From NCBI GenBank assembly GCA_016218545.1, contig JACRDQ010000030.1, forward strand, positions 256,172-320,171: a stretch of DNA of 64,000 bases, written 5' to 3'. The stretch comes from Elusimicrobiota bacterium. GTDB taxonomy: Bacteria; Elusimicrobiota; Elusimicrobia; UBA1565; UBA9628. The translations under genes and the position numbers were made by a program. The notes beneath the pieces were generated by a model. It did not search any database. It was given only the letters and a program-made list of their open reading frames with translations, and had not been told where the DNA came from. Below, in pieces: positions 1-64,000 of this stretch. Numbering within the stretch: position 1 is the first letter of the stretch; every line of letters starts with the position of its first letter.

Positions 1-380
1 GCCCCACCACGCTCCCGTGGGGCCTGAGCATGGGCGGACACCCCCTCTGCACCACGCCCCATGAGCTCTGGGGCGTCCCCCTGCATCCAGCACAGCTCTA
101 CGAGGCCCTGGGCAACGCCGCCATCGCCCTGGTGCTCGTCAAAGCGGTCCTGCCGCGGGTCCGTTCCGGCCCCGGCCCGGGCCGCTGGCCCGCCGGCTCG
201 GCCTTCCTCGCCTACCTCGCCGCGTATTCTTGCCTGAGGTTCGGCGTCGAGGCCTTCAGGGGGGATGACCGCGGCATGTCGTGGGGCTTGTCCGTGGCGC
301 AGTGGACCGCAGGGGCCTGCTTGATCGCGGCCGTCGCGGCCGGAGCTCTGCTCCGGAGGAACACGGGAGGGAGAGCATGA
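1..380 (+). CDS. lgt: Prolipoprotein diacylglyceryl transferase, C-terminal part (5' end outside window)
   Basis: Reading frame is open from position 3. Contains the Lgt motifs TTLPWG, HPAQLYEALGN and VEAFRGDDRG (E. coli Lgt: HPTQLYE, G-R-F-x-V-E-F-F-R). Stop at 378-380. Confidence 0.8.
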   Translation, partial: PTTLPWGLSMGGHPLCTTPHELWGVPLHPAQLYEALGNAAIALVLVKAVLPRVRSGPGPGRWPAGSAFLAYLAAYSCLRFGVEAFRGDDRGMSWGLSVAQWTAGACLIAAVAAGALLRRNTGGRA

Positions 381-1321
381 TCGGCATCGGCAAAGGCAGG
401 CCTCGCAAGCTCGTGTGTCCTGAATCGCTCGAAGGGGTGAGGCTGGACGAATTCCTGGCCAAGGAGCTGGGCGTGAGCCGCTCCCTGGCCAAGCGCCTCG
501 TGGAGGAGGGCCTCGCGACCGTGGACGGCGGCGTCCGGGCGGCCGACCTGCGCCTGCGGCCGGGCCAGGCCGTGGTCCTGTCCGCCAGGCCCGAGCCTCC
601 GCCCGCCTTCGGCCTGGAGGGGCGCGTGCTCCACGAGGACCGCGAGCTCCTCGTCTTGGACAAGCCCGCAGGCCTGCTCATGCATCCGCTGGGCACCACG
701 TGGCTCACCGATCCCATGGCGGCCCGCTGGGAGCCGGACCAGAACCTGGCAGGGCTCCTGCAGGTCCTGCGTCCCGGCATCGTGAAGGCCCGAGTCCCGC
801 GCTGCGGCATCGTCCATCGTCTCGACCGGCAGACCAGCGGCGTCCTGCTCGTGGCCAAGACGCCCGCCGCGTACGAACGTCTGACCGGGGCCTTCAAGGA
901 CCGGCAGATCTCCAAGGTCTACCGGGCCATCGTTCTGGGCGTTCCCACGGACCGGTCGACCTCGGTGGACGCGCCCGTGGGCCGCCCTCCTGGCAGGAGG
1001 ATGGTCAGGGTGACGCCTCTGGGCAAGACCTCCGTGACGCGCGTCCGGGTGGTGTCCTCCTGCGCGTCCGCGGCCCTCATCGAGGCCCGGCCCTTGACCG
1101 GAAGGACGCACCAGATCAGGGCCCACCTGACGCACCTCGGCCATCCCGTGCTCGGCGACCCCGAGGCCCAGTTCCCGGCCGGCTTTCCGAAGCCTCCGCG
1201 CCTGATGCTGCACGCCTGGCGCGTGGAGCTGGTCCATCCCTCCACCGGCCGCAAGGCGGCTTACGAGGCGCCGGTGCCCGCTGACTTCACCTCGTTCTGG
1301 GCGCGCCTGCGGAAGGGATAG
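377..1321 (+). CDS. RluA-family 23S rRNA pseudouridine synthase (RluD/RluC-like) with N-terminal S4 domain
   Basis: ATG at 377 overlaps the lgt stop (ATGA), with a GGGAGGGAG RBS upstream. S4-like N-terminus (LDEFLAKELGVSRSLAKRLV). Catalytic HRLDRQTSGVLLVAKT motif and a GRTHQIRAH block. Confidence 0.88.
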   Translation: MIGIGKGRPRKLVCPESLEGVRLDEFLAKELGVSRSLAKRLVEEGLATVDGGVRAADLRLRPGQAVVLSARPEPPPAFGLEGRVLHEDRELLVLDKPAGLLMHPLGTTWLTDPMAARWEPDQNLAGLLQVLRPGIVKARVPRCGIVHRLDRQTSGVLLVAKTPAAYERLTGAFKDRQISKVYRAIVLGVPTDRSTSVDAPVGRPPGRRMVRVTPLGKTSVTRVRVVSSCASAALIEARPLTGRTHQIRAHLTHLGHPVLGDPEAQFPAGFPKPPRLMLHAWRVELVHPSTGRKAAYEAPVPADFTSFWARLRKG

Positions 1322-2798
1322 CGAAGACCGAGGCGCCTTCCGCGTCGTCGCGGAAGACCGGGGCTCCCAGGCTGGACTCAGCCCAGGCCCCGATGAGGGC
1401 TCCCATGTCCCTTGCCCCGGCCGGCACGAAGCCTCCGGGCAGGAAGGAGTGCTCCACGTGGATATGGGTGACTCCAGCCTGGCGCGAGGTCTCGACCCAT
1501 TCCCGCGGTCCGGAAGAGCCGAGCGGCGGGGGGAGGCACTGTCGTCCGGTCAGGAGCATCACCGTGTTGAACTTGAGGCTTTCGACGACCGCGTCCGGAG
1601 GGCTGTTGAGGCGGACCCACTCCATGGTCCGGGCCTGATAGGAGGCCGGCCTGGTCAGGGACGCTGACACCAGCCTTGCGTCCTGCCGGAGCGCGGCCAG
1701 GGCCAGGAGTGCCAGCGCGGCCCGGCCCAACCAGGCCTGTGCCGGCCGGTCCGAGGGGGAGAGGGACCCGATCGCGGAGGCCGCGAAGAGCCAGACCAAG
1801 GGCGCGAGGGGGATGACGTAGCGGGAGTCCTCGGGGCTCCAGGTCAAGTGCAGGACCAGGACCAGGACGGTGTAGGCGGCCATGGCGAAGACCAGGGGCG
1901 TCTCCTCCCTGGAGCTCGTCATGAGGCGCCCTGCGCCCCACGCAGCGCAGCTCGCCAGGGCCAGACCCGCGGCCAAGACCAGCCAGCCCGGAGCCTGGGC
2001 GCCGGCCAGCCCGTCTCCGAAGAAGGAGGCGATGACGGCCAGGGCGTGGCTTCCCTGCGCCCCGGGTTCGCCGAGCAGGGCGACTTGGCTGCGCCAGTTC
2101 ACGGCGTATCCGGTCGAGACCCCGGCCGCGAGCTTGTTGCGCAGGAGCCAGAGGCCAAGGGGCGCCAGGCTCGAGAGGAGGAACGCGCCCTGGCGCCTGC
2201 GGCCGGGAGTGGCGAGGGCTCCTGCGGCCAGGGCCAGGCACAGGAGGCCGCCGTGCGGACGGATGAGACCCGCCCAAGCAGCCGCGGCCCACGCGCAGCC
2301 GGTCAGGGCCCAGGAGCCGGACCGGGTCCCCAGGTCCAGGGCCATGAGCGTCAAGGCCAGGTAGGGGATGTCCGGGAGCACGAGCCCGGAGTGGCGCACG
2401 AAGACGGGAGAGAGCGCGGTCAGGCCGGCCGCTGCCAGGGGCCACGGGGCCGGCAGGAGCCTCCAGCCCAGCCGCCAGGTGAAGAAGACGGCCAGGACCA
2501 TGGCGGCCAGCGGCACGCCGCGCAGGAGGCCCCACCGCGGCTCCGCCAGCCAGACCGGGCCCAGGAGCAGCGCCGCGTAGCCTGGCAGCGGGTCGCTGAC
2601 GGGCACGCCCTGGGCGTCGGGAAGGGCGAAGCCTCCGTGCCGCAGGGAGCGGGCGAGCAGGACCTGGACCGAGTCGTCCTCGATGAGCCCCACGGGGTTG
2701 CCTTTCGAGGCCGCGAGATGAAGGCAGAGCAGCGCGGCTGCGGCCGGCAGGATGAGGCGCGTTCTCACGGCCCGGGCTCCTCTGCGGAAAGCGCGCAC
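1287..2798 (-). CDS. GT-C fold (GT39/ArnT/PMT-like) polytopic membrane glycosyltransferase, paralog A
   Basis: About 12 predicted TM helices. N-terminal loop IEDDSVQ matches the DD/DE motif of GT-C enzymes. Clear paralog of the upstream gene at 2765-4393. Strong GC3 bias. Start uncertain (34-nt overlap with the upstream stop). Confidence 0.7.
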   Translation of the reverse strand: MRAFRRGARAVRTRLILPAAAALLCLHLAASKGNPVGLIEDDSVQVLLARSLRHGGFALPDAQGVPVSDPLPGYAALLLGPVWLAEPRWGLLRGVPLAAMVLAVFFTWRLGWRLLPAPWPLAAAGLTALSPVFVRHSGLVLPDIPYLALTLMALDLGTRSGSWALTGCAWAAAAWAGLIRPHGGLLCLALAAGALATPGRRRQGAFLLSSLAPLGLWLLRNKLAAGVSTGYAVNWRSQVALLGEPGAQGSHALAVIASFFGDGLAGAQAPGWLVLAAGLALASCAAWGAGRLMTSSREETPLVFAMAAYTVLVLVLHLTWSPEDSRYVIPLAPLVWLFAASAIGSLSPSDRPAQAWLGRAALALLALAALRQDARLVSASLTRPASYQARTMEWVRLNSPPDAVVESLKFNTVMLLTGRQCLPPPLGSSGPREWVETSRQAGVTHIHVEHSFLPGGFVPAGARDMGALIGAWAESSLGAPVFRDDAEGASVFAIPSAGAPRTR

Positions 2799-4393
2799 GC
2801 CAGGCTCGGCTCGAGCTCGAGCGCGGCCTTGAGCCTGCGGCGGAGGATCTTGGACGACGCGCCTGAGGCGGGGTCGCGGGCATGGAGGCAGGCCGTGTAG
2901 GCCTCGAAGTAGCGGCCGGGAGCCGGGTGGTGGATGCGGAACACGGCCGTGCCTTCCCTCGGGTTCGCATAGAGCTCGGAGGCATAGGGCGTCTGGCGAG
3001 CCCAGGACTCCAGGGTGGGGAGCTTGAGGTACGGCAGTGAAGGGTAGGCGAACTCTCCGGACAGAAGGCCCCTGGAGACATGCAGGTGGGTGACCCCGCG
3101 CGCCAGGGCGGAGGCGAGCCAGGCGTGCCGGTCGTAGACGGTCAAACCCGGCGGGACCGTGCGCCGTCCCGTGAAGAGCTCCACGGTGTGGAAGGCCAGG
3201 CTCTCCACGCGCGCTTCAGCCGGGAGGTTCTCGGCCAGCCAGGCCATGGTCTCCGGCTCGAAGGCCGGCCGCGGGCCCAGCCCCCTAGCCGCAAAGCCCA
3301 GGTCATGGCGCAGGAGGGCTGCGGAGAAGGCCAGCAGCAGGAGGCCGGCGGCCAGGGGTCTGCGCTCCAGCCAGATCCTCAGTGAGGCCATGATGAGGAT
3401 GACGACGAACGGGAGCAGGGCGATGAGATACCTGGCCTCCTTCAGGGGCCAGGTGGAGTGCATGGCGAGCACGAAGATGACGTAGGTCGCCATGGCCGCG
3501 GCCGGGACGCCTTCGCTGCCCCGCGCCAGGCGCACCGAGCCGTGAGCGACGAGGGCCAGGCATCCCAGCCCGGCCGCGGCGCTCAGGGCCTCCGGGCCCG
3601 TGACCCCGGCCAGGCCCTGGCCGAAGAGCGCGCCCAGGAGCCCAAGGACATGTCCGGCCTGCTGGAGCGGGTCGGCGAACAGGAAGGACTGGGACTTCCA
3701 GTTCGCGACGAAGCCGGTGACCGTGTCTCCTGCGAGGAGGTTGCGGAGCATCCAGCCCGCCAGGGGGAGGAAGGCTCCGGCCAGGAAGGCAAGTCCGCGG
3801 CCCCACCCCAGCCTCAGCCACACGGCCATGCCCAGGCTCAGGCCGAGGATGCTGCCCTGGGGCCTGGTCAGGCACCCTAGAGCGGCGGCCAAGGACAGGG
3901 CCGGCAGGGCCCAAGCAGGACTTCCGGGAGCCAGGGCCGCGGCTCCGAGGAAGAGGGCCAGGGACAGGGCGAGATAGGGGATGTCCGCGATCACGAGCCC
4001 GTCGAGGCCCACCAGCACGGGGTTGAGGGCCACGACTAGGGCCGCGGCCAGGGCCCAGCCCGGGGAGAGGAAGCGCAAGGCCAGGCGCCAGGTCAGCCAG
4101 ACCGAGAGCAGGGCGAAGGCGACGATCATGGGCTGGAGCAGGTGCCAGCGAGGCTCGACCAGCCAGGACGGGATGAGGAGCAGGGCCGCAAACCCCGGCA
4201 GGGGATCGGTCACGGCGGCGCCGTCCGCCAAGGCGAAGGCGCCGGTCCTCAGGGACTTGGAGAGGAGGATGAAGAAGGCGTCGTCGTTGAACGCTCCCAC
4301 GGCGAAGCGCCGGGCCGCGAGCAGGTGGAGGCCTGCCAGGGCCAGGCAGGCAGGCGCCAAGAGCCATGCCATGGGGAACGCTCGTCTCTTCAT
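2765..4393 (-). CDS. GT-C fold (GT39/ArnT/PMT-like) polytopic membrane glycosyltransferase, paralog B
   Basis: N-terminal FNDDAFFILLSKSL loop, many TM helices and a C-terminal soluble domain. Paralogous to 1287-2798 along its length. Confidence 0.72.
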   Translation of the reverse strand: MKRRAFPMAWLLAPACLALAGLHLLAARRFAVGAFNDDAFFILLSKSLRTGAFALADGAAVTDPLPGFAALLLIPSWLVEPRWHLLQPMIVAFALLSVWLTWRLALRFLSPGWALAAALVVALNPVLVGLDGLVIADIPYLALSLALFLGAAALAPGSPAWALPALSLAAALGCLTRPQGSILGLSLGMAVWLRLGWGRGLAFLAGAFLPLAGWMLRNLLAGDTVTGFVANWKSQSFLFADPLQQAGHVLGLLGALFGQGLAGVTGPEALSAAAGLGCLALVAHGSVRLARGSEGVPAAAMATYVIFVLAMHSTWPLKEARYLIALLPFVVILIMASLRIWLERRPLAAGLLLLAFSAALLRHDLGFAARGLGPRPAFEPETMAWLAENLPAEARVESLAFHTVELFTGRRTVPPGLTVYDRHAWLASALARGVTHLHVSRGLLSGEFAYPSLPYLKLPTLESWARQTPYASELYANPREGTAVFRIHHPAPGRYFEAYTACLHARDPASGASSKILRRRLKAALELEPSLACALSAEEPGP

Positions 4394-4442
4394 AGGGCGC
4401 CGGTGAAGGGGCCTGGAACGGGTGCATTATATTAATTAGGCC

Positions 4443-4451
4443 GTGGTATAA
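4443..4451 (+). promoter_or_regulatory. Extended -10 (TGGTATAAT) ending about 6-7 nt before the ATG of the 4459 gene; possible leaderless transcript
   Basis: Sits in an AT-rich island (gcattatattaattaggccgtggtataatgccttcATG) within otherwise 70% GC DNA. No SD sequence. Confidence 0.35.
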
Positions 4452-4458
4452 TGCCTTC

Positions 4459-5097
4459 ATGATGAAGATGAGGGGTCCTCTCAAGCCGGTCTTCCTGGCC
4501 GCCGTGCTGGGTATGTGCGGCGCTTCCGCTCAGGCGGAGTCCCAGCGACGCTTCGTGAGCGGGCAGATATGGAAGAACGGCTCCCACTCCTTTTCCATCA
4601 ACGAGTACTCCCTGGGCATCAGCCTCTGGGTCAATGCCTCGGGCTCGAACCTCTATTTCAGCGGCAGGCCCTTCTCCGGTTCGGTGTGGGGCTCCGGGAC
4701 GTACATGACCATCAGCGGCTCCGGCGTCCAGGCGACCGTCAGCAAGTGGGGGAGCAACTATTCCGTCAGGGGCACGTTCCACCCGGCGGCCGGCGGGCAG
4801 GCGGTGCGCGTGGACTTCACCATGCACGCTCTGGGCCGGGAGGACGACCCGGTGCGTCCTCCCTCCTACAGCGTCTACGACGGCGCCTCGGGTGCGAACC
4901 TCAACCTCAACCCCTCGGGCGCAGACGGCTACAGCATCTCAGGCTGGGTGGATACGGAGAAGTTCGGGGCCCACGGCACCTCCCTGGTCGCGCTGGTGGC
5001 CAGCGCCAGCCTCGAGGCCAGGCCCGAGCCCAAGGCCGCGCAAGAGCCGGCGAAGCTGCCCGGGGCCAGGCTGGCCCCCCTGCCTTCTCCTCTCTAG
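4459..5097 (+). CDS. Hypothetical secreted protein (signal peptide, Gly/Ser-rich)
   Basis: Signal peptide MMKMRGPLKPVFLAAVLGMCGASAQA. Lower-GC codon usage than neighbours. No recognisable domain. Confidence 0.6.
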   Translation: MMKMRGPLKPVFLAAVLGMCGASAQAESQRRFVSGQIWKNGSHSFSINEYSLGISLWVNASGSNLYFSGRPFSGSVWGSGTYMTISGSGVQATVSKWGSNYSVRGTFHPAAGGQAVRVDFTMHALGREDDPVRPPSYSVYDGASGANLNLNPSGADGYSISGWVDTEKFGAHGTSLVALVASASLEARPEPKAAQEPAKLPGARLAPLPSPL

Positions 5098-5157
5098 CTC
5101 CCCTTCGCCAGCGGGATCCTGACGCCCTGCCCCGCGCTCCCGGGTCCCGCGGCCGGA

Positions 5158-6405
5158 TCAGGCGCCATAGCGGCCGACGAGCTCCTCTTTCGTCTTGCCC
5201 AGGATCCCGTGCTTCCTGCCGACCTTGACGAAGGCCTCCAGCGCGCGGTCGAGGTGGCTCGTCTCGTGGCCGGCCGAGATCTGCGTGCGGATGCGGGCCG
5301 TGCCCGGCGGCACCACGGGGTAGAAGAACCCCACGGCGTAGACGCCCTCGTCGAAGAGGTCCCGGGAGAAGTCCTGGGAGAGCTTGGCGTTGAAGAGCAT
5401 GACCGGCACGATGGGGGTGTCGCCCTCCTTGAGGATGAACCCGGCCTCGGCGAGGCCCTTGCGCCAGTAGGCGGCGTTCCTCTCGAGCTTGTCGCGCCGC
5501 TCCGTGCTCTGGGTCAGCATGTCCAGGACCCGCAGGACCCCGGCGACGACGACCGGCGCGATGGTGTTGGAGAAGAGGTAGGGCCGCGCGCGCTGGCGGC
5601 ACATCTCCACGAGCTCCCGGCGGCCGGAGACGCAGCCGCCCGAGGCGCCGCCCAGGGCCTTGCCGAAGGTCGTGGTGATGAGGTCGACCTTGCCCCGGAC
5701 CCCGTACTTCTCCGGCGTGCCCCGGCCGGTCCTGCCGATGAACCCGGTCGCGTGGGAGTCGTCTACGAAGAGCAGCGCCCCATGAGCCTCGCAGAGGCGC
5801 TCCAGCTCGTCGAGCGGCGCGCAGTCGCCGTCCATGGAGAAGACGCCGTCCGTGATGACGACCTTGAGCCTCCTGCCCGCGTGCTTCTCGAGCAGGGAGG
5901 CCAGGTGCGCCATGTCGCAGTGCTGGTAGATGTCGCGCTGGGCCTTGCAGAGCCGGACGCCGTCGATGATGGAGGCGTGGACGAGCCGGTCCGAGATCAT
6001 GACGTCGCGCTCGCCGAGGACGGCCTCGAAGACGCCGGCGTTGGCGTCCATGCAGGAGGGGAAGAGGATGGTGTCCTCGGTGCCCAGGAACTCGGTCATG
6101 CGGGCCTCGAGCTCCTTGTGGATGTCCTGCGTGCCGCAGATGAAGCGCACGGAGGACATGCCGTAGCCGCGGGCGTCCAGGCCCGCGTGCGCCGCCTTGA
6201 CGACCTCGGGGTGGCTGGAGAACCCGAGGTAGTTGTTGGCGCACATGTTGATGACCTTCCTGGGAGAGGCGCCCGCCGGGAACTCCACTTCGATGTCCGC
6301 GGCCTGGGGGGAGCGGATGAAGCGCTCGGCCTTGAAGAGCCCGGAAGCCCTGATGCCCTCGAGCTCCTTCTGGAATCCCTGACGAACCGTCTCGGTGAAA
6401 GCCAT
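5158..6405 (-). CDS. kbl: Glycine C-acetyltransferase (2-amino-3-ketobutyrate CoA ligase), PLP-dependent
   Basis: Near-colinear match to E. coli Kbl: VRFICGTQDIHKELE, HASIIDGVRLCKA, TDGVFSMDG, DDSHATGF, TFGKALGGASGG (PLP lysine), YLFSNT, GFFYPVVPPGTARIRTQISAGHE. Start at MAFTE with a GGGAGGG RBS. Confidence 0.93.
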   Translation of the reverse strand: MAFTETVRQGFQKELEGIRASGLFKAERFIRSPQAADIEVEFPAGASPRKVINMCANNYLGFSSHPEVVKAAHAGLDARGYGMSSVRFICGTQDIHKELEARMTEFLGTEDTILFPSCMDANAGVFEAVLGERDVMISDRLVHASIIDGVRLCKAQRDIYQHCDMAHLASLLEKHAGRRLKVVITDGVFSMDGDCAPLDELERLCEAHGALLFVDDSHATGFIGRTGRGTPEKYGVRGKVDLITTTFGKALGGASGGCVSGRRELVEMCRQRARPYLFSNTIAPVVVAGVLRVLDMLTQSTERRDKLERNAAYWRKGLAEAGFILKEGDTPIVPVMLFNAKLSQDFSRDLFDEGVYAVGFFYPVVPPGTARIRTQISAGHETSHLDRALEAFVKVGRKHGILGKTKEELVGRYGA

Positions 6406-6602
6406 GGTCCCTCCCGGTCCTCCGCGCCCCAAGACTACCATGATTGGCCGACGGAATCAACCTCGCGCGGGGCCCTGCCCGGGGCGGTTAGGTAGAACTA
6501 CGGAGTGCCCCTTGGGGCTGCCACGGATTGTGTCCCGGCCGGGGGTTGGGGTACCATGAAGTACCGCCCGGCTCCTCGACACGGCCGGGCAGGAGGACCT
6601 CG

Positions 6603-7295
6603 ATGGACTTCTCAAAGCCGCTCTCCATGACCCCTGAAGGACTCGGTCCGCACGCGCACGCCGCCCTCATCCACCTCTCCCGCCAGGAACAGCTCTCCTT
6701 CGTCGTGCCCTATCACCGCTCAGGGCTCGAGCGCGGGGAGAAGTGCGTCTGTGTGGCCGACGCCGACGGCGTCGAGGCCCTGTGGGCCGCCTTGAGGGCC
6801 GCCGGGGTCGACGCGGCCGGGGCCCTGGCCAAGGGGCAGCTCGCGAGCCTCTCCCCCGAGGAGGTCTACCTGAAGGACGGCCGCTTCGACCCTGCCCCGA
6901 CCTTGGCCGTGTTTCGGGGAGCCATCGAGGAGGCTCGCCGGCAGGGGTTCTCCGGGCTGCGGGTTTCCGCGGACATGACCTGGTCCTGCGGCGGGGCCGC
7001 GGCCATGCCGCTCCTGGCGGACTACGAGGCCGAGGTCAACCGCCTCTTCGAGGACCACCCCTTCGGCGCGGTCTGCCAATACGAATACGGCCGCTTCTCC
7101 GCGGACGCCCTGACCAGGGTCGTCTATACCCACCCCTTGGTGATCTTCGGCGGCAGGGTGCACTGGAACCCCTTCTTCATCCCGCCGAACGAGTACCTCA
7201 GGCCGCGGGACCCCGACGCGGAGCTCACGCGCGTGCTGAGCATGCTCTGCCGGGCGTCCTCCATGCGGGAGCGGCCCGTCCCCGTCGTCGTCTGA
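6603..7295 (+). CDS. MEDS-domain-like sensory protein (hypothetical)
   Basis: AGGAGG RBS before the ATG at 6603. Resembles the MEDS/DcmR sensory domain (conserved LSFVVPYH..E region). First gene of a signalling operon. Confidence 0.55.
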   Translation: MDFSKPLSMTPEGLGPHAHAALIHLSRQEQLSFVVPYHRSGLERGEKCVCVADADGVEALWAALRAAGVDAAGALAKGQLASLSPEEVYLKDGRFDPAPTLAVFRGAIEEARRQGFSGLRVSADMTWSCGGAAAMPLLADYEAEVNRLFEDHPFGAVCQYEYGRFSADALTRVVYTHPLVIFGGRVHWNPFFIPPNEYLRPRDPDAELTRVLSMLCRASSMRERPVPVVV

Positions 7296-7314
7296 CGGTC
7301 GGGCCCCCCCGCCG

Positions 7315-8064
7315 ATGAGTTATAATGGAAGGGTGACCCCTGGCAAGGCCGACACGAGCGGGCAGGAGGGGATCCGCTATAAGATCCTGACGGTGGATGA
7401 CGACGCCGAGTGCCTCTCCATGCTGCGGGTCTGCCTGAGCCGAGCCGGCCACACGGTGCTGGCCGCGCGCTCCGCCCGCGAAGCCCTGCTGGCCGCTGTG
7501 GACTCCGGTCCGGACCTCGTCATCTCGGACGTCCAGATGGCGGGCGATGACGGCTTCGAGCTCTCGCGCCGCCTCAAGGCCGGCCCCGCGACCGCGCGCA
7601 TCCCCATCATCCTCCTGTCCGGCGCCAGCAAGGATGTCCGGGACCAGCTCGAGGGCTTCGGCCTCGGGGTCGACGACTATCTGATCAAGCCTTTCGAGCC
7701 GGCCCTCCTCCTGGCCAAGGTCCACGCGGTCCTGCGGCGCTACGCCGTCGCCGAGGAGCTGCGGGACGTGGTGAAGTCCAGGGGCGTGGAGCTCGACGTG
7801 CAGGCGCGCACCGTGTCCTGCTCGGGGTCCCCGGTCGCGCTCAGCCGCAAGGAGTTCGACCTGCTCATCACCCTCATCCGCAAGCGGGGCCATGTCTTGA
7901 GCCCGTCGTTCCTCCTGGAATCGGTCTGGAGCCAGGACCTCGCGGAATACAACGATCCGCGCACGGTGAAGGTCCACATCTCGTCCCTGCGAAAGAAGCT
8001 GCCGCCCGCCGTGGCGCGGCGCATCATGACCGTGCCCGGCTCCGGCTACCGCTTCGACGCCTAG
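7315..8064 (+). CDS. OmpR-family two-component response regulator (REC + winged-helix DNA-binding)
   Basis: Receiver motifs ILTVDDD, DLVISDVQMAGDDGFEL, IPIILLSGA. C-terminal wHTH (VELDVQARTVSCSGSPVALSRKEFDLLITL ... VHISSLRKKL). Exact start uncertain. Confidence 0.88.
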   Translation: MSYNGRVTPGKADTSGQEGIRYKILTVDDDAECLSMLRVCLSRAGHTVLAARSAREALLAAVDSGPDLVISDVQMAGDDGFELSRRLKAGPATARIPIILLSGASKDVRDQLEGFGLGVDDYLIKPFEPALLLAKVHAVLRRYAVAEELRDVVKSRGVELDVQARTVSCSGSPVALSRKEFDLLITLIRKRGHVLSPSFLLESVWSQDLAEYNDPRTVKVHISSLRKKLPPAVARRIMTVPGSGYRFDA

Positions 8065-8170
8065 GCGCCGGCGGGCTTCTGCCGTCGACCGCGTCCCTGG
8101 CTTGACCTTTTTTTTACCGCCATCCGGCACACTATGATTGGGGACGGCGGACGTCGCGCCGTACGATGCC

Positions 8171-10285
8171 ATGGAAGAAGACAAGAACAAGAAACTGGCC
8201 TTACGCATCGCCTCGTTGTTGGACGACGTCTCGGAAACGCCGGAGCCCCGGGGCTCCGGCGCTCCGAGCCAGCCGGTCATCTCGCTGAGACCCGCCGTGG
8301 TGGAGGCCCTCCCCGCGGGCGCGGATCTCGGCTCTCCCGCGGTCCAGGCCCCTTCCGAGGTCCTGGCCTCGCCCGAGGTCGGGTCCGCTGTGATGGATAT
8401 CCTGCCCATCTGGGCTGACCCCGACTTTCCTGCGGAGCAGGCCGTGCCCGCGCCGGCCGAAGGGGCCGCGGCCAGCGCGGCCCCCAAGAGGTCCGTGCTG
8501 GTGGTCGACGATGACCGGGACTACCGGCGGATGGTCCGGGCCCTGCTTTCCGGCAACGGCTATGACGTCTACGAGGCCGAGGATGGGCGCCGGGCTCTGC
8601 AGTTGATCGCGCTGCACCGTCCGGACCTGGTGCTCGTGGACTTCAACATGCCGCGGATGAACGGCTACGAGATGATCCAGGAGGTGCGGAGCCGGTTCGA
8701 GACCCGCGCCATTCCGATCATCATGTTCACCGGCGCTTCCAACCGGAGCCACCTGCGGAGCCTGGGCATGGCTATCTCGGATTTCCTGGAGAAGCCGGTG
8801 TCCAATGTCAGGCTGCTGGAGAGCATCTCCAGCGTGCTCGGCGCGGAGCCGTCTCCCGAGCTCATGGGAGCGGAGTCCGCCCCGTCTCCCCGGATCGTTG
8901 CGCCGCCGAAGGCTCCGGAGACGACGCCGTCCCCGAAAGTCGTCGCAGCCGAAACCATGGCTGAGAAGCCTCCGGCGGCGCCGGCGGAGCCCGCTCCGAC
9001 GGGCCTGCCGCCGGAGCCGCTCGAAGAAGGGGACGAGGACGGGACCGAGCTCCTGCAGATCGAGGAGGAGAAGAAGGAGGAGGAGAGGCAGGAGGTCATC
9101 AGCCTCGAGCACCAGGCCAATGAGTCCCCGGTCATCAGCCAGGTGAACCGCATCCTCGTCAAGGCCGTGGGGATGCGCGCCTCCGACATCCACATCGAGC
9201 CTCAGGAGAAGCACATCACGGTCCGCGTGAGGGTCGACGGCACTCTCAAGCTCCTGTGCACCCTGCCCCTCTCCATCCATCCCCGCCTGAGCGCCCGCAT
9301 CAAGATCATGTCCAGCCTGGTCATCACGGAGAGACGCCTTCCCCAGGACGGGCAGTTCAAGACCCAGATCAGGGGCAGCCGGGTCGAGTTCCGGGTGAGC
9401 ACGCTCCCGTGCCTGCACGGCGAGAAGATCGTCATGCGCATCTTGGGCACCAGCAAGCTCAACGCCGATCTGGCCCAGATGAGCCTCCGTCCCCGCGACC
9501 TGGGCTGCGTGGAGAGGGCGCTCAGGACCCCTCACGGCCTCATCCTCGTGACCGGCCCCACCGGGAGCGGCAAGACCACCACCCTCTACACCATGATCAG
9601 CGTCCTCAACAAGCCCGAAGTCAACATCCTGACCGCCGAGGACCCCGTGGAGTACGAGGTGCCGGACATCTCGCAGGTCAAGGTCCTGCCGTCCATCGGC
9701 CTGACCTTCGAGTCCGCTCTGCGGGCCTTCCTGAGGCAGGACCCGGACATCATGCTCATCGGCGAGATCCGCGACCTGGAGACGGCCAACATCGCGGTCA
9801 AGGCCTCTATCACCGGACACCTGGTCTTCTCCACCCTGCATACCAACGGCGCCGTCGCCACCGTGACGAGGCTCGTCCACATGGGGGTGGCGCCCTATCT
9901 CGTCGCGGCCAGCGTCAAGCTCGTGGCGGCCCAGCGCCTGGTCCGGGACCTCTGCCCGTCCTGCAAGGTCCCCGGCGAGGTCTCCGACGACGAGAAGAAG
10001 TTCCTCGCGGAGGAGGAGGTCGCCAGGCTCCGATCCGTCTGGCGGAGCGCGGGGTGTCCCGCCTGCCATCAGACGGGGTACTCGGGGCGCTCGGCCCTCT
10101 TCGAGATCATGCCCCTGGACTCGGCGGCCATGCGCCAGCTCATCTGCGCCGGAGACAAGGCGGAGGAGCTCAACCGTCTGGCCCTTGCGGAGGGCATGAC
10201 CACCCTGCGGCAAGCCGCCTTGGAGGCGGTGGCGCGGGGCACGACCTCGTTGAGCGAGGCGCTCAAGGTCATGCTGGGGGGATGA
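8171..10285 (+). CDS. Response-regulator receiver fused to a GspE/PilB-family secretion ATPase
   Basis: REC domain (VLVVDDDRDY ... DLVLVDFNMPRMNGYEM ... IPIIMFTGA). Pro/Ala-rich linker. GspE N2 domain, Walker A GPTGSGKTT, and a C-terminal tetracysteine motif CPSC...CPAC. ATG at 8171; TTG at 8138 is an alternative. Confidence 0.85.
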   Translation: MEEDKNKKLALRIASLLDDVSETPEPRGSGAPSQPVISLRPAVVEALPAGADLGSPAVQAPSEVLASPEVGSAVMDILPIWADPDFPAEQAVPAPAEGAAASAAPKRSVLVVDDDRDYRRMVRALLSGNGYDVYEAEDGRRALQLIALHRPDLVLVDFNMPRMNGYEMIQEVRSRFETRAIPIIMFTGASNRSHLRSLGMAISDFLEKPVSNVRLLESISSVLGAEPSPELMGAESAPSPRIVAPPKAPETTPSPKVVAAETMAEKPPAAPAEPAPTGLPPEPLEEGDEDGTELLQIEEEKKEEERQEVISLEHQANESPVISQVNRILVKAVGMRASDIHIEPQEKHITVRVRVDGTLKLLCTLPLSIHPRLSARIKIMSSLVITERRLPQDGQFKTQIRGSRVEFRVSTLPCLHGEKIVMRILGTSKLNADLAQMSLRPRDLGCVERALRTPHGLILVTGPTGSGKTTTLYTMISVLNKPEVNILTAEDPVEYEVPDISQVKVLPSIGLTFESALRAFLRQDPDIMLIGEIRDLETANIAVKASITGHLVFSTLHTNGAVATVTRLVHMGVAPYLVAASVKLVAAQRLVRDLCPSCKVPGEVSDDEKKFLAEEEVARLRSVWRSAGCPACHQTGYSGRSALFEIMPLDSAAMRQLICAGDKAEELNRLALAEGMTTLRQAALEAVARGTTSLSEALKVMLGG

Positions 10286-10286
10286 T

Positions 10287-11048
10287 ATGCCCGGCATGCC
10301 GTTGGTCGAGGCCTTTCGGGGCGACCTCACGACCCAGGAGCTCTGTCGTCGGGGACGCCTCAAGCTCAGGCGTTTCGATCCTCCCGGCTACGCGGAGGCC
10401 GTCGCCTTCTTCTCGGACGCGCGGGAAGGCGATCCGGAGTGCGCGGTCTCCGTGGCCGCCCTGGCCGAAGCCTACTCGCACTGGGGTTTCGCGAGGAAGC
10501 TCATAGGGCAGGAGAGCGAGAGCTATTTCCTCCTGGCTTTCGAGAACGCCTGCTTGGCGCTGGAGATGGCCCCTGAACTCGCCGAGACGCACCGGGCCAT
10601 GGCCGTCTGCCTGAGGCACCGGCCGCGCCGCGGCCCCGAGCAGGGACTCGCCGAGGCGTCGGCAGCGGTGAGGATCAACCCTTACGACGCCATGTCCTGC
10701 TACGAGCTCTGGCGGGCGATGGGCCATGACCCCGAGTCACCCATGATCCACAAGGCCCTGGCGCTCGATCCCGCGCTGCTGACCGTCAACAATGACCTGG
10801 CGGTGTCGCTCATGGAAGCGGAGCGCGCCCAAGAGGCCGGCTTCCATCTGCGCCAGTGCCTGCGGGTCAATTACGAGAACGCGGTGGCCCGATACAACAT
10901 GGTCCTGCTCCTCGCCTGCCGCGGCAAGACCGAGCAGGCGCAGACCCTGCTCGAGGCCTGGCTGAAGGGGCCCGATTTCGAGCCGCTGGTGCGCAGCGGG
11001 AACGCGTCGCTGGCTGACCCGCGCTCCACGGGGGGGATCCTCTTATGA
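10287..11048 (+). CDS. TPR-like repeat hypothetical protein
   Basis: Start is adjacent to the upstream stop. Helical repeat (TPR-like) composition. Stop overlaps the kinase start at 11045. Confidence 0.6.
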   Translation: MPGMPLVEAFRGDLTTQELCRRGRLKLRRFDPPGYAEAVAFFSDAREGDPECAVSVAALAEAYSHWGFARKLIGQESESYFLLAFENACLALEMAPELAETHRAMAVCLRHRPRRGPEQGLAEASAAVRINPYDAMSCYELWRAMGHDPESPMIHKALALDPALLTVNNDLAVSLMEAERAQEAGFHLRQCLRVNYENAVARYNMVLLLACRGKTEQAQTLLEAWLKGPDFEPLVRSGNASLADPRSTGGILL

Positions 11049-13216
11049 ATCGCTTCCAATCTCCGAGCCAAGATGCCGGGGGCAAGACGCCCGATCAACT
11101 CGGCGCAGAGTTCGTCCTCGAGTTGGGAAGGGCCGTCAAGGTCGTGTCCCTGTACTACGCGAACCACCCGACCGCCCTTCAGACCCTCCGGCAAGTCCAC
11201 GCCATCCTGGAGCGGCTGTTGACCGGCCTTTCCGCGGGGCGCGTCACCTTCTCCCTGGCGGCCGGACGCTGGCTCAGGGATGGTTCCCCCCTGCCTGCCC
11301 CGGGTCCGGGCGCGGACTCCCTGCTCGGCGTGTTCGAGACCCACTCCATCGAGAGCCTCACCTTCCTGGGAGGCATCAGGCCCTTCGAGCTGGTCGCTCT
11401 GGCCGAGGTCGCGGCTTCCGTCCCGACGCGTCCGGGCCGCGCCGCGCTCCAGGAGTTCCTCCAGCAGAGAGGAGTGACCCACATCAAAGCGGACATCGAG
11501 CACTATTCCAAGGAGTCGGCTCCGCAGGGCTCGGACGGTTCCCTGGCGTCCGGCTTGCCGGCCGCCTCCTCGTCCGCTGCCAAGCCCCCTGTCGCGCCTT
11601 CCGTTCTCAGGCCTGCCGCGCCTGCGCCCGCTGGCAAGCCTTCAGCGCCTGCGTCCGCTGCCAAGCCCTCCGCGCCTGCGCCCGCTGGCAAGCCTTCGTC
11701 GCCTGCGCCCGCTGCCAAGCCCTCCGCGCCTGCGCCCGCTGGCAAGCCTTCGTCGCCTGCGCCCGCTGCCAAGCCCTCCGCGCCTGCGTCTGCTGCCAAG
11801 CTTGCCGCGCCGTCGCCTTCGGTCGCTCACAGCGTCCCGGCGCAGCCTCCCAAGCCGGCTCTCCCGCCCGTAGAGGTCCGTGCCTCCGCGGCCGGGATGT
11901 GGGGCCCGCCGTCGAGCCCTGCTCCCGACTCTCACGGGGACAGGCTTGGCGTCAGTTTCGGCAGCGTGCTTCGCAAGCTCGTGGAGACCGCGGTGCAGGA
12001 TCCCGACGAGAGGTCCCACATCTACGAGGACGTGGTGGCCATGGTCAAGGAGACCTTGGACCGCCACGTCGACCAGGCGACGCAGGCGCTCTCGGAGGAG
12101 AAGGCGCGCATCGTCAGGCAGGCCGCCAGGACCGAACGGGTGCTCACCACGGTGGCGGACGGAAAGTTCACCGTGGATAAAGAGGGAAGGGTCCTCATGA
12201 TGAACGCCAGCGCCGAGATGATCACGGGAAAGCGTCTGGCCGACCTCGCGGGCAAGCACATCACCGAGGGCGTCAAGGAGGGGGAGCACATGGTCGCGCT
12301 CGCCGAGGACCTGGCGTCCCCGGCCGTGGACGGAGCAGGGGTCACGGTCGTGGCCGATGAGGCGGTGGGCGGCGCCATGCGCCGCTCCCTGGCCCTGGTC
12401 CGAGACGACGCGGGCCGCGTGGTCGGCACGTACGCCTCCCTCCCCGACGCCGCCAAGTTCAAGGAAGCCCAGCGCCTGCAGGAGGAGTTCCTCTCCCGGG
12501 TGACGCACGACCTCCAGTCCCCGCTGGCCGCCATCTGCAGCGGACTCGAGCTCCTCGCGGACAAGGTCAGCTCCGTGGGCGGTCCCGAGACGGCCCAGTA
12601 CATCGACATCTGCATGCGCAACAGCCGTCACCTCTCGGGGATGATCCGCGAGATCCTCGATTTCTCGAAGCTCGACTCGGGCAAGATGACGGTGCACCCG
12701 GCCCCTGTCTCGGCCTCAAGCCTCCTCAAGGAGGCGGTGGAGAGCCTCCAGCCCTGGGCCAAGACCAGGAAGCTCCGCCTGGAAGCGCGTTCTGCCCACG
12801 CGGATTTCTCGGTGCTGGCGGACCAGCCGCGCGTCGTCCAGGTGCTGACCAACCTCATCTCGAACGCGGTCAAGTCCACAAAGGAAGGGGGCTCGATCAC
12901 CGTGGCGGCGGTCCCGGCAGCGGAGGACGGGCAGGGGATCTTCGCGGTGAAGGACACGGGGAGCGGGATCTCCCCTGAGGACCTCGGCCGCATCTTCGAG
13001 AAGTTCGTCCAGGTCGGGGACGGCCGCAGGGACGGGGTGGGACTCGGGCTTTCCATCGTCCAGGAGTTCGTCCGATTGCACGGCGGCGCGGTCTGGGCCG
13101 AGAGCGAGCCCGGCAAGGGTTCGGTGTTCTACTTCACGCTCCCCTTGTCGCAAGCCGGAGTCATCGGCCCCGCGGCGCAGGAGGTCCTGCCGCCTTCGGG
13201 GCGGCCCCGGCACTGA
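11045..13216 (+). CDS. Sensor histidine kinase (N-terminal unknown domain, Pro/Ala-rich tandem-repeat linker, PAS, HisKA, HATPase_c)
   Basis: H-box HDLQSPLAAI. N/G boxes NLISNAVKST, VKDTGSGIS, GLGLSIV. PAS-like segment DGKFTVDKEGRVLMMNASAEMITG. Confidence 0.88.
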   Translation: MNRFQSPSQDAGGKTPDQLGAEFVLELGRAVKVVSLYYANHPTALQTLRQVHAILERLLTGLSAGRVTFSLAAGRWLRDGSPLPAPGPGADSLLGVFETHSIESLTFLGGIRPFELVALAEVAASVPTRPGRAALQEFLQQRGVTHIKADIEHYSKESAPQGSDGSLASGLPAASSSAAKPPVAPSVLRPAAPAPAGKPSAPASAAKPSAPAPAGKPSSPAPAAKPSAPAPAGKPSSPAPAAKPSAPASAAKLAAPSPSVAHSVPAQPPKPALPPVEVRASAAGMWGPPSSPAPDSHGDRLGVSFGSVLRKLVETAVQDPDERSHIYEDVVAMVKETLDRHVDQATQALSEEKARIVRQAARTERVLTTVADGKFTVDKEGRVLMMNASAEMITGKRLADLAGKHITEGVKEGEHMVALAEDLASPAVDGAGVTVVADEAVGGAMRRSLALVRDDAGRVVGTYASLPDAAKFKEAQRLQEEFLSRVTHDLQSPLAAICSGLELLADKVSSVGGPETAQYIDICMRNSRHLSGMIREILDFSKLDSGKMTVHPAPVSASSLLKEAVESLQPWAKTRKLRLEARSAHADFSVLADQPRVVQVLTNLISNAVKSTKEGGSITVAAVPAAEDGQGIFAVKDTGSGISPEDLGRIFEKFVQVGDGRRDGVGLGLSIVQEFVRLHGGAVWAESEPGKGSVFYFTLPLSQAGVIGPAAQEVLPPSGRPRH
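11610..11800 (+). repeat. About three copies of a 60-nt tandem repeat inside the kinase gene, encoding P-A-P-A-G-K-P-S-(S/A)-P-A-(P/S)-A-A-K-P-S-A
   Basis: Near-identical 60-nt units are visible at 11612-11800 (gcctgcgcccgctggcaagccttc.tcgcctgcg.ccgctgccaagccctccgc). Confidence 0.8.
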
Positions 13217-13227
13217 CGCTCCCGGCC

Positions 13228-13242
13228 GGCCCGGCGCGGGCC
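13228..13242 (+). terminator. Perfect GC palindrome (ggcccggcgcgggcc) 12 nt after the kinase stop; possible terminator hairpin with no U-tract
   Basis: Seen in the sequence. No T-run follows. Confidence 0.3.
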
Positions 13243-13298
13243 TCCGGGCGACGTCATTGCGGGGGCGGGAACAAGTATGTTACCTTGAAGCCTCCCGC

Positions 13299-14021
13299 AT
13301 GAGCGATACCTGGTACCAGGAACTGGCCCTCCAGTTCGAGGACGGCACGACGGAGTCCGTTTTCCTGGACATGACCCGCAGCGGCAGGCACAAGCCGCGC
13401 GTGGCGGCCATGCCCGCCCCGTGGACGAAGCTGGAGTTCGAGCGCTGCCCGAGCTGCACGCTTCCTCCGGAGGCGGGCTGGTGCCCGGCCGCCCTCTCGC
13501 TGGAGGAGACCATCTCCAGGCTGAGCCAGCGGACCTCCATCGAGATCGTCACCGCGACCTCGGTGGACAGCGAGAACCGCTGTACGACCGTGAAGTGGCC
13601 CCTCCAGCAGGTGGGAGCGGCCTTCGTCCAGATCGCGGTCTTCTCCAGCGGGTGTCCGGTGGGAGCGCAGTTCCGGTCCATGCTCCAGGACCTGCGGCCC
13701 TTCTCCACGACCAAGGAGGTCGGCCGCCACATCGTGCTCAAGCACCTGCTGCGCCACGCCGGCTCGGTCGATGGGGCCAAGGCCGCGGTCCTCGCGAGGC
13801 TGGGGCCGCTCCGGGAGGTCTTCGGTCAGCTCTTCAAGCGCATCCAGGGCATCCCCCGCGGGGCCTCCCAGGACGCCATCCCGAACTCGATCGTGCACGT
13901 GCACGCCATGACCCAGCATCTGGAGCTCATGGTGGAGGACCTCGTGGAGGACCTCCTCAGGGAGACCCAGGTGCCGCCGACTCCGCAGCCCAAGAAGCCT
14001 CCGCCGGATCCGTCGACTTGA
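13299..14021 (+). CDS. Hypothetical protein (CxxC...C motif)
   Basis: Strong GC3 codon bias throughout. No recognisable domain. 3' end overlaps the convergent binding-protein gene by 65 nt. Confidence 0.6.
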   Translation: MSDTWYQELALQFEDGTTESVFLDMTRSGRHKPRVAAMPAPWTKLEFERCPSCTLPPEAGWCPAALSLEETISRLSQRTSIEIVTATSVDSENRCTTVKWPLQQVGAAFVQIAVFSSGCPVGAQFRSMLQDLRPFSTTKEVGRHIVLKHLLRHAGSVDGAKAAVLARLGPLREVFGQLFKRIQGIPRGASQDAIPNSIVHVHAMTQHLELMVEDLVEDLLRETQVPPTPQPKKPPPDPST

Positions 14022-15177
14022 ACTTCCGCTGGTTGTAGTCCGCCCGCGTCACCGTGATGAACCTCTTGGTGGTGTCGCCCTTGTGGTCGAAGACGATCGT
14101 CCCCATCATGCTCTCGTGGCGGATCTCCCTGAGGACGTCGAGGAGCGGCTTGCGGCGCTCGAGCGAGACGGCCAGGGCCGAGACGACCAGGCGTCCCGCC
14201 TCGTAGGCGTAGTGGTCGAAGGTCCTCGGCCCGGCGCCGCCCTCGGGGCGCTCCCGCCGGTAGCGCTCGACGAAGTCCCCGGCGCTGGGCAGGTGCTCCA
14301 CCGGGATGCCGCCCACCGTGAAGTACGCTCCGTGGACCGCGGGGCCGGCGATCTTGAAGATCTCGGGGGCCTTGGCGCCGTCGCCGGTCATGAAGGCTGC
14401 GGTCATGCCCTGGCCGCGCGCCTCCTTGACGATGCGCCCGGCCTCGTTGTAGTCCCCGCCGAAGAAGATGCCGTCCGGCTTGAACCGGGAGGCCCACTCG
14501 ACGACTTCCCTGAAATCCGCGGCGCCCTTGGCCACGGCCTCGGCCGCCACCACGCGGCCTCCCTTCTCCGTGAAGCGCTTGGAGAACTCCTCGGACAGGC
14601 CGCGGCCGTAGGCGGTGCCGTCGTGGAGGACCGCGAAGGCCCTGAGGTTGAGGCGGTCGTAGGCGAACTCCGCGGTGAAGGAGCCCTGGATGTCGTCGGC
14701 AGGCGGCAGGCGGAAGACCACGCGGGGCCAGGACCAGTCCGGCTTGGTCTGCTGGACCGTGAGTTCCGGGTTCGTGGCCGAGGGGGTGATCATGGGGATC
14801 CCGGCCTTGGCGTAGACGCGGGAGGCGGCCAAAGAGCAGCCCGAGGTGAGGTGGCCCACCACGGCCTTGACCTTCGGGTCGGCGGCGATGCGCTCCGCCA
14901 CCCGCACGGCCTCCTCGGGCCGGGCCTGGTCGTCGAAGGCGCTGACCTCGATGCGGGTGGGGGGGAACTCGATGGGCTTGGCCTCGGCTGCGGCCATGCG
15001 CACCGCGGCCAGGAGGCCCTCGCCGTCGGCCGCCAATGGGCCGCTCAGGGGTGCTGCCACCGCGATGCGGACCGTCTTGGGCTCCCCGCCGCCGCAGGCC
15101 GCCAGCAGGGCCGCGAGCGCCAGGGCCTTGGCCCAGGCTGGCTGCGGCCGGCCGGCGGGGCGGGGGGGAGGCTTCAT
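13957..15177 (-). CDS. Branched-chain amino acid ABC transporter substrate-binding lipoprotein (LivJ/LivK-like, Peripla_BP_6)
   Basis: Lipobox LAACGGG. Type I periplasmic binding fold blocks (VKAVVGHLTSG, IPMITPSATNPELT, FFGGDYNEAG). GAGGGG RBS. Confidence 0.85.
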   Translation of the reverse strand: MKPPPRPAGRPQPAWAKALALAALLAACGGGEPKTVRIAVAAPLSGPLAADGEGLLAAVRMAAAEAKPIEFPPTRIEVSAFDDQARPEEAVRVAERIAADPKVKAVVGHLTSGCSLAASRVYAKAGIPMITPSATNPELTVQQTKPDWSWPRVVFRLPPADDIQGSFTAEFAYDRLNLRAFAVLHDGTAYGRGLSEEFSKRFTEKGGRVVAAEAVAKGAADFREVVEWASRFKPDGIFFGGDYNEAGRIVKEARGQGMTAAFMTGDGAKAPEIFKIAGPAVHGAYFTVGGIPVEHLPSAGDFVERYRRERPEGGAGPRTFDHYAYEAGRLVVSALAVSLERRKPLLDVLREIRHESMMGTIVFDHKGDTTKRFITVTRADYNQRKFKSTDPAEASWAAESAAPGSP

Positions 15178-15706
15178 CCCCTCAGGTAGAACCTCAGGTT
15201 CTCGACGAGGTCCACGGCCTTGCCGAGCTGGTACTGGCAGGACTCGAGCTCCTTGGCCAGCGAGTCCTCGGGGAGGCTCGCGCGCGCCTCCTCGGCCAGG
15301 AGTTTCAGCGAGGCCCCGGCGTTGACGAGGAGGCTCTTGAGCTCCCGGGTCATGACCGAGGCCGTCTGGTTGGCCGACTCCTCGCGCCGGGTCTGGTCGA
15401 GCGCGGTGTCGAAGGCCGTCTTCTGGGCCTGGGCCGCGGTCTCCTCGACCTCGGAGACCTTCATCCTGGAGGCGATGAGCGCGGCGTGCTCGCGCTCGAG
15501 GTCCCGGCGGACCTCGACGAGCTGGCTCTCGCAGCGCGCGACCTTGGCCCGGAGCTTGCCGATGAGCGCCTCGCGCTGGCGGATCGGGTCGAGGAGCTTG
15601 CGGATGCGCTCGACCGGGCCGCGGAGCGACTGGGGCAGGCGGCTGGAGAGCTCCTTGAGCGCGGCGTCGGCCCTCTCGAGCGCGGCCTGGCTGAACGCCA
15701 TGTTCA
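15174..15706 (-). CDS. Hypothetical coiled-coil protein
   Basis: Start at MNMAFSQ. Heptad-rich sequence. Stop overlaps the binding-protein start (ATGA). True start may be the second ATG (MAFSQ) if the transcript is leaderless. Confidence 0.55.
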
Positions 15707-15776
15707 TATTATGGCAAAAATACCCGGGAAAATGGGGAAAAGCCCGCCGGGTCGGGAAAAACATGATTTCCGTCAT

Positions 15777-15805
15777 TTGAATTAAACGTCCCAAACGGAT
15801 AAAAT
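15777..15805 (+). promoter_or_regulatory. Sigma70-like promoter TTGAAT-N17-TAAAAT in an AT-rich divergent intergenic region, upstream of the radical-SAM/prenyl operon
   Basis: Hexamers 15777-15782 and 15800-15805 with an exact 17-nt spacer. The 130-bp region is strongly AT-rich relative to its surroundings. Confidence 0.45.
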
Positions 15806-15839
15806 ATGTTTTGCCCTTGAGTTCTTCCGGGGCCTTCCA

Positions 15840-16805
15840 GTGCCGACCCGAACGCAGACGACGACCAGCCTCGAGGCTTCCCTGGGACGGGTGCGCGCAG
15901 GCATGCAAGCCCGCGCCAAGCGCATCTCCGGCCGCGTGGGCTCCGCCCTGGCCGAGCACGTGTCCCGGCCGGGCAAGATGCTCCGGGCGAGGTTCGCGGT
16001 CCAGGTCGGGGCCGCCCTCGGGGTGGCGCCGGGAAAGACCGAGACGGTCGCCCGCGCCATGGAGCTGGCGCACAACGCCTCTCTCCTCCACGACGATTGC
16101 GTCGACGACGCCTCCCTGCGTCGGGGCCTGCCCACGCCCAACAGCGTCTACGGCTCGACCGTGGCGCTCCTCCTGGGGGACATCGCCTTCACCCAGTCGC
16201 TCGAGGAGGCGCTCGAACTCGGCCCCAAGGCCGTGGAGCGCCTCGTGAGCGCGGCGCGCGAGATGGCCATCGGCGAGCTCCAGGAGGAGTTCCTGCGCGG
16301 CTCCGTGGACGTGACCCTCGAGTCCTACATGGGGGTCGCGGCGCGCAAGACCGGGGCCCTCTTCGAGTGGGGCGGCTTGACGCTCTCGGACCTAAGCCCC
16401 CTCGAGCACGCGGCCGCCGACCCCGCCAGGCTGGGCTCGGCGCTCGGCATCCTCCTGCAGATGGTCGACGACATCCACGACTACACCCTGACGGACGCCG
16501 TGGCCGGCAAGGAGCGGGCCAAGGACGCCAAGATCGGGCGCGTGACCCTTCCCGGGGTCTTTGCGCTCGCGGACGCCTCCCGCCGGGGGCGCTTCCTCGA
16601 GTTGTGGGCCGCGCTGCGCCGGGACCCGCGCGCCGCCTCGGACCTGGCGCGCTTCCTCGACGAGAGCGGGTCGCTCGACGAGGCCCGCGCCGAGTGCCGC
16701 AAGGTGGTCGGGACCATCCTCGAGCTGACCCGGCGCCTGCCGGTCCGGGGAGAGGTCGACGAGGTGGCCGAGTTCGTCTCGGCCATGGCCGAGAGGGAAT
16801 TCTGA
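15840..16805 (+). CDS. trans-Polyprenyl diphosphate synthase (IspA/IspB family)
   Basis: First Asp-rich motif LLHDDCVDDASLRRG and second motif QMVDDIHDY. GTG start at 15840; an ATG at M22 (15903) is an alternative. Confidence 0.85.
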   Translation: MPTRTQTTTSLEASLGRVRAGMQARAKRISGRVGSALAEHVSRPGKMLRARFAVQVGAALGVAPGKTETVARAMELAHNASLLHDDCVDDASLRRGLPTPNSVYGSTVALLLGDIAFTQSLEEALELGPKAVERLVSAAREMAIGELQEEFLRGSVDVTLESYMGVAARKTGALFEWGGLTLSDLSPLEHAAADPARLGSALGILLQMVDDIHDYTLTDAVAGKERAKDAKIGRVTLPGVFALADASRRGRFLELWAALRRDPRAASDLARFLDESGSLDEARAECRKVVGTILELTRRLPVRGEVDEVAEFVSAMAEREF

Positions 16806-17254
16806 TGGGCTACGCCGACCTCATCCGGCGGGCCTGGCGGACCGGGCGCTTCGCCGCCTCGGTCCGGTCGTCCGGGAAGAAGGGCGCCGCGGGCGTCCGT
16901 CCCGGGGAGAGCCGCGGCTCCATCCGCGGCGAGATGGAAGAGATCGTCCGCCGCGAGTCCGCCGACGCGCTCGGCTTCCTCGCGCCGCGCGGGGAGGGAA
17001 TCATGAAGCTCGCACCGTTCGTGAAATTCCGTGAAGAGAAGTTCGGCGCGGTCCTGTTCGAGACCCGTTCCGAGAAGGTGTTCACCCTCAATCCGACGGC
17101 CGCGGACGTGGTGCGGGAGCTCCTCGCCGGCGCCTCGGAGGGCGAGATCGGAGAGCGCCTCAAGGGCCGCTACAGCGACCCCTCGGGCAGGCTCGCCGAC
17201 GAGGCCAAGGCCCTCGTGCGCCAGCTCCGCGACAAGGGGCTCATCGCGGACTAG
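16805..17254 (+). CDS. PqqD-family RiPP recognition element protein with a 66-aa N-terminal extension
   Basis: The PqqD-like domain spans residues 67-149 (MKLAPFVKFREEKFGAVLFETRSEKVFTLNPTAADVVRELLAGASEGEIGERLKGRYSDPSGRLADEAKALVRQLRDKGLI). ATG at 16805 is coupled to the upstream stop (TGATG) and the frame has high GC3 throughout. An internal ATG at 17003 carries its own strong GGGAGGGA RBS. Confidence 0.75.
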   Translation: MGYADLIRRAWRTGRFAASVRSSGKKGAAGVRPGESRGSIRGEMEEIVRRESADALGFLAPRGEGIMKLAPFVKFREEKFGAVLFETRSEKVFTLNPTAADVVRELLAGASEGEIGERLKGRYSDPSGRLADEAKALVRQLRDKGLIAD

Positions 17255-17255
17255 C

Positions 17256-18254
17256 ATGGCTTCGAGGAAGGACGCGGTCAAGGCCGGAGGCCGGGCGTCC
17301 CGGGCGCCCTTGGAAGAGGCGTTGGCGCCCGGGATGCGGGCGCCGCTCTACATCGGCTGGCAGCTGACCAATGCCTGCGACCTGGCGTGCGTCCACTGCA
17401 TCGAGGAGTCCGGGCCGGGCCGCGCCTTCAAGGACGAGCTGACCCGGGAGCAGGCCTTCCGTATCCTCGAGCAGATCAAGACCGAGCAGGTGCCCTACGT
17501 CGCCTTCTCCGGGGGCGAGCCCTTCCTCCACCCGCACTTCCTGGAACTGGCCGCGTTCCTCGGAGACGCCGGGGTGTCGCTCAAGGTCGAGACCAACGGC
17601 CGCCACCTCACCGAGGCGGCCGCCTCGGCGCTGCGGGACCACGGAGTCCGGGCCGTGCAGGTCAGCCTCGACGGCGCCACCCCCGAGGCCTACCGCAAGG
17701 TGCGGCCCTCCGGCGACCACGCCCGGGTCCTGGCAGGCATCCGCCTCCTGCGCTCCAGGGGCGTGGAGGTGGAGGTCAACTTCGTCCCGACGCGGCACAA
17801 CGTCCATGAGATCGGAGCCGCCGTGGACCTGGCCTTCAGCGAGGGGGTCTCCGGCTTCTACACGGGCAGGCTCATCCTGGCCGGCCACGCCGCCAAGGCG
17901 CGGGACCTGGCCCCGACCCAGGAGCAGTACGACGCCTTCTTCGCGTGCCTCAAGGCCAAGGCCCAGGAGTACAAGGGCCGCATGACCGTGCGCTATCACG
18001 AGCTGGGCATCGCGCAGGAGGTCCGCTACCGCATGGCCAACCCCGCGGCCCTCTTCGTCATCCTGCCCGACGGCAGGGTGAAGCTCCTCAACGCCCTGCC
18101 GTTCGTGTGCGGCGACCTGCGCGAGCAGAGCCTCACCGAGGTCTGGAAGGCCTTCCTCGCGGGCTGGAAGTCGCCGCGGGTGGCCGACTTCGTCGGCCGC
18201 CTGGAGGCCGACCCCGGGCTCCTGCAAGGACTGCACCGATGGATCCCTTTGTGA
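17256..18254 (+). CDS. Radical SAM enzyme 1 (SPASM/twitch-subfamily-like, peptide-modifying type)
   Basis: WQLTNACDLACVHC is the CxxxCxxC motif. GGEP motif AFSGGEPFL. Few cysteines in the C-terminal domain. Begins 2 nt after the PqqD-like stop. Confidence 0.85.
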   Translation: MASRKDAVKAGGRASRAPLEEALAPGMRAPLYIGWQLTNACDLACVHCIEESGPGRAFKDELTREQAFRILEQIKTEQVPYVAFSGGEPFLHPHFLELAAFLGDAGVSLKVETNGRHLTEAAASALRDHGVRAVQVSLDGATPEAYRKVRPSGDHARVLAGIRLLRSRGVEVEVNFVPTRHNVHEIGAAVDLAFSEGVSGFYTGRLILAGHAAKARDLAPTQEQYDAFFACLKAKAQEYKGRMTVRYHELGIAQEVRYRMANPAALFVILPDGRVKLLNALPFVCGDLREQSLTEVWKAFLAGWKSPRVADFVGRLEADPGLLQGLHRWIPL

Positions 18255-19198
18255 CCGAGTCCGGCGTGGAGACCGACGGCCGCGCCGCTCCGGCCCGCGG
18301 CGGCGGGAGCGGGCGGCCGAATCTGGCCCTGCGGATGGCGTCTGCGGTGCGCTACCGCTTCTTCCTGTACGCGGGACTCCTCCCGTACTTCCTCGGCGCG
18401 GCCTGGGCCCTGCGCATGGAGGGAGCCTTCGCGCCCGGCCGCTTCTGGCTGGGCCTGCTGGGCATCGGCCTGTCCGTCGTGGGTGTTGAGTCCTTCAACG
18501 AGTACTTCGACGCGCGCATGGGCACGGACCGCGTCTTCAACCCTTCCGACGACGAGTACATCCCCGCCTGGATGCTCTGGCTGGGGGTCGCGGCGTTCGC
18601 GGCCGCGGCGTGCGTGGGCATGGCCCTGGCCCATGCCGGAGGCTGGCCCATCCTCCTCTACATGGGGCTGGGCGGCATGGCCGCGGCCTTCTACGTGGGC
18701 CCGCCTTTCCGCTGGGCCTACCTGGGCCTCGGCGAGACCTCGATCGCCTTGTCCTACGGGCCCTGGATGACCCTGGGCAGCATCCACCTGCACACGGGCG
18801 CTTTCTCCTGGCGCGGCCTGGCGGCCGCGCTCGTGCCCGGCTTGCTGGTGGCGTCGCTCGCCGTGGTCAACGAGATCCCGGATTTCCACCAGGACCGGCT
18901 CGTGGGCAAGCGCAACCTCGTGGTGCGGCTGGGCCGCAGGAACGGGGTCGCCCTGTACCTCGCCCTGGCCGGGGCGGGCTTGGCCGCGTGCTTCGCAGGC
19001 GCGGCCGCGGGCTGGTTCCCGGTCGCGTGCGGCCTGGCCGGGGCCCTGGGCCTGCCGTGCTGGTTCTCGAGCGCTCGGACCGCGGTCAAGGCGTGGGACA
19101 CGCCGCGGCTTTTCGTGCCCGCGGTGCGGGACATCGTGCAGTGCTATCTCGTGACCGTGAGCGCCTTCATCATGGCGCTCGCCGTGAGGCTGCCGTGA
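18239..19198 (+). CDS. UbiA-superfamily membrane prenyltransferase, MenA-like
   Basis: Asp-rich motifs NEYFDARMGTD (E. coli MenA: NDYGDAVKGID) and NEIPDFHQDRLVGKRN. About 8 TM helices. Overlaps the radical-SAM 1 end by 16 nt. Confidence 0.82.
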   Translation: MDPFVTESGVETDGRAAPARGGGSGRPNLALRMASAVRYRFFLYAGLLPYFLGAAWALRMEGAFAPGRFWLGLLGIGLSVVGVESFNEYFDARMGTDRVFNPSDDEYIPAWMLWLGVAAFAAAACVGMALAHAGGWPILLYMGLGGMAAAFYVGPPFRWAYLGLGETSIALSYGPWMTLGSIHLHTGAFSWRGLAAALVPGLLVASLAVVNEIPDFHQDRLVGKRNLVVRLGRRNGVALYLALAGAGLAACFAGAAAGWFPVACGLAGALGLPCWFSSARTAVKAWDTPRLFVPAVRDIVQCYLVTVSAFIMALAVRLP

Positions 19199-20109
19199 GG
19201 ATCGCGTCCTTCGACGTTCCCCTGGCCGCTGCCTGGCGCCTGACCGACCGGTGCGACCTCTCCTGCCGGCACTGCCTCAACGCTTCCGGGCCCAAGGCTG
19301 ACACGGCCGCCGAGCTCTCCCGGCCCGAGGCTCTCAAGCTGGCCCGGAGCATCGGCTCAGCCCAGGTCCCCTACGTCATCCTCTGCGGGGGCGAGCCCAT
19401 GCTGAGCCCCGACTTCTGGCAGGCGGCCGAGACCCTGGGCGAGGCAGGCGCGTGGCTCAAGGTGGAGACGCACGGCCAGAACCTCGGGCGCACCCAGGCG
19501 GAGCGCCTGGCCAAGCTCCCCATCCGCTCGGTCCAGGTCTCTCTCGACGGGGTCACCCAGCAGGCTTACGAGTCCCTGCGGCCAGGGGCCTCCCTGGCCA
19601 AGACCTTGGAAGCTTGCCGCGAGGTGCGGCGTCAAGGCATGCCCCTCGAGATCTCCTTCGTCCCGGTCCAGGGCAACATCCACGAGGCTCCGGCGGTCAT
19701 CGACCTGGCCCTGGACCTGGGCGCCTTCCGGTTCAACACCGGGACCCTCATCAAGCGCGGCCGCGCCGCAGCCGCTTGGAAGAAGCTCCTTCCTGATGCC
19801 GAGTCCATGGCAGGCTTGCTCGCGGTCCTCACCCGTCGCGAAGCCACCCTGGCCGGGAGGCTCGAGCTCTGCTTCAGGCCTTTCAATTTCGAAGACCAGG
19901 TCCGCGCCGAACGCGCGGAGCCCTCAGGCACGCTCACGATCCTGCCTGACGGCAAGGTCCCTGTCTCGGCCTCCTCGGACGTCGTCTGCGCCGACCTTCG
20001 GACGCAGACGGTCAGGGAGGCCTGGCGCGCTTACTTGGCGGCGCACGGCAAGGGGCCACGATCGGAAAGATGGGTCGGCTCGTGTCTTGAGCCGGCTACC
20101 CGGTCCTAG
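19195..20109 (+). CDS. Radical SAM enzyme 2 (paralog of 1 and 3)
   Basis: GTG start overlaps the prenyltransferase stop (GTGA). AWRLTDRCDLSCRHC and CGGEPML motifs. Confidence 0.8.
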   Translation: MRIASFDVPLAAAWRLTDRCDLSCRHCLNASGPKADTAAELSRPEALKLARSIGSAQVPYVILCGGEPMLSPDFWQAAETLGEAGAWLKVETHGQNLGRTQAERLAKLPIRSVQVSLDGVTQQAYESLRPGASLAKTLEACREVRRQGMPLEISFVPVQGNIHEAPAVIDLALDLGAFRFNTGTLIKRGRAAAAWKKLLPDAESMAGLLAVLTRREATLAGRLELCFRPFNFEDQVRAERAEPSGTLTILPDGKVPVSASSDVVCADLRTQTVREAWRAYLAAHGKGPRSERWVGSCLEPATRS

Positions 20110-20129
20110 GCCGGGATTTAGGAGACAGC

Positions 20130-20255
20130 ATGAGAGACAAGAAGAACGTGACGGATGGAAAGGCGAAGGCCGACAAGAAGCCCGTGTGGCAGACCCCTTC
20201 TCTCGAAGAGGTCACCGAGCGTGTCATGGCCCAGCCGTACATCAGGTTCACGTGA
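20130..20255 (+). CDS. Candidate RiPP precursor peptide, 41 aa: MRDKKNVTDGKAKADKKPVWQTPSLEEVTERVMAQPYIRFT
   Basis: Absent from the ORF track because it is under 60 aa. AGGAGA RBS 4-5 nt before the ATG. Sits 20 nt after radical-SAM 2 and its stop overlaps the GTG of radical-SAM 3. Lys-rich leader, lower GC. Shares KKP, LE(E)VT and Y-I features with PqqA. Confidence 0.65.
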   Translation: MRDKKNVTDGKAKADKKPVWQTPSLEEVTERVMAQPYIRFT

Positions 20256-21226
20256 CGCACCCGAGGGGGGCGGCGGTAGGAGACTACCGCGCCCCCCTCT
20301 TTGTCGCGTGGCAACTCACCAACCGCTGCCGCGGCCGCTGCCTGGCCTGCTGCGAGGAATCCGGTCCGGGCAAGGGAATCCGCCAAGGCGGGTCCTGGCA
20401 GGCTGAGCTCACCAAGCAGGAAGCCCTCCGCGTCAGCCGCGACATCGCGGCCTCCGGGGTCTCCTACGTGGCGTTCGGCGGGGGGGAACCCATGGAGGTG
20501 CCGCACTTCTGGGACATCCTCTCCATCCTCTCCAAGGGCGGGGTCCGCATCAAGATCGAGACCAACGGCGGGACCATCGGCCGCTCCCAGGCCAAGCGCC
20601 TCTCCGCCTTGGGCGTGTCCTCCATCCAGATCAGCCTCGACGGCCCCACGGCCCGCGAGCACGAGGCCTTGAGGCCCGGCTCGAGCTTCAACAAAGCGGT
20701 CCGGGCGGTCCGCTGTCTGGCTGAGGAAGGGCTCGGGCCTGAGGTCGTGTTCATCCCCATGAAGAGGAACGTGGGCCAGGCCGTCAAGGTCTACCGATTG
20801 GCGGCCAGTCTCGGAGCCAGGGTGCTTGCGACCGGCCCTCTCATGCGCCTGGGACGCGCCGGAGCAGCATGGAAGGAACTCGCCCCGTCGGCCGGGCGAT
20901 GGCGGACCGCGGTCCGGGCGCTCAAGGCCGAGGCCGCCCGTGCCAAGGCAGGGCCCAAGCTCTCCATCTATCCCTGGGGCATCCAGAGGGAGATCGAGAC
21001 CAGGCTCGAGCATCCCCAGGCCATGGTCCTCGTGGTGCCTGACGGCAAGGTCAAGCTCCTCAATGCCCTCCCTTTTGCTCCAGGCGACCTGCGGCGACAC
21101 TCCCTGGCCCAGGCCTGGACGCGCTGCCTCGGAGCTTGGCGCGACCCCAAGGTGCGGGCTTTCTGCCGCAAGGCCGTGAAGGACCCCGGGCTCCTGGCGC
21201 ACGCCAACGAATGCTGGCCCGCCTAA
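20252..21226 (+). CDS. Radical SAM enzyme 3 (paralog of 1 and 2)
   Basis: YRAPLFVAWQLTNRCRGRCLAC aligns to the radical-SAM 1 N-terminus. FGGGEPM motif. GTG start overlaps the peptide stop. Confidence 0.82.
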   Translation: MTHPRGAAVGDYRAPLFVAWQLTNRCRGRCLACCEESGPGKGIRQGGSWQAELTKQEALRVSRDIAASGVSYVAFGGGEPMEVPHFWDILSILSKGGVRIKIETNGGTIGRSQAKRLSALGVSSIQISLDGPTAREHEALRPGSSFNKAVRAVRCLAEEGLGPEVVFIPMKRNVGQAVKVYRLAASLGARVLATGPLMRLGRAGAAWKELAPSAGRWRTAVRALKAEAARAKAGPKLSIYPWGIQREIETRLEHPQAMVLVVPDGKVKLLNALPFAPGDLRRHSLAQAWTRCLGAWRDPKVRAFCRKAVKDPGLLAHANECWPA

Positions 21227-22286
21227 TCCAAGCAGGCTGAGAAGAGCGCGGGGAGCTCGCCGAGCCTGCCCGCCTCGGCGAGCTTGCCCAGGTCGAAGAG
21301 GATGAGGCCTCCGGAGCCTCCCTGCCAGGCGGCGTCGGCGGCGGCCCTGAGCTCGCCGGGTCCGAGGGGATGCTCCGCGTCTCCCACGAAGATGATGGGC
21401 CAGACCGGCTTGCCCGAATCGGCCTTGACGGCCATGGAGGCGTCCGTGATCCAGGACGCGGGCCTGCGCAGGAGCGCGTGGTACGCCATGGGCGAGACCA
21501 CGTCCGCTGCCCTGCCCATGAGGCGGTGGTCCTGGCCGAGGATCTCGAGGACGGCCCCGCGCTTCTCCGAGCGCTCCCAGGGCACGGCGAAGTAGCCCAC
21601 CAGGGCCGCGGGGTCGGCCGCGTGGACCGCGTCTGCGACCTCGCTGACGAGGCCCGCGATGCTCGCGGTCTTGAACGCGGTCCAGCGCTCCTTGTGGTCC
21701 GACAGGATCCAGCGCGCCTTCTCCCTGGCCGTGAGCTCCTCCGGGACCGCGACCCCGGTTTCCTTGCGGAACTCCCTCAGGCACACCGGGCAGAAGCAGG
21801 TCTGCTCGAGATGGGGCTCGGGGACCTCCCAGTGGCCGGGATAGCGGATGAAGTCGAGCCACACGCCGTCGACTTCCTGCTTGCGCACCAGGGACACGGC
21901 GCGCTTCTTGATGTCCAGCCTGAGCCAAGTCTGGTTGGGGCAGACGGCGGCGTACCACTTGACCTTGGCGAGGGGTTCGCCGACCTCGCTGACCGGCCTG
22001 CTCTCGGGCCGCGTCTTCCAATGACGCTCTCCCGCGAAGGCTGTGAGCTCCGCGAACACGCGGATGCCACGGCCGCGCAGGGCCTTGCGGAGGAGCGGGT
22101 CCTTGTAGCCGCCGAAGACCGCGTTCACGCCCCAGGAGGAGAGGGCCTCGGCGATCCGCTCCGGGGTCTTGCCCTTGAAGGCCGCGGACTTGGGGTCGAA
22201 GCCGTAGACCCCGCACACCGGTCCGGCGTCAGCGGCAAGAGCGGGCTGGACCGCGAGGATGAGGCCGGCGAGGATGAGGAGGAGCA

Positions 22287-22287
<1 letters not shown>
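21223..22287 (-). CDS. Hypothetical secreted protein (possible glycoside-hydrolase-like fold)
   Basis: GTG start overlaps the purH stop (TAGTG). Signal peptide VLLLILAGLILAVQPALA. Only the 3' third of the 883-aa track ORF is supportable. Confidence 0.6.
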
Positions 22288-26296
<4,009 letters not shown>

Positions 26297-26316
26297 CTAC
26301 GATATTGCCCTTCCGG

Positions 26317-26961
26317 TCACAAGCGCGGGCGCTTCTGGATGGACTCGGCCAGGGCGGCGAGCTCGGCGCGGTGCCGGCTCTCAAGGGACGCCAGCGCGAG
26401 CCGGCGGGACTCGCGCTCGTGCGCGACCTGGTGCTCCAGCCGCTCGCGCTCCTCTTGGGCCAGGACCTGGACCTTGCGCACGGTCCGGCTGGCCGCCTCC
26501 TCGAGCGACTTCTTCAACGCCTCCAGCTCGGCCGCGTGCTCGGCTTTGAGGGCGGAGAGGCGCTCCTTGTAGGACTGCCGCAGGGAGAGCGCGCCGGCCC
26601 CGACCTCGGGGCTCTCCAGATCCTCGCGGGAGGGCGCCGCCGGAGCCTCCTCCGGGGCGGCCTCGGCCCGCGCGGTCTCCAGGCGTTCCGCCAGGGTCTT
26701 GGCAAGGACCTCGGACTCCTGGAGCTTGGCGGCGTAGTAGTTGAAGGTCCGCTGGAGGGCGCGCAGGTCCTCCAAGGCCGCCCGCTTCTCCCTGGACTCG
26801 GTCTCGGACTTGCCCCGTAGCGCGTCGCGCTCGCTCTCGACCGCCCGGATCCGCTCCAGGGCCCAGCGCAACGCCAGACGCGCGGTCTGGAGGTCCGCGA
26901 TGGCCTCGATCTCCGAGGAGTCCTTGGGCAGGAGGCGCCTGGGTTTGGGCGATTCTTCCAT
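26317..26961 (-). CDS. Hypothetical coiled-coil protein
   Basis: Start at MEESPKP. Only the 3' quarter of the 895-aa track ORF. Heptad/charged repeats. Confidence 0.5.
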   Translation of the reverse strand: MEESPKPRRLLPKDSSEIEAIADLQTARLALRWALERIRAVESERDALRGKSETESREKRAALEDLRALQRTFNYYAAKLQESEVLAKTLAERLETARAEAAPEEAPAAPSREDLESPEVGAGALSLRQSYKERLSALKAEHAAELEALKKSLEEAASRTVRKVQVLAQEERERLEHQVAHERESRRLALASLESRHRAELAALAESIQKRPRL

Positions 26962-27088
26962 GGGAGCTAAGCCCTGGAATGGTAGCCTTTTGGTGTTAAA
27001 TTTTTTAGGTCCCTTCCCCGGGAGGGGTCCCCCCGGGGCGGACGACGCTTCTCCCGTCGACGATCCGCCTTTTGCGGCTGGGGTTTTT

Positions 27089-27094
27089 GTATAA
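27089..27094 (+). promoter_or_regulatory. -10-like TATAAT 7-8 nt upstream of the speA ATG, with no SD; possible leaderless speA transcript
   Basis: ggggtttttgTATAATctccgtcATG. Two GC hairpins lie just upstream at about 27012-27070. Confidence 0.3.
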
Positions 27095-27102
27095 TCTCCG
27101 TC

Positions 27103-29076
27103 ATGGCAAAGACCACGTGGACCATCGAAGACTCGGCGCAGACCTACAACCTCAAGGGTTGGGGGCTCAAGCATTTCGGGATCAACGAGGACGGGAACCT
27201 CGTGGTCTACCCGCGCCGGACCCCGGACCGCGCCATCGACATCAAGCGGGTGGTCGACGACGTGGTCAGCCGCGGCATCAAGCTTCCGGTGCTCGTGCGC
27301 TTCCAGGACATCCTGCGCCACCGCGTGGAGCAGCTCAACCGCGCCTTCCGGGAGGCCATCGAGGAGCACAAATACAGCGGCAAGTACACGGGCGTCTATC
27401 CCATCAAGGTCAACCAGCTCCGCGAGGTCGTCGAGGAGATCCTCGACGCCGGCGAGCCCTTCCAGTACGGCCTGGAGGCGGGCAGCAAGGGCGAGCTCAT
27501 GGCGGTCATCGCCATGAACGGGACCGAGAACCTCACGGTCGTCAACGGCTACAAGGACGAGTCGGTCATGCGCCTGGCCGCGGTGGGCCTGAAGATGGGC
27601 AAGAAGGTCATCGTGGTGGTGGAGAAGCTCAACGAGCTCGCGGCCCTCGTCAAGATCTGCAAGGAGATGGGCGTGCGCCCCCTCATCGGCCTGCGCTGCC
27701 GCCTCCAGACCCAGGGCAGCGGCAAGTGGAGGGGCTCGACCGGCGACGCGGCCAAGTTCGGGCTCACCACGCCCGACATCCTGCGCGCGGTCCAGGACCT
27801 CAAGGCCGAGGGCTTGGGCGACTGCGTCAAGCTCCTGCACTTCCACATCGGCTCGCAGATCACGGACATCCAGGCCGTCAAGGACGCGGTGAAAGAGGGT
27901 TCCCGGATGTACGCCAAGCTCCGGAAGATGGGGCTCGGCCTGGAGTACGTGGACTGCGGCGGCGGACTCGGGGTGGACTACGACGGCACGCACACCACGG
28001 GCCTGCACTCCATGAACTACACCCTGCGCGAGTACGTCAGCGGCGTGGTCTACACGATGCACGAGATCTGCAAGCAGGAGAAGGTGCCCGAGCCCAACAT
28101 CGTCACCGAGTCGGGCCGCTCCATCGTGGCGCACCACTCCCTGCTCGTGGTCAACGTCTTCGGCTCCATCCAGGCGGGCTCGGCCCCCGTGGACTTCGAG
28201 AAGACCCCGGAGGAGCACGAGGTCGTAGGCGAGATGCGCGACATCCTCGAGAACTTGAGCCCCCGGAACATCGAGGAAGCCTACCACGACGCCCAGCAGC
28301 GGCGCGAGGAGGCCTACTCCCTCTTCAAGCTCGGCTACCTCGGCATGGAGGAGCGGGCCAAGGTCGAGGCCATCTACTGGAAGACGTGCCTGGAGATCCA
28401 GCGCCTCCTGCCGCGCGCCAAGTTCGTCTCGGACGAGCTGGCCGAGATGACGAAGACCCTGACCGACCAGTACCTCTGCAACTTCTCGCTCTTCCAGTCC
28501 GTGCCCGACGCCTGGGCCATCGGCCAGGTCTTCCCGGTCATGCCGGTCCACCGGCTGACCGAGGAGCCCACGCGGGCCGCCACCCTGGTGGACATCACCT
28601 GCGACTCGGACGGCAAGATCTCGCAGTACGTGGGCAAGCGCGACGTGAGCTCCAGCATCCAGATGCACCCCTTGAACGGCGACCCCTACTACCTGGCCGT
28701 CTTCCTCGTGGGCGCCTACCAGGCCAGCATGGGCGACATCCACAACCTTTTCGGCCGGGTCAACGAGGTGCACGTGTTCGAGGACGCCGAGGAGCCGGGC
28801 GGCTACTACGTCGAGGAGGTCATCCACGGCCAGACCGTGCGCGACGTGCTGGCCTCCATCCAGTACAGCGAGTTCGAGCTGGCCCGCATGGTCAAGTCCG
28901 CCATCGACGTGCAGGTCAAGGCCGGGAACCTCAAGCCCCGCGAGGGCGTGGACCTCCTCAACCAGTACGAGGCCGTGATGCAGGAGTACACCTACATCGA
29001 CCACGAGGTCTCCACCAAGACCGACACCGCGGCGGGCAAGGCTCCCGCCCCGGTCCCGGTCGCCCAGCCGGCCTAG
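27103..29076 (+). CDS. speA: Biosynthetic arginine decarboxylase
   Basis: Colinear with E. coli SpeA (VYPIKVNQ, GLEAGSKGELMAVIA). PLP-dependent fold III decarboxylase, 657 aa. Confidence 0.92.
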   Translation: MAKTTWTIEDSAQTYNLKGWGLKHFGINEDGNLVVYPRRTPDRAIDIKRVVDDVVSRGIKLPVLVRFQDILRHRVEQLNRAFREAIEEHKYSGKYTGVYPIKVNQLREVVEEILDAGEPFQYGLEAGSKGELMAVIAMNGTENLTVVNGYKDESVMRLAAVGLKMGKKVIVVVEKLNELAALVKICKEMGVRPLIGLRCRLQTQGSGKWRGSTGDAAKFGLTTPDILRAVQDLKAEGLGDCVKLLHFHIGSQITDIQAVKDAVKEGSRMYAKLRKMGLGLEYVDCGGGLGVDYDGTHTTGLHSMNYTLREYVSGVVYTMHEICKQEKVPEPNIVTESGRSIVAHHSLLVVNVFGSIQAGSAPVDFEKTPEEHEVVGEMRDILENLSPRNIEEAYHDAQQRREEAYSLFKLGYLGMEERAKVEAIYWKTCLEIQRLLPRAKFVSDELAEMTKTLTDQYLCNFSLFQSVPDAWAIGQVFPVMPVHRLTEEPTRAATLVDITCDSDGKISQYVGKRDVSSSIQMHPLNGDPYYLAVFLVGAYQASMGDIHNLFGRVNEVHVFEDAEEPGGYYVEEVIHGQTVRDVLASIQYSEFELARMVKSAIDVQVKAGNLKPREGVDLLNQYEAVMQEYTYIDHEVSTKTDTAAGKAPAPVPVAQPA

Positions 29077-29087
29077 GGAGCAGCGGC

Positions 29088-29675
29088 ATGCCTGCCGCCG
29101 CCCTCCTTTTCGACCTCGACGGCGTCCTCGTGGACACCTACGGGGTATGGGAGGGCCTCGTCCGCGACACGGCCGTGCTCCTGGGCTACGCTCCTCCCGG
29201 AGCCGGGGCCTTCCGCTCCTCCTGGGGCCAGGGCATCGAGGACGACGTGCGGACCTTCTTCACCCGCCACGCCGTAGACGAGGTGCGGGCCGCCTACGAG
29301 AAGGGCTACCCCGGCCACCTCGGCAGGGTCAAGGTGATGCCCGGTGCGCAGGCCGCTCTCGAGTCCCTGCCCCAGCCCAAGGCCGTGGTCTCCAACACCC
29401 CGAGCGCCCTGGTCGGGCTCACCCTGCGCCTGGCCGGCCTGGACCGCCATTTCAAGACCGCGCTCGGGCCCGACGACGTGGGAGCCTCCAAGCCCGCCCC
29501 GCAGATGCTGCTGGAGGCCTGCCGCAGGCTCGGGGCGCGGCCCCGGGACTCCCTGATGGTGGGGGACTCCGACTACGACGAGAAAGCCGCCCGGGCCGCC
29601 GGCGCGGCCTTCGTCCGCTTCCGAGGGGACTGGGCGCCGGTCCTGACCGCTACTCGAAGTAGCCGAATTCCTTGA
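29088..29675 (+). CDS. HAD-superfamily hydrolase (phosphoglycolate phosphatase-like)
   Basis: Motif I LLFDLDGVLVDT. Motif III K...GDSDYD. Confidence 0.8.
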   Translation: MPAAALLFDLDGVLVDTYGVWEGLVRDTAVLLGYAPPGAGAFRSSWGQGIEDDVRTFFTRHAVDEVRAAYEKGYPGHLGRVKVMPGAQAALESLPQPKAVVSNTPSALVGLTLRLAGLDRHFKTALGPDDVGASKPAPQMLLEACRRLGARPRDSLMVGDSDYDEKAARAAGAAFVRFRGDWAPVLTATRSSRIP

Positions 29676-30537
29676 GGCTGCGCGGGTCCCTGCGCCAGTC
29701 CTTGCGGACCTTGATCTGAAGCTCGAGACGCACCCTGCGGCCGAGGAAGGCTTCCACCGCCCGGGTCGAGCGCTCGGAGAGCTCGCGGATCATGCGTCCG
29801 GCTTTGCCGATGAGGATGCCCTTCTGGGAATCGCGCTCCACGAAGACCGAGGCCATGATCTCGTCGGGCCTGCCCTTGGCCTCGCGGAAGAGCTCGATCT
29901 GCACCGCGCAGGCGTGCGGGACCTCCTCCTCGAAGAGCTCGAAGATCTTCTCCCGGATGATCTCGGAGACGAAGAAGCGCTCGTAGCGGTCCGAGAGGTT
30001 GTCGCGGTCGTAGAAGGGCTCGCCCTCGGGCATGAGGGCCTTGACCGCCTCCAGGAGCGCCGGGATCCCGTTCCCCTTCAGGGCCGAGACGCTCAAGACC
30101 GCCTTGGGAGAGAGGGCCTTGGCCCAGGCGGCTTCGACGTCCGCGAGCCCCGAGGCCTTGAGGTCCGACTTGTTCACGGCCACGATCAGGGGGATCTCAG
30201 GGTTCTTCAAGGCCGAGAGCTCGGAGACGAAGTCCGGGTCCGGAGCCGCCGGGTCGACGAGGAGCACGACCGCGTCCGCGTCGGAGCGCAGGGCGTTGCG
30301 CGCGGTCTTGAGCAGGGTCTTGCGCAGGTCGTCCTGCGGCCCGACCAGGAGGCCCGGGGTGTCGAGGAGGCAGATCTGGAAGTCCGGCCCGTTCAAGATG
30401 CCCAGGATCTTGTGGCGCGTGGTCTGGGGCTTGGCCGAGACGATGGAGAGCTTGGACCCGAGGAGCGCGTTGAGCAGGGTGGATTTGCCGGCATTGGGCC
30501 TGCCCGCGAGCACGGCGAAGCCTGATTTGAATCCCAT
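29650..30537 (-). CDS. era: GTPase Era
   Basis: G1 GRPNAGKST, G3 DTPG, G4 NKSD, and a C-terminal KH domain. Confidence 0.92.
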   Translation of the reverse strand: MGFKSGFAVLAGRPNAGKSTLLNALLGSKLSIVSAKPQTTRHKILGILNGPDFQICLLDTPGLLVGPQDDLRKTLLKTARNALRSDADAVVLLVDPAAPDPDFVSELSALKNPEIPLIVAVNKSDLKASGLADVEAAWAKALSPKAVLSVSALKGNGIPALLEAVKALMPEGEPFYDRDNLSDRYERFFVSEIIREKIFELFEEEVPHACAVQIELFREAKGRPDEIMASVFVERDSQKGILIGKAGRMIRELSERSTRAVEAFLGRRVRLELQIKVRKDWRRDPRSLKEFGYFE

Positions 30538-32261
30538 CAGTCCCTCCTGCCAGGATGGATGACGCCGGGACGGCGGCGAGCACCGCCGCCGGCGGGGTCC
30601 GAGCCGGCCCGGCGCAGCTTCCGGCGCAGCGCGTCGAGCCTGTCCTTCCAGAACGGCCTGCCCCGCTCCAGGACGTCGGCCTGGTCGAGCGCGGCCAGGG
30701 CCTCCGCTGCCCTGCCGGAGGCCGCGAGGTAGGTTCCCAGCTCCAGCCGCAGGATGGGGTCGAGCGGGTTGAGCCCCACGGCGCGCTCCTGGCTGGCCAC
30801 GGCCTCGGCCAGGGCGGCCGTGTCGTCCGTGGCCGCGTGGCGCGCGGCATGGACCAGGGCCAGCCCGCGCTCGGGCTCGAAGTGGGGAGGCTGGACCTCG
30901 ATGGCGGCTGAAAAGGCCCGGGCCGCCCGGTCCAGGTCGCCCGCTTCCAGAGCCGCCCGGCCTTCGACGCAGAGCCTGCTGCCCATCCACGGGGACACGA
31001 CCCAGGGCAGGCTGGCGAGCAGCAGGGCCGACGCCACGAGCGCCGCGGACTTGCGGGGGGCCCACCACGGCTCAGCCGCCGGGGCCGCGAGCAGGGCCAG
31101 GCAGAGCGCGGCCGAGAGCAGGGTCGCGAGATACTCGGCTGCCACGTTGACCACGGCGAACGAGGCGAACAAGACGAGGCCCAGCAGGAAGGGCCAGCGG
31201 TCCGAGACCGCGGCCCAGCGCCGCTTGAGGCGCAGGGCCCACCAGGCGCAGAACGCGGCCAGGCTGCCTGCGCCGATGAGCCCGGTCTCGGCCAGGGAGC
31301 CGAGCACGAGGCTGTGGCTCGCCCGCACGTTGAGCGCGGCCGAGGGGTCCCTGAAGGCAGGGTAGGCGGAAGCGAAGCAATCGGGTCCCACGCCGAGCCA
31401 GGGGTGCGCGAGGAACATCTGCCACGCGCTGGCCCACCACTTGAGCCTCACGAAGTGCCCTCCGCTCGCCATGGCCGGGCCCGCCAGTTGGAAGCTGACG
31501 TGGAGCTTCTTCCAGAGGACCCACGCCAGGAAGACCGCGGCCGCTCCTGCCGCTGCCCCGGCTCCGACGCGATGCCGGGTGAGCCAGGACTTGAGGGGCC
31601 CGAGCCCGAGCATGAAGGGCGCGGCCAAGAGCACGCAGAGCAGGCCCCAGACGGACTCGGCCAGAGGGATGCAGGCCAGGGCGCCGGCGAGTCCCATGGC
31701 CCAGTACCAGCGCGGCGCGTTCCCCTGGCCGCTGCCGCCGAAGGTCCTCGCTGCGAGAGGAGGGATCCAGGGCAGGACGAAGGCCACGGCTCCGTGGGCG
31801 TTGGGGAAGGTGCCTGGAGCCTGGTGGTTGAACGGGTCCACCACCCTGGCGTGCTGGACGACCATGACGACCGCCTCGAAGGCCAGGAAGGGCGCCAGGC
31901 AGGCCAGGAAGACCTCGGCGGCCGAGGCTTCCCTGAAGGCCCTCAAGGCCGCGAAGAAGAGGACCAGGGCGCAGAGCCAGTCCGCCAGCCCGAGCAGGGA
32001 CTCTCCGGGATTGATCGAGAAGCGCCACGAGAGCGCCATGGCTGCGGCGACCAGCGCGGCCCAGGGCGCTGATGCCACAGGCAGGCCCGGGTCCTCGGTG
32101 GACCACGCCGAGAGCAGGAGAGTCGCGGCCAGGCCGAGCAGGGCCGCGACGTAGACCGCGGTGGAGGCCCACAGGTCATGCGCTCCTTGGGCGGCTCCGG
32201 AGGCCGCGAGGAGGAGTCCCAGCAGGGCTGCGCCGGAAGCGAATGAGACCTTGCGCTGCAT
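30537..32261 (-). CDS. O-antigen ligase-like (Wzy_C) polytopic membrane protein with C-terminal TPR-like domain
   Basis: About 12 TM helices with a large periplasmic loop, then TPR-like helical repeats (ALEAGDLDRAARAFSAAIEVQP...). Confidence 0.65.
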   Translation of the reverse strand: MQRKVSFASGAALLGLLLAASGAAQGAHDLWASTAVYVAALLGLAATLLLSAWSTEDPGLPVASAPWAALVAAAMALSWRFSINPGESLLGLADWLCALVLFFAALRAFREASAAEVFLACLAPFLAFEAVVMVVQHARVVDPFNHQAPGTFPNAHGAVAFVLPWIPPLAARTFGGSGQGNAPRWYWAMGLAGALACIPLAESVWGLLCVLLAAPFMLGLGPLKSWLTRHRVGAGAAAGAAAVFLAWVLWKKLHVSFQLAGPAMASGGHFVRLKWWASAWQMFLAHPWLGVGPDCFASAYPAFRDPSAALNVRASHSLVLGSLAETGLIGAGSLAAFCAWWALRLKRRWAAVSDRWPFLLGLVLFASFAVVNVAAEYLATLLSAALCLALLAAPAAEPWWAPRKSAALVASALLLASLPWVVSPWMGSRLCVEGRAALEAGDLDRAARAFSAAIEVQPPHFEPERGLALVHAARHAATDDTAALAEAVASQERAVGLNPLDPILRLELGTYLAASGRAAEALAALDQADVLERGRPFWKDRLDALRRKLRRAGSDPAGGGARRRPGVIHPGRRD

Positions 32262-33523
32262 CAGCGGCTCCCCGCGGCCCGCCGGGAAGCCGCGAGGTCG
32301 TAGAGCCAGAGCGCTCCCCTCGCGGTCAGGATCAGGACGAAGGGCATCACGGTCAGCCTGTAGCGGATGACGGATTGGCTGATGGAGAAGCTCATGGTCA
32401 AGACGAGCACGAAGACCCCCATCCAGCGGACCCCGGGCCTGCTCCAGCCGAGGACGAGCCCTGCCAGGGCCAGGGGCAGGACCCAGCCGTCGGAGAGCAG
32501 GGCCAGCAGGCGCACGGCCGAGGTCCGGTGGGTGTAGGCCCGGTCGCGCGGGACGATCCTCCAGAGGCCGAAGAACCTGCCGGCGCAGTCCATGGCGAAG
32601 CTCCAGGGCCGGGCCGCGGCCAGGCGCAGGGCGGCCAGGACGTAGGCGCGGTTGCTCTCGAGCTCAGGCAGGACCGAGATCCTCTGAAACTCGGTGTCGT
32701 CTCCGGGCCTTCCCAGGATGCGGTCCTGCTCCGGCGTGCCCCGGATCTCATAGGGAACGCTGAAGGCGACGTACATCTCCACGCCGAGGGAGGTCGAGGT
32801 CGGGATGAACGCCTTCATCACGAGGGCGTTGCGGAGCAGCCAGCCTCCCATCAGGCTTCCGGCCACGAGCGCGAAGGCCAGGAGACCCTTCCAGCGCCGG
32901 GCCGGCTCCTGCTGCCAGGCCAGGAAGGCCCCGAAGGCCGCGGTCAGCGGGGTCAGGGCCGTGTTCGTGAGGCACATCCACCCTGCCAGGCCGCCTGCGC
33001 CGGCCCCTGCTCCTACGCCGCTGGAGCGGAGCGACACGAAGAAGGCAGCGGAGGCCAGGAAGGGCAGCAGGGTCTCCCGGAAGAGGAAGCCCGGGTAGTA
33101 GCAGAAGTAGGGATAGAAGCTCGCGATCCATAGGGCGGCGCGGCTCGTCCGGGGGTCGAAGATGAGCAGGGCCAGGCGGAAGACCAGGTAGACCGTGGCC
33201 GTGGACAAGGCCGCCTGCGCTGCCAGCACCGCCCAGGGGCTCTGGCCTGAGAGGGCGTAGAGGCCGGCGATGAAGAGCGGGTAGCCCGGCTCCCGGACCG
33301 CCATGGGCGCGGGAGGGACGAGGGTGTAGACCCCGTGGCGCAGGATGTTGATCCCGATCTGCTCGTAGTCCAGGCTGCCGAAGATCTGCCTGCCGTCGAA
33401 GGAATAGGCCGCGAATCCGAAGCGCAGCAGGAGCGCTGCAGCCAGGCACAAGAGGAGCTCACAGCGGCTCGGTCCTCCCGCTTGGGGGGAGCCGACGGAC
33501 CCCTCAGAAGCGTCCGGTGACAT
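32261..33523 (-). CDS. GT-C fold (GT39/ArnT/PMT-like) membrane glycosyltransferase, third family member
   Basis: N-terminal loop SLDYEQIG (DE motif). Multiple TM helices. No SD; start uncertain. Confidence 0.65.
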   Translation of the reverse strand: MSPDASEGSVGSPQAGGPSRCELLLCLAAALLLRFGFAAYSFDGRQIFGSLDYEQIGINILRHGVYTLVPPAPMAVREPGYPLFIAGLYALSGQSPWAVLAAQAALSTATVYLVFRLALLIFDPRTSRAALWIASFYPYFCYYPGFLFRETLLPFLASAAFFVSLRSSGVGAGAGAGGLAGWMCLTNTALTPLTAAFGAFLAWQQEPARRWKGLLAFALVAGSLMGGWLLRNALVMKAFIPTSTSLGVEMYVAFSVPYEIRGTPEQDRILGRPGDDTEFQRISVLPELESNRAYVLAALRLAAARPWSFAMDCAGRFFGLWRIVPRDRAYTHRTSAVRLLALLSDGWVLPLALAGLVLGWSRPGVRWMGVFVLVLTMSFSISQSVIRYRLTVMPFVLILTARGALWLYDLAASRRAAGSR

Positions 33524-34010
33524 GAGGAGGCAAGGGGTTCGTCGGTGGCATGGGCTGGTCGTGGAGGGGTCCGCCAGGCGAGAAAGTACCAAATCCACGG
33601 CAGGGGCGCAAACGCAGTCCTTCAGCCGTTCCTCATGGTCCAAGCCTGCGCCTGATATCGTCCACCCGCCGCCTGATCTCCTCCTCGCTGGGGAGCTGCA
33701 CCTTGCCTGGATCTGCCTCCGGGCCATCCGCGTTTGAAGGCCCTGACGGGTTCGGCCGTGCCGCAGGGTACTTTGCCGTGAGCTGGACGGAAACCGTGTT
33801 GAAGAGCTCCTGCCATGTGCCTCCCGGGGGAGTCTTGCCGAACTGTCCTGTCCAAGTGTAGCAGCCGCAGAGGCCGCAGTCAGGGGTCTCCAGACCCAAG
33901 GATGCAATCGGATCAGGACCCAGGGGGCATGGGCCCTGCGTTCGCCTTGATAACGGCGTTGGATTTTTGAGAGAATGAAGCGACAATCCCATCGGCGGAG
34001 GTCCAAAGAA

Positions 34011-34754
34011 ATGTTCCAGAGCACGTCGTCCGTCCTCATCATCCTCGTGGTCGCGGCGTTCCTGTCCATCAAGCTGGTCAATGAGTACGACCGGGTGGTG
34101 GTCTTCGTCCTGGGCCGGCTCTGGAAGGTCTGCGGCCCCGGGCCCATCATCGTGGTGCCCGGCATCATGCGCGGCCAGCTGGTGAGCCTCCGGACCGTGG
34201 TCCTCGACGTGCCCCCGCAGGACGTCATCACCAAGGACAACGTCTCCATCAAGGTCAACGCCGTCGTCTATCTGCGGGTGGTGGACGCGCAGCGGGCGGT
34301 CATCCAGGTGGAGAACTACCTCTATGCCACGAGCCAGTGGGCGCAGACGACCCTGCGCTCGATCCTGGGCAAGTCCGAGGTCGACGAGATCCTGGCGCAC
34401 CGCGACAAGATCAACAACGAGCTCCAGCAGATCCTCGACGCCCACACCGAGCCGTGGGGCGTGAAGGTCTCCAACGTCGAGATCAAGAACGTGGACTTCG
34501 CGCAGGAGATGCTGCGCGCCATGGCCAAGCAGGCCGAGGCCGAGCGCGAGCGCCGCGCCAAGGTCATCCACGCGGAAGGCGAGCTCCAGGCCTCCGAGAA
34601 GCTGGGACAGGCCGCCAAGGTCCTGTCGGCCGACCCGGCCTCCATCCAGCTCCGGTACCTGCAGACGCTCTCTGAGATCGCGATCGACAAGAACTCCACC
34701 ACCATCTTCCCGGTGCCGGTGGACGTGATCTCGATGTTCGTCAAGAAGACTTGA
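34011..34754 (+). CDS. SPFH/Band-7 (stomatin/HflK/C-like) membrane protein
   Basis: GGAGGT RBS. N-terminal TM. SPFH core [12 protein letters not shown]...[16 protein letters not shown]. Coiled-coil tail. Confidence 0.88.
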
Positions 34755-35857
34755 GCGACGCCGGGCTGTACGTCCACGTCCCGTTCTGCTCGGGGAAGTG
34801 CTCCTATTGCGACTTCGTCTCCTTCCCCGGCAGGGCGGCGTCGGTCCCAGGGTACCTGAAGGCCCTCGAGGCTGAGGCGGGGCTGCGGCCTGCCGCGCGT
34901 CCTGAGACCCTCTACGTGGGCGGGGGCACGCCCACGGAGCTCTCGGCGGAGGACCTGGCCGCGCTCCTGGGGTCGGTCCGGCGGTCGTACCCCGGCCCTG
35001 TCTTCGAGGAGGCCACGGTCGAGGCCAATCCCGAGAGCCTCACGCCTGAGAAGGCCGCGGCCTTGAGGGAGGGCGGGGTCACCCGCCTGAGCCTGGGACT
35101 GCAGACCACGGACGATCGTCTCCTCGAGCGCATCGGCAGGAGACACCGCTTCTCCGACGCGGTCCGAGCCTTCCGGCTCGGCCGGGACGCGGGCTTCGAC
35201 ATGAGCGTGGACCTCATGTTCGGCCTTCCGGGCCAGACCCTGGAGGGCCTGGAGCGGAGCCTCTCTACAGTGCTGGCCATGCGGCCGGAGCACCTGTCGG
35301 TCTACGGGCTCGACGTGCACGAGGACACGCCCTTCGGCCGGGAGGGCGTGGTCCACGACGAGGACCTGGGACGCGCCATGTTCGAGCTCGTCATCGTCCG
35401 CGCGAGAGCCGCGGGCTACCACCACTACGAGATCTCGAACTTCGCCCTGCCCGGGCGCGAGTGCCGCCACAACATGCTCTATTGGAGGAACGAGGACTAC
35501 CTCGGCCTGGGCCCGGCCGCGGTCTCCCATCAGGACGGAGAGCGCTCCACGAACTCCCCGGGCTTGGACGAGTACCGTTCCGGCGTCCTCGCGGGCAGGC
35601 GGCCCCTGGCCCATGCCGAGCGCCTGGAGGGCAAGGAGAAGCTGGGCGAGACGGCGATGCTGGGCTTGAGGCTCCTCGACGGCGCGGAGCTCGGGCCCGA
35701 GCTCGAGGAGGCGTTCGCCCGGGAGCTTGAGTCCCTGGCGGAGCGCGGCCTCATCCTGCGCGATGGGAGGAGGACGAGGCTCTCCTCCGAGGGGCTCTTC
35801 ATGGCCAACGTCGTGGCGTCCGAGTTCGTCGCGCCGTTCGCGGAGGCGGCATGCTAG
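34751..35857 (+). CDS. hemW: Radical SAM heme chaperone HemW (HemN-like coproporphyrinogen III oxidase family)
   Basis: [17 protein letters not shown] radical-SAM motif, GGGTPT, HemN C-terminal domain. TTG start overlaps the upstream stop. Confidence 0.88.
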
Positions 35858-38526
35858 ACAAGACCTACGATCCCCAGCCGGTCGAGAGCAAGTGGTGCGG
35901 CGCGTGGCGCCGGAGCAAGCTCTTCGGCTCCCAGGCGGCCGCTTCCTCCGGCCCCAAGCCCTTCGTGGTCGTCATCCCGCCGCCGAACGTGACCGGCGCC
36001 CTGCACATCGGGCACGCCCTCAACAACACCCTGCAGGACATCCTGGTGCGCTGGCACAAGCTCCACGGCCGGCCCGTGTGCTGGGTGCCCGGCACGGACC
36101 ACGGCGGCATCGCGACGCAGAACGTCAAGGAGCGCCAGCTCAAGGCCGAGAACAAGACCCGGCATGACCTCGGCCGCGAGGCGTTCGTCTCTTCCATGCA
36201 GTCCTGGTCCTCCGAATGCAAGAAGACCATCCTCGGCCAGCTCGAGCGGCTCGGCTGCGGCCTGGATTGGGACCGCGAGGCCTTCACCATGGACGCGGCC
36301 CGGGCCAAGGCCGTGCACGCGGCCTTCGAGAGCTACTGGAAGAAGGGACTCATCTACCGCGGCGAGCGCATGGTCAACTGGTGCGTCCGCTGCGGGACCG
36401 CGCTCTCGGACATCGAGGTCGAGTACGAGGAGCGCAAGGGCCACCTCTGGCACATCCACTACCCCTTGAAGGGCGGGGGCGAGGGCCTGACCGTGGCCAC
36501 GACCCGGCCCGAGACCATGCTGGGGGACACCGCCGTGGCCGTGCATCCCAAGGACGCCCGGTACGCGGGCCTCATCGGCAAGTCCCTGACCCTGCCCCTC
36601 ATGGAACGGGACATCCCGGTCGTGGCCGACGACGTCGTGGAGTCCTCCTTCGGCACCGGGGCGGTCAAGGTGACGCCCGCCCACGACCCCAACGACTTCG
36701 AGATCGGCGGCCGCCACGGACTGGCCCTCATCAAGGTCATCGGCCCGGACGGCAAGATGACGTCCGAGGCGGGCGCGTACGCGGGCCTCTCCCGGGAGAA
36801 GGCCAGGGACAAGGTCCTCGAGGACCTCAAGGCCGGCGGCCGCCTCGTCAAGACCGAGGACCACCGGCACAGCGTGGGCGTCTGCTACCGCTGCATGTCC
36901 GCGGTCGAGCCCTTGGTCTCCAAGCAGTGGTTCGTGCGCATGAAGGACCTCGCGGCCCCGGCTCTGAAGGCCGTGGAGGAGGGCCGGTTCCGTATCTACC
37001 CCGAATCCTGGACCAAGCCCTACGTCGAGTGGCTCTCCAACATCCGCGACTGGTGCGTGTCGCGCCAGATCTGGTGGGGCCACCGGATCCCGGTCTGGTA
37101 CTGCGCGGCCTGCCGGGAGAAGGACGGCTACAAGCCCCAGGTGGGGGCCTCCCAGCCGGCCTCGTGCCCGGACTGCGGGGGGACGGTCCTCGAGCAGGAC
37201 CCCGACGTGCTCGACACCTGGTTCTCCTCGGCCCTCTGGCCGTTCTCCGTCTTCGGCTGGCCCGACCAGGGGCCGGACCTCTCCTTCCATTATCCCACGA
37301 GCGTGCTCGTGACGGGCTATGAGATCCTCTACCTATGGGTCGCGCGCATGCAGATGTCGGGCCTCGAGGCCCTCGGCCAGGTCCCCTTCGAGCACGCCGT
37401 CATCCACGGCATCGTCCGCGACAAGAAGGGCAAGAAGATGTCGAAGTCCCTGGGCAACGTCATCGACCCGCTCGTGATGATGGACAAGTACGGCACCGAC
37501 GCCCTGCGCTTCTCGCTGGCGGTCCAGGCCCACCCGGGCCGGGACATCCCGTTCTCCGAGGAGTCTCTCACCGGCTCGCGGAACTTCGCCAACAAGCTCT
37601 GGAACTCCACGCGCTTCGTGCTCATGAACCTGCCGGAGACCGCGCCCGAGGGCGGGCTCTCCCTGAAGGGCTTCGCCCCGGAGGCCCTCGACCTCTGCGA
37701 CCGCTGGATCCTGGCCGAGTACGCTCAGACCCTTTCCCGCTGCCGCGGGCTCATGAAGGAATACGAGGTCGCGGCCGCCGCGGACGTCCTCTACGGCTTC
37801 CTCTGGGACCGCTTCTGCGACTGGTACGTCGAGCTGGCCAAGATCCGCCTCCAGGGCGCCGACGAGGCCGCCAAGGCCGCGCCGCGCGCGGTCCTGGCGC
37901 ACGTGCTGACCGGGACCCTCAAGATGCTCCACCCCTTCATGCCCTACATCACCGAGGAGCTCTACGCGAGCCTCAAGCCCTTCGTGGGCGAGCATGCGGA
38001 CTTCCTCCTGCGGTCCGGGGCGCCGGAGCCGGGGTCCGAGTGGGAGTCCGCGGGCGCGATCCGGGAGATGGGACGGCTCATCGACGTGGTCAAGGCCCTG
38101 CGGACCTTGCGCTCCGAGATGTGCGTGCCTCCGGGCCTGAGGATCTCTGCCATCGCCGAGGGCGGGGAGTCCCGCGACCGGGACCTCCTCTTCAAGTACG
38201 GCGAGTACGTGAGGTTCCTCGCCAGGCTCTCGGAGCTCAAGCCCTCGCACGACGGCGAGCGGCCCCCGCACAGCGCCACGGCCGTGGCCTCGGGCATGAC
38301 CTTCTTCGTGCCCCTGGAGGGCGTCATCGACCTCTCCAAGGAGCGTCAGCGCCTGGAGAAGGAGGTCGGACGGCTGGAGGTCGAGGCCGCGCGGCTGGCC
38401 GCCAAGCTGGGCGACGCCGTGTTCATGGAGCGCGCGCCCCGCGAGCAGGTGGACCTCTCCCGCTCCCAGCACGCGGACGCGAACGCCCGCCTGGGCCGGC
38501 TCAAGGACGTCCTGAAGTCCCTCTGA
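35851..38526 (+). CDS. valS: Valine--tRNA ligase
   Basis: HIGH motif PPNVTGALHIGH. KMSKS motif. ValRS-type C-terminal coiled coil. Confidence 0.95.
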   Translation: MLDKTYDPQPVESKWCGAWRRSKLFGSQAAASSGPKPFVVVIPPPNVTGALHIGHALNNTLQDILVRWHKLHGRPVCWVPGTDHGGIATQNVKERQLKAENKTRHDLGREAFVSSMQSWSSECKKTILGQLERLGCGLDWDREAFTMDAARAKAVHAAFESYWKKGLIYRGERMVNWCVRCGTALSDIEVEYEERKGHLWHIHYPLKGGGEGLTVATTRPETMLGDTAVAVHPKDARYAGLIGKSLTLPLMERDIPVVADDVVESSFGTGAVKVTPAHDPNDFEIGGRHGLALIKVIGPDGKMTSEAGAYAGLSREKARDKVLEDLKAGGRLVKTEDHRHSVGVCYRCMSAVEPLVSKQWFVRMKDLAAPALKAVEEGRFRIYPESWTKPYVEWLSNIRDWCVSRQIWWGHRIPVWYCAACREKDGYKPQVGASQPASCPDCGGTVLEQDPDVLDTWFSSALWPFSVFGWPDQGPDLSFHYPTSVLVTGYEILYLWVARMQMSGLEALGQVPFEHAVIHGIVRDKKGKKMSKSLGNVIDPLVMMDKYGTDALRFSLAVQAHPGRDIPFSEESLTGSRNFANKLWNSTRFVLMNLPETAPEGGLSLKGFAPEALDLCDRWILAEYAQTLSRCRGLMKEYEVAAAADVLYGFLWDRFCDWYVELAKIRLQGADEAAKAAPRAVLAHVLTGTLKMLHPFMPYITEELYASLKPFVGEHADFLLRSGAPEPGSEWESAGAIREMGRLIDVVKALRTLRSEMCVPPGLRISAIAEGGESRDRDLLFKYGEYVRFLARLSELKPSHDGERPPHSATAVASGMTFFVPLEGVIDLSKERQRLEKEVGRLEVEAARLAAKLGDAVFMERAPREQVDLSRSQHADANARLGRLKDVLKSL

Positions 38527-38536
38527 CCCGGCGGGC

Positions 38537-40666
38537 TCAGCGCGCGATGCGGAAGCCCACGCGCGAGTCGCCGCTCGACATGCCCTCGCGGTGCGTGGTG
38601 GTGGCCTTGGAAGCGCCGTAGCGCCAGACCCCGCCGCGGATCATCGTGGAACTGCCCGACGTGGTCCAGGCTCCGGCGTTCGAGGGCGCCCCGCTGTACG
38701 TGTCGTGGAAGAGGTCCTCGACCCACTCGTAGACGTTGCCCGCCATGTCGCAGACCCCGTGGACCGTCACGTCCCTCTTGGAGCAGGGCGGCCAGGGCAC
38801 GTTCCTGCCGCAGCCGTCACCCGCCACGTCCGTGACCGCGTGATCGCAGGTGAGGGCCTCGTTCCCCCAGGGGTACTTCCAGTCCTTCCCGCCCCCGCGG
38901 GCGGCGTATTCCCACTCGGCCTCGGAGGGCAGGCGGCCGCCCGCCCACCGGGCGAAGGCCTGGGCCTGGTCCTGGTTGATGCACACGACCGGGAGCTCGT
39001 CCTGCATGAATTGGCTCAGCGTGGCCGCCCCGAACACGGTGCAGGAGGCGTTGGTCGGGGTGCAGGCCCCGGCTCCGACGCACTCCTTGTACTGCCCCAG
39101 GGTGACCTCGGTCTTGGAGAGCTGGAACGAGGGCACGGTGACCATGTGGACCGGCTTCTCGGTGCCGTCGTCGTTGGAGCCCATCATGAACGTCCCGCCC
39201 GGAATCGGGACCCACACGATCCCGCTCCTGCCCTTGACGGGCGCGGACTTGAGCGCCTCCGGCGGGACCGTGCCCGCCGGCAGAAGGGGGGCCAGCTCCG
39301 AGAGGAAGGGGTTGTCCTCGCTCGTGCGGCCGTAGGCCTGGACGAACATCATGGCCCAGCGCTTCTTGTCCTTGTCCGGGATGACGGAGAGGCTCAGCAG
39401 CCTGCGGAGCTTGCTCCAGTCCTTGTCCCGGGCCTCGGCGCGGCGCGCGCGCGCCTCCTCGGCCGCCTTCTTGGCCTCGGAGAACTTCTTCCACTCCTCG
39501 GCGCGGCGGTTGGCTTTGTCGGCGAACTGCGGGCTCGACTGCGCCAGGGCCAGCCACCGGGCGGCCTTGTCCTCGGCCGAGGCCTCGCCCTTGTCGAAGG
39601 CGATGGCCGCGTCGTACTTCTCCAGGGCGTCCACGTCGAGGTCGCGCCAGTCCGCGGTGTCCGCGTCGGAGGCGAGGGCCTCGGGCGCCGAGACCGCGGG
39701 CACCGTGGGCAGCTCGCTGATCTGGAACATCTCCGCGGTGGAGCGGCCCGCGGACTCCTTGGCGAGGACCGACAGGTCCGGGCCGGCCTCGCCGGCCGAG
39801 GTCCCGAAGACGGCGGCGGTCTTGCCGGTGAGCTCCGGGGTCTGCTCGCGGCCCCTGAGGGTCGCGCGCAGGGCCTCGTCCGCGAAGCTGAAGATCTCGC
39901 CGGCCGTCACCTTGCCGTCGTGGTCGGAGTCGGCCCAGCCGCGCAGCGCTCCGAGGAGCAGGTAGCTGAAGGCGGGCCTCTTGGCTCCGGGGAGGGGGCC
40001 GGCGAACTGGTTGCCCTTGGCCGCGGTGAGCACCACGAAGCGCGCGTCCTGCGGAGGGGTGAGCGCGGCCAGGACCAGGGGCTGGAGGCCCTCCACCAGG
40101 GCGCCGGCCTCGGTCCTGCCTGAGAAGCACGCGTCGATGACGACGTTCACCTGGCTCGCCTTGGTCGAGCCGAGCAGGCGCAGGACCTCTCCCCTGGGGA
40201 GGCTCCGGGCGTAGAGGCTGGCGGCCTTCTGCTGGGCGTCCACGCCCACGAGGACCCCGTCCTTGGCGTCCTGGCCGGGGGCTCCGTGGCCGATGAAGAC
40301 GAACCAGAGGGTCCCTCCCTGCGCGGCGCGCACGGCGCTCTCGACCGCGGCCTGGCGGATCTCCTCGACGGTCCCGTCCGACTCGAGGAGGAGGCGGATG
40401 TTGGCGGGCTTGAGCCCCCGGGTCTTGGTGAGGTAGTCGTACCAGGCCCGGGCGTTGTCTCCGGCCCCTTTGACCGGGGACACGAACGCGTAGCGCTCGA
40501 TGCCCACGATGACCGCGGCGTCGCTCTCTCCACCGCCGATGGAGGCGGCGGGCTTGCCGAGGTCCGGCCAGGAGACCTTCGCCCACGCCTCCGGCGCGGC
40601 GCAGAGCGCGGCGGCGGCGAGCAGCAAGGTCGCGCGGATCACGCGGGGGCGGAAGGTCTTGTCCAT
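38537..40666 (-). CDS. Secreted caspase-family (peptidase C14) domain fused to a C-terminal formylglycine-generating-enzyme (FGE/SUMF1) domain
   Basis: Signal peptide. His-Cys dyad context FIGHGAP...VIDACFSG. C-terminal FGE-like domain (GGSW..GFRIAR, WEWV, conserved Cys pattern). AGGAGC RBS. Confidence 0.8.
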   Translation of the reverse strand: MDKTFRPRVIRATLLLAAAALCAAPEAWAKVSWPDLGKPAASIGGGESDAAVIVGIERYAFVSPVKGAGDNARAWYDYLTKTRGLKPANIRLLLESDGTVEEIRQAAVESAVRAAQGGTLWFVFIGHGAPGQDAKDGVLVGVDAQQKAASLYARSLPRGEVLRLLGSTKASQVNVVIDACFSGRTEAGALVEGLQPLVLAALTPPQDARFVVLTAAKGNQFAGPLPGAKRPAFSYLLLGALRGWADSDHDGKVTAGEIFSFADEALRATLRGREQTPELTGKTAAVFGTSAGEAGPDLSVLAKESAGRSTAEMFQISELPTVPAVSAPEALASDADTADWRDLDVDALEKYDAAIAFDKGEASAEDKAARWLALAQSSPQFADKANRRAEEWKKFSEAKKAAEEARARRAEARDKDWSKLRRLLSLSVIPDKDKKRWAMMFVQAYGRTSEDNPFLSELAPLLPAGTVPPEALKSAPVKGRSGIVWVPIPGGTFMMGSNDDGTEKPVHMVTVPSFQLSKTEVTLGQYKECVGAGACTPTNASCTVFGAATLSQFMQDELPVVCINQDQAQAFARWAGGRLPSEAEWEYAARGGGKDWKYPWGNEALTCDHAVTDVAGDGCGRNVPWPPCSKRDVTVHGVCDMAGNVYEWVEDLFHDTYSGAPSNAGAWTTSGSSTMIRGGVWRYGASKATTTHREGMSSGDSRVGFRIAR

Positions 40667-40833
40667 GGGGGCTCCTTGTCCGACCCTCTCATTATAGGAG
40701 CGAGAGGAGGGTCCCGTCAATGACGCCGGACACGTCCGGGGGCTAGTCCTTGCGGAACAGGGCCAGCCAGGAGACGGTCACGATGGGGATCACGGACGCG
40801 GCCAGGAGCGCGATGGTGCGCCAGGTCATGAGG

Positions 40834-41133
40834 TCATTCCTTGATGACGAGGTTGTCGACCACCTGCTCGACGCCCCGCGCGTCCTTGGCCGCGCGGCGG
40901 ATGGCCTCTTTCTGTTCCCAGGTGTCCACGAGGCCGGAGAGGGTCACGATCCGGGCGTGCACGTCGATGCTGACGGTGCCGGGCTTGACGCCCCGCTGGC
41001 TGGCCAGGACGCTCTCGATGTTGGCGAGGATGCCGGGGTCCGAGATGTCCGCGTCCCCGGCAGCGGGCATGCCGACGCAGGCGCACAGGCCTGCCAGGCC
41101 GGCGGCCGCGAGCAGGCGGAGGAGAACGCTCAC
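40834..41133 (-). CDS. BON-domain lipoprotein (OsmY-like)
   Basis: Lipobox LAGLCAC. BON domain VSIDVHARIVTLSGLVDTWEQKEAIRRAA. GTG start. Confidence 0.75.
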   Translation of the reverse strand: MSVLLRLLAAAGLAGLCACVGMPAAGDADISDPGILANIESVLASQRGVKPGTVSIDVHARIVTLSGLVDTWEQKEAIRRAAKDARGVEQVVDNLVIKE

Positions 41134-41198
41134 GGAAGAAATGGTAACATTTACGGACGCCCAATGGAACCCGCTCGGGGCCTCGGGCTCCCTGGAAG

Positions 41199-43493
41199 AT
41201 GACGATGAGGATCCTGCTGGCCACCCGGAACCGCCACAAGGCGCGGGAGCTCGCGGCCATGACCGCGGGCAGCGGCGTCGCGTTCGCCCTGCTCGACGAG
41301 TTCCCAGCGTTCCCCGAGACCGTCGAGGACCTCCCCACCGTGGAGGGCAACGCCTCCAAGAAGGCCCGTGAGGCGGCGCTGCGCCTCAAGATGTGGACCT
41401 TGGCCGACGACACGGGGCTCGAGGTCGAGGCGCTCGGCGGGGCTCCCGGCGTCAGAGCCGCGCGCTTCGCGGGCCCGGGCTGCACCTACGCGGACAACAA
41501 CGCCAAGCTCCTCGCCTCCCTCCGGGGGGTGGAAGGTCCGCGCCGCAAGGCGGTCTTCCGCACGGTCATGGCCTTGAGCGATCCGGAGGGCAGGGTCACG
41601 CTCGAGGAGGGCAGGCTCCCCGGCTCCATCGCGTCCGGACCCAGGGGTTCGGCCGGCTTCGGCTACGACCCGCTCTTCCTCGTGGAGGACACGGGCCGGA
41701 CCCTGGCGGAGCTCTCCGACGAGGAGAAGAACCGGGTGAGCCACCGGCGGCGCGCCATGGAGAGGATGCTCCCTCACCTGGCGCGCGTCGCGGCCCTGGG
41801 GCTGGCGCTCCTCTGCTCCTGGACCGCCCCTGCCGCGGCGGGGCGGACCGAGCCGGGGCAGGAGACGATCTGGGACCAGATCATGGCGACCCAGGCCAAC
41901 CGCGGGATGCGGGCCGGGACCCGGCACATGGACGCGCAGCAGTATGACCTGGCCGAGGCCGAGTTCGCCAAGGCCGTGCACTCCAGCCCCAACGACGCCA
42001 ACGCCCACATGCTCCTGGGCGCCGCCTACTACTGGCGCGGCAAGGTGGACATGGCTCTCGGGGAGTTCCGCAAGGCCATCGAGCTCGACGACCGCAACGC
42101 CCAGGCCTGGATGCTCCTGGGCATCGCCATGGCCTGGAAGGGGGAGGCCCTGCCCGCGTACGAGGCGTTCCGCAAGGCGGGCGAGCTCGACGGCGCGCGC
42201 GCCGACATCCAGATGAACATGGGCTCGATCCTGGAGACCATGGGGCGCAACCAGGAGGCCCTCGGCCACTTCCGCAAGGCCGTGAACCTCGAGCCCACGC
42301 ACCCGCTCTACCATTTCCAGCTGGGCATGCTTTACCGGAGGCTCGGCCGCGACGGGGACGCCATCGAGTGCATGAAGGACGCCCTCAAGCTCTACCCGCA
42401 GTACGAGGACGCCCTCCTCGAGTTGGGGGCCGCCGAGGAGCGGCTGGGCCAGGACAAGGCCGCGTCGCACAGCTTCCGGAAGGCCGTCTCCCTCAAGTCG
42501 AAGGACGCGGTCGCCCGGTTCCGGCTGGGCAGACTCCTGCTGCGCGCCGGACAGCGGGCCGAGGCGCGGTCCGTCTTCTCCGACGCCTTCCACCTCACCC
42601 CCGAGGGCGAGGGGGGCGGCCTTCAGCTCTCGGTGGCCTATACCGGGGGCAAGAAGAAGCTCGCGGCCGGGGGCGGCGGGGGCTCCCCCTCGGGCTCCCA
42701 GCCGCCCGGGGAGCCTCCGCCTGCCGACGACCCGCTCTCCGTCTTCGCGCGCAACCTCGAGCGCATCCCGCTCGAGCAGGGCGCGGTCATGAACGTGGAC
42801 GTCGCCATGGTCCCCAAGCCCAAGCTCACCAAGGCCGACGACATCGAGAGCCGCGCTTCTCTCAAGCGCGCCCTGGAGAAGGGGATGAAGCCCGAGCGCT
42901 CCTCCATGAAGCTGGTGCGGCGGGAGTACGACCTGCCCGCGGGGCCGGAGTCGGCCCGGCAGGCCCAGATCAAGAAGATCCTCAACGACCTCTCCGACGT
43001 GGTCAAGAGCGCGCCTCCGGACTCGGACGTGCGCCTGGGCATGAACCTGACCTACAAGCGCCTCACCGACGCCGGGGCCCGGCGCGGGGCGGCCGAGAGC
43101 GCGGCCAAGGTCTCCTTCCAGCCCCGGGAGGTCGGCAACGACATGGGGCTCTGGGTCATCGGCACGGGCTGGATGACCCTCGTCGAGGAGATGCTGCCCG
43201 AGGCCGGGGCCGAGCTCCCGCGGAGCGACGACTCGGACTGGTGGGTGGCCCTGGGCCTGGGCTACGCCACCCTCGGCGACGGCCAGCGCGCCATGACGGC
43301 CTTCGAGCACGCGCTCCGGCACGACGCCCGGCATGAGGTCGCCCTGCTCGGTCGGGGCGTGGCCGCGGTCATGACCGGAGACGAGGCTCGGGCCCTGGCC
43401 GACTACCGCCGGGTCCTCCAGCTCAACCCGGCCAACCGCGCCGCGGCCGAGGGGCTCAAGTGGCTCCTGCGGCCTGTCAGGAGGAAGCAGTGA
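41199..43493 (+). CDS. RdgB/Ham1 non-canonical NTP pyrophosphatase fused in frame to a signal/TM segment and a large TPR-repeat domain
   Basis: Residues 1-195 are RdgB (ILLATRNRHKARE, GFGYDPLF, SHRRRA). Residues 196-215 are a hydrophobic signal-like segment. Residues 220-764 hold many TPR repeats. No stop codon between the two parts. Confidence 0.7.
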   Translation: MTMRILLATRNRHKARELAAMTAGSGVAFALLDEFPAFPETVEDLPTVEGNASKKAREAALRLKMWTLADDTGLEVEALGGAPGVRAARFAGPGCTYADNNAKLLASLRGVEGPRRKAVFRTVMALSDPEGRVTLEEGRLPGSIASGPRGSAGFGYDPLFLVEDTGRTLAELSDEEKNRVSHRRRAMERMLPHLARVAALGLALLCSWTAPAAAGRTEPGQETIWDQIMATQANRGMRAGTRHMDAQQYDLAEAEFAKAVHSSPNDANAHMLLGAAYYWRGKVDMALGEFRKAIELDDRNAQAWMLLGIAMAWKGEALPAYEAFRKAGELDGARADIQMNMGSILETMGRNQEALGHFRKAVNLEPTHPLYHFQLGMLYRRLGRDGDAIECMKDALKLYPQYEDALLELGAAEERLGQDKAASHSFRKAVSLKSKDAVARFRLGRLLLRAGQRAEARSVFSDAFHLTPEGEGGGLQLSVAYTGGKKKLAAGGGGGSPSGSQPPGEPPPADDPLSVFARNLERIPLEQGAVMNVDVAMVPKPKLTKADDIESRASLKRALEKGMKPERSSMKLVRREYDLPAGPESARQAQIKKILNDLSDVVKSAPPDSDVRLGMNLTYKRLTDAGARRGAAESAAKVSFQPREVGNDMGLWVIGTGWMTLVEEMLPEAGAELPRSDDSDWWVALGLGYATLGDGQRAMTAFEHALRHDARHEVALLGRGVAAVMTGDEARALADYRRVLQLNPANRAAAEGLKWLLRPVRRKQ

Positions 43494-44899
43494 GGGTCTT
43501 CAGGAAAGGCGCCGAGCTTCCCGGCAACATGGGTTCCTTCATCCGGCGCGTCCACTTCGTGGGCATCGGCGGGGTCGGGATGAGCGGCATCGCCGAGGTC
43601 CTGCGCAACCTGGGCTACGAGGTCTCCGGCTCGGACCTCAAGGAAACGGAGGTGACCCGCCGGCTCGCCGGGCTGGGCGTCACGGTGCGTCTGGGCCACG
43701 CCGCGTCCCACATCCGGGGCGCCGAGGTGGTGGTCGTCAGCTCCGCCGTGGGCCCGGACAACCCGGAGGTGGCCGCGGCCCGGGAGCAGGGCATCCCGGT
43801 CGTCCAGCGGGCCCTGATGCTCGCCGAGCTCGGCCGCATGAAGAAGACGGTCACCGTGGCCGGGAGCCACGGCAAGACCACCACCACCTCCATGGTCGCC
43901 ATGGCCCTGCGTTCCGCCGGGGCGGACCCGACCATGGTCGTGGGCGGGCAGATCAAGGACATCCGCTCCAACGCCCGCCTGGGCGTGGGCGACTACCTCG
44001 TGGCCGAGGCCGACGAGTCCGACGGGTCCTTCCTGCACCTCTCGCCCTTGGTGGCCGTGGTGACCAACGTGGACGACGACCACCTCGACTTCCACAAGAC
44101 CGTCGAGCGGCTCCGGGAGGCCTTCGCCGAGCATCTGCGCCGGCTCCCCTTCTACGGCGCCGCGGTGCTGTGCGCGGACGACCCTCCCCTCATGGCCCTG
44201 GCTCGCGGCCTCGACCGCCGCGTCATCACCTACGGCTTCGCGAAGTCCGCCCAGTGGCGGGCCGCGGACCTCAAGCTCGCGAGCGCGGGGAGTTCCTTCT
44301 CCGTGCTCTGCCGGGGCCGCCGCCTGGGGACGCTGCGCATGCGGGTGCCGGGAAGGCACAACGTGCTCAACGCCCTGGGCGCCCTGGCGGCCGGGAGCTT
44401 CCTGGGCCTGCCGTTCCGGCGCCTGGCCGCGGGGCTTGCGGAGTTCCGCGGCGTGGGCCGCCGCCTCGACGTCCTCGGCTCGGCCTCGGGCATCGTGTTC
44501 GTGGACGACTACGGCCACCACCCCACGGAGATCGCCGCCACCCTCGACGCCCTGCGCCTCTGGAAGGGCCGGCGCGTGGTGGTCTTCCAGCCGCACCGCT
44601 ACTCCCGGACCAAGCTCCTTGCCCGCCGCTTCGGACCCGCCTTCAAGGCCGCGGACCTCGTCTACGTCATGGACATCTACGCGGCCGGCGAGAAGCCCAT
44701 GCCCGGCGTGACCTCGAGGCTCATCCTCGACTCCCTGCGCCGGGCCCGGGTGCGCTGCGCCCCCTTCGTCTCGGCCCTGGACACCGCGCGCGAGCTGGCG
44801 GCGGGCGACGTCGTCTTGACCCTGGGGGCCGGAGACGTCTGGAAGATCGGCGAGGACCTCCTGCGGCGCAGCCGCAGCCGGTTCACCAGCCCGGTCTGA
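43490..44899 (+). CDS. murC: UDP-N-acetylmuramate--L-alanine ligase
   Basis: HFVGIGGVGMSGIAEVL. Mur ligase middle and C-terminal domains. GTG start overlaps the upstream stop (GTGA); an ATG at 43529 is an alternative. Confidence 0.92.
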   Translation: MRVFRKGAELPGNMGSFIRRVHFVGIGGVGMSGIAEVLRNLGYEVSGSDLKETEVTRRLAGLGVTVRLGHAASHIRGAEVVVVSSAVGPDNPEVAAAREQGIPVVQRALMLAELGRMKKTVTVAGSHGKTTTTSMVAMALRSAGADPTMVVGGQIKDIRSNARLGVGDYLVAEADESDGSFLHLSPLVAVVTNVDDDHLDFHKTVERLREAFAEHLRRLPFYGAAVLCADDPPLMALARGLDRRVITYGFAKSAQWRAADLKLASAGSSFSVLCRGRRLGTLRMRVPGRHNVLNALGALAAGSFLGLPFRRLAAGLAEFRGVGRRLDVLGSASGIVFVDDYGHHPTEIAATLDALRLWKGRRVVVFQPHRYSRTKLLARRFGPAFKAADLVYVMDIYAAGEKPMPGVTSRLILDSLRRARVRCAPFVSALDTARELAAGDVVLTLGAGDVWKIGEDLLRRSRSRFTSPV

Positions 44900-44905
44900 C
44901 GGCCC

Positions 44906-45685
44906 ATGGGAGCCAGGCTCGGCCAGCATTTCCTCAAGGACCCGGTCGTGCGCGGCCGCATCCTCGCCGCGGCGCGCATCCAGCGGGGGGACTCGGTCGT
45001 GGAGATCGGCCCTGGCCGCGGGTTCCTGACCCGGGAGCTCCTGCGCCTCTCGGACCTGACCGCGGTGGAGATGGACGAGCGCCTGGCCGAGTCCCTGCGC
45101 CTGGAGTTGGGCGCGGAGAGCGGCCTGCGCCTCATCGCCTCCGACTTCCTCAAGGTCGAGCCCGCGGCCCTGGGCAGGCCTCCGCTCAAGTTCGTGGCGA
45201 ACCTCCCCTACTCGGTCGCCACGCCTATCCTGCAGAGGATCCTCTCCTGGGACTGCTGGAGCTCCGCGGTGCTCATGTTCCAGAAGGAGGTCGCCCTGCG
45301 CATCACGGCCGGGCCGGGCAGCCGCGACTACGGGCTCCTCACCCTGTCTGCGGCGATCAAGGCCGAGGCCGAGCTCGTGGCCGCGGCCCCTGCCGAGTCC
45401 TTCTCTCCCAAGCCCAAGGTGGAGTCCGCGGTGGTGCTCCTCAGGCGCAGGGCCGCGCCGCTGGTGAGGCCCGAGCGGGAGGACGGCTTCTTCCGCGTGG
45501 CGCGCGCCGCCTTCAGCCAGCGGCGCAAGACCGTCCTCCATCCCCTGTGCGGGGGCCTGGGCATCGGCCGGGAAACCGCCCTGGCCGCGCTCGAGCGCTG
45601 CGGCATCCCGTCCCGGGCCCGGGCCGAGGAGATCCCGCTCGAGGGCTTCCTTAAGCTGGCCGACATCCTGGGCCGACCCGGCTGA
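44906..45685 (+). CDS. rsmA: 16S rRNA (adenine1518/1519-N6)-dimethyltransferase
   Basis: GQHFL, SAM motif VVEIGPGRGFLT, NLPYSVATPI. Confidence 0.9.
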   Translation: MGARLGQHFLKDPVVRGRILAAARIQRGDSVVEIGPGRGFLTRELLRLSDLTAVEMDERLAESLRLELGAESGLRLIASDFLKVEPAALGRPPLKFVANLPYSVATPILQRILSWDCWSSAVLMFQKEVALRITAGPGSRDYGLLTLSAAIKAEAELVAAAPAESFSPKPKVESAVVLLRRRAAPLVRPEREDGFFRVARAAFSQRRKTVLHPLCGGLGIGRETALAALERCGIPSRARAEEIPLEGFLKLADILGRPG

Positions 45686-45725
45686 CGCCCGATTTTTCCC
45701 GTTCGTTCTTGATATACTCTGTGCC

Positions 45726-47462
45726 ATGGGCTTCCTCATCAGGGCGGAGTTCCCGGGCAAGCCGCCGGTCACCAAGGAGCTCGTCGAGGGCGGCCACCTC
45801 GTGCTCGGCCGCGCCAAGCAAGCCACCTTCAGGATCCCGGAGGACCTCGAGATGAGCCGCCTCCACGCCGAGGTCCTCGTGGACAACGGCCTGCTCGTGG
45901 TCCGGCGGAACCCCGAGTCCACCAACCCCGTGTTCCGCGACGGCCGCCCCATGGACGAGTTCGGCCTGGCTCCGGGGGAGAGCTTCCTCATCGGCAAGAC
46001 CAAGTTCACCTTCCTCATCCTCGACGCTCCGGCCGGGGCCGCTCCCGAGGCCGTGGCTCAGTCCCCGGCGGCAAAGAAGCCCTCCGGAGGGGGCGGCGCG
46101 GCCCCGGAGCACGTCGAGCTCCTGACCATGTCCGCCAAGGACCTCTACGCCATGGGCGACCCGGCGGGGAGGCTCAAGTACTCGCATCTCCTCGAGATCC
46201 CGGAGATCCTGCGCAAGCGCGACCGCAAGGACTCCTTCGCCCGCATCGCGGCCGTGCTCCGGGACTCCACGGACGGCGTCTTCGCGTGCGTCGTCACCGA
46301 GGAGGGCGGCGTGCTCGGCGAGGACCGCTCTGCCGGGGCGGTCCGGTACCAGCCGAGCAAGACCCTCATCCGGAAGGCCTGCGCCGAGGCCCCTCAGCCC
46401 ACGGTCTACTCGTGGTCCCAGCCCGCGGGAGAGGTCGCGACGCGGCAGGCCGGGCTCGACTGGGCCGTGTGCGCCGCGGCCCGCATCCCGCACGAGCCCT
46501 CCGTGGTCTTCTACGTGGCCGGGTCCCAGTCCTCGGCGGGCTCGGAGTCCCTCCAGCGCGAGCGCGCCCGTTTCGTGGGGCTCATCGCGGACATGGTCGG
46601 CCGGAGCATGGCCATGGACCGGCTGACCACCTGGGAGGGGCGCCTGGAGCGCTTCTTCGCCGGCCCGGTGGTGAACAAGATCCTGTCCTCGCCGGATCTC
46701 GGGGACATCGAGCCCAGGCTCGCGGTGAGCACCGTGATGTTCTTCGACATCCGCGGCTTCTCCAAGCGCACCGAGGAGAAGAACGAGGACATCCTCCAGT
46801 ACATCGGTGAGCTCCGGCGCGCCATGACGGCCATGACCGCCGTCATCCTCGAGGAGCAGGGCGTGGTGCTCCAGTACATGGGGGACGGCATCCTCGCCTG
46901 CTGGAACGTCCCGTTCCAGGACCTCTCGCACGTGGACCTGGCCTGCCGGGCGAGCCTTCGCATGGCGGAGGCCTTCTCCCGCCAGACCGGCGGCTGGCGC
47001 TGCGGCATCGGGCTCCACTCCGGGGAGGTCGTGGCCGGAGCCATCGGCTCGGAGCAGGTCTTCTCCTACGGGCTGCTGGGCGCCACCGTGAACCAGGCCT
47101 CCCGCGTGGAGGGCATCACCAAGGCCCTCGGCGTCGGGATCCTGGCCACCGAGGACGTGGCCTCCAAGGTCTCCCCTTCCGTGGCCATGCCCGTGCCCGT
47201 GGGACGCTTCCGGCCGGCCGGGATGTCGTCCGCCATCGACCTCTTCGAGCTCACCCCGGCTCCGGGCGACTCCAGGCGCAGGGAAGCGTTCCAGGGAGGG
47301 GTGGCCGCGCTCAAGAGCGGCGACTTCGCCGCCGCGAGCCTGGCCTTCGGCGCCCTGCCTGCCGAGGACAAGCCCGCGGCCTATCTGCGGTCCCTGGCGG
47401 ACAAGCTCTCCAGGACCCCTCCGCGCGATTGGGACGGGGTCATCGAACTCTCCCAAAAATGA
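45726..47462 (+). CDS. FHA-domain-containing class III adenylate/guanylate cyclase
   Basis: N-terminal FHA (HLVLGRAKQATFRIPED...SRLHAEV). C-terminal CYCc domain (VMFFDIRGFS ... QYMGDGILACW ... GIGLHSGEVVAGAIGS). Confidence 0.85.
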   Translation: MGFLIRAEFPGKPPVTKELVEGGHLVLGRAKQATFRIPEDLEMSRLHAEVLVDNGLLVVRRNPESTNPVFRDGRPMDEFGLAPGESFLIGKTKFTFLILDAPAGAAPEAVAQSPAAKKPSGGGGAAPEHVELLTMSAKDLYAMGDPAGRLKYSHLLEIPEILRKRDRKDSFARIAAVLRDSTDGVFACVVTEEGGVLGEDRSAGAVRYQPSKTLIRKACAEAPQPTVYSWSQPAGEVATRQAGLDWAVCAAARIPHEPSVVFYVAGSQSSAGSESLQRERARFVGLIADMVGRSMAMDRLTTWEGRLERFFAGPVVNKILSSPDLGDIEPRLAVSTVMFFDIRGFSKRTEEKNEDILQYIGELRRAMTAMTAVILEEQGVVLQYMGDGILACWNVPFQDLSHVDLACRASLRMAEAFSRQTGGWRCGIGLHSGEVVAGAIGSEQVFSYGLLGATVNQASRVEGITKALGVGILATEDVASKVSPSVAMPVPVGRFRPAGMSSAIDLFELTPAPGDSRRREAFQGGVAALKSGDFAAASLAFGALPAEDKPAAYLRSLADKLSRTPPRDWDGVIELSQK

Positions 47463-49192
47463 CGACGGCGCCCGTCGCGGCCCTGCGCTCGAGGACACTC
47501 CGGCTCGGCCTCGTCCTCTCTTGCGCGGCCCTGCTCCCCGCTCCCTGCTCCGCCGGGTGCGACCAGGGCTCCTACGACGCGGCGTACGCCGCCTGCAACG
47601 CCGATCCCCCGGGGCCCCAGTGCGCCCCGGTCTACAACGAGATGCGCTCCGCCTGCGAGAGCGACCTCCAGAAGGCGATCGCGGCCGTGGACAAGTCCAA
47701 GCCCGCGGATAGGGACGCTGCGGTCGAGGCATTGAGCGACCTCCGCATGAAGATCTACTACGACATGGGCGGGTTCAAGAGCTACGGGATCCTGGGAAGC
47801 TCCGGCAAGCACATCACGGTCGGGGGAGAGAGCTTCAACACTTATGCGAACGAGGCGTGGGAACGCGCGGAGAAGACCTTCGACGATCACGGCTACGAGG
47901 TCTCCGATGACGGCGAGATCCTGGCCGGGCCCGGGGACGGCGAAGAGGCCGGCGACCCTGCCGCGGACCAGAAGCCCGGCGCCGCCGGCAAGCCTCGGTC
48001 CGGGGCGCAGGGTGAGGCCCAGCCGCGGAAGGAGCGGGTCGAGGCTCTGCTCGACCAAGGCAAGGCCGCGGAAGCCGAGGACCTGCTCGACGAGCTCCTG
48101 CAAGACGACCCGGAGAACCCGGAGCTCCTCGCCATGAGGTCCGTGGCCAGGCTCAACCAGGAGGACAAGTCGGGCGCTCTCTCGGATGCCAAGGCCTCCC
48201 TGAAGTCCGACCCTGAGAACAAGACCGCCCAGGAGGTGAAGGATTTCATCGAGCTCACGGGCAGAGCGGCCGGGGTGAGCCTCAAGCTCAAGGGGCCCAA
48301 GTGGGAGTCCAAGGACATGGGCTCCAGGTTCGACGGGAGCGGCGGGGACGGGGCGGCCGGAGCCGGCGGCAAGCTCATGGCCGGCGGAGGCTGGCGGAGC
48401 GGCGGCCCGAGCCGGGCCTCGGGCGGAGGCTACGACGCGGTGGACGCCGGCGGGTCAGGCTGGTCCGCCACGGGGAGCGGTCCCGGAGCAGGGGCCTATG
48501 CCCCGGGCGCGCAGGCCACCCTGCCCATGTCCCAGGGCCTGACCGGCTCGCAGGTGCTCGTGCGCGAGGCGCGCAAGAAGCTCAGGCTCGGGGACCTGAG
48601 CGGCGCCTTCCTCGAAGCCGCCCGCGCCCTGCAGGCCGACGCCAGGAACCCCGCGGCCTGGACCACGCGCGCCGCGGTGTCGAACAAGCTCAAGAACTTC
48701 GACGCCGCCATCGGCGACGCGACCGAGGCTTTGAAGCTCGAGCCCAAGAACGTGCCCGCCATGCTCGAGCGGGGCTACGCGCAGTACAACATGGGGAACC
48801 TCACGGCCGCGCTCGAGGACATCGGCTCAGCCATCAAGATCGAGCCCATGAACGCCCTGGCCTACCTCTACCGGGGCATGATCTTCGAGAAGATGACCCG
48901 CTACACCGAGGCCCTCGCGGATTACGAGACCGCGGCCCGCCTGGACCCCACGCTCCGACAGTTCTGGGAGGATGCCAAGACCCGCCTCCTGGGCGGCGGC
49001 AAGGGCAAGGGCAAGACCGGCCCAGGGGCGCGGAGGCCCGGCCGCGGGCTCTTCTGGCTCATCCCCTCGGGCCTCTCCCTGCTCATCCTCGTCATCTTCA
49101 TCCGCAGGAGGCTCAAGGAACGTGCGCAGCCGGCGGCGGAACCCGAGCCTCCGGCCGGGGCCGAGCCCGGCCAGCCCAAAGACGAGTCCTGA
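47459..49192 (+). CDS. Secreted Cys-rich/TPR protein with C-terminal TM anchor (paralog 1 of 3)
   Basis: Signal peptide, Cys-rich N-domain, low-complexity Gly region, TPR repeats, C-terminal TM. ATG overlaps the cyclase stop (ATGA). Confidence 0.75.
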   Translation: MTTAPVAALRSRTLRLGLVLSCAALLPAPCSAGCDQGSYDAAYAACNADPPGPQCAPVYNEMRSACESDLQKAIAAVDKSKPADRDAAVEALSDLRMKIYYDMGGFKSYGILGSSGKHITVGGESFNTYANEAWERAEKTFDDHGYEVSDDGEILAGPGDGEEAGDPAADQKPGAAGKPRSGAQGEAQPRKERVEALLDQGKAAEAEDLLDELLQDDPENPELLAMRSVARLNQEDKSGALSDAKASLKSDPENKTAQEVKDFIELTGRAAGVSLKLKGPKWESKDMGSRFDGSGGDGAAGAGGKLMAGGGWRSGGPSRASGGGYDAVDAGGSGWSATGSGPGAGAYAPGAQATLPMSQGLTGSQVLVREARKKLRLGDLSGAFLEAARALQADARNPAAWTTRAAVSNKLKNFDAAIGDATEALKLEPKNVPAMLERGYAQYNMGNLTAALEDIGSAIKIEPMNALAYLYRGMIFEKMTRYTEALADYETAARLDPTLRQFWEDAKTRLLGGGKGKGKTGPGARRPGRGLFWLIPSGLSLLILVIFIRRRLKERAQPAAEPEPPAGAEPGQPKDES

Positions 49193-49213
49193 AGCATTTG
49201 ATATGATGGTCGG

Positions 49214-50872
49214 ATGAGGTCCCAAGCCTCGTTGTTTTCAAGGGGCTCCCTTGCTGGACTCATCTCCGCGTGCGTCGTCGTGCCTTCTTTCGCGGCGACC
49301 TGCACCATGGAGAGCTTCTCCTCGGCCATCGGCTGCGTGTGCAGGCGTGACCTCCCGCCGGGATGGGAAAAGCCCTTCGATTGCACGGCCTGCCTCCAAG
49401 GGGTCGAGCGGCTTCGGGCCGCGTGCGAGCAGGAGTACGAGCAAGGCATGGAGAAGGTCCAGGCTGCCAAGACCCCCGCGGAGGTCGAGGCTCAAAAGGA
49501 GGACCTCTATCGGGTTGCTGAGGTCGCGAGCAGAGGCGACATCGCCTTTGACGGCCGCCAGGAGAGGGGGAGGGTCCTCGAGGACCTTGTGCTGGTGGAG
49601 AGCATCCCCGAGCCCCATCAGGTCACGGCGGACATCAACGATATCCAGCAGGGGTTGGTGGATAAGGCCAAGAACGCCCAAGTGGAAGACAAGAAGATCG
49701 AGCCGGACCCCAGCGCTCTTGAAGCGAGGAATAAGAGCCTGGGCTTGGCCATGGACTTCCTGGGGGGGGCGAACATCGCCTTGGGCGGCAAGGATTCCGA
49801 CGGCGCGGTGGAGAGGACCGAGGCGGAGAGGACCGAAGCCGTGAGGACGGAGCAGGCCAAGAAGGACATGGAGGCGGGAAACTCCGAGGCTGCCGAGAAG
49901 TCCGTTGACCAGGCCCTGGCCTCGAACCCTAAGAACCGCGAGGCCCGCGAGGTCCGGGCCCTGGCGCGGATGAACCAGGGCAAGAACGAGGAGTCTCTCG
50001 CGGACGTCCATGAACTGCTCAGGCAGGATCCCAAGAACCAGGTCGCGCTCGACATGAAGACCTACATCGAGTCCTCAGGCCGCCTGGCAGGCAAGACCCT
50101 GAGTCTCAAGAGGCCTGATTTCGGAGGCCATGCCTCGAGAGAGGGTCTGGAAGCGGGTCTTGCCGCTGCCCTGCCTGGCGCCGAGGGCCGTTCTGGCCCT
50201 GGCACGGCCGAGGACGCGGTCCAAGCCGGGGGCCGGTCCTACCGCGGCACCCTGCCCTTGTCGCAGGGGCAGACCCAGGCCCAGGTTCTGGCCAGGGGAG
50301 CCGCCAAGAAGCTCAAGATGGGAGACTTGAGCGCGGCCTTGCTCGAGGCCACGCGCTCCATCAGGGCGGACAAGGGGCATGCCCCGGCCTGGGCCCTGCG
50401 CGCGGCTGTCGCCAACAAGCTCGCCAGGTACGACGCCGCCCTGGCTGACGCGACCGAGGCCCTCAAGCTCGAGCCGGACAACGTGACCGCGCTCCTGGAG
50501 CGGGGCTTAGCCCAGTACGGCATCGCCAACTACGCGGCCGCGCTCGAGGATGTCAGCCGCGCCCTGGCGCTCGAGCCCATGAACGCCCTGGGCTACCTGT
50601 ACCGCGGCATGATCTTCGAGAAGCTCTCCCGGTACAGCGAGGCCCTGTCCGACTACGAGACGGCCGCGCGCCTGGACCCGACTCTGCGCCAGCTCTGGGT
50701 GGACGCCAAGGCGCGCCTCTCGACCGGCAAGGAGACCTCGGTCCGGCGGGGGATCTCCTCGGAGACCGTGGCCTGGCTGGCCTGCGCGGCAGCTCTGGCA
50801 TCGGCAGCAGGCCTTGCCGCGGCCCTGGTCGTGACGCGCAGGAGAGTCCGGGCAGAGGAGAGCCCCTCATGA
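49214..50872 (+). CDS. Secreted Cys-rich/TPR protein with C-terminal TM anchor (paralog 2 of 3)
   Basis: Same architecture. The C-terminal TPR block is near-identical in pattern to paralog 1 (EALKLEP.N.....ERG.AQY...N...ALED...A..(I/L)EPMNAL.YLYRGMIFEK..RY.EAL.DYETAARLDPTLRQ.W.DAK.RL). Confidence 0.75.
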   Translation: MRSQASLFSRGSLAGLISACVVVPSFAATCTMESFSSAIGCVCRRDLPPGWEKPFDCTACLQGVERLRAACEQEYEQGMEKVQAAKTPAEVEAQKEDLYRVAEVASRGDIAFDGRQERGRVLEDLVLVESIPEPHQVTADINDIQQGLVDKAKNAQVEDKKIEPDPSALEARNKSLGLAMDFLGGANIALGGKDSDGAVERTEAERTEAVRTEQAKKDMEAGNSEAAEKSVDQALASNPKNREAREVRALARMNQGKNEESLADVHELLRQDPKNQVALDMKTYIESSGRLAGKTLSLKRPDFGGHASREGLEAGLAAALPGAEGRSGPGTAEDAVQAGGRSYRGTLPLSQGQTQAQVLARGAAKKLKMGDLSAALLEATRSIRADKGHAPAWALRAAVANKLARYDAALADATEALKLEPDNVTALLERGLAQYGIANYAAALEDVSRALALEPMNALGYLYRGMIFEKLSRYSEALSDYETAARLDPTLRQLWVDAKARLSTGKETSVRRGISSETVAWLACAAALASAAGLAAALVVTRRRVRAEESPS

Positions 50873-53259
50873 ACCGCCGCCTGCTGCTGGCCTGCCTCAT
50901 GCTCGCCTGGGCCGGGACCGCCCGGGCCGAGTGCAGCAGGAAGGCCTACACGGAGATGAAGGACTGCGAGGTCACAGCCGCGGGGAGCCATGTCGTCAAG
51001 AATCCGGACGGCACCCAGACCACGGTGGCGGACTACGACAGCAGCGCGTGCCTGCGACTCGTGGGCGACGTGGCGGACGAGTGCGGCGAGGCCTATGACA
51101 AGGCCCTCGAGGTCCTCAAGACGGCCAAGACCGAGGCTGAGATCAGCGCAAGCGAGGCGAAGCTCAAGGAGATCGCGGACATCGTCAAGGACGTCAAGAC
51201 CATCAAGGGCGTCACTCAGGACCCGAAGAACCCGCTCATGCCCTTGTCCGAGTTGGCCGAGCTGGACACCAGCGTCATCCCGGACGCGGTCAACGCGGCC
51301 AAGGAACGCCTCAAGGCTCCAAGCGTCGGCGGAACCCCTGACCCCAACGCGGTCCCTGGCCCGGCGCTGCCGCCGGTCCAGCAGGTCAGGGACCTCATCG
51401 AGGATGGGGACACCGCGGCCGCCCTGGACAAGCTCGACGGACTCATCGGGCCCGGCACCCAGGACCCGGACCTTTTCTCCATGCGCTCCTGGGGCCTGGC
51501 CAGATCCGGGGACCGCGCGGCCGCGCTCAGGGACGCGGAGGCTGCGCTCCAGCTCGACCCGAAGAACGAGCTCGCGGGCCAAGTCAAGGCTTACCTGGAG
51601 TCAGCGGGGAGCATGGGCAAGTCCAGGGTCGAGCTCAAGGCCCCGGATTTCTCGGGCCTCTCGTCCTCGAAGGGCAAGGACTCCTCGGCATGGCTCCAGG
51701 AGGGAGGGGCCCCTTCCGGAGGAGAGTGGATGTGGGGGAGCGGAGGAGCGGGCGCTCCGCCCAGGCCCGGGGGCGCCGCGGCCCAGGCCGCAGGCGCGGT
51801 CGGGCCGGCCGAGCCGCTGCTCAAGAGTTCCATGGCGAAGTTCCGCGTGGGCGACCTCAACGGAGCCCTCCTCGACGCCACGCGCGCGCTCCAGGCGGAC
51901 AAGTCCGACCTTCGGGCCCGGGCCATCCGGGCCGCCGTGGCCAACCGCCAGAAGAACCACGAGGGCGCGCTCTGGGAGGCGGGGGAGATCCTCAAGACCC
52001 ATCCCAACAACGTCCCGGCCTACCTGGAGAAGTCCCTGGCCGAGTACGGGCTCCTCCAGTACGACGCCGCGCTCGCCGACGTCGCGACCGCGTCCAAGCT
52101 CGACCCTTCCAATGCCCTGGCCAGGGTGTATGAAGGCATGATCCTCGAGAAGACCGGACGGGATGCAGAGGCGTTCGCGGCCTACGAGAGAGCGGCCGGG
52201 CTCGACTCCGGCATGGCCCGCTGCCTTGCGGACGCACGCAGCCGGCTGGAGCCCGGAGAGGCTCCGCAGGGCTTCGACTGGAAGAGACTGGCGCGTTGGG
52301 GCGGGCCCGTCGGCCTGGCCCTGGCTTTCGTCATCACCGGCGCTTGGTGGCGCTCCTCCGGCCCGGGCGCTGCTGCGGCGGGGGCAGGGACCGCGCCCCA
52401 GTCCTTTCCGGCGCGCGCAGCGGAGGGCCTGCGGACCTCAGCGGCCACGGTGGCCCAGGCTCCGGAGGGGGCCCTGCTGGCCGGGACGTACCGCGTGGTG
52501 CGGGAGCTGGGCAGCGGAGGCATGGGCGAGGTCTACGAGGCCGTCGACGAGAAGCTCCAGCGGTCCGTGGCGCTCAAGCGTCTCAAGAGGCAGGCCTATG
52601 CCTCGCCGGAGCTCAGGGACCGCTTTTTGAAGGAGGCGCGGCTCGTGGCCAAGCTGCGCCACCCGCACCTGGCCGAGATCTTCACCGTGGCCGGGGACGA
52701 GGAGCTCTACCTGGTCTTCGAGCTCGTGCAGGGAGAGGCCCTGGACAAGACCCTGTCTCGGCGCGGCCGCCTGGGGCTCGACGAGGCCCAGAGGATCGTG
52801 GGCGAGGTCTGCTCCGCGCTCGAGTACGCGCACGACGAGCATGTCATCCACCGGGACCTCAAGCCCTCCAACATCATGTTCGACGGCGAGGGCCGCGCCA
52901 AGGTCATGGATTTCGGCATCGCGCACGAGGCGCGGGGCTCGGCCGACCTGACGCAGACCGCCGCGTGGGGCACGCCTCCTTACATGGCTCCCGAGCAGGA
53001 GGGGGGCCGCGTGGGCCGCGAGTCGGACCTCTACGCCCTTGCCGTGATGGCCTACGAGATGCTCACCGGCAGCCGTCCCTTCCCCGGCCCCTATTTCCTG
53101 GAGAAGAAGCTCAAGAAGCAATACCCGGCTCCCACCGCGGTCAACGGCACCCTGCCGAGGTCCGTGGACGCGTTCTTCGCCAAGGCCCTTGAACCCGAGC
53201 CGGAGAAGCGCTACCGCACCGCGGCCGAGTTCGCGGCCGCGTTCCGCGGCCTTGCTTGA
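50869..53259 (+). CDS. Cys-rich/TPR extracytoplasmic domain + TM + Hanks-type Ser/Thr protein kinase (paralog 3 of 3)
   Basis: N-terminal paralogous sensor-like domain. TM helix GGPVGLALAFVITGAWW. Kinase subdomains GSGGMGEVY, ALKRL, HRDLKPSNIMF, DFGIA, PPYMAPE. Confidence 0.88.
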   Translation: MNRRLLLACLMLAWAGTARAECSRKAYTEMKDCEVTAAGSHVVKNPDGTQTTVADYDSSACLRLVGDVADECGEAYDKALEVLKTAKTEAEISASEAKLKEIADIVKDVKTIKGVTQDPKNPLMPLSELAELDTSVIPDAVNAAKERLKAPSVGGTPDPNAVPGPALPPVQQVRDLIEDGDTAAALDKLDGLIGPGTQDPDLFSMRSWGLARSGDRAAALRDAEAALQLDPKNELAGQVKAYLESAGSMGKSRVELKAPDFSGLSSSKGKDSSAWLQEGGAPSGGEWMWGSGGAGAPPRPGGAAAQAAGAVGPAEPLLKSSMAKFRVGDLNGALLDATRALQADKSDLRARAIRAAVANRQKNHEGALWEAGEILKTHPNNVPAYLEKSLAEYGLLQYDAALADVATASKLDPSNALARVYEGMILEKTGRDAEAFAAYERAAGLDSGMARCLADARSRLEPGEAPQGFDWKRLARWGGPVGLALAFVITGAWWRSSGPGAAAAGAGTAPQSFPARAAEGLRTSAATVAQAPEGALLAGTYRVVRELGSGGMGEVYEAVDEKLQRSVALKRLKRQAYASPELRDRFLKEARLVAKLRHPHLAEIFTVAGDEELYLVFELVQGEALDKTLSRRGRLGLDEAQRIVGEVCSALEYAHDEHVIHRDLKPSNIMFDGEGRAKVMDFGIAHEARGSADLTQTAAWGTPPYMAPEQEGGRVGRESDLYALAVMAYEMLTGSRPFPGPYFLEKKLKKQYPAPTAVNGTLPRSVDAFFAKALEPEPEKRYRTAAEFAAAFRGLA

Positions 53260-53278
53260 ACCACGACGGAGGATCGCC

Positions 53279-54802
53279 ATGAAAGAGACAGCCGAGAAGA
53301 ACGGGACCGCCGGGGGCAAGGACGAGTACGCCCCTCCCAAAGGGTCGGTCACCTCGCACGCGTGCGTGCTGGCCGGCCGCGACCTCGAGTATGAGGCGCG
53401 CGCCGAGTGGCTGGTGCTCCGCAAGAAGGACAAGCCGCACGCCGAGATGTTCCACATCGCCTATCTGGAGAAGGGCAAGGAGCCCGGGGCCCGGCCCGTC
53501 ACTTTCGTCTTCAACGGGGGGCCGGGCGCCGCGTCCGCCTATCTGCACATGGGAGCCCTGGGCCCCTCCCGGGTCGTGTTCGAGCCCGCGGGCTCGGCGC
53601 CCAAGCCTCCGATGCGGCTCGTGCACAACGACGAGTCCTGGCTCGCCTTCACGGACCTGGTCTTCATCGACCCCATCGGCACGGGCTTCAGCAGGATGAT
53701 CGACGAGGAGGACCTCCCGAAGAAGGGGGGCGCCGAGAAGGACGGCAAGGCAGCGGAGGAGAAGCGCGACGAGAAGGAGTTCTACAAGCTCAACCGGGAC
53801 CTCGAGTCCCTGGGCGAGTTCGTCTCCAAGTTCCTCTCCAAGCACAAGAGATGGGAGTCCCCGGTCTTCGTGGCCGGGGAGAGCTACGGGGGCTTCCGCG
53901 CCGCCTGCATGGCCAAGCGCCTGCAGGAGGGCTTCGGCGTGGGCTTGAACGGGGTGGTCATCATCTCCCCTGCCATGGAGTTCACCCCGCTCAACCCCAG
54001 CGACTACGACCTCCAGGCCTGGATGGACGTCTTCCCCACCATGGCCGCGGCCGCGTCCCTGCACGGCAGGTCCAAGCGGTTCGGGCCGGACCTGGGCGCG
54101 GAGGAGGTCGCGAGGGCCGCGGAGGAGTTCGCCTCCTCGAGGATGTACCGCCTGCTCGCCCATGGAGACGCGCTGGCCGAGGACGAGAGCAAGGCGATCG
54201 TCCGCGAGATGTCCGAGATCATCGGCATCCCCGAGGACTACCTGAGGGACGCCTCCGGCAGGATCGCCCACTGGACGTTCTGCCGCAAGCTCTTGAAGGA
54301 CCGCAACCGGGTCTGCGGGCTCTACGACGCCTCCATCACCGCGGTCAACCCCTTCCCGGACCGCGAATGGGAGTTCGGCCCCGATCCGACCCTCTCCGGC
54401 ATCGAGAGGGTCTTCGCCGCCGGGATCAACACGCACCTGAGGAAGAACCTGGCGCTCGACTCGGAGCGCGACTACCATCTGCTCAGCGAGGAGGTCAGCA
54501 AGTCCTGGCAGGACGACCGCCAGCAGCACTTCTTCATGAGGCAGATCGGCGCGACCGACGAGCTCCGCTACGGCATGGCCCTCAACCCCCACATGAGGGT
54601 CTTCATCACGCACGGCTTCTACGACCTCGTGACCCCGTGCTGCTCCTCGAGCAGGCTGGTCCGCCAGATGCGGCTCGACGAGTCCCTGAGGGAGAACCTG
54701 ACCTTGAGGCACTTCAGGGGCGGCCACATGTTCTACACCTGGGAGGAGTCTCGCAAGGCCTTCAGGGCCGCCATGGCCGCCTTCTACGCTTCCGCGGTCT
54801 AG
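53279..54802 (+). CDS. Peptidase S10 (serine carboxypeptidase) family protein
   Basis: GGAGGA RBS. FNGGPGAAS and GESYGG (S10 catalytic serine) motifs. C-terminal His region. Confidence 0.8.
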   Translation: MKETAEKNGTAGGKDEYAPPKGSVTSHACVLAGRDLEYEARAEWLVLRKKDKPHAEMFHIAYLEKGKEPGARPVTFVFNGGPGAASAYLHMGALGPSRVVFEPAGSAPKPPMRLVHNDESWLAFTDLVFIDPIGTGFSRMIDEEDLPKKGGAEKDGKAAEEKRDEKEFYKLNRDLESLGEFVSKFLSKHKRWESPVFVAGESYGGFRAACMAKRLQEGFGVGLNGVVIISPAMEFTPLNPSDYDLQAWMDVFPTMAAAASLHGRSKRFGPDLGAEEVARAAEEFASSRMYRLLAHGDALAEDESKAIVREMSEIIGIPEDYLRDASGRIAHWTFCRKLLKDRNRVCGLYDASITAVNPFPDREWEFGPDPTLSGIERVFAAGINTHLRKNLALDSERDYHLLSEEVSKSWQDDRQQHFFMRQIGATDELRYGMALNPHMRVFITHGFYDLVTPCCSSSRLVRQMRLDESLRENLTLRHFRGGHMFYTWEESRKAFRAAMAAFYASAV

Positions 54803-54826
54803 CCTGTGGTAGAATAGAGTTCGGAC

Positions 54827-56104
54827 ATGCGCGCGCTCCTGCTCTGCCTTGCCGGCTTCCTGGCCGGACCTGCCCTGGCCGCCGAGTGGCCGCCCGAGGT
54901 CCCGGAGTGGGCCAGGCTGCGCGTGACGGCGCCCAAGGCCGCGGGCTCCGAGTGTCCGCCCGGCTCGCCGCGCCGCAGGCCGGTCCGGACCCTGTCCGAG
55001 GAGCCCTCCTTCGAGGTCAAGGAGCTCAAGCCCTGGGCCGAGGTGCCCCTGCCCCAAGACGACCTGGCCGCGTCCTCGGCGGTGGAGGCGGCGGAGAAGA
55101 CCCGCGCCTACTGGGCCGCCAGGCCCGGAGACGAGAAGGTCGCAGTGGGAGGCCTGACCTACACCGCGGCGCACATGGTCCGGAGCTTCTCTGCCCTGGC
55201 CGCGCTGCTCTCCCAGGGCCTGCCGGCCAAGGAGCTCAAGGCGCGGCTCGAGCGGGACTTCGACGTGTACCAGGCGGTCAAACCCGACGGCGGCCTCTCA
55301 GGCACCATGACCGCGTACTACGACCCGGAGATCCCCGTCTCAGGCGTGGGCCAGGCCGGCGTGCCCATCCACGCCAGGCCCGCGGACCTCGTCCGGGTGG
55401 ACCCTGCCTCGGGCCTGTCCTTCGACTGGGGCAGGCCCGACGGTCACGGCGGGCTCGCGCCTCACGCCTCGCGCAGGGAGGTCGACGCGGGCGCGCTCGC
55501 GGGCCAGGGGCTGGAGCTCTACTCCACGAGGCACCCGACCGACCTCCTCAACCTCCAGACCGAGGGCTCGGGCTGGGGCGTGCTCCCGGGCGGCCGCAGG
55601 GTCCGCCTGGCCTTCAACGGCGCCAACGGCCACGTGTTCAAGTCCGTGGGCAAGACCCTCATCGACTGCGGCCTCCTCCCGGCCGGCACCGGCTCCTTCG
55701 CCATCCTCGACTATCTCAAGTCCCAGACCCTCGAGCGGGAGCTGGAGCTCGTGGGCTTCAACCCGCGCTACGTCTACTTCAAGGAGGTCGCCTCGACCGG
55801 CGGGCCATGGGGCGCCACCGGAGTCGAGCTCGTGGCCGGCCGCTCCGTGGCCTCGGACCCCAAGCAGGTGCGCCTCGGCCTGGCCGGCATCCTCGTGTCC
55901 CGCAAGCCGGTCGCGGCCGAGGACGGGACCTTCCAGGGCTTCTCGGACTTCACGCGCTTCGTCTTCACCCACGACGTGGGCTCCGCCATCCGGGGCCCGG
56001 TCCGGCTCGACGTGTTCTGGGGCCGCGGGGCCAAGGCCGAGTCCGAGGCGCACCGCATGCTGTTCCCGGGCAAGCTCACCATCATCGTCCTCAAGCAGCG
56101 CTAG
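54827..56104 (+). CDS. mltA: Membrane-bound lytic murein transglycosylase A
   Basis: Signal peptide. MltA domain plus C-terminal 3D domain (DTGSAIRGPVRLDVFWG). Confidence 0.85.
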   Translation: MRALLLCLAGFLAGPALAAEWPPEVPEWARLRVTAPKAAGSECPPGSPRRRPVRTLSEEPSFEVKELKPWAEVPLPQDDLAASSAVEAAEKTRAYWAARPGDEKVAVGGLTYTAAHMVRSFSALAALLSQGLPAKELKARLERDFDVYQAVKPDGGLSGTMTAYYDPEIPVSGVGQAGVPIHARPADLVRVDPASGLSFDWGRPDGHGGLAPHASRREVDAGALAGQGLELYSTRHPTDLLNLQTEGSGWGVLPGGRRVRLAFNGANGHVFKSVGKTLIDCGLLPAGTGSFAILDYLKSQTLERELELVGFNPRYVYFKEVASTGGPWGATGVELVAGRSVASDPKQVRLGLAGILVSRKPVAAEDGTFQGFSDFTRFVFTHDVGSAIRGPVRLDVFWGRGAKAESEAHRMLFPGKLTIIVLKQR

Positions 56105-56266
56105 CCTGGAATCCCCAGTTGGACGCGGGATTCGACGAAGGCTGCCGGGACATTTCTATGCAAAATCTCGCGACCGTAGCTACGGCTACGCTCGCGAGAT
56201 TTTGCGTCGACCTGTCCTCGGCATCCTTCGTCTCGGTCCACGCGCCAACTGGGGATTCCAGGCTAG
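56101..56266. repeat. Imperfect palindrome of about 166 bp (nested inverted repeats) between convergent genes
   Basis: Outer arms ctagcctggaatccccagttggacgcg / cgcgccaactggggattccaggctag (one mismatch). Inner arms gacgaaggctgccgggaca / tgtcctcggcatccttcgtc. Core gcaaaatctcgcga-N18-tcgcgagattttgc, whose loop holds the palindrome gtagctac. Confidence 0.85.
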
Positions 56267-56307
56267 CCGAGGAGCGGCTCTTCACAAGAAGAGTCTGTGG
56301 ATAACTC

Positions 56308-56955
56308 CTAGGGCTGCTGCGGAGCGGGCACGGGCGCGGAGACCTTGCGCAGGATCTCGTCGGCCTCGCGGTGGCTGTCGCGGATGTCGCGCTCGACGTC
56401 CGCGGAGTACCGGGAGATGTCCCAGGCCTCCATGGAGAAGCCCGCGCGGCGGATGTCCCACTCGGCCCAGCGGGCCTCGCTGGCCAGCCAGCCGATCTCG
56501 CTCTCGGTCCAGGTGAAGGAGTCCGTGAAGCGGCGGGCCGATTGGATCTGCCCCGGATCGGGGCGGGCCTGCATGGCGAGGCGTTCTGCGTCCATGCGCA
56601 CGCGCTGGACCGCCCACTGCAGGTCCCGGAGGGCCCACACCGCGCGGTTGAGGTCGTTGCGGAAGAAGGGGTCGTTGTTCGGCTGGCCCGGCTGGATGCG
56701 CTGGGCGCGGCGGCGCAGGTCCTGCAGGTCGGACTTCAGGCGCTGGGCCGTCCACTGGAAGCCGCGCACGTCGGAGGCGAGGCGGTCGAGGTCATAGGCG
56801 GCCTGGAGGTTCTTCGCCTCGATGCGTTCGGCCTTGGCGGCGAGGATGTTCGCGCGCAGTCCGGTCAAGGCGGCCTCGAAGCCCGGCAGGGCCGGGACCA
56901 CGGCGGCATGGGCCGAGCAGGTCAGGGATACGAGCAGGGTAGCGACGAGCATCAT
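56308..56955 (-). CDS. Hypothetical secreted protein (Trp/Arg-rich repeats)
   Basis: Signal peptide MMLVATLLVSLTCSAHA. Start overlaps the upstream kinase stop (ATGA). Only the 3' part of the track ORF. Confidence 0.55.
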   Translation of the reverse strand: MMLVATLLVSLTCSAHAAVVPALPGFEAALTGLRANILAAKAERIEAKNLQAAYDLDRLASDVRGFQWTAQRLKSDLQDLRRRAQRIQPGQPNNDPFFRNDLNRAVWALRDLQWAVQRVRMDAERLAMQARPDPGQIQSARRFTDSFTWTESEIGWLASEARWAEWDIRRAGFSMEAWDISRYSADVERDIRDSHREADEILRKVSAPVPAPQQP

Positions 56956-58145
56956 GGACGTCCTCCTTGGGGTAGGGCCGAGGGGCCCTCGGGGTCGGGC
57001 TGACGCGGAGCGGCCGGGACGGCCGCCGCCAGAGGGATCGTGAAGGAGAAGGTAGCACCCGCCCCGGGATGGGACTCCGCCCAGATGCGGCCGCCGTGCA
57101 GCTCGACGAGCGAGCGGCAGATGTTGAGGCCCAAGCCGAGGCCCTTGTTCTGCTGCCGGTCGGCGTCCTCCTGATAGAAGCGGTCGAAGACGTGCGGCAG
57201 GCCCTCGGGAGAGATGCCCTTTCCCGTGTCGCGCACCTGGAAGCGCGCGAAGGCGCCCTCGCGGCACAGCGAGATGGTCACCGAGCCGCCTTCGGGGGTG
57301 AACTTCATGGCGTTGCCCACGAGGTTGGCGAGGATCTGGTGGAGGCGGCCGTCGTCGGCCCGCACGGTCAGGCCTTCCCCGGCCCGGGCGTCGAGCTGCA
57401 GCTCGATGCCGCGGCGGCCGGCCTCGAGCTTGGAGTTCTCGAAGGCGTCGCGGACCGCGCGGGCCGCGGAGAGCTCGCCGCGGTCGAGCTCGACCTTGTG
57501 CTGCGCCAGCCGGGTGGACTCGAGGAGCTCCTCGAGGAGCACGGAGAGCCGCTCCGCGTTCCTGTTGATGGACTCGAGGTTGCGGCGGAGCTCCGCGGGG
57601 TTCTGGTCCTCGGCCTTCTGCCTCAGGAGGAAGGTGCTGTAGCCGTAGACCACGGTGAGGGGGTTCTTGAGCTCGTGCGAGGCGTCCTGGATGAGCTGGG
57701 TCTTGGCCTCGAGCTGGCGCTGGACCTTCTCGAGCATGGAGGTCTTCTGCAGCAGGGCCTTGTTGAGGCGGAAGTGCTCCATGCCGCGGCGGACGGCGGC
57801 GAGCATGGCCTCGGTGTGCACGGGTTTGTTGATGTAGTCGTAGACGCCCTCGCGCAGGGCCTCCATCGCGGAGTCCACCGAGCCGTGGGCCGTGACGATG
57901 AGGCCCACGGTCGTGGGGTCGGCCTTGCGCGCGGCCGCGAGCACGTCGAGGCCCGACATGTCCGGGAGGCGCAGGTCCGCGAGGACCATGCACAGGCGCG
58001 ATTGGGCGATGAGGCGGCAGGCCGCGGTCCCCGTCGAGGCGGAGAGGAGCTCGCAGCCTAGGGGCTTCAAGGCGGCGCGGAGGTACTTGAGGAACTCCTC
58101 ATCGTCGTCGACGATGAGCAGGGTCTCGGCTGAGTCGGCGTTCAT
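56952..58145 (-). CDS. Hybrid two-component protein: N-terminal receiver + HisKA + HATPase_c histidine kinase
   Basis: REC (LLIVDDDEEF, VLADLRLPDMSG, LIVTAHG). H-box HELKNPLTV. N/G boxes NLVGNAMKFT, VRDTGKGIS, GLGLGLNICRSL. Confidence 0.85.
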   Translation of the reverse strand: MNADSAETLLIVDDDEEFLKYLRAALKPLGCELLSASTGTAACRLIAQSRLCMVLADLRLPDMSGLDVLAAARKADPTTVGLIVTAHGSVDSAMEALREGVYDYINKPVHTEAMLAAVRRGMEHFRLNKALLQKTSMLEKVQRQLEAKTQLIQDASHELKNPLTVVYGYSTFLLRQKAEDQNPAELRRNLESINRNAERLSVLLEELLESTRLAQHKVELDRGELSAARAVRDAFENSKLEAGRRGIELQLDARAGEGLTVRADDGRLHQILANLVGNAMKFTPEGGSVTISLCREGAFARFQVRDTGKGISPEGLPHVFDRFYQEDADRQQNKGLGLGLNICRSLVELHGGRIWAESHPGAGATFSFTIPLAAAVPAAPRQPDPEGPSALPQGGRP

Positions 58146-58293
58146 CTTCAGCAGTAGTGTGGGTCCCCTGACCCTCCCGCGACAGGGCCCATGGGCCCAG
58201 GAGCGGGTGGGACTTTGGTCCCAGGACCCCATCTTACCATATCCCGGGGCCGATGTTGTATAATCATCCGCCGCCTCGTCCCGGCGGCGGACG

Positions 58294-59331
58294 TCAGGCC
58301 GCGGGCGGGCGGAGGCCGTCGAGGACCGTCCGGAGCGCGGTGAAGGCGTCGTCGACGGAGACGCTCCGGCAGGAGTCCCAGGCCGCCGCGACCAGGCCCG
58401 TGTGCGCCGGCCCTCGCGGCCTCCAGACCTTGTCGGCGTAGCCGGAGTAGAACCCGAAGGTCGGGGTCCCGACGGCGGCGGCCAGGTGCATCGTCCCGGT
58501 GCAGTTGACGACGGCCAGGTCGAATCTGGCCAGCACGGCGGCCGTCACGCCGATGGGGCCGGGGGCGACGAGAGGGACGGCGGCGCCGGTCAGGGCGAGG
58601 ATCTCCCGGACCCGGGCCTCCTCGCCGGGGCCGGCGAGGAAGACGGGACGGACGTCAGGTTCTTTGAGCAGGCGACGGGTCAGGGCCGCGAACTTCTCCT
58701 CCGGCCAGCGGTGGTCGTATTTCTTGAAGTTGCCCGGATGGATGAGGACGTTGCGCTTGTCGGGCAGGACGCCGGCTTCCATCAGCAGCCAGCCGGCGGC
58801 CTTCTCGTGCTCGGGGCGCAGGACCAGCTCGGTCCGATCCTCGAAGACGCCGCCGAACGCCGAAGCGAGGCGGCGGTAGCGGTCGAGCATGTGCTCGGAC
58901 TCCCCGGCCGGGGCGACCTGCCGGGTGAAGGCGGCGTCGAGCCTTCCCTTGCGCAAGGAGAGCTTCTCGGTCGCCCGGGCGAGGAAGGCCAGGGCCGCCG
59001 AGGTCCTGGAGAAGGACGGGTTGAGGTCGATGAGCAGGTCCCAGCGCCGGCCCAGCAGGGAGGCGGCCAGCCGGGCCGTGGCGAGGGGACGGGCGAGGCC
59101 GCCGTGGACCGCGACCTCGTCGACGAAGGGGATGAGACGGGCTGTGTCGGCGCAGCGTTCGCCGACGACGAGCAGGATGCGGGCGCCCGGATGGGCCCGC
59201 CGGAGGGAGCGCAGGACGGGAGTCGAGATGATGAGGTCTCCCACCCTGCCGAGCCAGAGGGCCGCGGCGCTCCGGACTTGCGCCGAGGGCGCAGGGGCCG
59301 AGGCCCCCGAAGACGCGCCGATTCCGTGCAT
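58294..59331 (-). CDS. Glycosyltransferase family 9 (LPS heptosyltransferase-like)
   Basis: GT9 features: G(D/N)LIISTP, HPGNFKKYDHRWPEEKF, GTMHLAAAVGTP. Start at MHGIG. Confidence 0.78.
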   Translation of the reverse strand: MHGIGASSGASAPAPSAQVRSAAALWLGRVGDLIISTPVLRSLRRAHPGARILLVVGERCADTARLIPFVDEVAVHGGLARPLATARLAASLLGRRWDLLIDLNPSFSRTSAALAFLARATEKLSLRKGRLDAAFTRQVAPAGESEHMLDRYRRLASAFGGVFEDRTELVLRPEHEKAAGWLLMEAGVLPDKRNVLIHPGNFKKYDHRWPEEKFAALTRRLLKEPDVRPVFLAGPGEEARVREILALTGAAVPLVAPGPIGVTAAVLARFDLAVVNCTGTMHLAAAVGTPTFGFYSGYADKVWRPRGPAHTGLVAAAWDSCRSVSVDDAFTALRTVLDGLRPPAA

Positions 59332-59347
59332 GGGGTGATTGTAACAA

Positions 59348-59911
59348 ATGATAACGACAGCTGAATTGAAGCCGGGGGTGGTCATCGAGGATGCGGGAGA
59401 GTGGCTGGAGGTCCTCCACGCGCAGCACCACCGCAAGTCCCAGGCCGCGGCCGTCTATCGCGCCACCCTGCGGAACCTCAACACCGGGGGCGTGGTGGAG
59501 CGGTCCTATTCCTCGGGCACCAAGTTCAAGGAGATCCCGGTCAACCGCCGGGAGAAGTCCTACATCTACGACGAGGGCGAGAACGGCGTGTTCATGGACC
59601 TCGAGACCTACGAGCAGGTGTCTTTCCCCAAGAAGAAGCTGGGAGAGCAGGCGCGCTTCCTCAAGGAGAACCTGCAGGTCCTGGGGGTCTACATCAACAA
59701 CGTGCTCGCCGCCATCGAGCTTCCGGCCAACGTGGTGCTCGTCGTGACCTCCACGGTCCCGGGCGTCAAGGGAGACTCGGTCTCGAACATGGTCAAGCCC
59801 GCGACCCTCGACACGGGCCTGGAGATCAACGTCCCGCTCTTCATCAAGGAGGGGGACAAGATCAGGGTGGACACCCGGACCTGCCAGTACGTCGAGAGGG
59901 TCAGAGAATAA
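59348..59911 (+). CDS. efp: Translation elongation factor P
   Basis: 187 aa, colinear with EF-P (KOW-like N-domain plus two OB domains). Loop HRKSQAA aligns with E. coli KPGKGQA (Lys-type tip). Confidence 0.9.
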   Translation: MITTAELKPGVVIEDAGEWLEVLHAQHHRKSQAAAVYRATLRNLNTGGVVERSYSSGTKFKEIPVNRREKSYIYDEGENGVFMDLETYEQVSFPKKKLGEQARFLKENLQVLGVYINNVLAAIELPANVVLVVTSTVPGVKGDSVSNMVKPATLDTGLEINVPLFIKEGDKIRVDTRTCQYVERVRE

Positions 59912-59915
59912 GGCC

Positions 59916-60611
59916 GTGATCAAGGCCGTCATCTTCGACGTCGACAACACGCTCACCGACTTCATGAAGACGAAGCGGGCGGCCGTGGATTCGGCCGTGG
60001 ACGCCATGATCGGCGCGGGCCTGCGGGTCGAGAAGGCCTCCATGGTCGAGAAGGTCTTCGAGATCTACTGGAAGGACGGGGTCGAGGACCAGCGCATCCT
60101 CGACAAGGTCCTCCTCAAGGAGCTCGGCCGCATCGACTACAAGATCCTCGCGGCCGGCATCCTCGGCTACCGCCGCGCCAAGTCGGGCTCCATGACCCTC
60201 TACCCCAAAGTCGAGATGACCTTGATCGAGCTCACGCGCATGGGCGTCCGGATGGGGGCCCTCTCGGACGCTCCGAGGCTGGAGGCCTGGCTGAGGGTGG
60301 TGGGCCTCGGCCTGCACCATTTCTTCGAGCACGTGGTGACCGCCGAGGACGCGGGCGCGCGCAAGCCCGCGCCCGAGCCCTTCCGCAAGGCCCTCGAGCT
60401 CCTGGGCTCCAAGCCCTCCGAGACCCTCATGGTCGGAGACTGGGCGGAGCGCGACGTGGCCGGGGCCAAGAGGCTGGGCATCCGCACCGCCTGGGCCAAG
60501 TACGGGGACACCCACGACACCCAGGACTCGGGGGCCGAGTTCGTGCTCCAGGACATCCACGGGCTCGTGGACATCATCCGCAGGGAGAACGGCGCCCGCG
60601 CCAAGGTATGA
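59916..60611 (+). CDS. HAD-superfamily hydrolase
   Basis: Motif I VIFDVDNTLTD. Motif III K...GDWAERDV. GTG start. Confidence 0.78.
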   Translation: MIKAVIFDVDNTLTDFMKTKRAAVDSAVDAMIGAGLRVEKASMVEKVFEIYWKDGVEDQRILDKVLLKELGRIDYKILAAGILGYRRAKSGSMTLYPKVEMTLIELTRMGVRMGALSDAPRLEAWLRVVGLGLHHFFEHVVTAEDAGARKPAPEPFRKALELLGSKPSETLMVGDWAERDVAGAKRLGIRTAWAKYGDTHDTQDSGAEFVLQDIHGLVDIIRRENGARAKV

Positions 60612-62221
60612 GGTCTGCTTCAGCGGTGTGGTGGGCGTGCGTCGTCTCAGCCGTGCTTCCGAGCCTTTCCTGGGCCATCCGCGTCGAGACCCTGACCGGG
60701 GTCCTGGCGGACGGGAGGCCCGTGGAGGTCGTGGCCGGCCAGGTCCTGGTGCGCTTCTCCACGGCCGCGGCTCACGCCCAGGCCCGGGCCGCGGCGCTCG
60801 AGAGCAGGGGCGGCCGCGACCGCGGGAGCGTGGGCGGGACGGATTGGGCCCTCGTGGACCTGCCTCCGGGCATGAAGGTCAGCGAGGGTCTGGGCTGGGT
60901 CAAGGCCCTGCCTGGCGCGCTCGCAGCGGAGCCCAACCATGTCATGCGGCCCAACAGGACCCCCAACGACCCGATCGTCTCCTCGCAGTGGGCCCTGAGG
61001 GCGGTCAATGCCTTCGGAGCGTGGGAGTATGAGACAGGAGGCTCCTCCCGGGTCACGGTCGCGGTCATCGACGCGGGCATCGACGCTGTCCATCCCGACC
61101 TGAGCGGCAAGCTCGTGGGCACGAGCCGCTTCTACGACCCTGACCTGGGCGACGGGGACCAGAGCGGGGTCAACCAGCCTCCGACTCCTGCCTGCAACCA
61201 CGCCACCCGCGTGGCGGGCGTGGCAGGCGCCTCCTCGGACAACGGGCTGGGCATCGCGGGCATGTCCTGGGGCGCGGGGCTGCTGTCCCTCAAGGTCTTC
61301 GAGGACAACGACTGCGACCTCACCGACTCCGGGTGCGGGCTCAGCGGGTGCGCCACCTCGATCGCGGCCGTGGTCGCCGCCCTCAACTACGCCAGGACCC
61401 TCCACAACACCGCGGCCATCGGCAAGATCGTGGTGAACATGAGCATCGGCGACGCCGTGACTTGTCCCGGGGCCCTGCAGGCCGGCGTCACCGACGCGGT
61501 CAACGACGGGCTCCTCCTCGTGGCCTCGGCCGGCAACGACGGCAGCGGCGTGATGTCTCCGGCCAACTGCACGGGAGTCATGCCCGTGGGAGCCACGGAC
61601 GAGAACAACGCGGTCGCTTCCTTCTCCTCGCGCGGCTCGGCCATGGCTTCCTACGGCCTGGTGGCCCCGGGCGTGATCGTGGTGACCTCGACCTTGGGCG
61701 ACACCTACGCGGGCGCGACCGGCACTTCCTTCTCCGCTCCCATGGTATCGGGCGCCGCTGCCCTGGTCTGGTCCGCCAGGCCGGAGTTCACGGCGGAGCA
61801 GGTCAAGCAGACCCTGAGGCTTTCCGCGGACAACATCGGCGCCATGGGGTTGGCGAGCGTCGGGTCACGGGTCATGGGCGATGCGAGCGGGGCAGGCAGG
61901 CTCAACGCCTTCCGGGCCATGCGCCTGGCCGTGAGAGGCACGCTCGCGGACTTCGAAGGCGACGCCAAGGCCATCGCGTTCCCGAACCCCTTCCGTCCCG
62001 GGGCCGACGGCCAGACGACCCTCACGGTCCCGCTCGAGGTCCAGGGGAGCCGGCTTTCCATCAAGGTCTACGACGCGGCCGGCAGGCTCGTGCGGGAGTT
62101 GAGCTCCACGAGCTGGGACGGCAAGAACACCGCGGGCGCGCGGGTGGCCTCCGGGGTCTACACCTTCTTCGTGAGCACGGACAAGGGCTCGGCCCTGGGC
62201 CGGCTGACCGTGGTCCGCTAG
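60608..62221 (+). CDS. Secreted subtilisin-like (S8) serine protease with a C-terminal T9SS-type / FlgD-Ig-like sorting domain
   Basis: Signal peptide. S8 triad contexts VAVIDAGID (Asp), NHATRVAGVAG (His), GTSFSAPMVSGAAAL (Ser). C-terminal 80 aa (FPNPFRPG...LSIKVYDAAGRLVREL...GVYTFFVSTDKG...RLTVVR) matches the Por/T9SS C-terminal-domain consensus. Confidence 0.85.
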   Translation: MRSASAVWWACVVSAVLPSLSWAIRVETLTGVLADGRPVEVVAGQVLVRFSTAAAHAQARAAALESRGGRDRGSVGGTDWALVDLPPGMKVSEGLGWVKALPGALAAEPNHVMRPNRTPNDPIVSSQWALRAVNAFGAWEYETGGSSRVTVAVIDAGIDAVHPDLSGKLVGTSRFYDPDLGDGDQSGVNQPPTPACNHATRVAGVAGASSDNGLGIAGMSWGAGLLSLKVFEDNDCDLTDSGCGLSGCATSIAAVVAALNYARTLHNTAAIGKIVVNMSIGDAVTCPGALQAGVTDAVNDGLLLVASAGNDGSGVMSPANCTGVMPVGATDENNAVASFSSRGSAMASYGLVAPGVIVVTSTLGDTYAGATGTSFSAPMVSGAAALVWSARPEFTAEQVKQTLRLSADNIGAMGLASVGSRVMGDASGAGRLNAFRAMRLAVRGTLADFEGDAKAIAFPNPFRPGADGQTTLTVPLEVQGSRLSIKVYDAAGRLVRELSSTSWDGKNTAGARVASGVYTFFVSTDKGSALGRLTVVR

Positions 62222-62568
62222 TGGAGGCCTTCGACGCTGCCCGCGGCCGCACCGTGGCCTCCCGGGTCGTCAAGGCCGAGGCCCTCCTCGACCGCATGCG
62301 AGGCCTGCTGGGCAAAGACTCCCTTCCCGAGGGCGAGGGGCTCTGGATCATCCCCTGCCCTCAGATCCACACCTTCTTCATGCGCTTTCCCATCGACGTC
62401 CTCTTCCTCGACCGCGGCCTCAAGGTCGTGCTGGTCAAGGAGCGCCTCGGGCCCTGGCGGCTTGCGCCCTGGCTGCCGTGGACCTGCGACGCGCACAGCG
62501 TGCTCGAGCTGGCGGCCGGGGCGCTCAGGGGCTCGGTCGAGGTCGGCGACCGGCTGGAGTTCCGCTGA
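62221..62568 (+). CDS. DUF192 (COG1430) family protein
   Basis: GTG overlaps the protease stop (TAGTG). Motifs GLWIIPCPQIHTFFMRFPIDVLFLD ... HSVLEL. Confidence 0.7.
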   Translation: MEAFDAARGRTVASRVVKAEALLDRMRGLLGKDSLPEGEGLWIIPCPQIHTFFMRFPIDVLFLDRGLKVVLVKERLGPWRLAPWLPWTCDAHSVLELAAGALRGSVEVGDRLEFR

Positions 62569-62671
62569 CGGCTTGCGACATTGAACCGGCGAGGCGTTTT
62601 TTAGTAAGAAATGTAAGATAAGGGCCGGGCCGCCCCTCGGGGCGGCTCCAGCGGGCCCAGGGAGAGCCAGT

Positions 62672-64000
<1,329 letters not shown>

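Follow-up and report, generated by a model that had tools for sequence, protein, structure and literature searches.

A conserved gene cassette combining a PqqD-family protein, radical SAM enzymes, a MenA-like prenyltransferase and a 41-residue peptide in Elusimicrobiota and other bacteria

Seven open reading frames (ORFs), all on the forward strand, form a closely packed operon spanning positions 15840-21226 of the window, the 64,000-nucleotide stretch of an Elusimicrobiota contig analysed here. They are present at the coordinates claimed in the preliminary description, whose domain identities were borne out by Pfam (PF00348, PF05402, PF04055 in three proteins, and PF01040). The features are as follows.

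15777-15805, forward strand: sigma-70-like promoter, TTGAAT-N17-TAAAAT (motif search)
15840-16805, forward strand: ips, trans-polyprenyl diphosphate synthase (GTG start, 321 aa)
16805-17254, forward strand: pqqD, PqqD-family peptide-binding (RRE) protein (149 aa)
17256-18254, forward strand: rs1, radical SAM enzyme (332 aa)
18239-19198, forward strand: ubiA, MenA/UBIAD1-like integral-membrane polyprenyltransferase (319 aa)
19195-20109, forward strand: rs2, radical SAM paralog (GTG start, 304 aa)
20120-20124, forward strand: ribosome-binding site (AGGAG), 5 nt upstream of the ATG of the peptide gene (read from the sequence)
20130-20255, forward strand: precursor peptide (41 aa; core VMAQPYIRFT at 20223-20252)
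20252-21226, forward strand: rs3, radical SAM paralog and final gene of the operon (GTG start, 324 aa)

Most gene junctions are as first described: ips and pqqD meet in TGATG (16803-16807), rs1 and ubiA overlap by 16 nt (18239-18254), GTGA overlaps join ubiA to rs2 at 19195 and the peptide gene to rs3 at 20252, and the 20-nt gap between rs2 and the peptide gene contains the AGGAG element. The exception is the pqqD/rs1 boundary at 17254/17256, where the gap reported as 2 nt is a single nucleotide (TAG-C-ATG). A convergent gene ends at 21226, the same point as rs3. The promoter is likewise present, as the single promoter-like site within 15100-21700 (0.2 expected from shuffles), and its intergenic setting is indeed AT-rich, with a GC fraction of 0.449 vs 0.698 for the window. 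Its -35 and -10 elements are retained in two close relatives (L005 and L006), in which the remaining spacer and the flanks diverge, and a third locus (L007) retains the -10 element.

The precursor peptide comprises a Lys-rich leader with a W-x-x-P-x-L motif, followed by the C-terminal core VMAQPYIRFT. Across 73 loci, the last eight residues before the stop codon (AQPYIRFT) show no amino-acid change and every degenerate codon among them varies synonymously; this small ORF is under strong purifying selection at the protein level. The C-terminus of all copies reads P-[Y/F]-I-R-F-T-COOH, Phe replacing Tyr in four peptide clusters. The coding pattern occurs on at least 120 metagenome contigs, and about 94 peptide clusters at 50% identity were found among 1.84e9 representatives. 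Database copies are all annotated as 'hypothetical protein', and comparison of the peptide with family models matched no family.

In the PqqD protein, PF05402 matches residues 82-147 (3.2e-11), behind an Elusimicrobiota-specific N-terminal extension of ~65 aa; proteobacterial orthologs are 83-86 aa long. Its top NCBIfam match is the lasso PqqD chaperone family NF033530 (47 bits vs a cutoff of 70), and the KKWQxPxL stretch of the peptide leader weakly matches a lasso-leader model. None of the cassette proteins attains a curated cutoff in the NCBIfam profile search.

The three radical SAM proteins each match PF04055, with rs2 and rs3 being 41% and 39% identical to rs1. The CxxxCxxC motif is accompanied in rs1 by one invariant C-terminal Cys (C285) and in rs2 by a conserved GGEP motif and the semi-conserved Cys141/226/265, while rs3 has CxxxCxxCC and no further conserved Cys. 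The SPASM/twitch cysteine motif that had been anticipated is absent from all three proteins, which are predicted to be without auxiliary Fe-S clusters. To our knowledge, SPASM or twitch cysteines serve all characterised peptide cross-linkers of the PqqE, MftC and SkfB types, and their lack in all three paralogs is a caveat that counts against a peptide-maturation reading. MftC is the top NCBIfam match for all three, at scores far below cutoff (128/265), and the tetrapyrrole-acting, non-peptide AhbD/NirJ models score almost equally. Among PDB sequences, SkfB (6e-28) is the best match, PqqE follows at 6e-17, and GDGT-MAS is also found; an AF2 model of rs1 (pLDDT 85) has SkfB (TM 0.70), PqqE (6c8v, second) and SuiB as its best folds. 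The affinities of these enzymes thus appear to lie with peptide maturases. Identity with MqnC/MqnE or tetraether synthases was considered and rejected, the best sequence and fold matches being the peptide maturases MftC, PqqE, SkfB and SuiB, all below cutoffs, with AhbD/NirJ close behind.

The ubiA product matches PF01040 (3e-15), contains the conserved motifs NEYFDxxxGTD and NxIPDxxQDxLVGKRNLVVRLGR, and has UBIAD1 (8djk) as its best PDB relative. Its orthologs from three phyla miss all curated MenA cutoffs (best 118 bits vs 277; TIGR00751 52-73/102), and the cassette UbiA forms a distinct MenA/UBIAD1-like clade. The gene also lies between radical SAM genes in every type-1 locus (the architecture of the window) examined; both points speak against the possibility, raised at the outset, that it is simply the organism's menA. 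The ips product matches PF00348 (2e-40), with NCBIfam matches to solanesyl, heptaprenyl and octaprenyl synthases and encapsulin cargo that are all below cutoff. Both Asp-rich motifs are conserved, and small residues (S, A) at positions -4/-5 before the first are taken by us to indicate a medium- or long-chain product. The gene lies upstream of pqqD in 39 of 41 Elusimicrobiota-type loci vs none of 31 proteobacterial ones; its membership of the operon therefore stands for the window and not for a universal core, and ips is a lineage-specific accessory gene predicted to supply the prenyl donor. The Planctomycetota cassette carries a different synthase (30% identical), sited downstream of ubiA, and polyprenyl-PP synthase genes were independently recruited in the two phyla.

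Relatives of rs1 occur in 274 species genomes, among which 80 loci were examined. The six-gene core (PqqD, rs1, MenA-like UbiA, rs2, 41-aa peptide, rs3) has an identical order in all 68 sufficiently long species-level loci, which represent other species of Elusimicrobiota and Alpha-, Beta- and Gammaproteobacteria, all metagenome-assembled genomes (MAGs), and the core enzymes are ~50% identical between loci. Contrary to one of the refuting cases set out in the preliminary description, the peptide and PqqD are never lacking in the 68 loci that reach the peptide's position. In the reverse direction, starting from 120 metagenome contigs carrying the peptide, a radical SAM gene lies upstream in 68 of 93 and downstream in 84 of 99 contigs with enough sequence. 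The exceptions include 21 contigs ordered peptide-PqqD-radical SAM-UbiA and two orphan peptides; at L126 and L161 the peptide is present and the enzymes are absent within the flank examined. Only uncultured MAGs were encountered as carriers, and the gene neighbourhoods compared contain no conserved protease, exporter or hydroxylase.

In Planctomycetota, a second architecture (type-2) consists of the peptide, PqqD, one rs1-like radical SAM protein and UbiA, optionally joined by a polyprenyl synthase. Three radical SAM paralogs, as originally described, are thus a feature of type-1 loci and not of this form; rs1 is the paralog closest to the type-2 enzyme (41% identity, 297 bits) and the putative ortholog of the sole radical SAM protein in this minimal system. 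PqqD-radical SAM-UbiA adjacency is common to both architectures. In the Planctomycetota loci, an NQR-type operon immediately precedes the cassette, and quinol-dependent modules follow it downstream, either NrfD with a Mo-pterin oxidoreductase or NapC/NirT with multihaem cytochromes. The nqrA-F genes are directly upstream in L204, L205 and L206 (NqrB score 364.9 vs a cutoff of 349.9), and nqrF in six further type-2 contigs; the contig survey identified eight (L106, L120, L127, L135, L155, L159, L163 and L204). In this phylum, genes for a receiver protein and for a 6-TM histidine kinase also follow the cassette; two-component genes are absent from the Elusimicrobiota and proteobacterial loci. 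In the surroundings of the 34 proteobacterial loci compared, neighbours include NapC/NirT (8), MtrC/OmcA-like (7), membrane Fe-S/CCG (7) and SRPBCC (COQ10-like; ~11) proteins, with respiratory-type genes varying in position and orientation. No respiratory genes are found among the neighbours within the window, and lineage synteny could partly account for the respiratory linkage.

Several known systems resemble parts of this cassette. Mycofactocin biosynthesis likewise uses a short precursor with a conserved aromatic-bearing C-terminal core, a separate PqqD-family chaperone (MftB) and a radical SAM maturase (MftC), and the cassette core shows a similar cofactor-like invariance across phyla. However, the cassette proteins score below the MftC (128/265) and MftB (23/33) cutoffs and lack the SPASM cysteines of MftC, the peptide ends in ...PYIRFT rather than ...GVY, MftD/E/F are missing, and UbiA and the isoprenyl synthase have no counterpart in mycofactocin loci. 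PQQ biosynthesis shares the PqqD domain (PF05402) and the PqqE-like fold, and the W-x-x-P element with an aromatic residue ~14 residues later is, in our estimation, reminiscent of PqqA. Nevertheless, the initial label 'PqqA-like' has to be withdrawn, as the peptide has no E-x-x-x-Y (Met or Thr occupies Tyr-4) and no family match; moreover, Tyr can be Phe, scores are low (PqqE 83/381, PqqD 19/46), and pqqB, pqqC, pqqF and auxiliary clusters are lacking. MenA/UBIAD1 enzymes share the UbiA-superfamily membrane fold and the NxxxDxxxxxD and NxxxDxxxD...GKRxLxVRLG motifs, and together with IspB/HepT they recall the long-chain-type trans-IPPS partner and the quinone-dependent respiratory enzymes adjoining in several lineages; here, by contrast, UbiA is embedded among peptide and radical SAM genes, and men or mqn head-group genes are absent from the cluster. 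In lasso-peptide systems, the PqqD-like B1 protein binds a YxxPxL leader motif, which the weak lasso-leader match recalls, but the cassette contains neither lasso cyclase nor leader protease and leaves maturation to radical SAM proteins. Neither a publication in the literature searched nor a family model describes this gene combination, in line with the original claim of novelty.

With about an even chance of being right, the seven genes are interpreted as one operon for ribosomal-peptide maturation ending in lipidation, whose product likely serves as a redox cofactor or electron carrier bound to the membrane. The PqqD/RRE domain would bind the leader, whose W-x-x-P-x-L motif resembles the YxxPxL bound by lasso-type RREs, and would present the C-terminal core to the radical SAM enzyme(s). 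By hydrogen abstraction, these may alter the P-[Y/F]-I-R-F-T kernel, for instance through an aromatic-residue cross-link or a C-terminal transformation, after which the MenA/UBIAD1-like enzyme would attach a long polyprenyl chain to the modified peptide or a fragment, giving a membrane-anchored, peptide-derived molecule. The invariance of the core over three phyla appears comparable to that of the cofactor precursors PqqA and MftA, unlike antibiotics or pheromones, and this invariance, together with the repeated linkage to quinone-dependent respiration, makes a redox role the most likely one. The central reading of the preliminary description, a PqqD/radical SAM/precursor module joined to UbiA and polyprenyl-PP supply, is supported and withstood the refutation tests set beforehand. 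If true, it would define a previously undescribed lipid-anchored, peptide-derived molecule tied to respiration and spanning three bacterial phyla.

Two unrelated functions might instead be juxtaposed, an ordinary menaquinone-type ubiA/ips pair and a separate soluble RiPP or cofactor module, in which case the placement of ubiA-ips beside nqr in Planctomycetota would be natural. MenA models are the best family matches of UbiA, UBIAD1 is its best structure, and the Phe-variant locus L208 contains a peptide/PqqD/radical SAM module with no UbiA after the radical SAM gene. This arrangement is nonetheless considered unlikely: ubiA in the window overlaps rs1 by 16 nt and rs2 by 4 nt, its placement is constant across type-1 loci and its adjacency to PqqD and radical SAM genes is retained in both architectures, the MenA cutoffs are missed in three phyla, and proteobacterial carriers are expected to encode a ubiquinone UbiA and an IspB of their own at other loci.

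Somewhat less probable is a non-peptide substrate, either a polyprenyl lipid (as for Tes/GDGT-MAS) or a tetrapyrrole (as for AhbD/NirJ), with the peptide held by PqqD as a structural, regulatory or scaffold subunit. The near-equality of AhbD, NirJ and AhbC with MftC in score, the GDGT-MAS match and the lack of auxiliary clusters typical of peptide cross-linkers agree with this proposal. Opposed to it are the variable leader and invariant C-terminal core, as in RiPP or cofactor precursors, the peptide maturases as top fold matches, the universal co-location of the peptide gene with the enzymes, and leader-peptide binding, which is the only role of PqqD/RRE domains that we know of.

A ComX-like signalling peptide, lipidated by UbiA with the IPS chain and with the neighbouring two-component system as its sensor, is improbable. 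Like the Bacillus isoprenylated pheromone, the cassette combines a ribosomal peptide with an isoprenoid-pathway enzyme, ComQ being polyprenyl-synthase-like, and the kinase and receiver genes of Planctomycetota recall comQXPA. Yet the cassette transferase is a UbiA-type membrane enzyme with a separate synthase, com loci have no radical SAM or PqqD components, and the core is invariant rather than polymorphic between strains; in addition, a conserved exporter or leader protease is absent, two-component genes are restricted as noted above, and long-chain polyprenyl donors would yield a poorly diffusible signal. An antimicrobial or surface-active lipopeptide is very improbable: the gene set (precursor, RRE, radical SAM, lipidating enzyme) is formally like lipidated RiPP clusters and ABC-transporter genes come after one Phe-variant locus, but sequence invariance is extreme, distribution is wide and single-copy in three phyla, conserved immunity, export or protease genes are absent, and the cassette is embedded within respiratory operons.

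Within the favoured interpretation of a lipidated, peptide-derived product, the Phe variants bear on the chemistry. At L210, a Phe-variant peptide accompanies an intact UbiA gene, and the phenol OH of Tyr, as prenyl acceptor or quinone precursor, would therefore be dispensable there. These rare Tyr-to-Phe variants argue against a strictly PQQ-like chemistry and shift the balance from the 'PQQ-like quinone' option towards that of a lipidated peptide.

The window derives from a metagenome-assembled genome of Elusimicrobiota. The operon occupies positions 15840-21226 of the forward strand and comprises the seven open reading frames (ORFs) listed in the preliminary description, each of which was recovered at its reported position when the sequence was re-read:

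15840-16805, forward strand: ips, polyprenyl diphosphate synthase, GTG start
16805-17254, forward strand: pqqD, PqqD-like RiPP recognition element (RRE)
17256-18254, forward strand: rs1, first radical-SAM (rSAM) paralog
18239-19198, forward strand: ubiA, UbiA-family prenyltransferase
19195-20109, forward strand: rs2, second rSAM paralog, GTG start
20130-20255, forward strand: precursor peptide of 41 aa, MRDKKNVTDGKAKADKKPVWQTPSLEEVTERVMAQPYIRFT
20252-21226, forward strand: rs3, third rSAM paralog, GTG start

The tight junctions reported between these genes also hold, except that the gap at 17254/17256 measures 1 nt rather than 2, and AGGAG lies 5 nt ahead of the peptide ATG. A scan of 15100-21700 gives a single sigma-70-like site, the proposed promoter (TTGAAT-N17-TAAAAT, 15777-15805), where 0.2 would be expected; it lies in an intergenic spacer of 45% GC, compared with 70% for the window. 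Both hexamers are retained in loci L005 and L006 of close relatives, with the -10 element also kept in L007, while the spacer around them has diverged. At its 3' end the operon is abutted by a convergent gene. Internal terminators were rejected, since the two terminator-like hairpins inside the operon (18344 and 19092, both within coding sequence) compare with 2.2 expected by chance. In 13 Elusimicrobiota loci ips is immediately preceded, on its own strand, by a gene for a MarR/HTH_20-type regulator (for example at 5059-5586 of locus L052); the window lacks this gene and instead encodes, divergently on the reverse strand, a 175-aa product without a Pfam match (15177-15701).

Pfam searches confirmed the assignment of the operon proteins to the polyprenyl_synt, PqqD, Radical_SAM (three proteins) and UbiA families. 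The rSAM proteins, paralogs with 36-41% mutual identity, all match PF04055 and share invariant CxxxCxxC and GGEP motifs. Their best NCBIfam model is MftC (TIGR03962; 128, 99 and 108 bits against a cutoff of 265), with AhbD, NirJ, PqqE and others close behind, while the PQQ-system model TIGR02109 gives 83-87 against 381 and the GeoRSP model TIGR04303 gives 89, 49 and 62 bits against 400. Membership in the MqnC or MqnE family, which had been raised as a possible objection, finds no support, as neither is among the best 25 NCBIfam families for any of the three proteins. The nearest solved proteins to a profile of rs1 homologs are SkfB (6e-28) and PqqE (6e-17), and the AlphaFold model of rs1 (pLDDT 85) is closest in fold to three RiPP maturases, SkfB (TM 0.70), PqqE and SuiB. 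The SPASM/twitch architecture suggested for these enzymes was not recovered: none of them matches PF13186 or carries a SPASM or twitch Cys motif, and conserved Cys residues outside the core amount to one invariant C-terminal residue in rs1, three scattered residues in rs2 and none in rs3. A fourth radical-SAM gene in the window (34751-35857) appears HemW/HemN-like by eye and is unrelated to the operon paralogs.

PqqD matches PF05402 at 43.8 bits (gathering score 23.4) and is encoded in all mapped loci; its scores against NCBIfam models are 19.4 for TIGR03859 (cutoff 46), 23.2 for TIGR03967 (cutoff 33) and 47.4 for the lasso PqqD chaperone NF033530 (cutoff 70). In Elusimicrobiota the protein has a conserved N-terminal extension of ~65 aa (16805-17002 in the window) with no family match, a feature lacking in the proteobacterial and Planctomycetota orthologs, which measure 83-86 aa.

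The precursor peptide consists of a variable leader and an invariant core. AQPYIRFT and the following stop are identical in 73 loci, while the enzymes are only ~45-60% identical to those of the window, and every degenerate codon of this tail varies synonymously among the same loci (four codons for Ala, three for Pro, three for Ile, four for Arg and three for Thr). Because the tail is fixed while its codons drift, the pattern provides direct evidence, at the level of sequence, that the peptide gene is translated and under strong purifying selection. A profile search run exhaustively over 1.84 billion representatives returned 98 matches, about 94 of them true, with the core tails VMAQPYIRFT (68 clusters), IMAQPYIRFT (13), VTAQPYIRFT (2) and the Tyr-to-Phe form [I/L/V]MAQPFIRFT (4), together with single Y-to-C, Q-to-R and T-to-S variants. 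The kernel P-[Y/F]-I-R-F-T is constant and C-terminal in every case. The leader contains a W-x-x-P-x-[LMIV] motif, and its KKWQxPxL stretch weakly matches a lasso-leader model, features that are consistent with recognition by an RRE. The PqqA-like character ascribed to the peptide in the preliminary description could not be substantiated: similarity to PqqA or MftA was undetectable even at E <= 10, the residue at Tyr-4 is Met or Thr, and E-x-x-x-Y does not occur. Database copies are all labelled 'hypothetical protein', and the window's own copy was found only in a Logan assembly, being absent from the NCBI annotation.

When the rs1 alignment was scanned against one genome per species, relatives were found in 274 species. 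The best 80 loci from these 274 species are all from metagenome-assembled genomes (MAGs) of Elusimicrobiota and of Alpha-, Beta- and Gammaproteobacteria, and mapping of the window proteins onto them revealed an invariant order of pqqD, rs1, ubiA, rs2, peptide and rs3 (type 1). Orthologous loci devoid of the peptide or PqqD, a weakness the earlier reading had anticipated, did not emerge, as the peptide is present in 68 of the 68 loci that extend past its position. All-against-all clustering of the ORFs in the loci yielded no accessory gene (protease, exporter, hydroxylase or methyltransferase) common across phyla; an SRPBCC and methyltransferase pair is restricted to a few Proteobacteria.

In a reverse test, metagenome contigs scanned for DNA encoding VMAQPYIRFT and a stop gave at least 120 matches, most with a type-1 neighbourhood. 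Among the matches listed, 21 contigs carry the peptide, pqqD, one rSAM gene and ubiA, sometimes followed by ips (type 2), and one further arrangement (contig L193) encodes ips, the peptide, pqqD and two rSAMs. The type-2 carriers are Planctomycetota (Phycisphaerales and Sedimentisphaerales MAGs). The single type-2 rSAM resembles rs1 more than rs2 or rs3, which suggests that these two arose later by duplication. Two matching contigs contain no pqqD, rSAM or ubiA gene within 5.7 kb (L126, peptide ending at 1070) or 3.7 kb (L161, peptide ending at 1220) downstream, with both contigs numbered in the direction of the peptide gene; a NuoG/HoxU-like gene precedes the peptide in the former, and an apparent CDP-alcohol phosphatidyltransferase gene, as read from the sequence, follows it in the latter. 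Among the Phe variants, locus L208 (1143-4200) encodes the peptide, pqqD and an rSAM followed by ABC-transporter genes, Peripla_BP_2 and FecCD genes standing in the place of UbiA. This locus prompted the idea that the presence of Tyr tracks that of UbiA, which was ruled out by locus L210 (356-2563), a Phe variant with an intact UbiA. The L210 UbiA has a shortened first Asp-rich motif (NEYFDPADRV) and is followed by an LPG_synthase_TM gene. The two other Phe-variant loci, L207 and L209, are truncated.

UbiA matches PF01040 at 56.6 bits (threshold 34.2), and its motifs NEYFDxxxGTD and NxIPDxxQDxLVGKRNLVVRLGR, both conserved in 77 orthologs, are of the MenA/UBIAD1 type; UBIAD1 is its sole solved relative by sequence. 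The main rival explanation, already raised in the preliminary description, regards ubiA and ips as ordinary quinone genes beside an unrelated RiPP module. It is disfavoured, however, as UbiA fails all MenA models and ubiA is nested between rSAM genes in every type-1 locus. The window protein scores 102 against 264 and 63 against 102 for the MenA equivalogs, and the Planctomycetota and proteobacterial orthologs reach at best 118 against 277 and 52-73 against 102. As every MenA equivalog cutoff is missed, these scores place the orthologs in a distinct MenA-like clade. ChlG and BchG form a second tier of UbiA family matches.

The ips product matches PF00348 at 139 bits, and its LLHDDCVDD and VDDIHD motifs are conserved in 41 orthologs. 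It has small residues at -4/-5 before the first Asp-rich motif, a feature that in such synthases points to a medium- or long-chain product. The gene lies directly upstream of pqqD in 39 of 41 Elusimicrobiota-type loci and in none of 31 proteobacterial loci. The synthase gene in Planctomycetota lies on the opposite side of the cassette and its product shares only 30% identity with that of the window's ips, which indicates that the prenyl-donor gene was recruited independently in this phylum.

The cassette is repeatedly found among respiratory genes. In Planctomycetota, it lies directly behind an nqrABCDEF-type operon (NqrB above its curated cutoff, NqrE and NqrF just below theirs); in eight type-2 metagenome contigs the gene immediately ahead of the peptide is nqrF, and L205 and L206 have the full nqr operon ahead of the cassette. 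Downstream, both of these loci encode a two-component system, followed in L205 by an NrfD/4Fe-4S/molybdopterin oxidoreductase set and in L206 by a NapC/NirT-type cytochrome and multihaem cytochromes. In other type-2 contigs, NuoF/NuoG-like genes or a gene for an NrfH-like cytochrome occupy the position immediately upstream. The nqrABCDEF-like operon and one-rSAM cassette span 5751-13233 in contig L204, 3239-12943 in L205 and 1895-10996 in L206, where the five cassette genes themselves take up 7434-10996; as the NqrA-like subunit carries RnfC-like 4Fe-4S motifs, this operon looks like a hybrid NQR/RNF complex. The 34 proteobacterial loci include a NapC/NirT tetrahaem quinol dehydrogenase (PF03264, 1e-73) in 8, an MtrC/OmcA-like decahaem cytochrome in 7, a ~669-aa membrane Fe-S/CCG protein in 7 and an SRPBCC/COQ10-like protein in about 11. 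These neighbours occur upstream or downstream and on either strand, and the NapC copies are mutually 31-46% identical. The ~669-aa protein (4428-6437 in L075, and also in L003, L039, L041, L042, L074 and L080, all betaproteobacterial) flanks the cassette on one side or the other, depending on the locus; its N-terminal multi-helix membrane domain, two 4Fe-4S motifs and CCG domain resemble a DsrMK/HdrED-like fusion. Within the 64 kb of the window itself, no respiratory genes were found.

None of the seven products scores above a curated NCBIfam cutoff, and GeoRSP, mycofactocin, PQQ, NirJ/AhbD, lasso and MenA identities were rejected as all sub-threshold. By its sequence features, the cassette belongs to RRE/radical-SAM peptide maturation, with which it shares a co-located precursor, a PqqD-like RRE and an rSAM core with a maturase-type fold. 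It differs from the lasso pathway in that NF033530 falls below its cutoff and protease and cyclase genes are absent from all loci; from the SPASM/twitch subfamily in lacking the auxiliary-cluster Cys motif; and from MenA in that the window, Planctomycetota and proteobacterial proteins all score below the equivalog cutoffs. Unlike PQQ loci, it misses the PqqE and PqqD equivalog cutoffs and lacks E-x-x-x-Y in the peptide as well as pqqB and pqqC; unlike mycofactocin loci, it misses the MftC and MftB cutoffs, its peptide has no match and the cassette contains no other mft genes. The chemistry is also unlikely to copy that of PQQ or mycofactocin, because Phe variants occur and auxiliary clusters are absent. 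The searchable full-text literature, which does not extend to subscription journals, contains no description of the cassette or peptide, nor does any curated family. The apparently new elements are the coupling of RRE/radical-SAM maturation to a UbiA-type membrane prenyltransferase, rSAM maturases free of auxiliary clusters, the invariant C-terminal kernel and the linkage to respiratory genes.

The best-supported reading of the observed genes, their order and conservation, the selection on the peptide and the neighbourhood statistics is that RRE-guided rSAM enzymes would mature the C-terminal kernel of the peptide, after which the MenA-like enzyme would transfer a long polyprenyl chain, giving a membrane-anchored, peptide-derived product. 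The prenyl acceptor could be an aromatic ring after modification; it could also be the C-terminal carboxylate, by a chlorophyll-synthase-like esterification considered because ChlG/BchG form the second tier of UbiA matches, or the Thr hydroxyl, the Arg side chain or a released fragment. A role as a membrane cofactor or electron carrier is favoured over one as an antibiotic or pheromone, because the core shows cofactor-like invariance, a polyprenyl synthase was recruited twice independently, and the cassette is repeatedly embedded among quinone-dependent respiratory modules. A more specific version is offered tentatively and judged rather unlikely as a whole: a membrane carrier or cofactor of a class not described before, made from a P-[Y/F]-I-R-F-T fragment by auxiliary-cluster-free rSAM processing and bearing a long polyprenyl tail added by the MenA-like enzyme, might serve NADH dehydrogenases of the NQR type and quinol oxidoreductases of the NapC/NrfH/NrfD type in uncultured members of the Planctomycetota, Elusimicrobiota and Proteobacteria.

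To our knowledge, PQQ and mycofactocin are the only free redox cofactors known from ribosomal peptides, and mycofactocin was reportedly first predicted from a comparative-genomic signature of this kind. Like both of these systems, the cassette combines a short, invariant precursor with a PqqD chaperone and radical-SAM maturases; its membrane polyprenyltransferase and dedicated polyprenyl supply are additional, and in several lineages it lies inside respiratory gene clusters. If the proposal is true, a third redox cofactor derived from a peptide would join PQQ and mycofactocin, in the form of a 'ribosomal lipoquinone-like' carrier; as a lipid-anchored molecule it would extend known respiratory-chain chemistry. 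It would also imply a new UbiA-family activity on a peptide or peptide-derived acceptor and a new activity for radical-SAM maturases working without auxiliary clusters, and would account for a set of genes, so far without annotation, that occurs in at least 274 species-level genomes and is widespread in soil and groundwater metagenomes.

Several other features of the window were recorded. Upstream of the operon, a signalling cluster (7315-13216) encodes an OmpR-type response regulator, a 253-aa ORF without a family and a PAS histidine kinase, as well as a T2SSE/PilB-type secretion ATPase with a fused receiver domain (8138-10285). The next two genes, encoding a DUF6901 protein (13257-14021, forward strand) and a Peripla_BP_6 amino-acid-binding protein (13957-15177, reverse strand), are convergent and, under the present ORF calls, share about 65 nt at their 3' ends. 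Further downstream, 47429-53259 encodes a row of three secreted TPR paralogs, the last of which (50869-53259) is a fusion with a Ser/Thr protein kinase domain, and a serine carboxypeptidase-like gene (53189-54802) follows this trio.

Follow-up and report, generated by a model that had tools for sequence, protein, structure and literature searches.

The window, the whole 64,000-nucleotide stretch of Elusimicrobiota DNA that was analysed, was annotated using a frame plot together with Pfam. It contains a cassette laid out on the forward strand in the order polyprenyl diphosphate synthase (IPPS), PqqD-family protein, radical-SAM enzyme 1 (rSAM1), UbiA-superfamily prenyltransferase, rSAM2, a short peptide ORF and rSAM3. 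The IPPS gene (15840-16805; alternative start ATG 15903) was assigned by PF00348 with 139 bits, and its best NCBIfam matches were long-chain synthases. Both DDxxD motifs are present and the Ala/Ser at positions -5/-4 before the first motif is invariant among 58 orthologues; small residues at this place are typical of long-chain synthases (chain-length rule). The position of the gene is conserved across the Elusimicrobiota loci. The following gene (16805-17254) encodes a PqqD-family peptide chaperone, or RRE (PF05402, 45.8 bits against a cutoff of 23.4), in which the conserved domain (17003-17254) is preceded by a 66-residue N-terminal extension. Its ATG overlaps the upstream stop codon and the frame plot indicated coding from approximately 16800; homologous genes were called at 146-149 aa in loci L001, L002 and L088, and at 83 aa in Betaproteobacteria. 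The prenyltransferase gene (18251-19198) matched PF01040 with 56.7 bits against a cutoff of 34.2. Its best NCBIfam match was MenA (PRK06080.1-3, 102 bits against a cutoff of 264; TIGR00751, 63 against 102), and UBIAD1 was the sole sequence match in the PDB. The UbiA domain and two Asp-rich motifs, NEYFD and DFHQD...KRN, which are near-invariant among 69 orthologues, place the protein in the UbiA superfamily, and from these features the prenyltransferase looks competent and quinone-type.

The three radical-SAM enzymes (rSAM1, 17256-18254; rSAM2, 19195-20109; rSAM3, 20252-21226) all matched PF04055, and the CxxxCxxC motif is 99-100% conserved in each paralogue (100% of 66 orthologues for rSAM1, whose start may lie at 17256, 17310 or 17334). 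In rSAM2 three further cysteines are conserved at 86-96% (positions 141, 226 and 265), and a fourth at position 28, present in 92% of orthologues, is Leu in the window. A protein identical to rSAM3 (P0013) has been named 'radical SAM protein [Elusimicrobia bacterium]', and the AlphaFold2 model of rSAM3 (pLDDT 86.8) had SkfB, PqqE (second-closest) and SuiB as its nearest solved folds. Pfam found no SPASM domain in rSAM1-3 and a cysteine census found no 7-Cys SPASM motif in them, each paralogue having 1-4 extra conserved cysteines. A PqqD-like RRE, radical-SAM enzymes with CxxxCxxC and a maturase-like fold, and a short co-encoded precursor together assign the system to the RRE-dependent radical-SAM RiPP class, and the discrete PqqD domain, the rSAM3 model and the CxxxCxxC motifs predict that the cassette enzymes are of RiPP-maturase type. 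The cassette contains no protease, hydroxylase or PqqB/C-like enzyme, and no transporter or immunity gene.

The peptide ORF occupies 20130-20255 on the forward strand and encodes 41 codons with the translation MRDKKNVTDGKAKADKKPVWQTPSLEEVTERVMAQPYIRFT. A Shine-Dalgarno-like AGGAGA was read at 20120-20125, 4 nt 5' of the ATG, and the TGA stop (20253-20255) is overlapped by the GTG at 20252, whose frame gives ...YRAPLFVAWQLTNRCRGRCLACC, the N-terminus of a radical-SAM protein. The flanking rSAM2 (ending at 20109) and rSAM3 (from 20252) use frames that differ from that of the peptide in the frame plot, and the GC content of the ORF is 57%, compared with 70-71% for its neighbours and the operon. 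The preliminary description of this DNA, which had proposed an unannotated precursor peptide between the second and third radical-SAM genes, was thus accurate as to the position of the ORF, its ribosome binding site, the overlap of its stop with the next gene and its AT-richer composition. Its word 'unannotated' was mostly right: among 5.8 billion predicted proteins there are only 12 clusters of the peptide, and the sole name given in the source is 'hypothetical protein'.

Small ORFs homologous to the peptide gene occur in 96 species-representative genomes, and >550 were confirmed on metagenomic contigs, indicating that the gene is absent from most annotations, and a profile search recovered 97 clusters at 50% identity. 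The conservation in relatives that had been set as a check on the peptide was therefore observed. A Shine-Dalgarno-like motif precedes the candidate ATG in 146 of 147 distinct peptide copies compared with 31 of 147 random controls, the position of the stop codon is conserved, and across 66 different nucleotide versions of the core the residues VMAQPYIRFT are unchanged while third codon positions vary freely. The preliminary description had also named a conserved longer N-terminus of rSAM3 as a finding that would make the peptide frame non-coding. However, rSAM3 homologues begin 13-16 residues ahead of APLF, so that no conserved longer N-terminus overprints the peptide. Spurious ORFs are numerous in high-GC genomes, and the frame could in principle be a chance opening, or a conserved non-coding element, in the spacer between rSAM2 and rSAM3. 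The fixed amino acids over variable third positions, the conserved stop, the almost universal Shine-Dalgarno-like site and the retention of the sequence in two architectures that place it differently leave that reading a negligible probability, and on the codon-level evidence we consider it refuted. The peptide ORF (20130-20255) is a true gene, under selection at the protein level.

Alignment of 173 distinct variants from several phyla showed that the peptide is bipartite. Residues 1-19 (20130-20186) form a Lys-rich N-terminal part that varies widely in length and sequence among homologues, whose total length ranges from ~30 to 78 aa. Residues 20-29 (20187-20216) form a leader-like motif, W-x-x-P-x-(L/M/I)-E-(D/E)-V-(S/T), in which Trp is found in 168 of the 173 variants, Pro in 170, the acidic residue in 171, Val in 172 and Ser/Thr in all 173. 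Residues 30-41 with the stop (20217-20255) form the C-terminal core ERVMAQPYIRFT, ending in MAQP(Y/F)IRFT-stop, which is near-invariant across phyla. The near-invariant acidic residue (Asp in 125, Glu in 46) lies inside the leader-like motif, ten residues before the Tyr, while the residue four before the Tyr is Met in 169 variants. The core Tyr is replaced by Phe in five variants, the Phe occurring in some clades, and by Cys in one. With an N-terminus that varies, a recognition-like motif that is conserved and a C-terminal core that is invariant, the peptide is genuinely of precursor type. The leader-like motif is presumed to be the PqqD binding site and the core the site of modification.

Approximately 80 Elusimicrobiota loci share the gene order of the window, and among them the enzymes are ~50-60% identical and the peptide core is 100% identical. 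Some Betaproteobacteria have a cassette with three radical-SAM genes and no IPPS. A minimal cassette, in which the peptide heads the operon rather than adjoining rSAM3 (peptide-PqqD-rSAM-UbiA, with or without IPPS), was identified at 54 metagenomic loci with GC contents of 32-69%. Its single radical-SAM enzyme carries six other conserved cysteines and has close homologues named Planctomycetota, Phycisphaerales, Lentisphaerota and Aminicenantia. In tblastn searches rSAM1 was the window paralogue best matched by the radical-SAM regions of this minimal type (type-2), with 41-47% identity to its enzymes. UbiA and PqqD were found in every complete cassette of both architectures, and the set of peptide, PqqD, rSAM and UbiA is obligatory; the polyprenyl diphosphate synthase often, but not always, accompanies it. 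Orphan copies of the peptide lie away from a cassette at L078, L103, L110 and L115. Cultured hosts appear to exist, as the cassette is present in the complete genome of the Betaproteobacterium strain GR16-43, while close homologues carry the label Usitatibacter.

The genes around the cassette differ between lineages. Of 37 informative minimal-type loci, 16 have an nqr gene <400 nt upstream and about half have no nqr neighbours. Where it is embedded in an nqr operon, as it frequently is, the minimal cassette either follows nqrF or separates nqrE from nqrF; in all five loci with nqrE upstream, nqrF directly follows UbiA, showing that the cassette lies inside the nqr operon. The wider distribution, the architecture with one radical-SAM gene and the embedding in nqr operons had all been missed by the preliminary description. 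At minimal-type loci, as distinct from the window, NqrB scored exactly at the NCBIfam cutoff (349.9), and the other neighbours scored below it with Nqr still the best match (NqrA 198/450, NqrC 134/144, NqrE 221/247 and NqrF 274/295). The NqrA of these loci has an RnfC-like 2x[4Fe-4S] motif, and by sequence the nqr neighbours appear to be a divergent NQR-like complex. At other minimal-type loci UbiA is followed by a methyltransferase, Hdr-like CCG proteins or a NapC/NirT cytochrome. All three betaproteobacterial loci adjoin MtrA/MtrB-PioB and NapC/NirT genes, with cytochrome b genes close by and a differing gene order, and two of them (L084 and L087) also have a molybdopterin oxidoreductase. 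The computational analysis thus shows that the cassette has respiratory neighbours. The flanks of the Elusimicrobiota cassettes, that of the window included, contain no nqr gene. In the window the neighbours are housekeeping or signalling genes that give no functional clue. Beyond the closest relatives, the only neighbours that recur are purH-ligA-nusB on the downstream side and an aminotransferase or MarR-type gene on the upstream side. Because of these housekeeping flanks, the respiratory link rests on the other lineages and on guilt by association.

The constant company of the chaperone, the radical-SAM enzyme and the UbiA protein, and the placement in nqr operons in other phyla, suggest that the peptide is the ribosomal precursor of a lipid-anchored cofactor. 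We place the probability that it gives rise to an undescribed peptide-derived cofactor of this kind, tied to quinone-dependent respiration, at roughly 55%, the chemistry being inferred. The PqqD-family protein would bind the leader motif W-x-x-P-x-L-E-(D/E)-V-(S/T) and present the core (V/I)MAQP(Y/F)IRFT to the radical-SAM enzymes, of which the window has three paralogues and the simpler, more widespread version one. These would abstract hydrogen and probably make a carbon-carbon cross-link with the aromatic residue, possibly of the (Y/F)-I-R cyclophane type. The MenA/UBIAD1-like UbiA would then add a long polyprenyl chain, supplied by the cassette's own polyprenyl diphosphate synthase, that could tether the product to the membrane. 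There it may work, as a quinone-like carrier or a bound lipid cofactor, with quinone-dependent complexes such as the NQR-like NADH dehydrogenase, NapC/NirT cytochromes, cytochrome b and molybdoenzyme modules. Invariance of the core across phyla is the pattern of cofactor precursors such as PQQ and mycofactocin and not of antibiotics.

The choice of modified residue, cross-link type and prenyl acceptor is guesswork. The change of Tyr to Phe in some clades fits poorly with a quinone derived from Tyr and with electrophilic prenylation of the ring, and without a protease, hydroxylase or PqqB/C-like enzyme in the cassette it is difficult to see how a free quinone head group would arise. UbiA could also act on a non-peptide substrate. 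A more specific proposal, which we regard as tentative and on balance doubtful, is that anaerobic Planctomycetota, Lentisphaerota, Elusimicrobiota and some Betaproteobacteria use the cassette to make a polyprenylated peptide-derived 'quinone', which would serve as membrane electron acceptor or bound cofactor both of the divergent NQR-like NADH dehydrogenase and of modules of the NapC/NirT and Mto/Pio types.

Several of these observations also fit a peptide that is itself a scaffold, carrier or assembly factor while the radical-SAM enzymes and UbiA build a non-peptide prenylated quinone, for example by a new route to a menaquinone-like head group; the PqqD-bound peptide would then only be a platform, or a small maturation factor of the NQR-like complex. 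The resemblance of UbiA to MenA/UBIAD1, the methyltransferase that follows it at L153 and mirrors the order MenA to MenG, the lack of a protease, the tolerance of Phe for Tyr and the orphan peptide copies would all be in keeping with this, and peptide scaffolds for small-molecule biosynthesis exist (pearlins). It is nevertheless unlikely: an unbroken run of ten invariant residues at the C-terminus, together with a PqqD partner, marks a substrate that is modified, the radical-SAM enzyme is closest in structure to maturases that modify peptides and, unlike known scaffold systems, the cassette has no aminoacyl-tRNA-dependent ligase. We judge it distinctly less probable still that the precursor yields a prenylated RiPP that is secreted or acts on membranes, for instance an antimicrobial or signal, instead of a cofactor. 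A short precursor with an RRE and radical-SAM enzymes follows RiPP logic, and prenylated RiPPs are known (cyanobactins, ComX), but the cores of bioactive RiPPs normally vary, whereas this one is identical over several phyla in which the enzymes have diverged to 40-60% identity. Nor would such a product be expected from a cassette that lacks transporter, protease and immunity genes, lies in a syntenic housekeeping neighbourhood in Elusimicrobiota or inside nqr operons elsewhere, and uses a membrane UbiA with a long-chain synthase rather than a soluble ABBA or F-type enzyme.

The preliminary description had linked the peptide to PqqA and proposed a Glu/Tyr- or Trp-centred cross-link related to, but distinct from, PQQ biogenesis. 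If the peptide were a divergent PqqA or MftA, the cassette would make PQQ, mycofactocin or a close soluble analogue through Glu-Tyr or Val-Tyr chemistry, and the presence of PqqD with PqqE/MftC-like radical-SAM enzymes is suggestive of this. MftC was the best NCBIfam model for all cassette radical-SAM enzymes (TIGR03962, 99-128 bits), and the Trp, Pro and Tyr-Ile align gaplessly with Klebsiella PqqA, both peptides having 22 residues from the Trp to the C-terminus. In this post-hoc Trp-to-C-terminus register 16 of 20000 shuffles reached the score, which is a lead only; in a free-register local comparison 343 of 3000 shuffles did so and the likeness was not significant. Neither the PqqA models of Pfam and NCBIfam nor any other family matched the window peptide or three homologues at E<=10, apart from one irrelevant match at 0.25, and the MftA profile model did not match the peptide. 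The enzymes missed the equivalog cutoffs widely (MftC, cutoff 265; PqqE TIGR02109, 54-87 bits against 381; PqqD, 21 against 46; MftB TIGR03967, 24.6 against 33). The E-x-x-x-Y motif of PqqA is absent, with Met at the Glu position, as is a C-terminal GVY; no pqqB/C/F gene was found in the cassette or flanks, and no mftD/E/F gene, at any locus examined. With the 7-Cys SPASM motif missing and a prenyltransferase always present as an integral part, an identity with PqqA or MftA is contradicted by the profile, cutoff, motif and gene-content tests and is highly improbable. The specific kinship with PqqA was accordingly not upheld, and replacement of the Tyr by Phe or Cys argues against strictly Glu/Tyr quinone chemistry. 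The broader suggestion agrees with our results, as a cassette of PqqD and radical-SAM enzymes that also holds a prenyltransferase points to chemistry that is PQQ-like in logic yet distinct.

To our knowledge, PQQ and mycofactocin are the only redox cofactor pathways in which a PqqD chaperone and a radical-SAM enzyme act on a peptide. If the preferred reading of a lipid-anchored cofactor is correct, its product would be the third family of peptide-derived redox cofactors and the first that is lipid-anchored, set apart by an integral quinone-type polyprenyltransferase and by embedding in NADH:quinone reductase operons. UbiA-type polyprenylation of a ribosomal peptide would be a new enzymatic reaction. 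Should the product be a membrane electron carrier or NQR cofactor, the reconstruction of respiration would change in many uncultured anaerobes, in which 'no quinone pathway' is currently read as 'no quinone-dependent respiration'. The minimal gene set is small, at only four genes, making the system directly testable. No model in Pfam or NCBIfam describes the peptide, and a full-text literature search found nothing on a peptide-PqqD-rSAM-UbiA system or on the core sequence; neither an Elusimicrobia genomics paper (10.1101/765248) nor the RRE-Finder paper (PMC7470986) mentions such a peptide system.

In common with that of PQQ, the system has a short, ribosomally made peptide whose core is strongly conserved, a PqqD-family chaperone that is a discrete protein and a PqqE-like radical-SAM enzyme, as well as a leader in which W-x-x-P leads into a hydrophobic and an acidic residue, and a Tyr-Ile placed four residues before the C-terminus. 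It differs in having Met in place of the cross-linked Glu and a Tyr that can be Phe, in lacking PqqB, PqqC, PqqF and the 7-Cys SPASM motif, and in containing UbiA as an integral component, often with a polyprenyl synthase. Its genomic partners are membrane respiratory complexes, whereas those of PQQ are periplasmic dehydrogenases. Mycofactocin is similarly a peptide-derived redox cofactor for which an RRE chaperone and a radical-SAM enzyme act on an invariant C-terminus. Here, however, that C-terminus is IRFT and not GVY, the scores fall far under the family cutoffs and MftD, MftE and MftF are missing; prenylation would take the place of glycosylation, and the link is to nqr operons in contrast to nicotinoprotein dehydrogenases.

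The cyclophane maturases (triceptide enzymes such as XyeB; SuiB/StrB; WgkB) resemble the cassette in the aromatic-X-basic motif of the core, here an invariant (Y/F)-I-R, and in the PqqD-type RRE; SuiB is among the nearest folds and the WgkB/WgkC models match weakly. Those systems have full SPASM domains and variable products, whereas the cassette enzymes lack the SPASM cysteines, reach no family model and act with an invariant core and an attached membrane prenyltransferase. Finally, the cassette UbiA has the fold family, both Asp-rich motifs and the best sequence matches in common with MenA/UBIAD1, as well as the pairing with a long-chain-type polyprenyl synthase. Unlike MenA, it scores below every MenA equivalog cutoff and was never found here with men or mqn genes; it always accompanies the PqqD/rSAM/peptide set, and its acceptor is presumed to be peptide-derived.

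An ATG-initiated ORF of 41 codons (MRDKKNVTDGKAKADKKPVWQTPSLEEVTERVMAQPYIRFT) was found on the + strand at 20130-20255, with an AGGAGA motif 4 nt 5′ of its start codon and a TGA stop overlapping the GTG at 20252, which opens the frame (...YRAPLFVAWQLTNRCRGRCLACC) of a radical-SAM N-terminus. Its GC content is 57%, versus 69-71% for its neighbours and operon and 70% for the window. The ORF, its ribosome-binding site, the overlap and the AT-richer composition had all been read correctly in the preliminary description. A plot of GC by codon position delimited a + strand operon in the window encoding a polyprenyl diphosphate synthase (15840-16805), a PqqD-family protein (16805-17254), radical-SAM 1 (rSAM1; 17256-18254), a UbiA/MenA-like prenyltransferase (18251-19198), rSAM2 (19195-20109), the peptide and rSAM3 (20252-21226); the following gene, at 21223, is convergent. 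Elsewhere in the window lie an upstream signalling cluster (6603-10285; a MEDS-domain protein, an OmpR-type response regulator and a T2SSE/PilB-like ATPase-receiver fusion), a histidine-kinase-like protein (11045-13216) with long Pro/Ala/Lys-rich repeats in its N-terminal half (...PAPAGKPSAPASAAKPSAPAPAGKPSS...), and a fourth radical-SAM gene (34751-35857; PF04055, 92.7 bits) between a Band 7/SPFH gene and valyl-tRNA synthetase.

The small ORF is a real gene. A protein search retrieved 12 clusters of homologous peptides of 29-44 aa, with variable N-termini and identical C-terminal halves. Conservation in homologous loci, the check proposed in the preliminary description, was borne out by a conserved-pattern scan of one genome per species, in which 96 species carried the peptide gene (80 loci were kept, nearly all labelled as Elusimicrobia or Elusimicrobiota MAGs and a few only as "bacterium"). 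The peptide ended in VMAQPYIRFT followed by a stop codon in the 83 core regions inspected, which came from the window and the fetched loci. These ten residues were unchanged in 66 distinct DNA versions that vary at third codon positions (Ala as GCG 17, GCC 28, GCT 19 and GCA 2; Pro as four codons), indicating selection at the protein level rather than on an element of RNA or DNA. In 146/147 distinct copies a candidate ATG was preceded by a Shine-Dalgarno-like motif, versus 31/147 random controls. A longer rSAM3 N-terminus overprinting the peptide frame, which the same description had named as evidence against a gene, was ruled out by the rSAM3 orthologues, which start 13-16 residues before APLF and, in several loci, 3′ of the peptide stop codon.

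Residue conservation was tallied over 173 distinct 24-residue C-termini. Ser/Thr29 and Pro36 were present in all 173, followed by Val28 and Ala34 (172 each), Gln35 and an acidic residue at position 27 (171 each, the latter Asp in 125 and Glu in 46), Pro23 (170), Met33 (169), Trp20 (168) and Tyr37 (167, with Phe in five and Cys in one). The terminal I-R-F-T was demanded by the pattern that collected these variants, so its invariance is not independent and rests on profile matches among 1.84 billion representative proteins; most of the 97 peptide clusters recovered there end in IRFT, and the few that do not appear to be cut short or misread. Among the profile-search peptides, Tyr was replaced by Phe in a few and by Cys in one. 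In four protein entries (P0196, P0220, P0228, P0229) the peptide is fused to neighbouring frames or extended beyond the core, likely reflecting frameshifts or wrongly called starts, and these illustrate how the gene is mis-annotated.

In Elusimicrobiota the order synthase-PqqD-rSAM1-UbiA-rSAM2-peptide-rSAM3 was held wherever the contig permitted, with enzymes approximately 50-60% identical to those of the window and a peptide core 100% identical. Homologues of rSAM3 (55-57% identity) were found in Betaproteobacteria (strain GR16-43, Usitatibacter MAGs and one Burkholderiales MAG), where the cassette is PqqD-rSAM-UbiA-rSAM-peptide-rSAM, without the synthase, and the peptides end ...WETP(K/R)(L/M)EDVSE(Q/E)VMAQPYIRFT. 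Scanning metagenomes confirmed more than 550 peptide loci, and 54 of the 80 metagenomic loci retrieved had a simpler, minimal-type layout of peptide, PqqD, one radical-SAM enzyme and UbiA, at times followed by a synthase, indicating that these four genes are the minimal, universal set. The set is obligatory, and the prenyltransferase is integral to the system rather than a passenger. Minimal-type loci range from 32 to 69% GC, and named homologues of their radical-SAM enzyme belong to Planctomycetota, Phycisphaerales, Lentisphaerota and Aminicenantia.

Orphan peptide copies also occur (L078:906-1004, L103:9962-10075, L110:7038-7103, L115:3687-3752; L numbers denote fetched loci), with no PqqD, radical-SAM or UbiA genes in their available flanks; MAG STD1_166 contains both an orphan (L078) and a cassette copy (L035). 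At L008:10200-11760 an insertion of ~1.5 kb, which may be a mobile element, splits rSAM3 after its first 27 codons, directly 3′ of the peptide gene.

In several lineages the neighbours of the cassette are respiratory. The minimal cassette often lies within an nqr operon (nqrABCDEF-peptide-PqqD-rSAM-UbiA or nqrABCDE-peptide-PqqD-rSAM-UbiA-nqrF) with gaps of 0-30 nt or overlapping genes; an nqr gene was located <400 nt upstream in 16/37 informative minimal-type loci, and nqrF directly followed UbiA in all five loci with nqrE upstream. NqrB reached its NCBIfam cutoff, and NqrA, C, E and F matched Nqr models best, below cutoff. The NqrA-like subunit (L128:505-1929, and the operons of L097, L105, L111, L132 and L142) carries a C-terminal 2x[4Fe-4S] ferredoxin motif and matches models of both RnfC and NqrA (NqrA at 198 bits versus a cutoff of 450). 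This RnfC-like di-cluster motif indicates a divergent complex and suggests an NQR/RNF intermediate. In the three betaproteobacterial loci gene orders differ; in each the cassette adjoins genes for cytochromes of the MtrA/MtrB-PioB and NapC/NirT types and lies near a cytochrome b gene, and in two (L084, L087) there is also a molybdopterin oxidoreductase. A molybdopterin enzyme is likewise encoded divergently upstream of a Phe-variant peptide. What these respiratory partners have in common is electron exchange with membrane quinones. Genes directly 3′ of UbiA in minimal-type loci, encoding a class I SAM methyltransferase (L153:12274-13071), an HdrC/B/A-like Fe-S/CCG set (L101:5075-8561) and a NapC/NirT multihaem cytochrome (L117:8799-10190), may be further pathway members or redox partners. 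The link to respiration is one of guilt by association and is missing from the cassette flanks in the window and other Elusimicrobiota, which are housekeeping genes with no nqr genes near the cassette. Some 30 of these loci have purH, ligA and nusB downstream, suggesting a core-genome locus inherited vertically.

Radical-SAM enzymes 1-3 are paralogous, sharing 36-41% identity with one another, and CxxxCxxC is kept in 99-100% of their orthologues. Cysteine conservation among orthologues revealed one to four extra conserved cysteines per paralogue and a 7-Cys SPASM motif in none. None reached an NCBIfam family cutoff; the top model was the mycofactocin maturase MftC (99-128 bits versus 265), and PqqE scored 54-87 bits versus 381. 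An AlphaFold2 model of rSAM3 (pLDDT 86.8) was nearest to the solved RiPP maturases SkfB, PqqE and SuiB. The minimal-type enzymes (P0230-P0349) have, besides CxxxCxxCC, six well-conserved cysteines (58, 79, 86, 149, 207 and 273 of P0230), only subsets of which are kept in the window's paralogues, hinting at subfunctionalisation or auxiliary-cluster loss. Both Asp-rich motifs are intact in the UbiA protein, which most closely resembles MenA models without reaching the cutoff of any; human UBIAD1 was its sole PDB sequence match. Residues preceding the first DDxxD motif of a polyprenyl synthase indicate prenyl product length, and by this rule the invariant Ala/Ser at -5/-4 would predict a medium- or long-chain product. 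The window's PqqD has an N-terminal extension of ~66 residues (16805-17002) whose ATG overlaps the synthase stop codon; PqqD totals 146-149 aa in Elusimicrobiota, and the extension is missing from betaproteobacterial (83 aa) and minimal-type (~89-101 aa) proteins.

We tentatively propose, with a probability of roughly 0.3, that the peptide serves as a respiratory cofactor, ribosomally encoded and prenylated. In the mechanism judged most likely, PqqD would bind the W-x-x-P-x-L-E-(D/E)-V-(S/T) motif, and the radical-SAM enzyme(s) would act on the invariant core, the probable change being a carbon-carbon cross-link that involves aromatic residue 37; the (Y/F)-I-R there is reminiscent of cyclophane motifs. 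The MenA-like UbiA enzyme would then attach a long polyprenyl chain, and respiratory complexes that depend on quinones may use the lipid-anchored product as a carrier or as a bound cofactor. A core that stays invariant between phyla while the enzymes diverge much more is typical of cofactor precursors, not of antibiotics. Counting against the mechanism, Tyr37 can be Phe, and neither a protease nor a hydroxylase was found in the cassette.

The system was rated as peptide-derived cofactor or RiPP maturation. To our knowledge no described RiPP or cofactor pathway uses a UbiA-family polyprenyltransferase, and a literature search found nothing on a system combining peptide, PqqD, radical-SAM and UbiA. 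The preliminary description of a PqqA-like precursor was right in kind, as a precursor following RRE (PqqD-type peptide chaperone)/radical-SAM logic, but wrong in its specifics. PqqA models gave no match, the peptide variants lack both the E-x-x-x-Y of PQQ and the GVY of mycofactocin, all equivalog cutoffs for both were missed, and neither pathway's accessory genes were found at the examined loci. Aligned with PqqA without gaps, the peptide shares Trp, Pro, Tyr-Ile and a span of 22 residues; this likeness reaches significance only when the register is chosen post hoc, and not when the comparison is unbiased. As in PQQ and mycofactocin biogenesis, an RRE chaperone and radical-SAM enzyme would act on a conserved ribosomal peptide; the system belongs to neither pathway, and the peptide marks out a widespread, undescribed system of peptide, PqqD, radical-SAM enzyme and UbiA.
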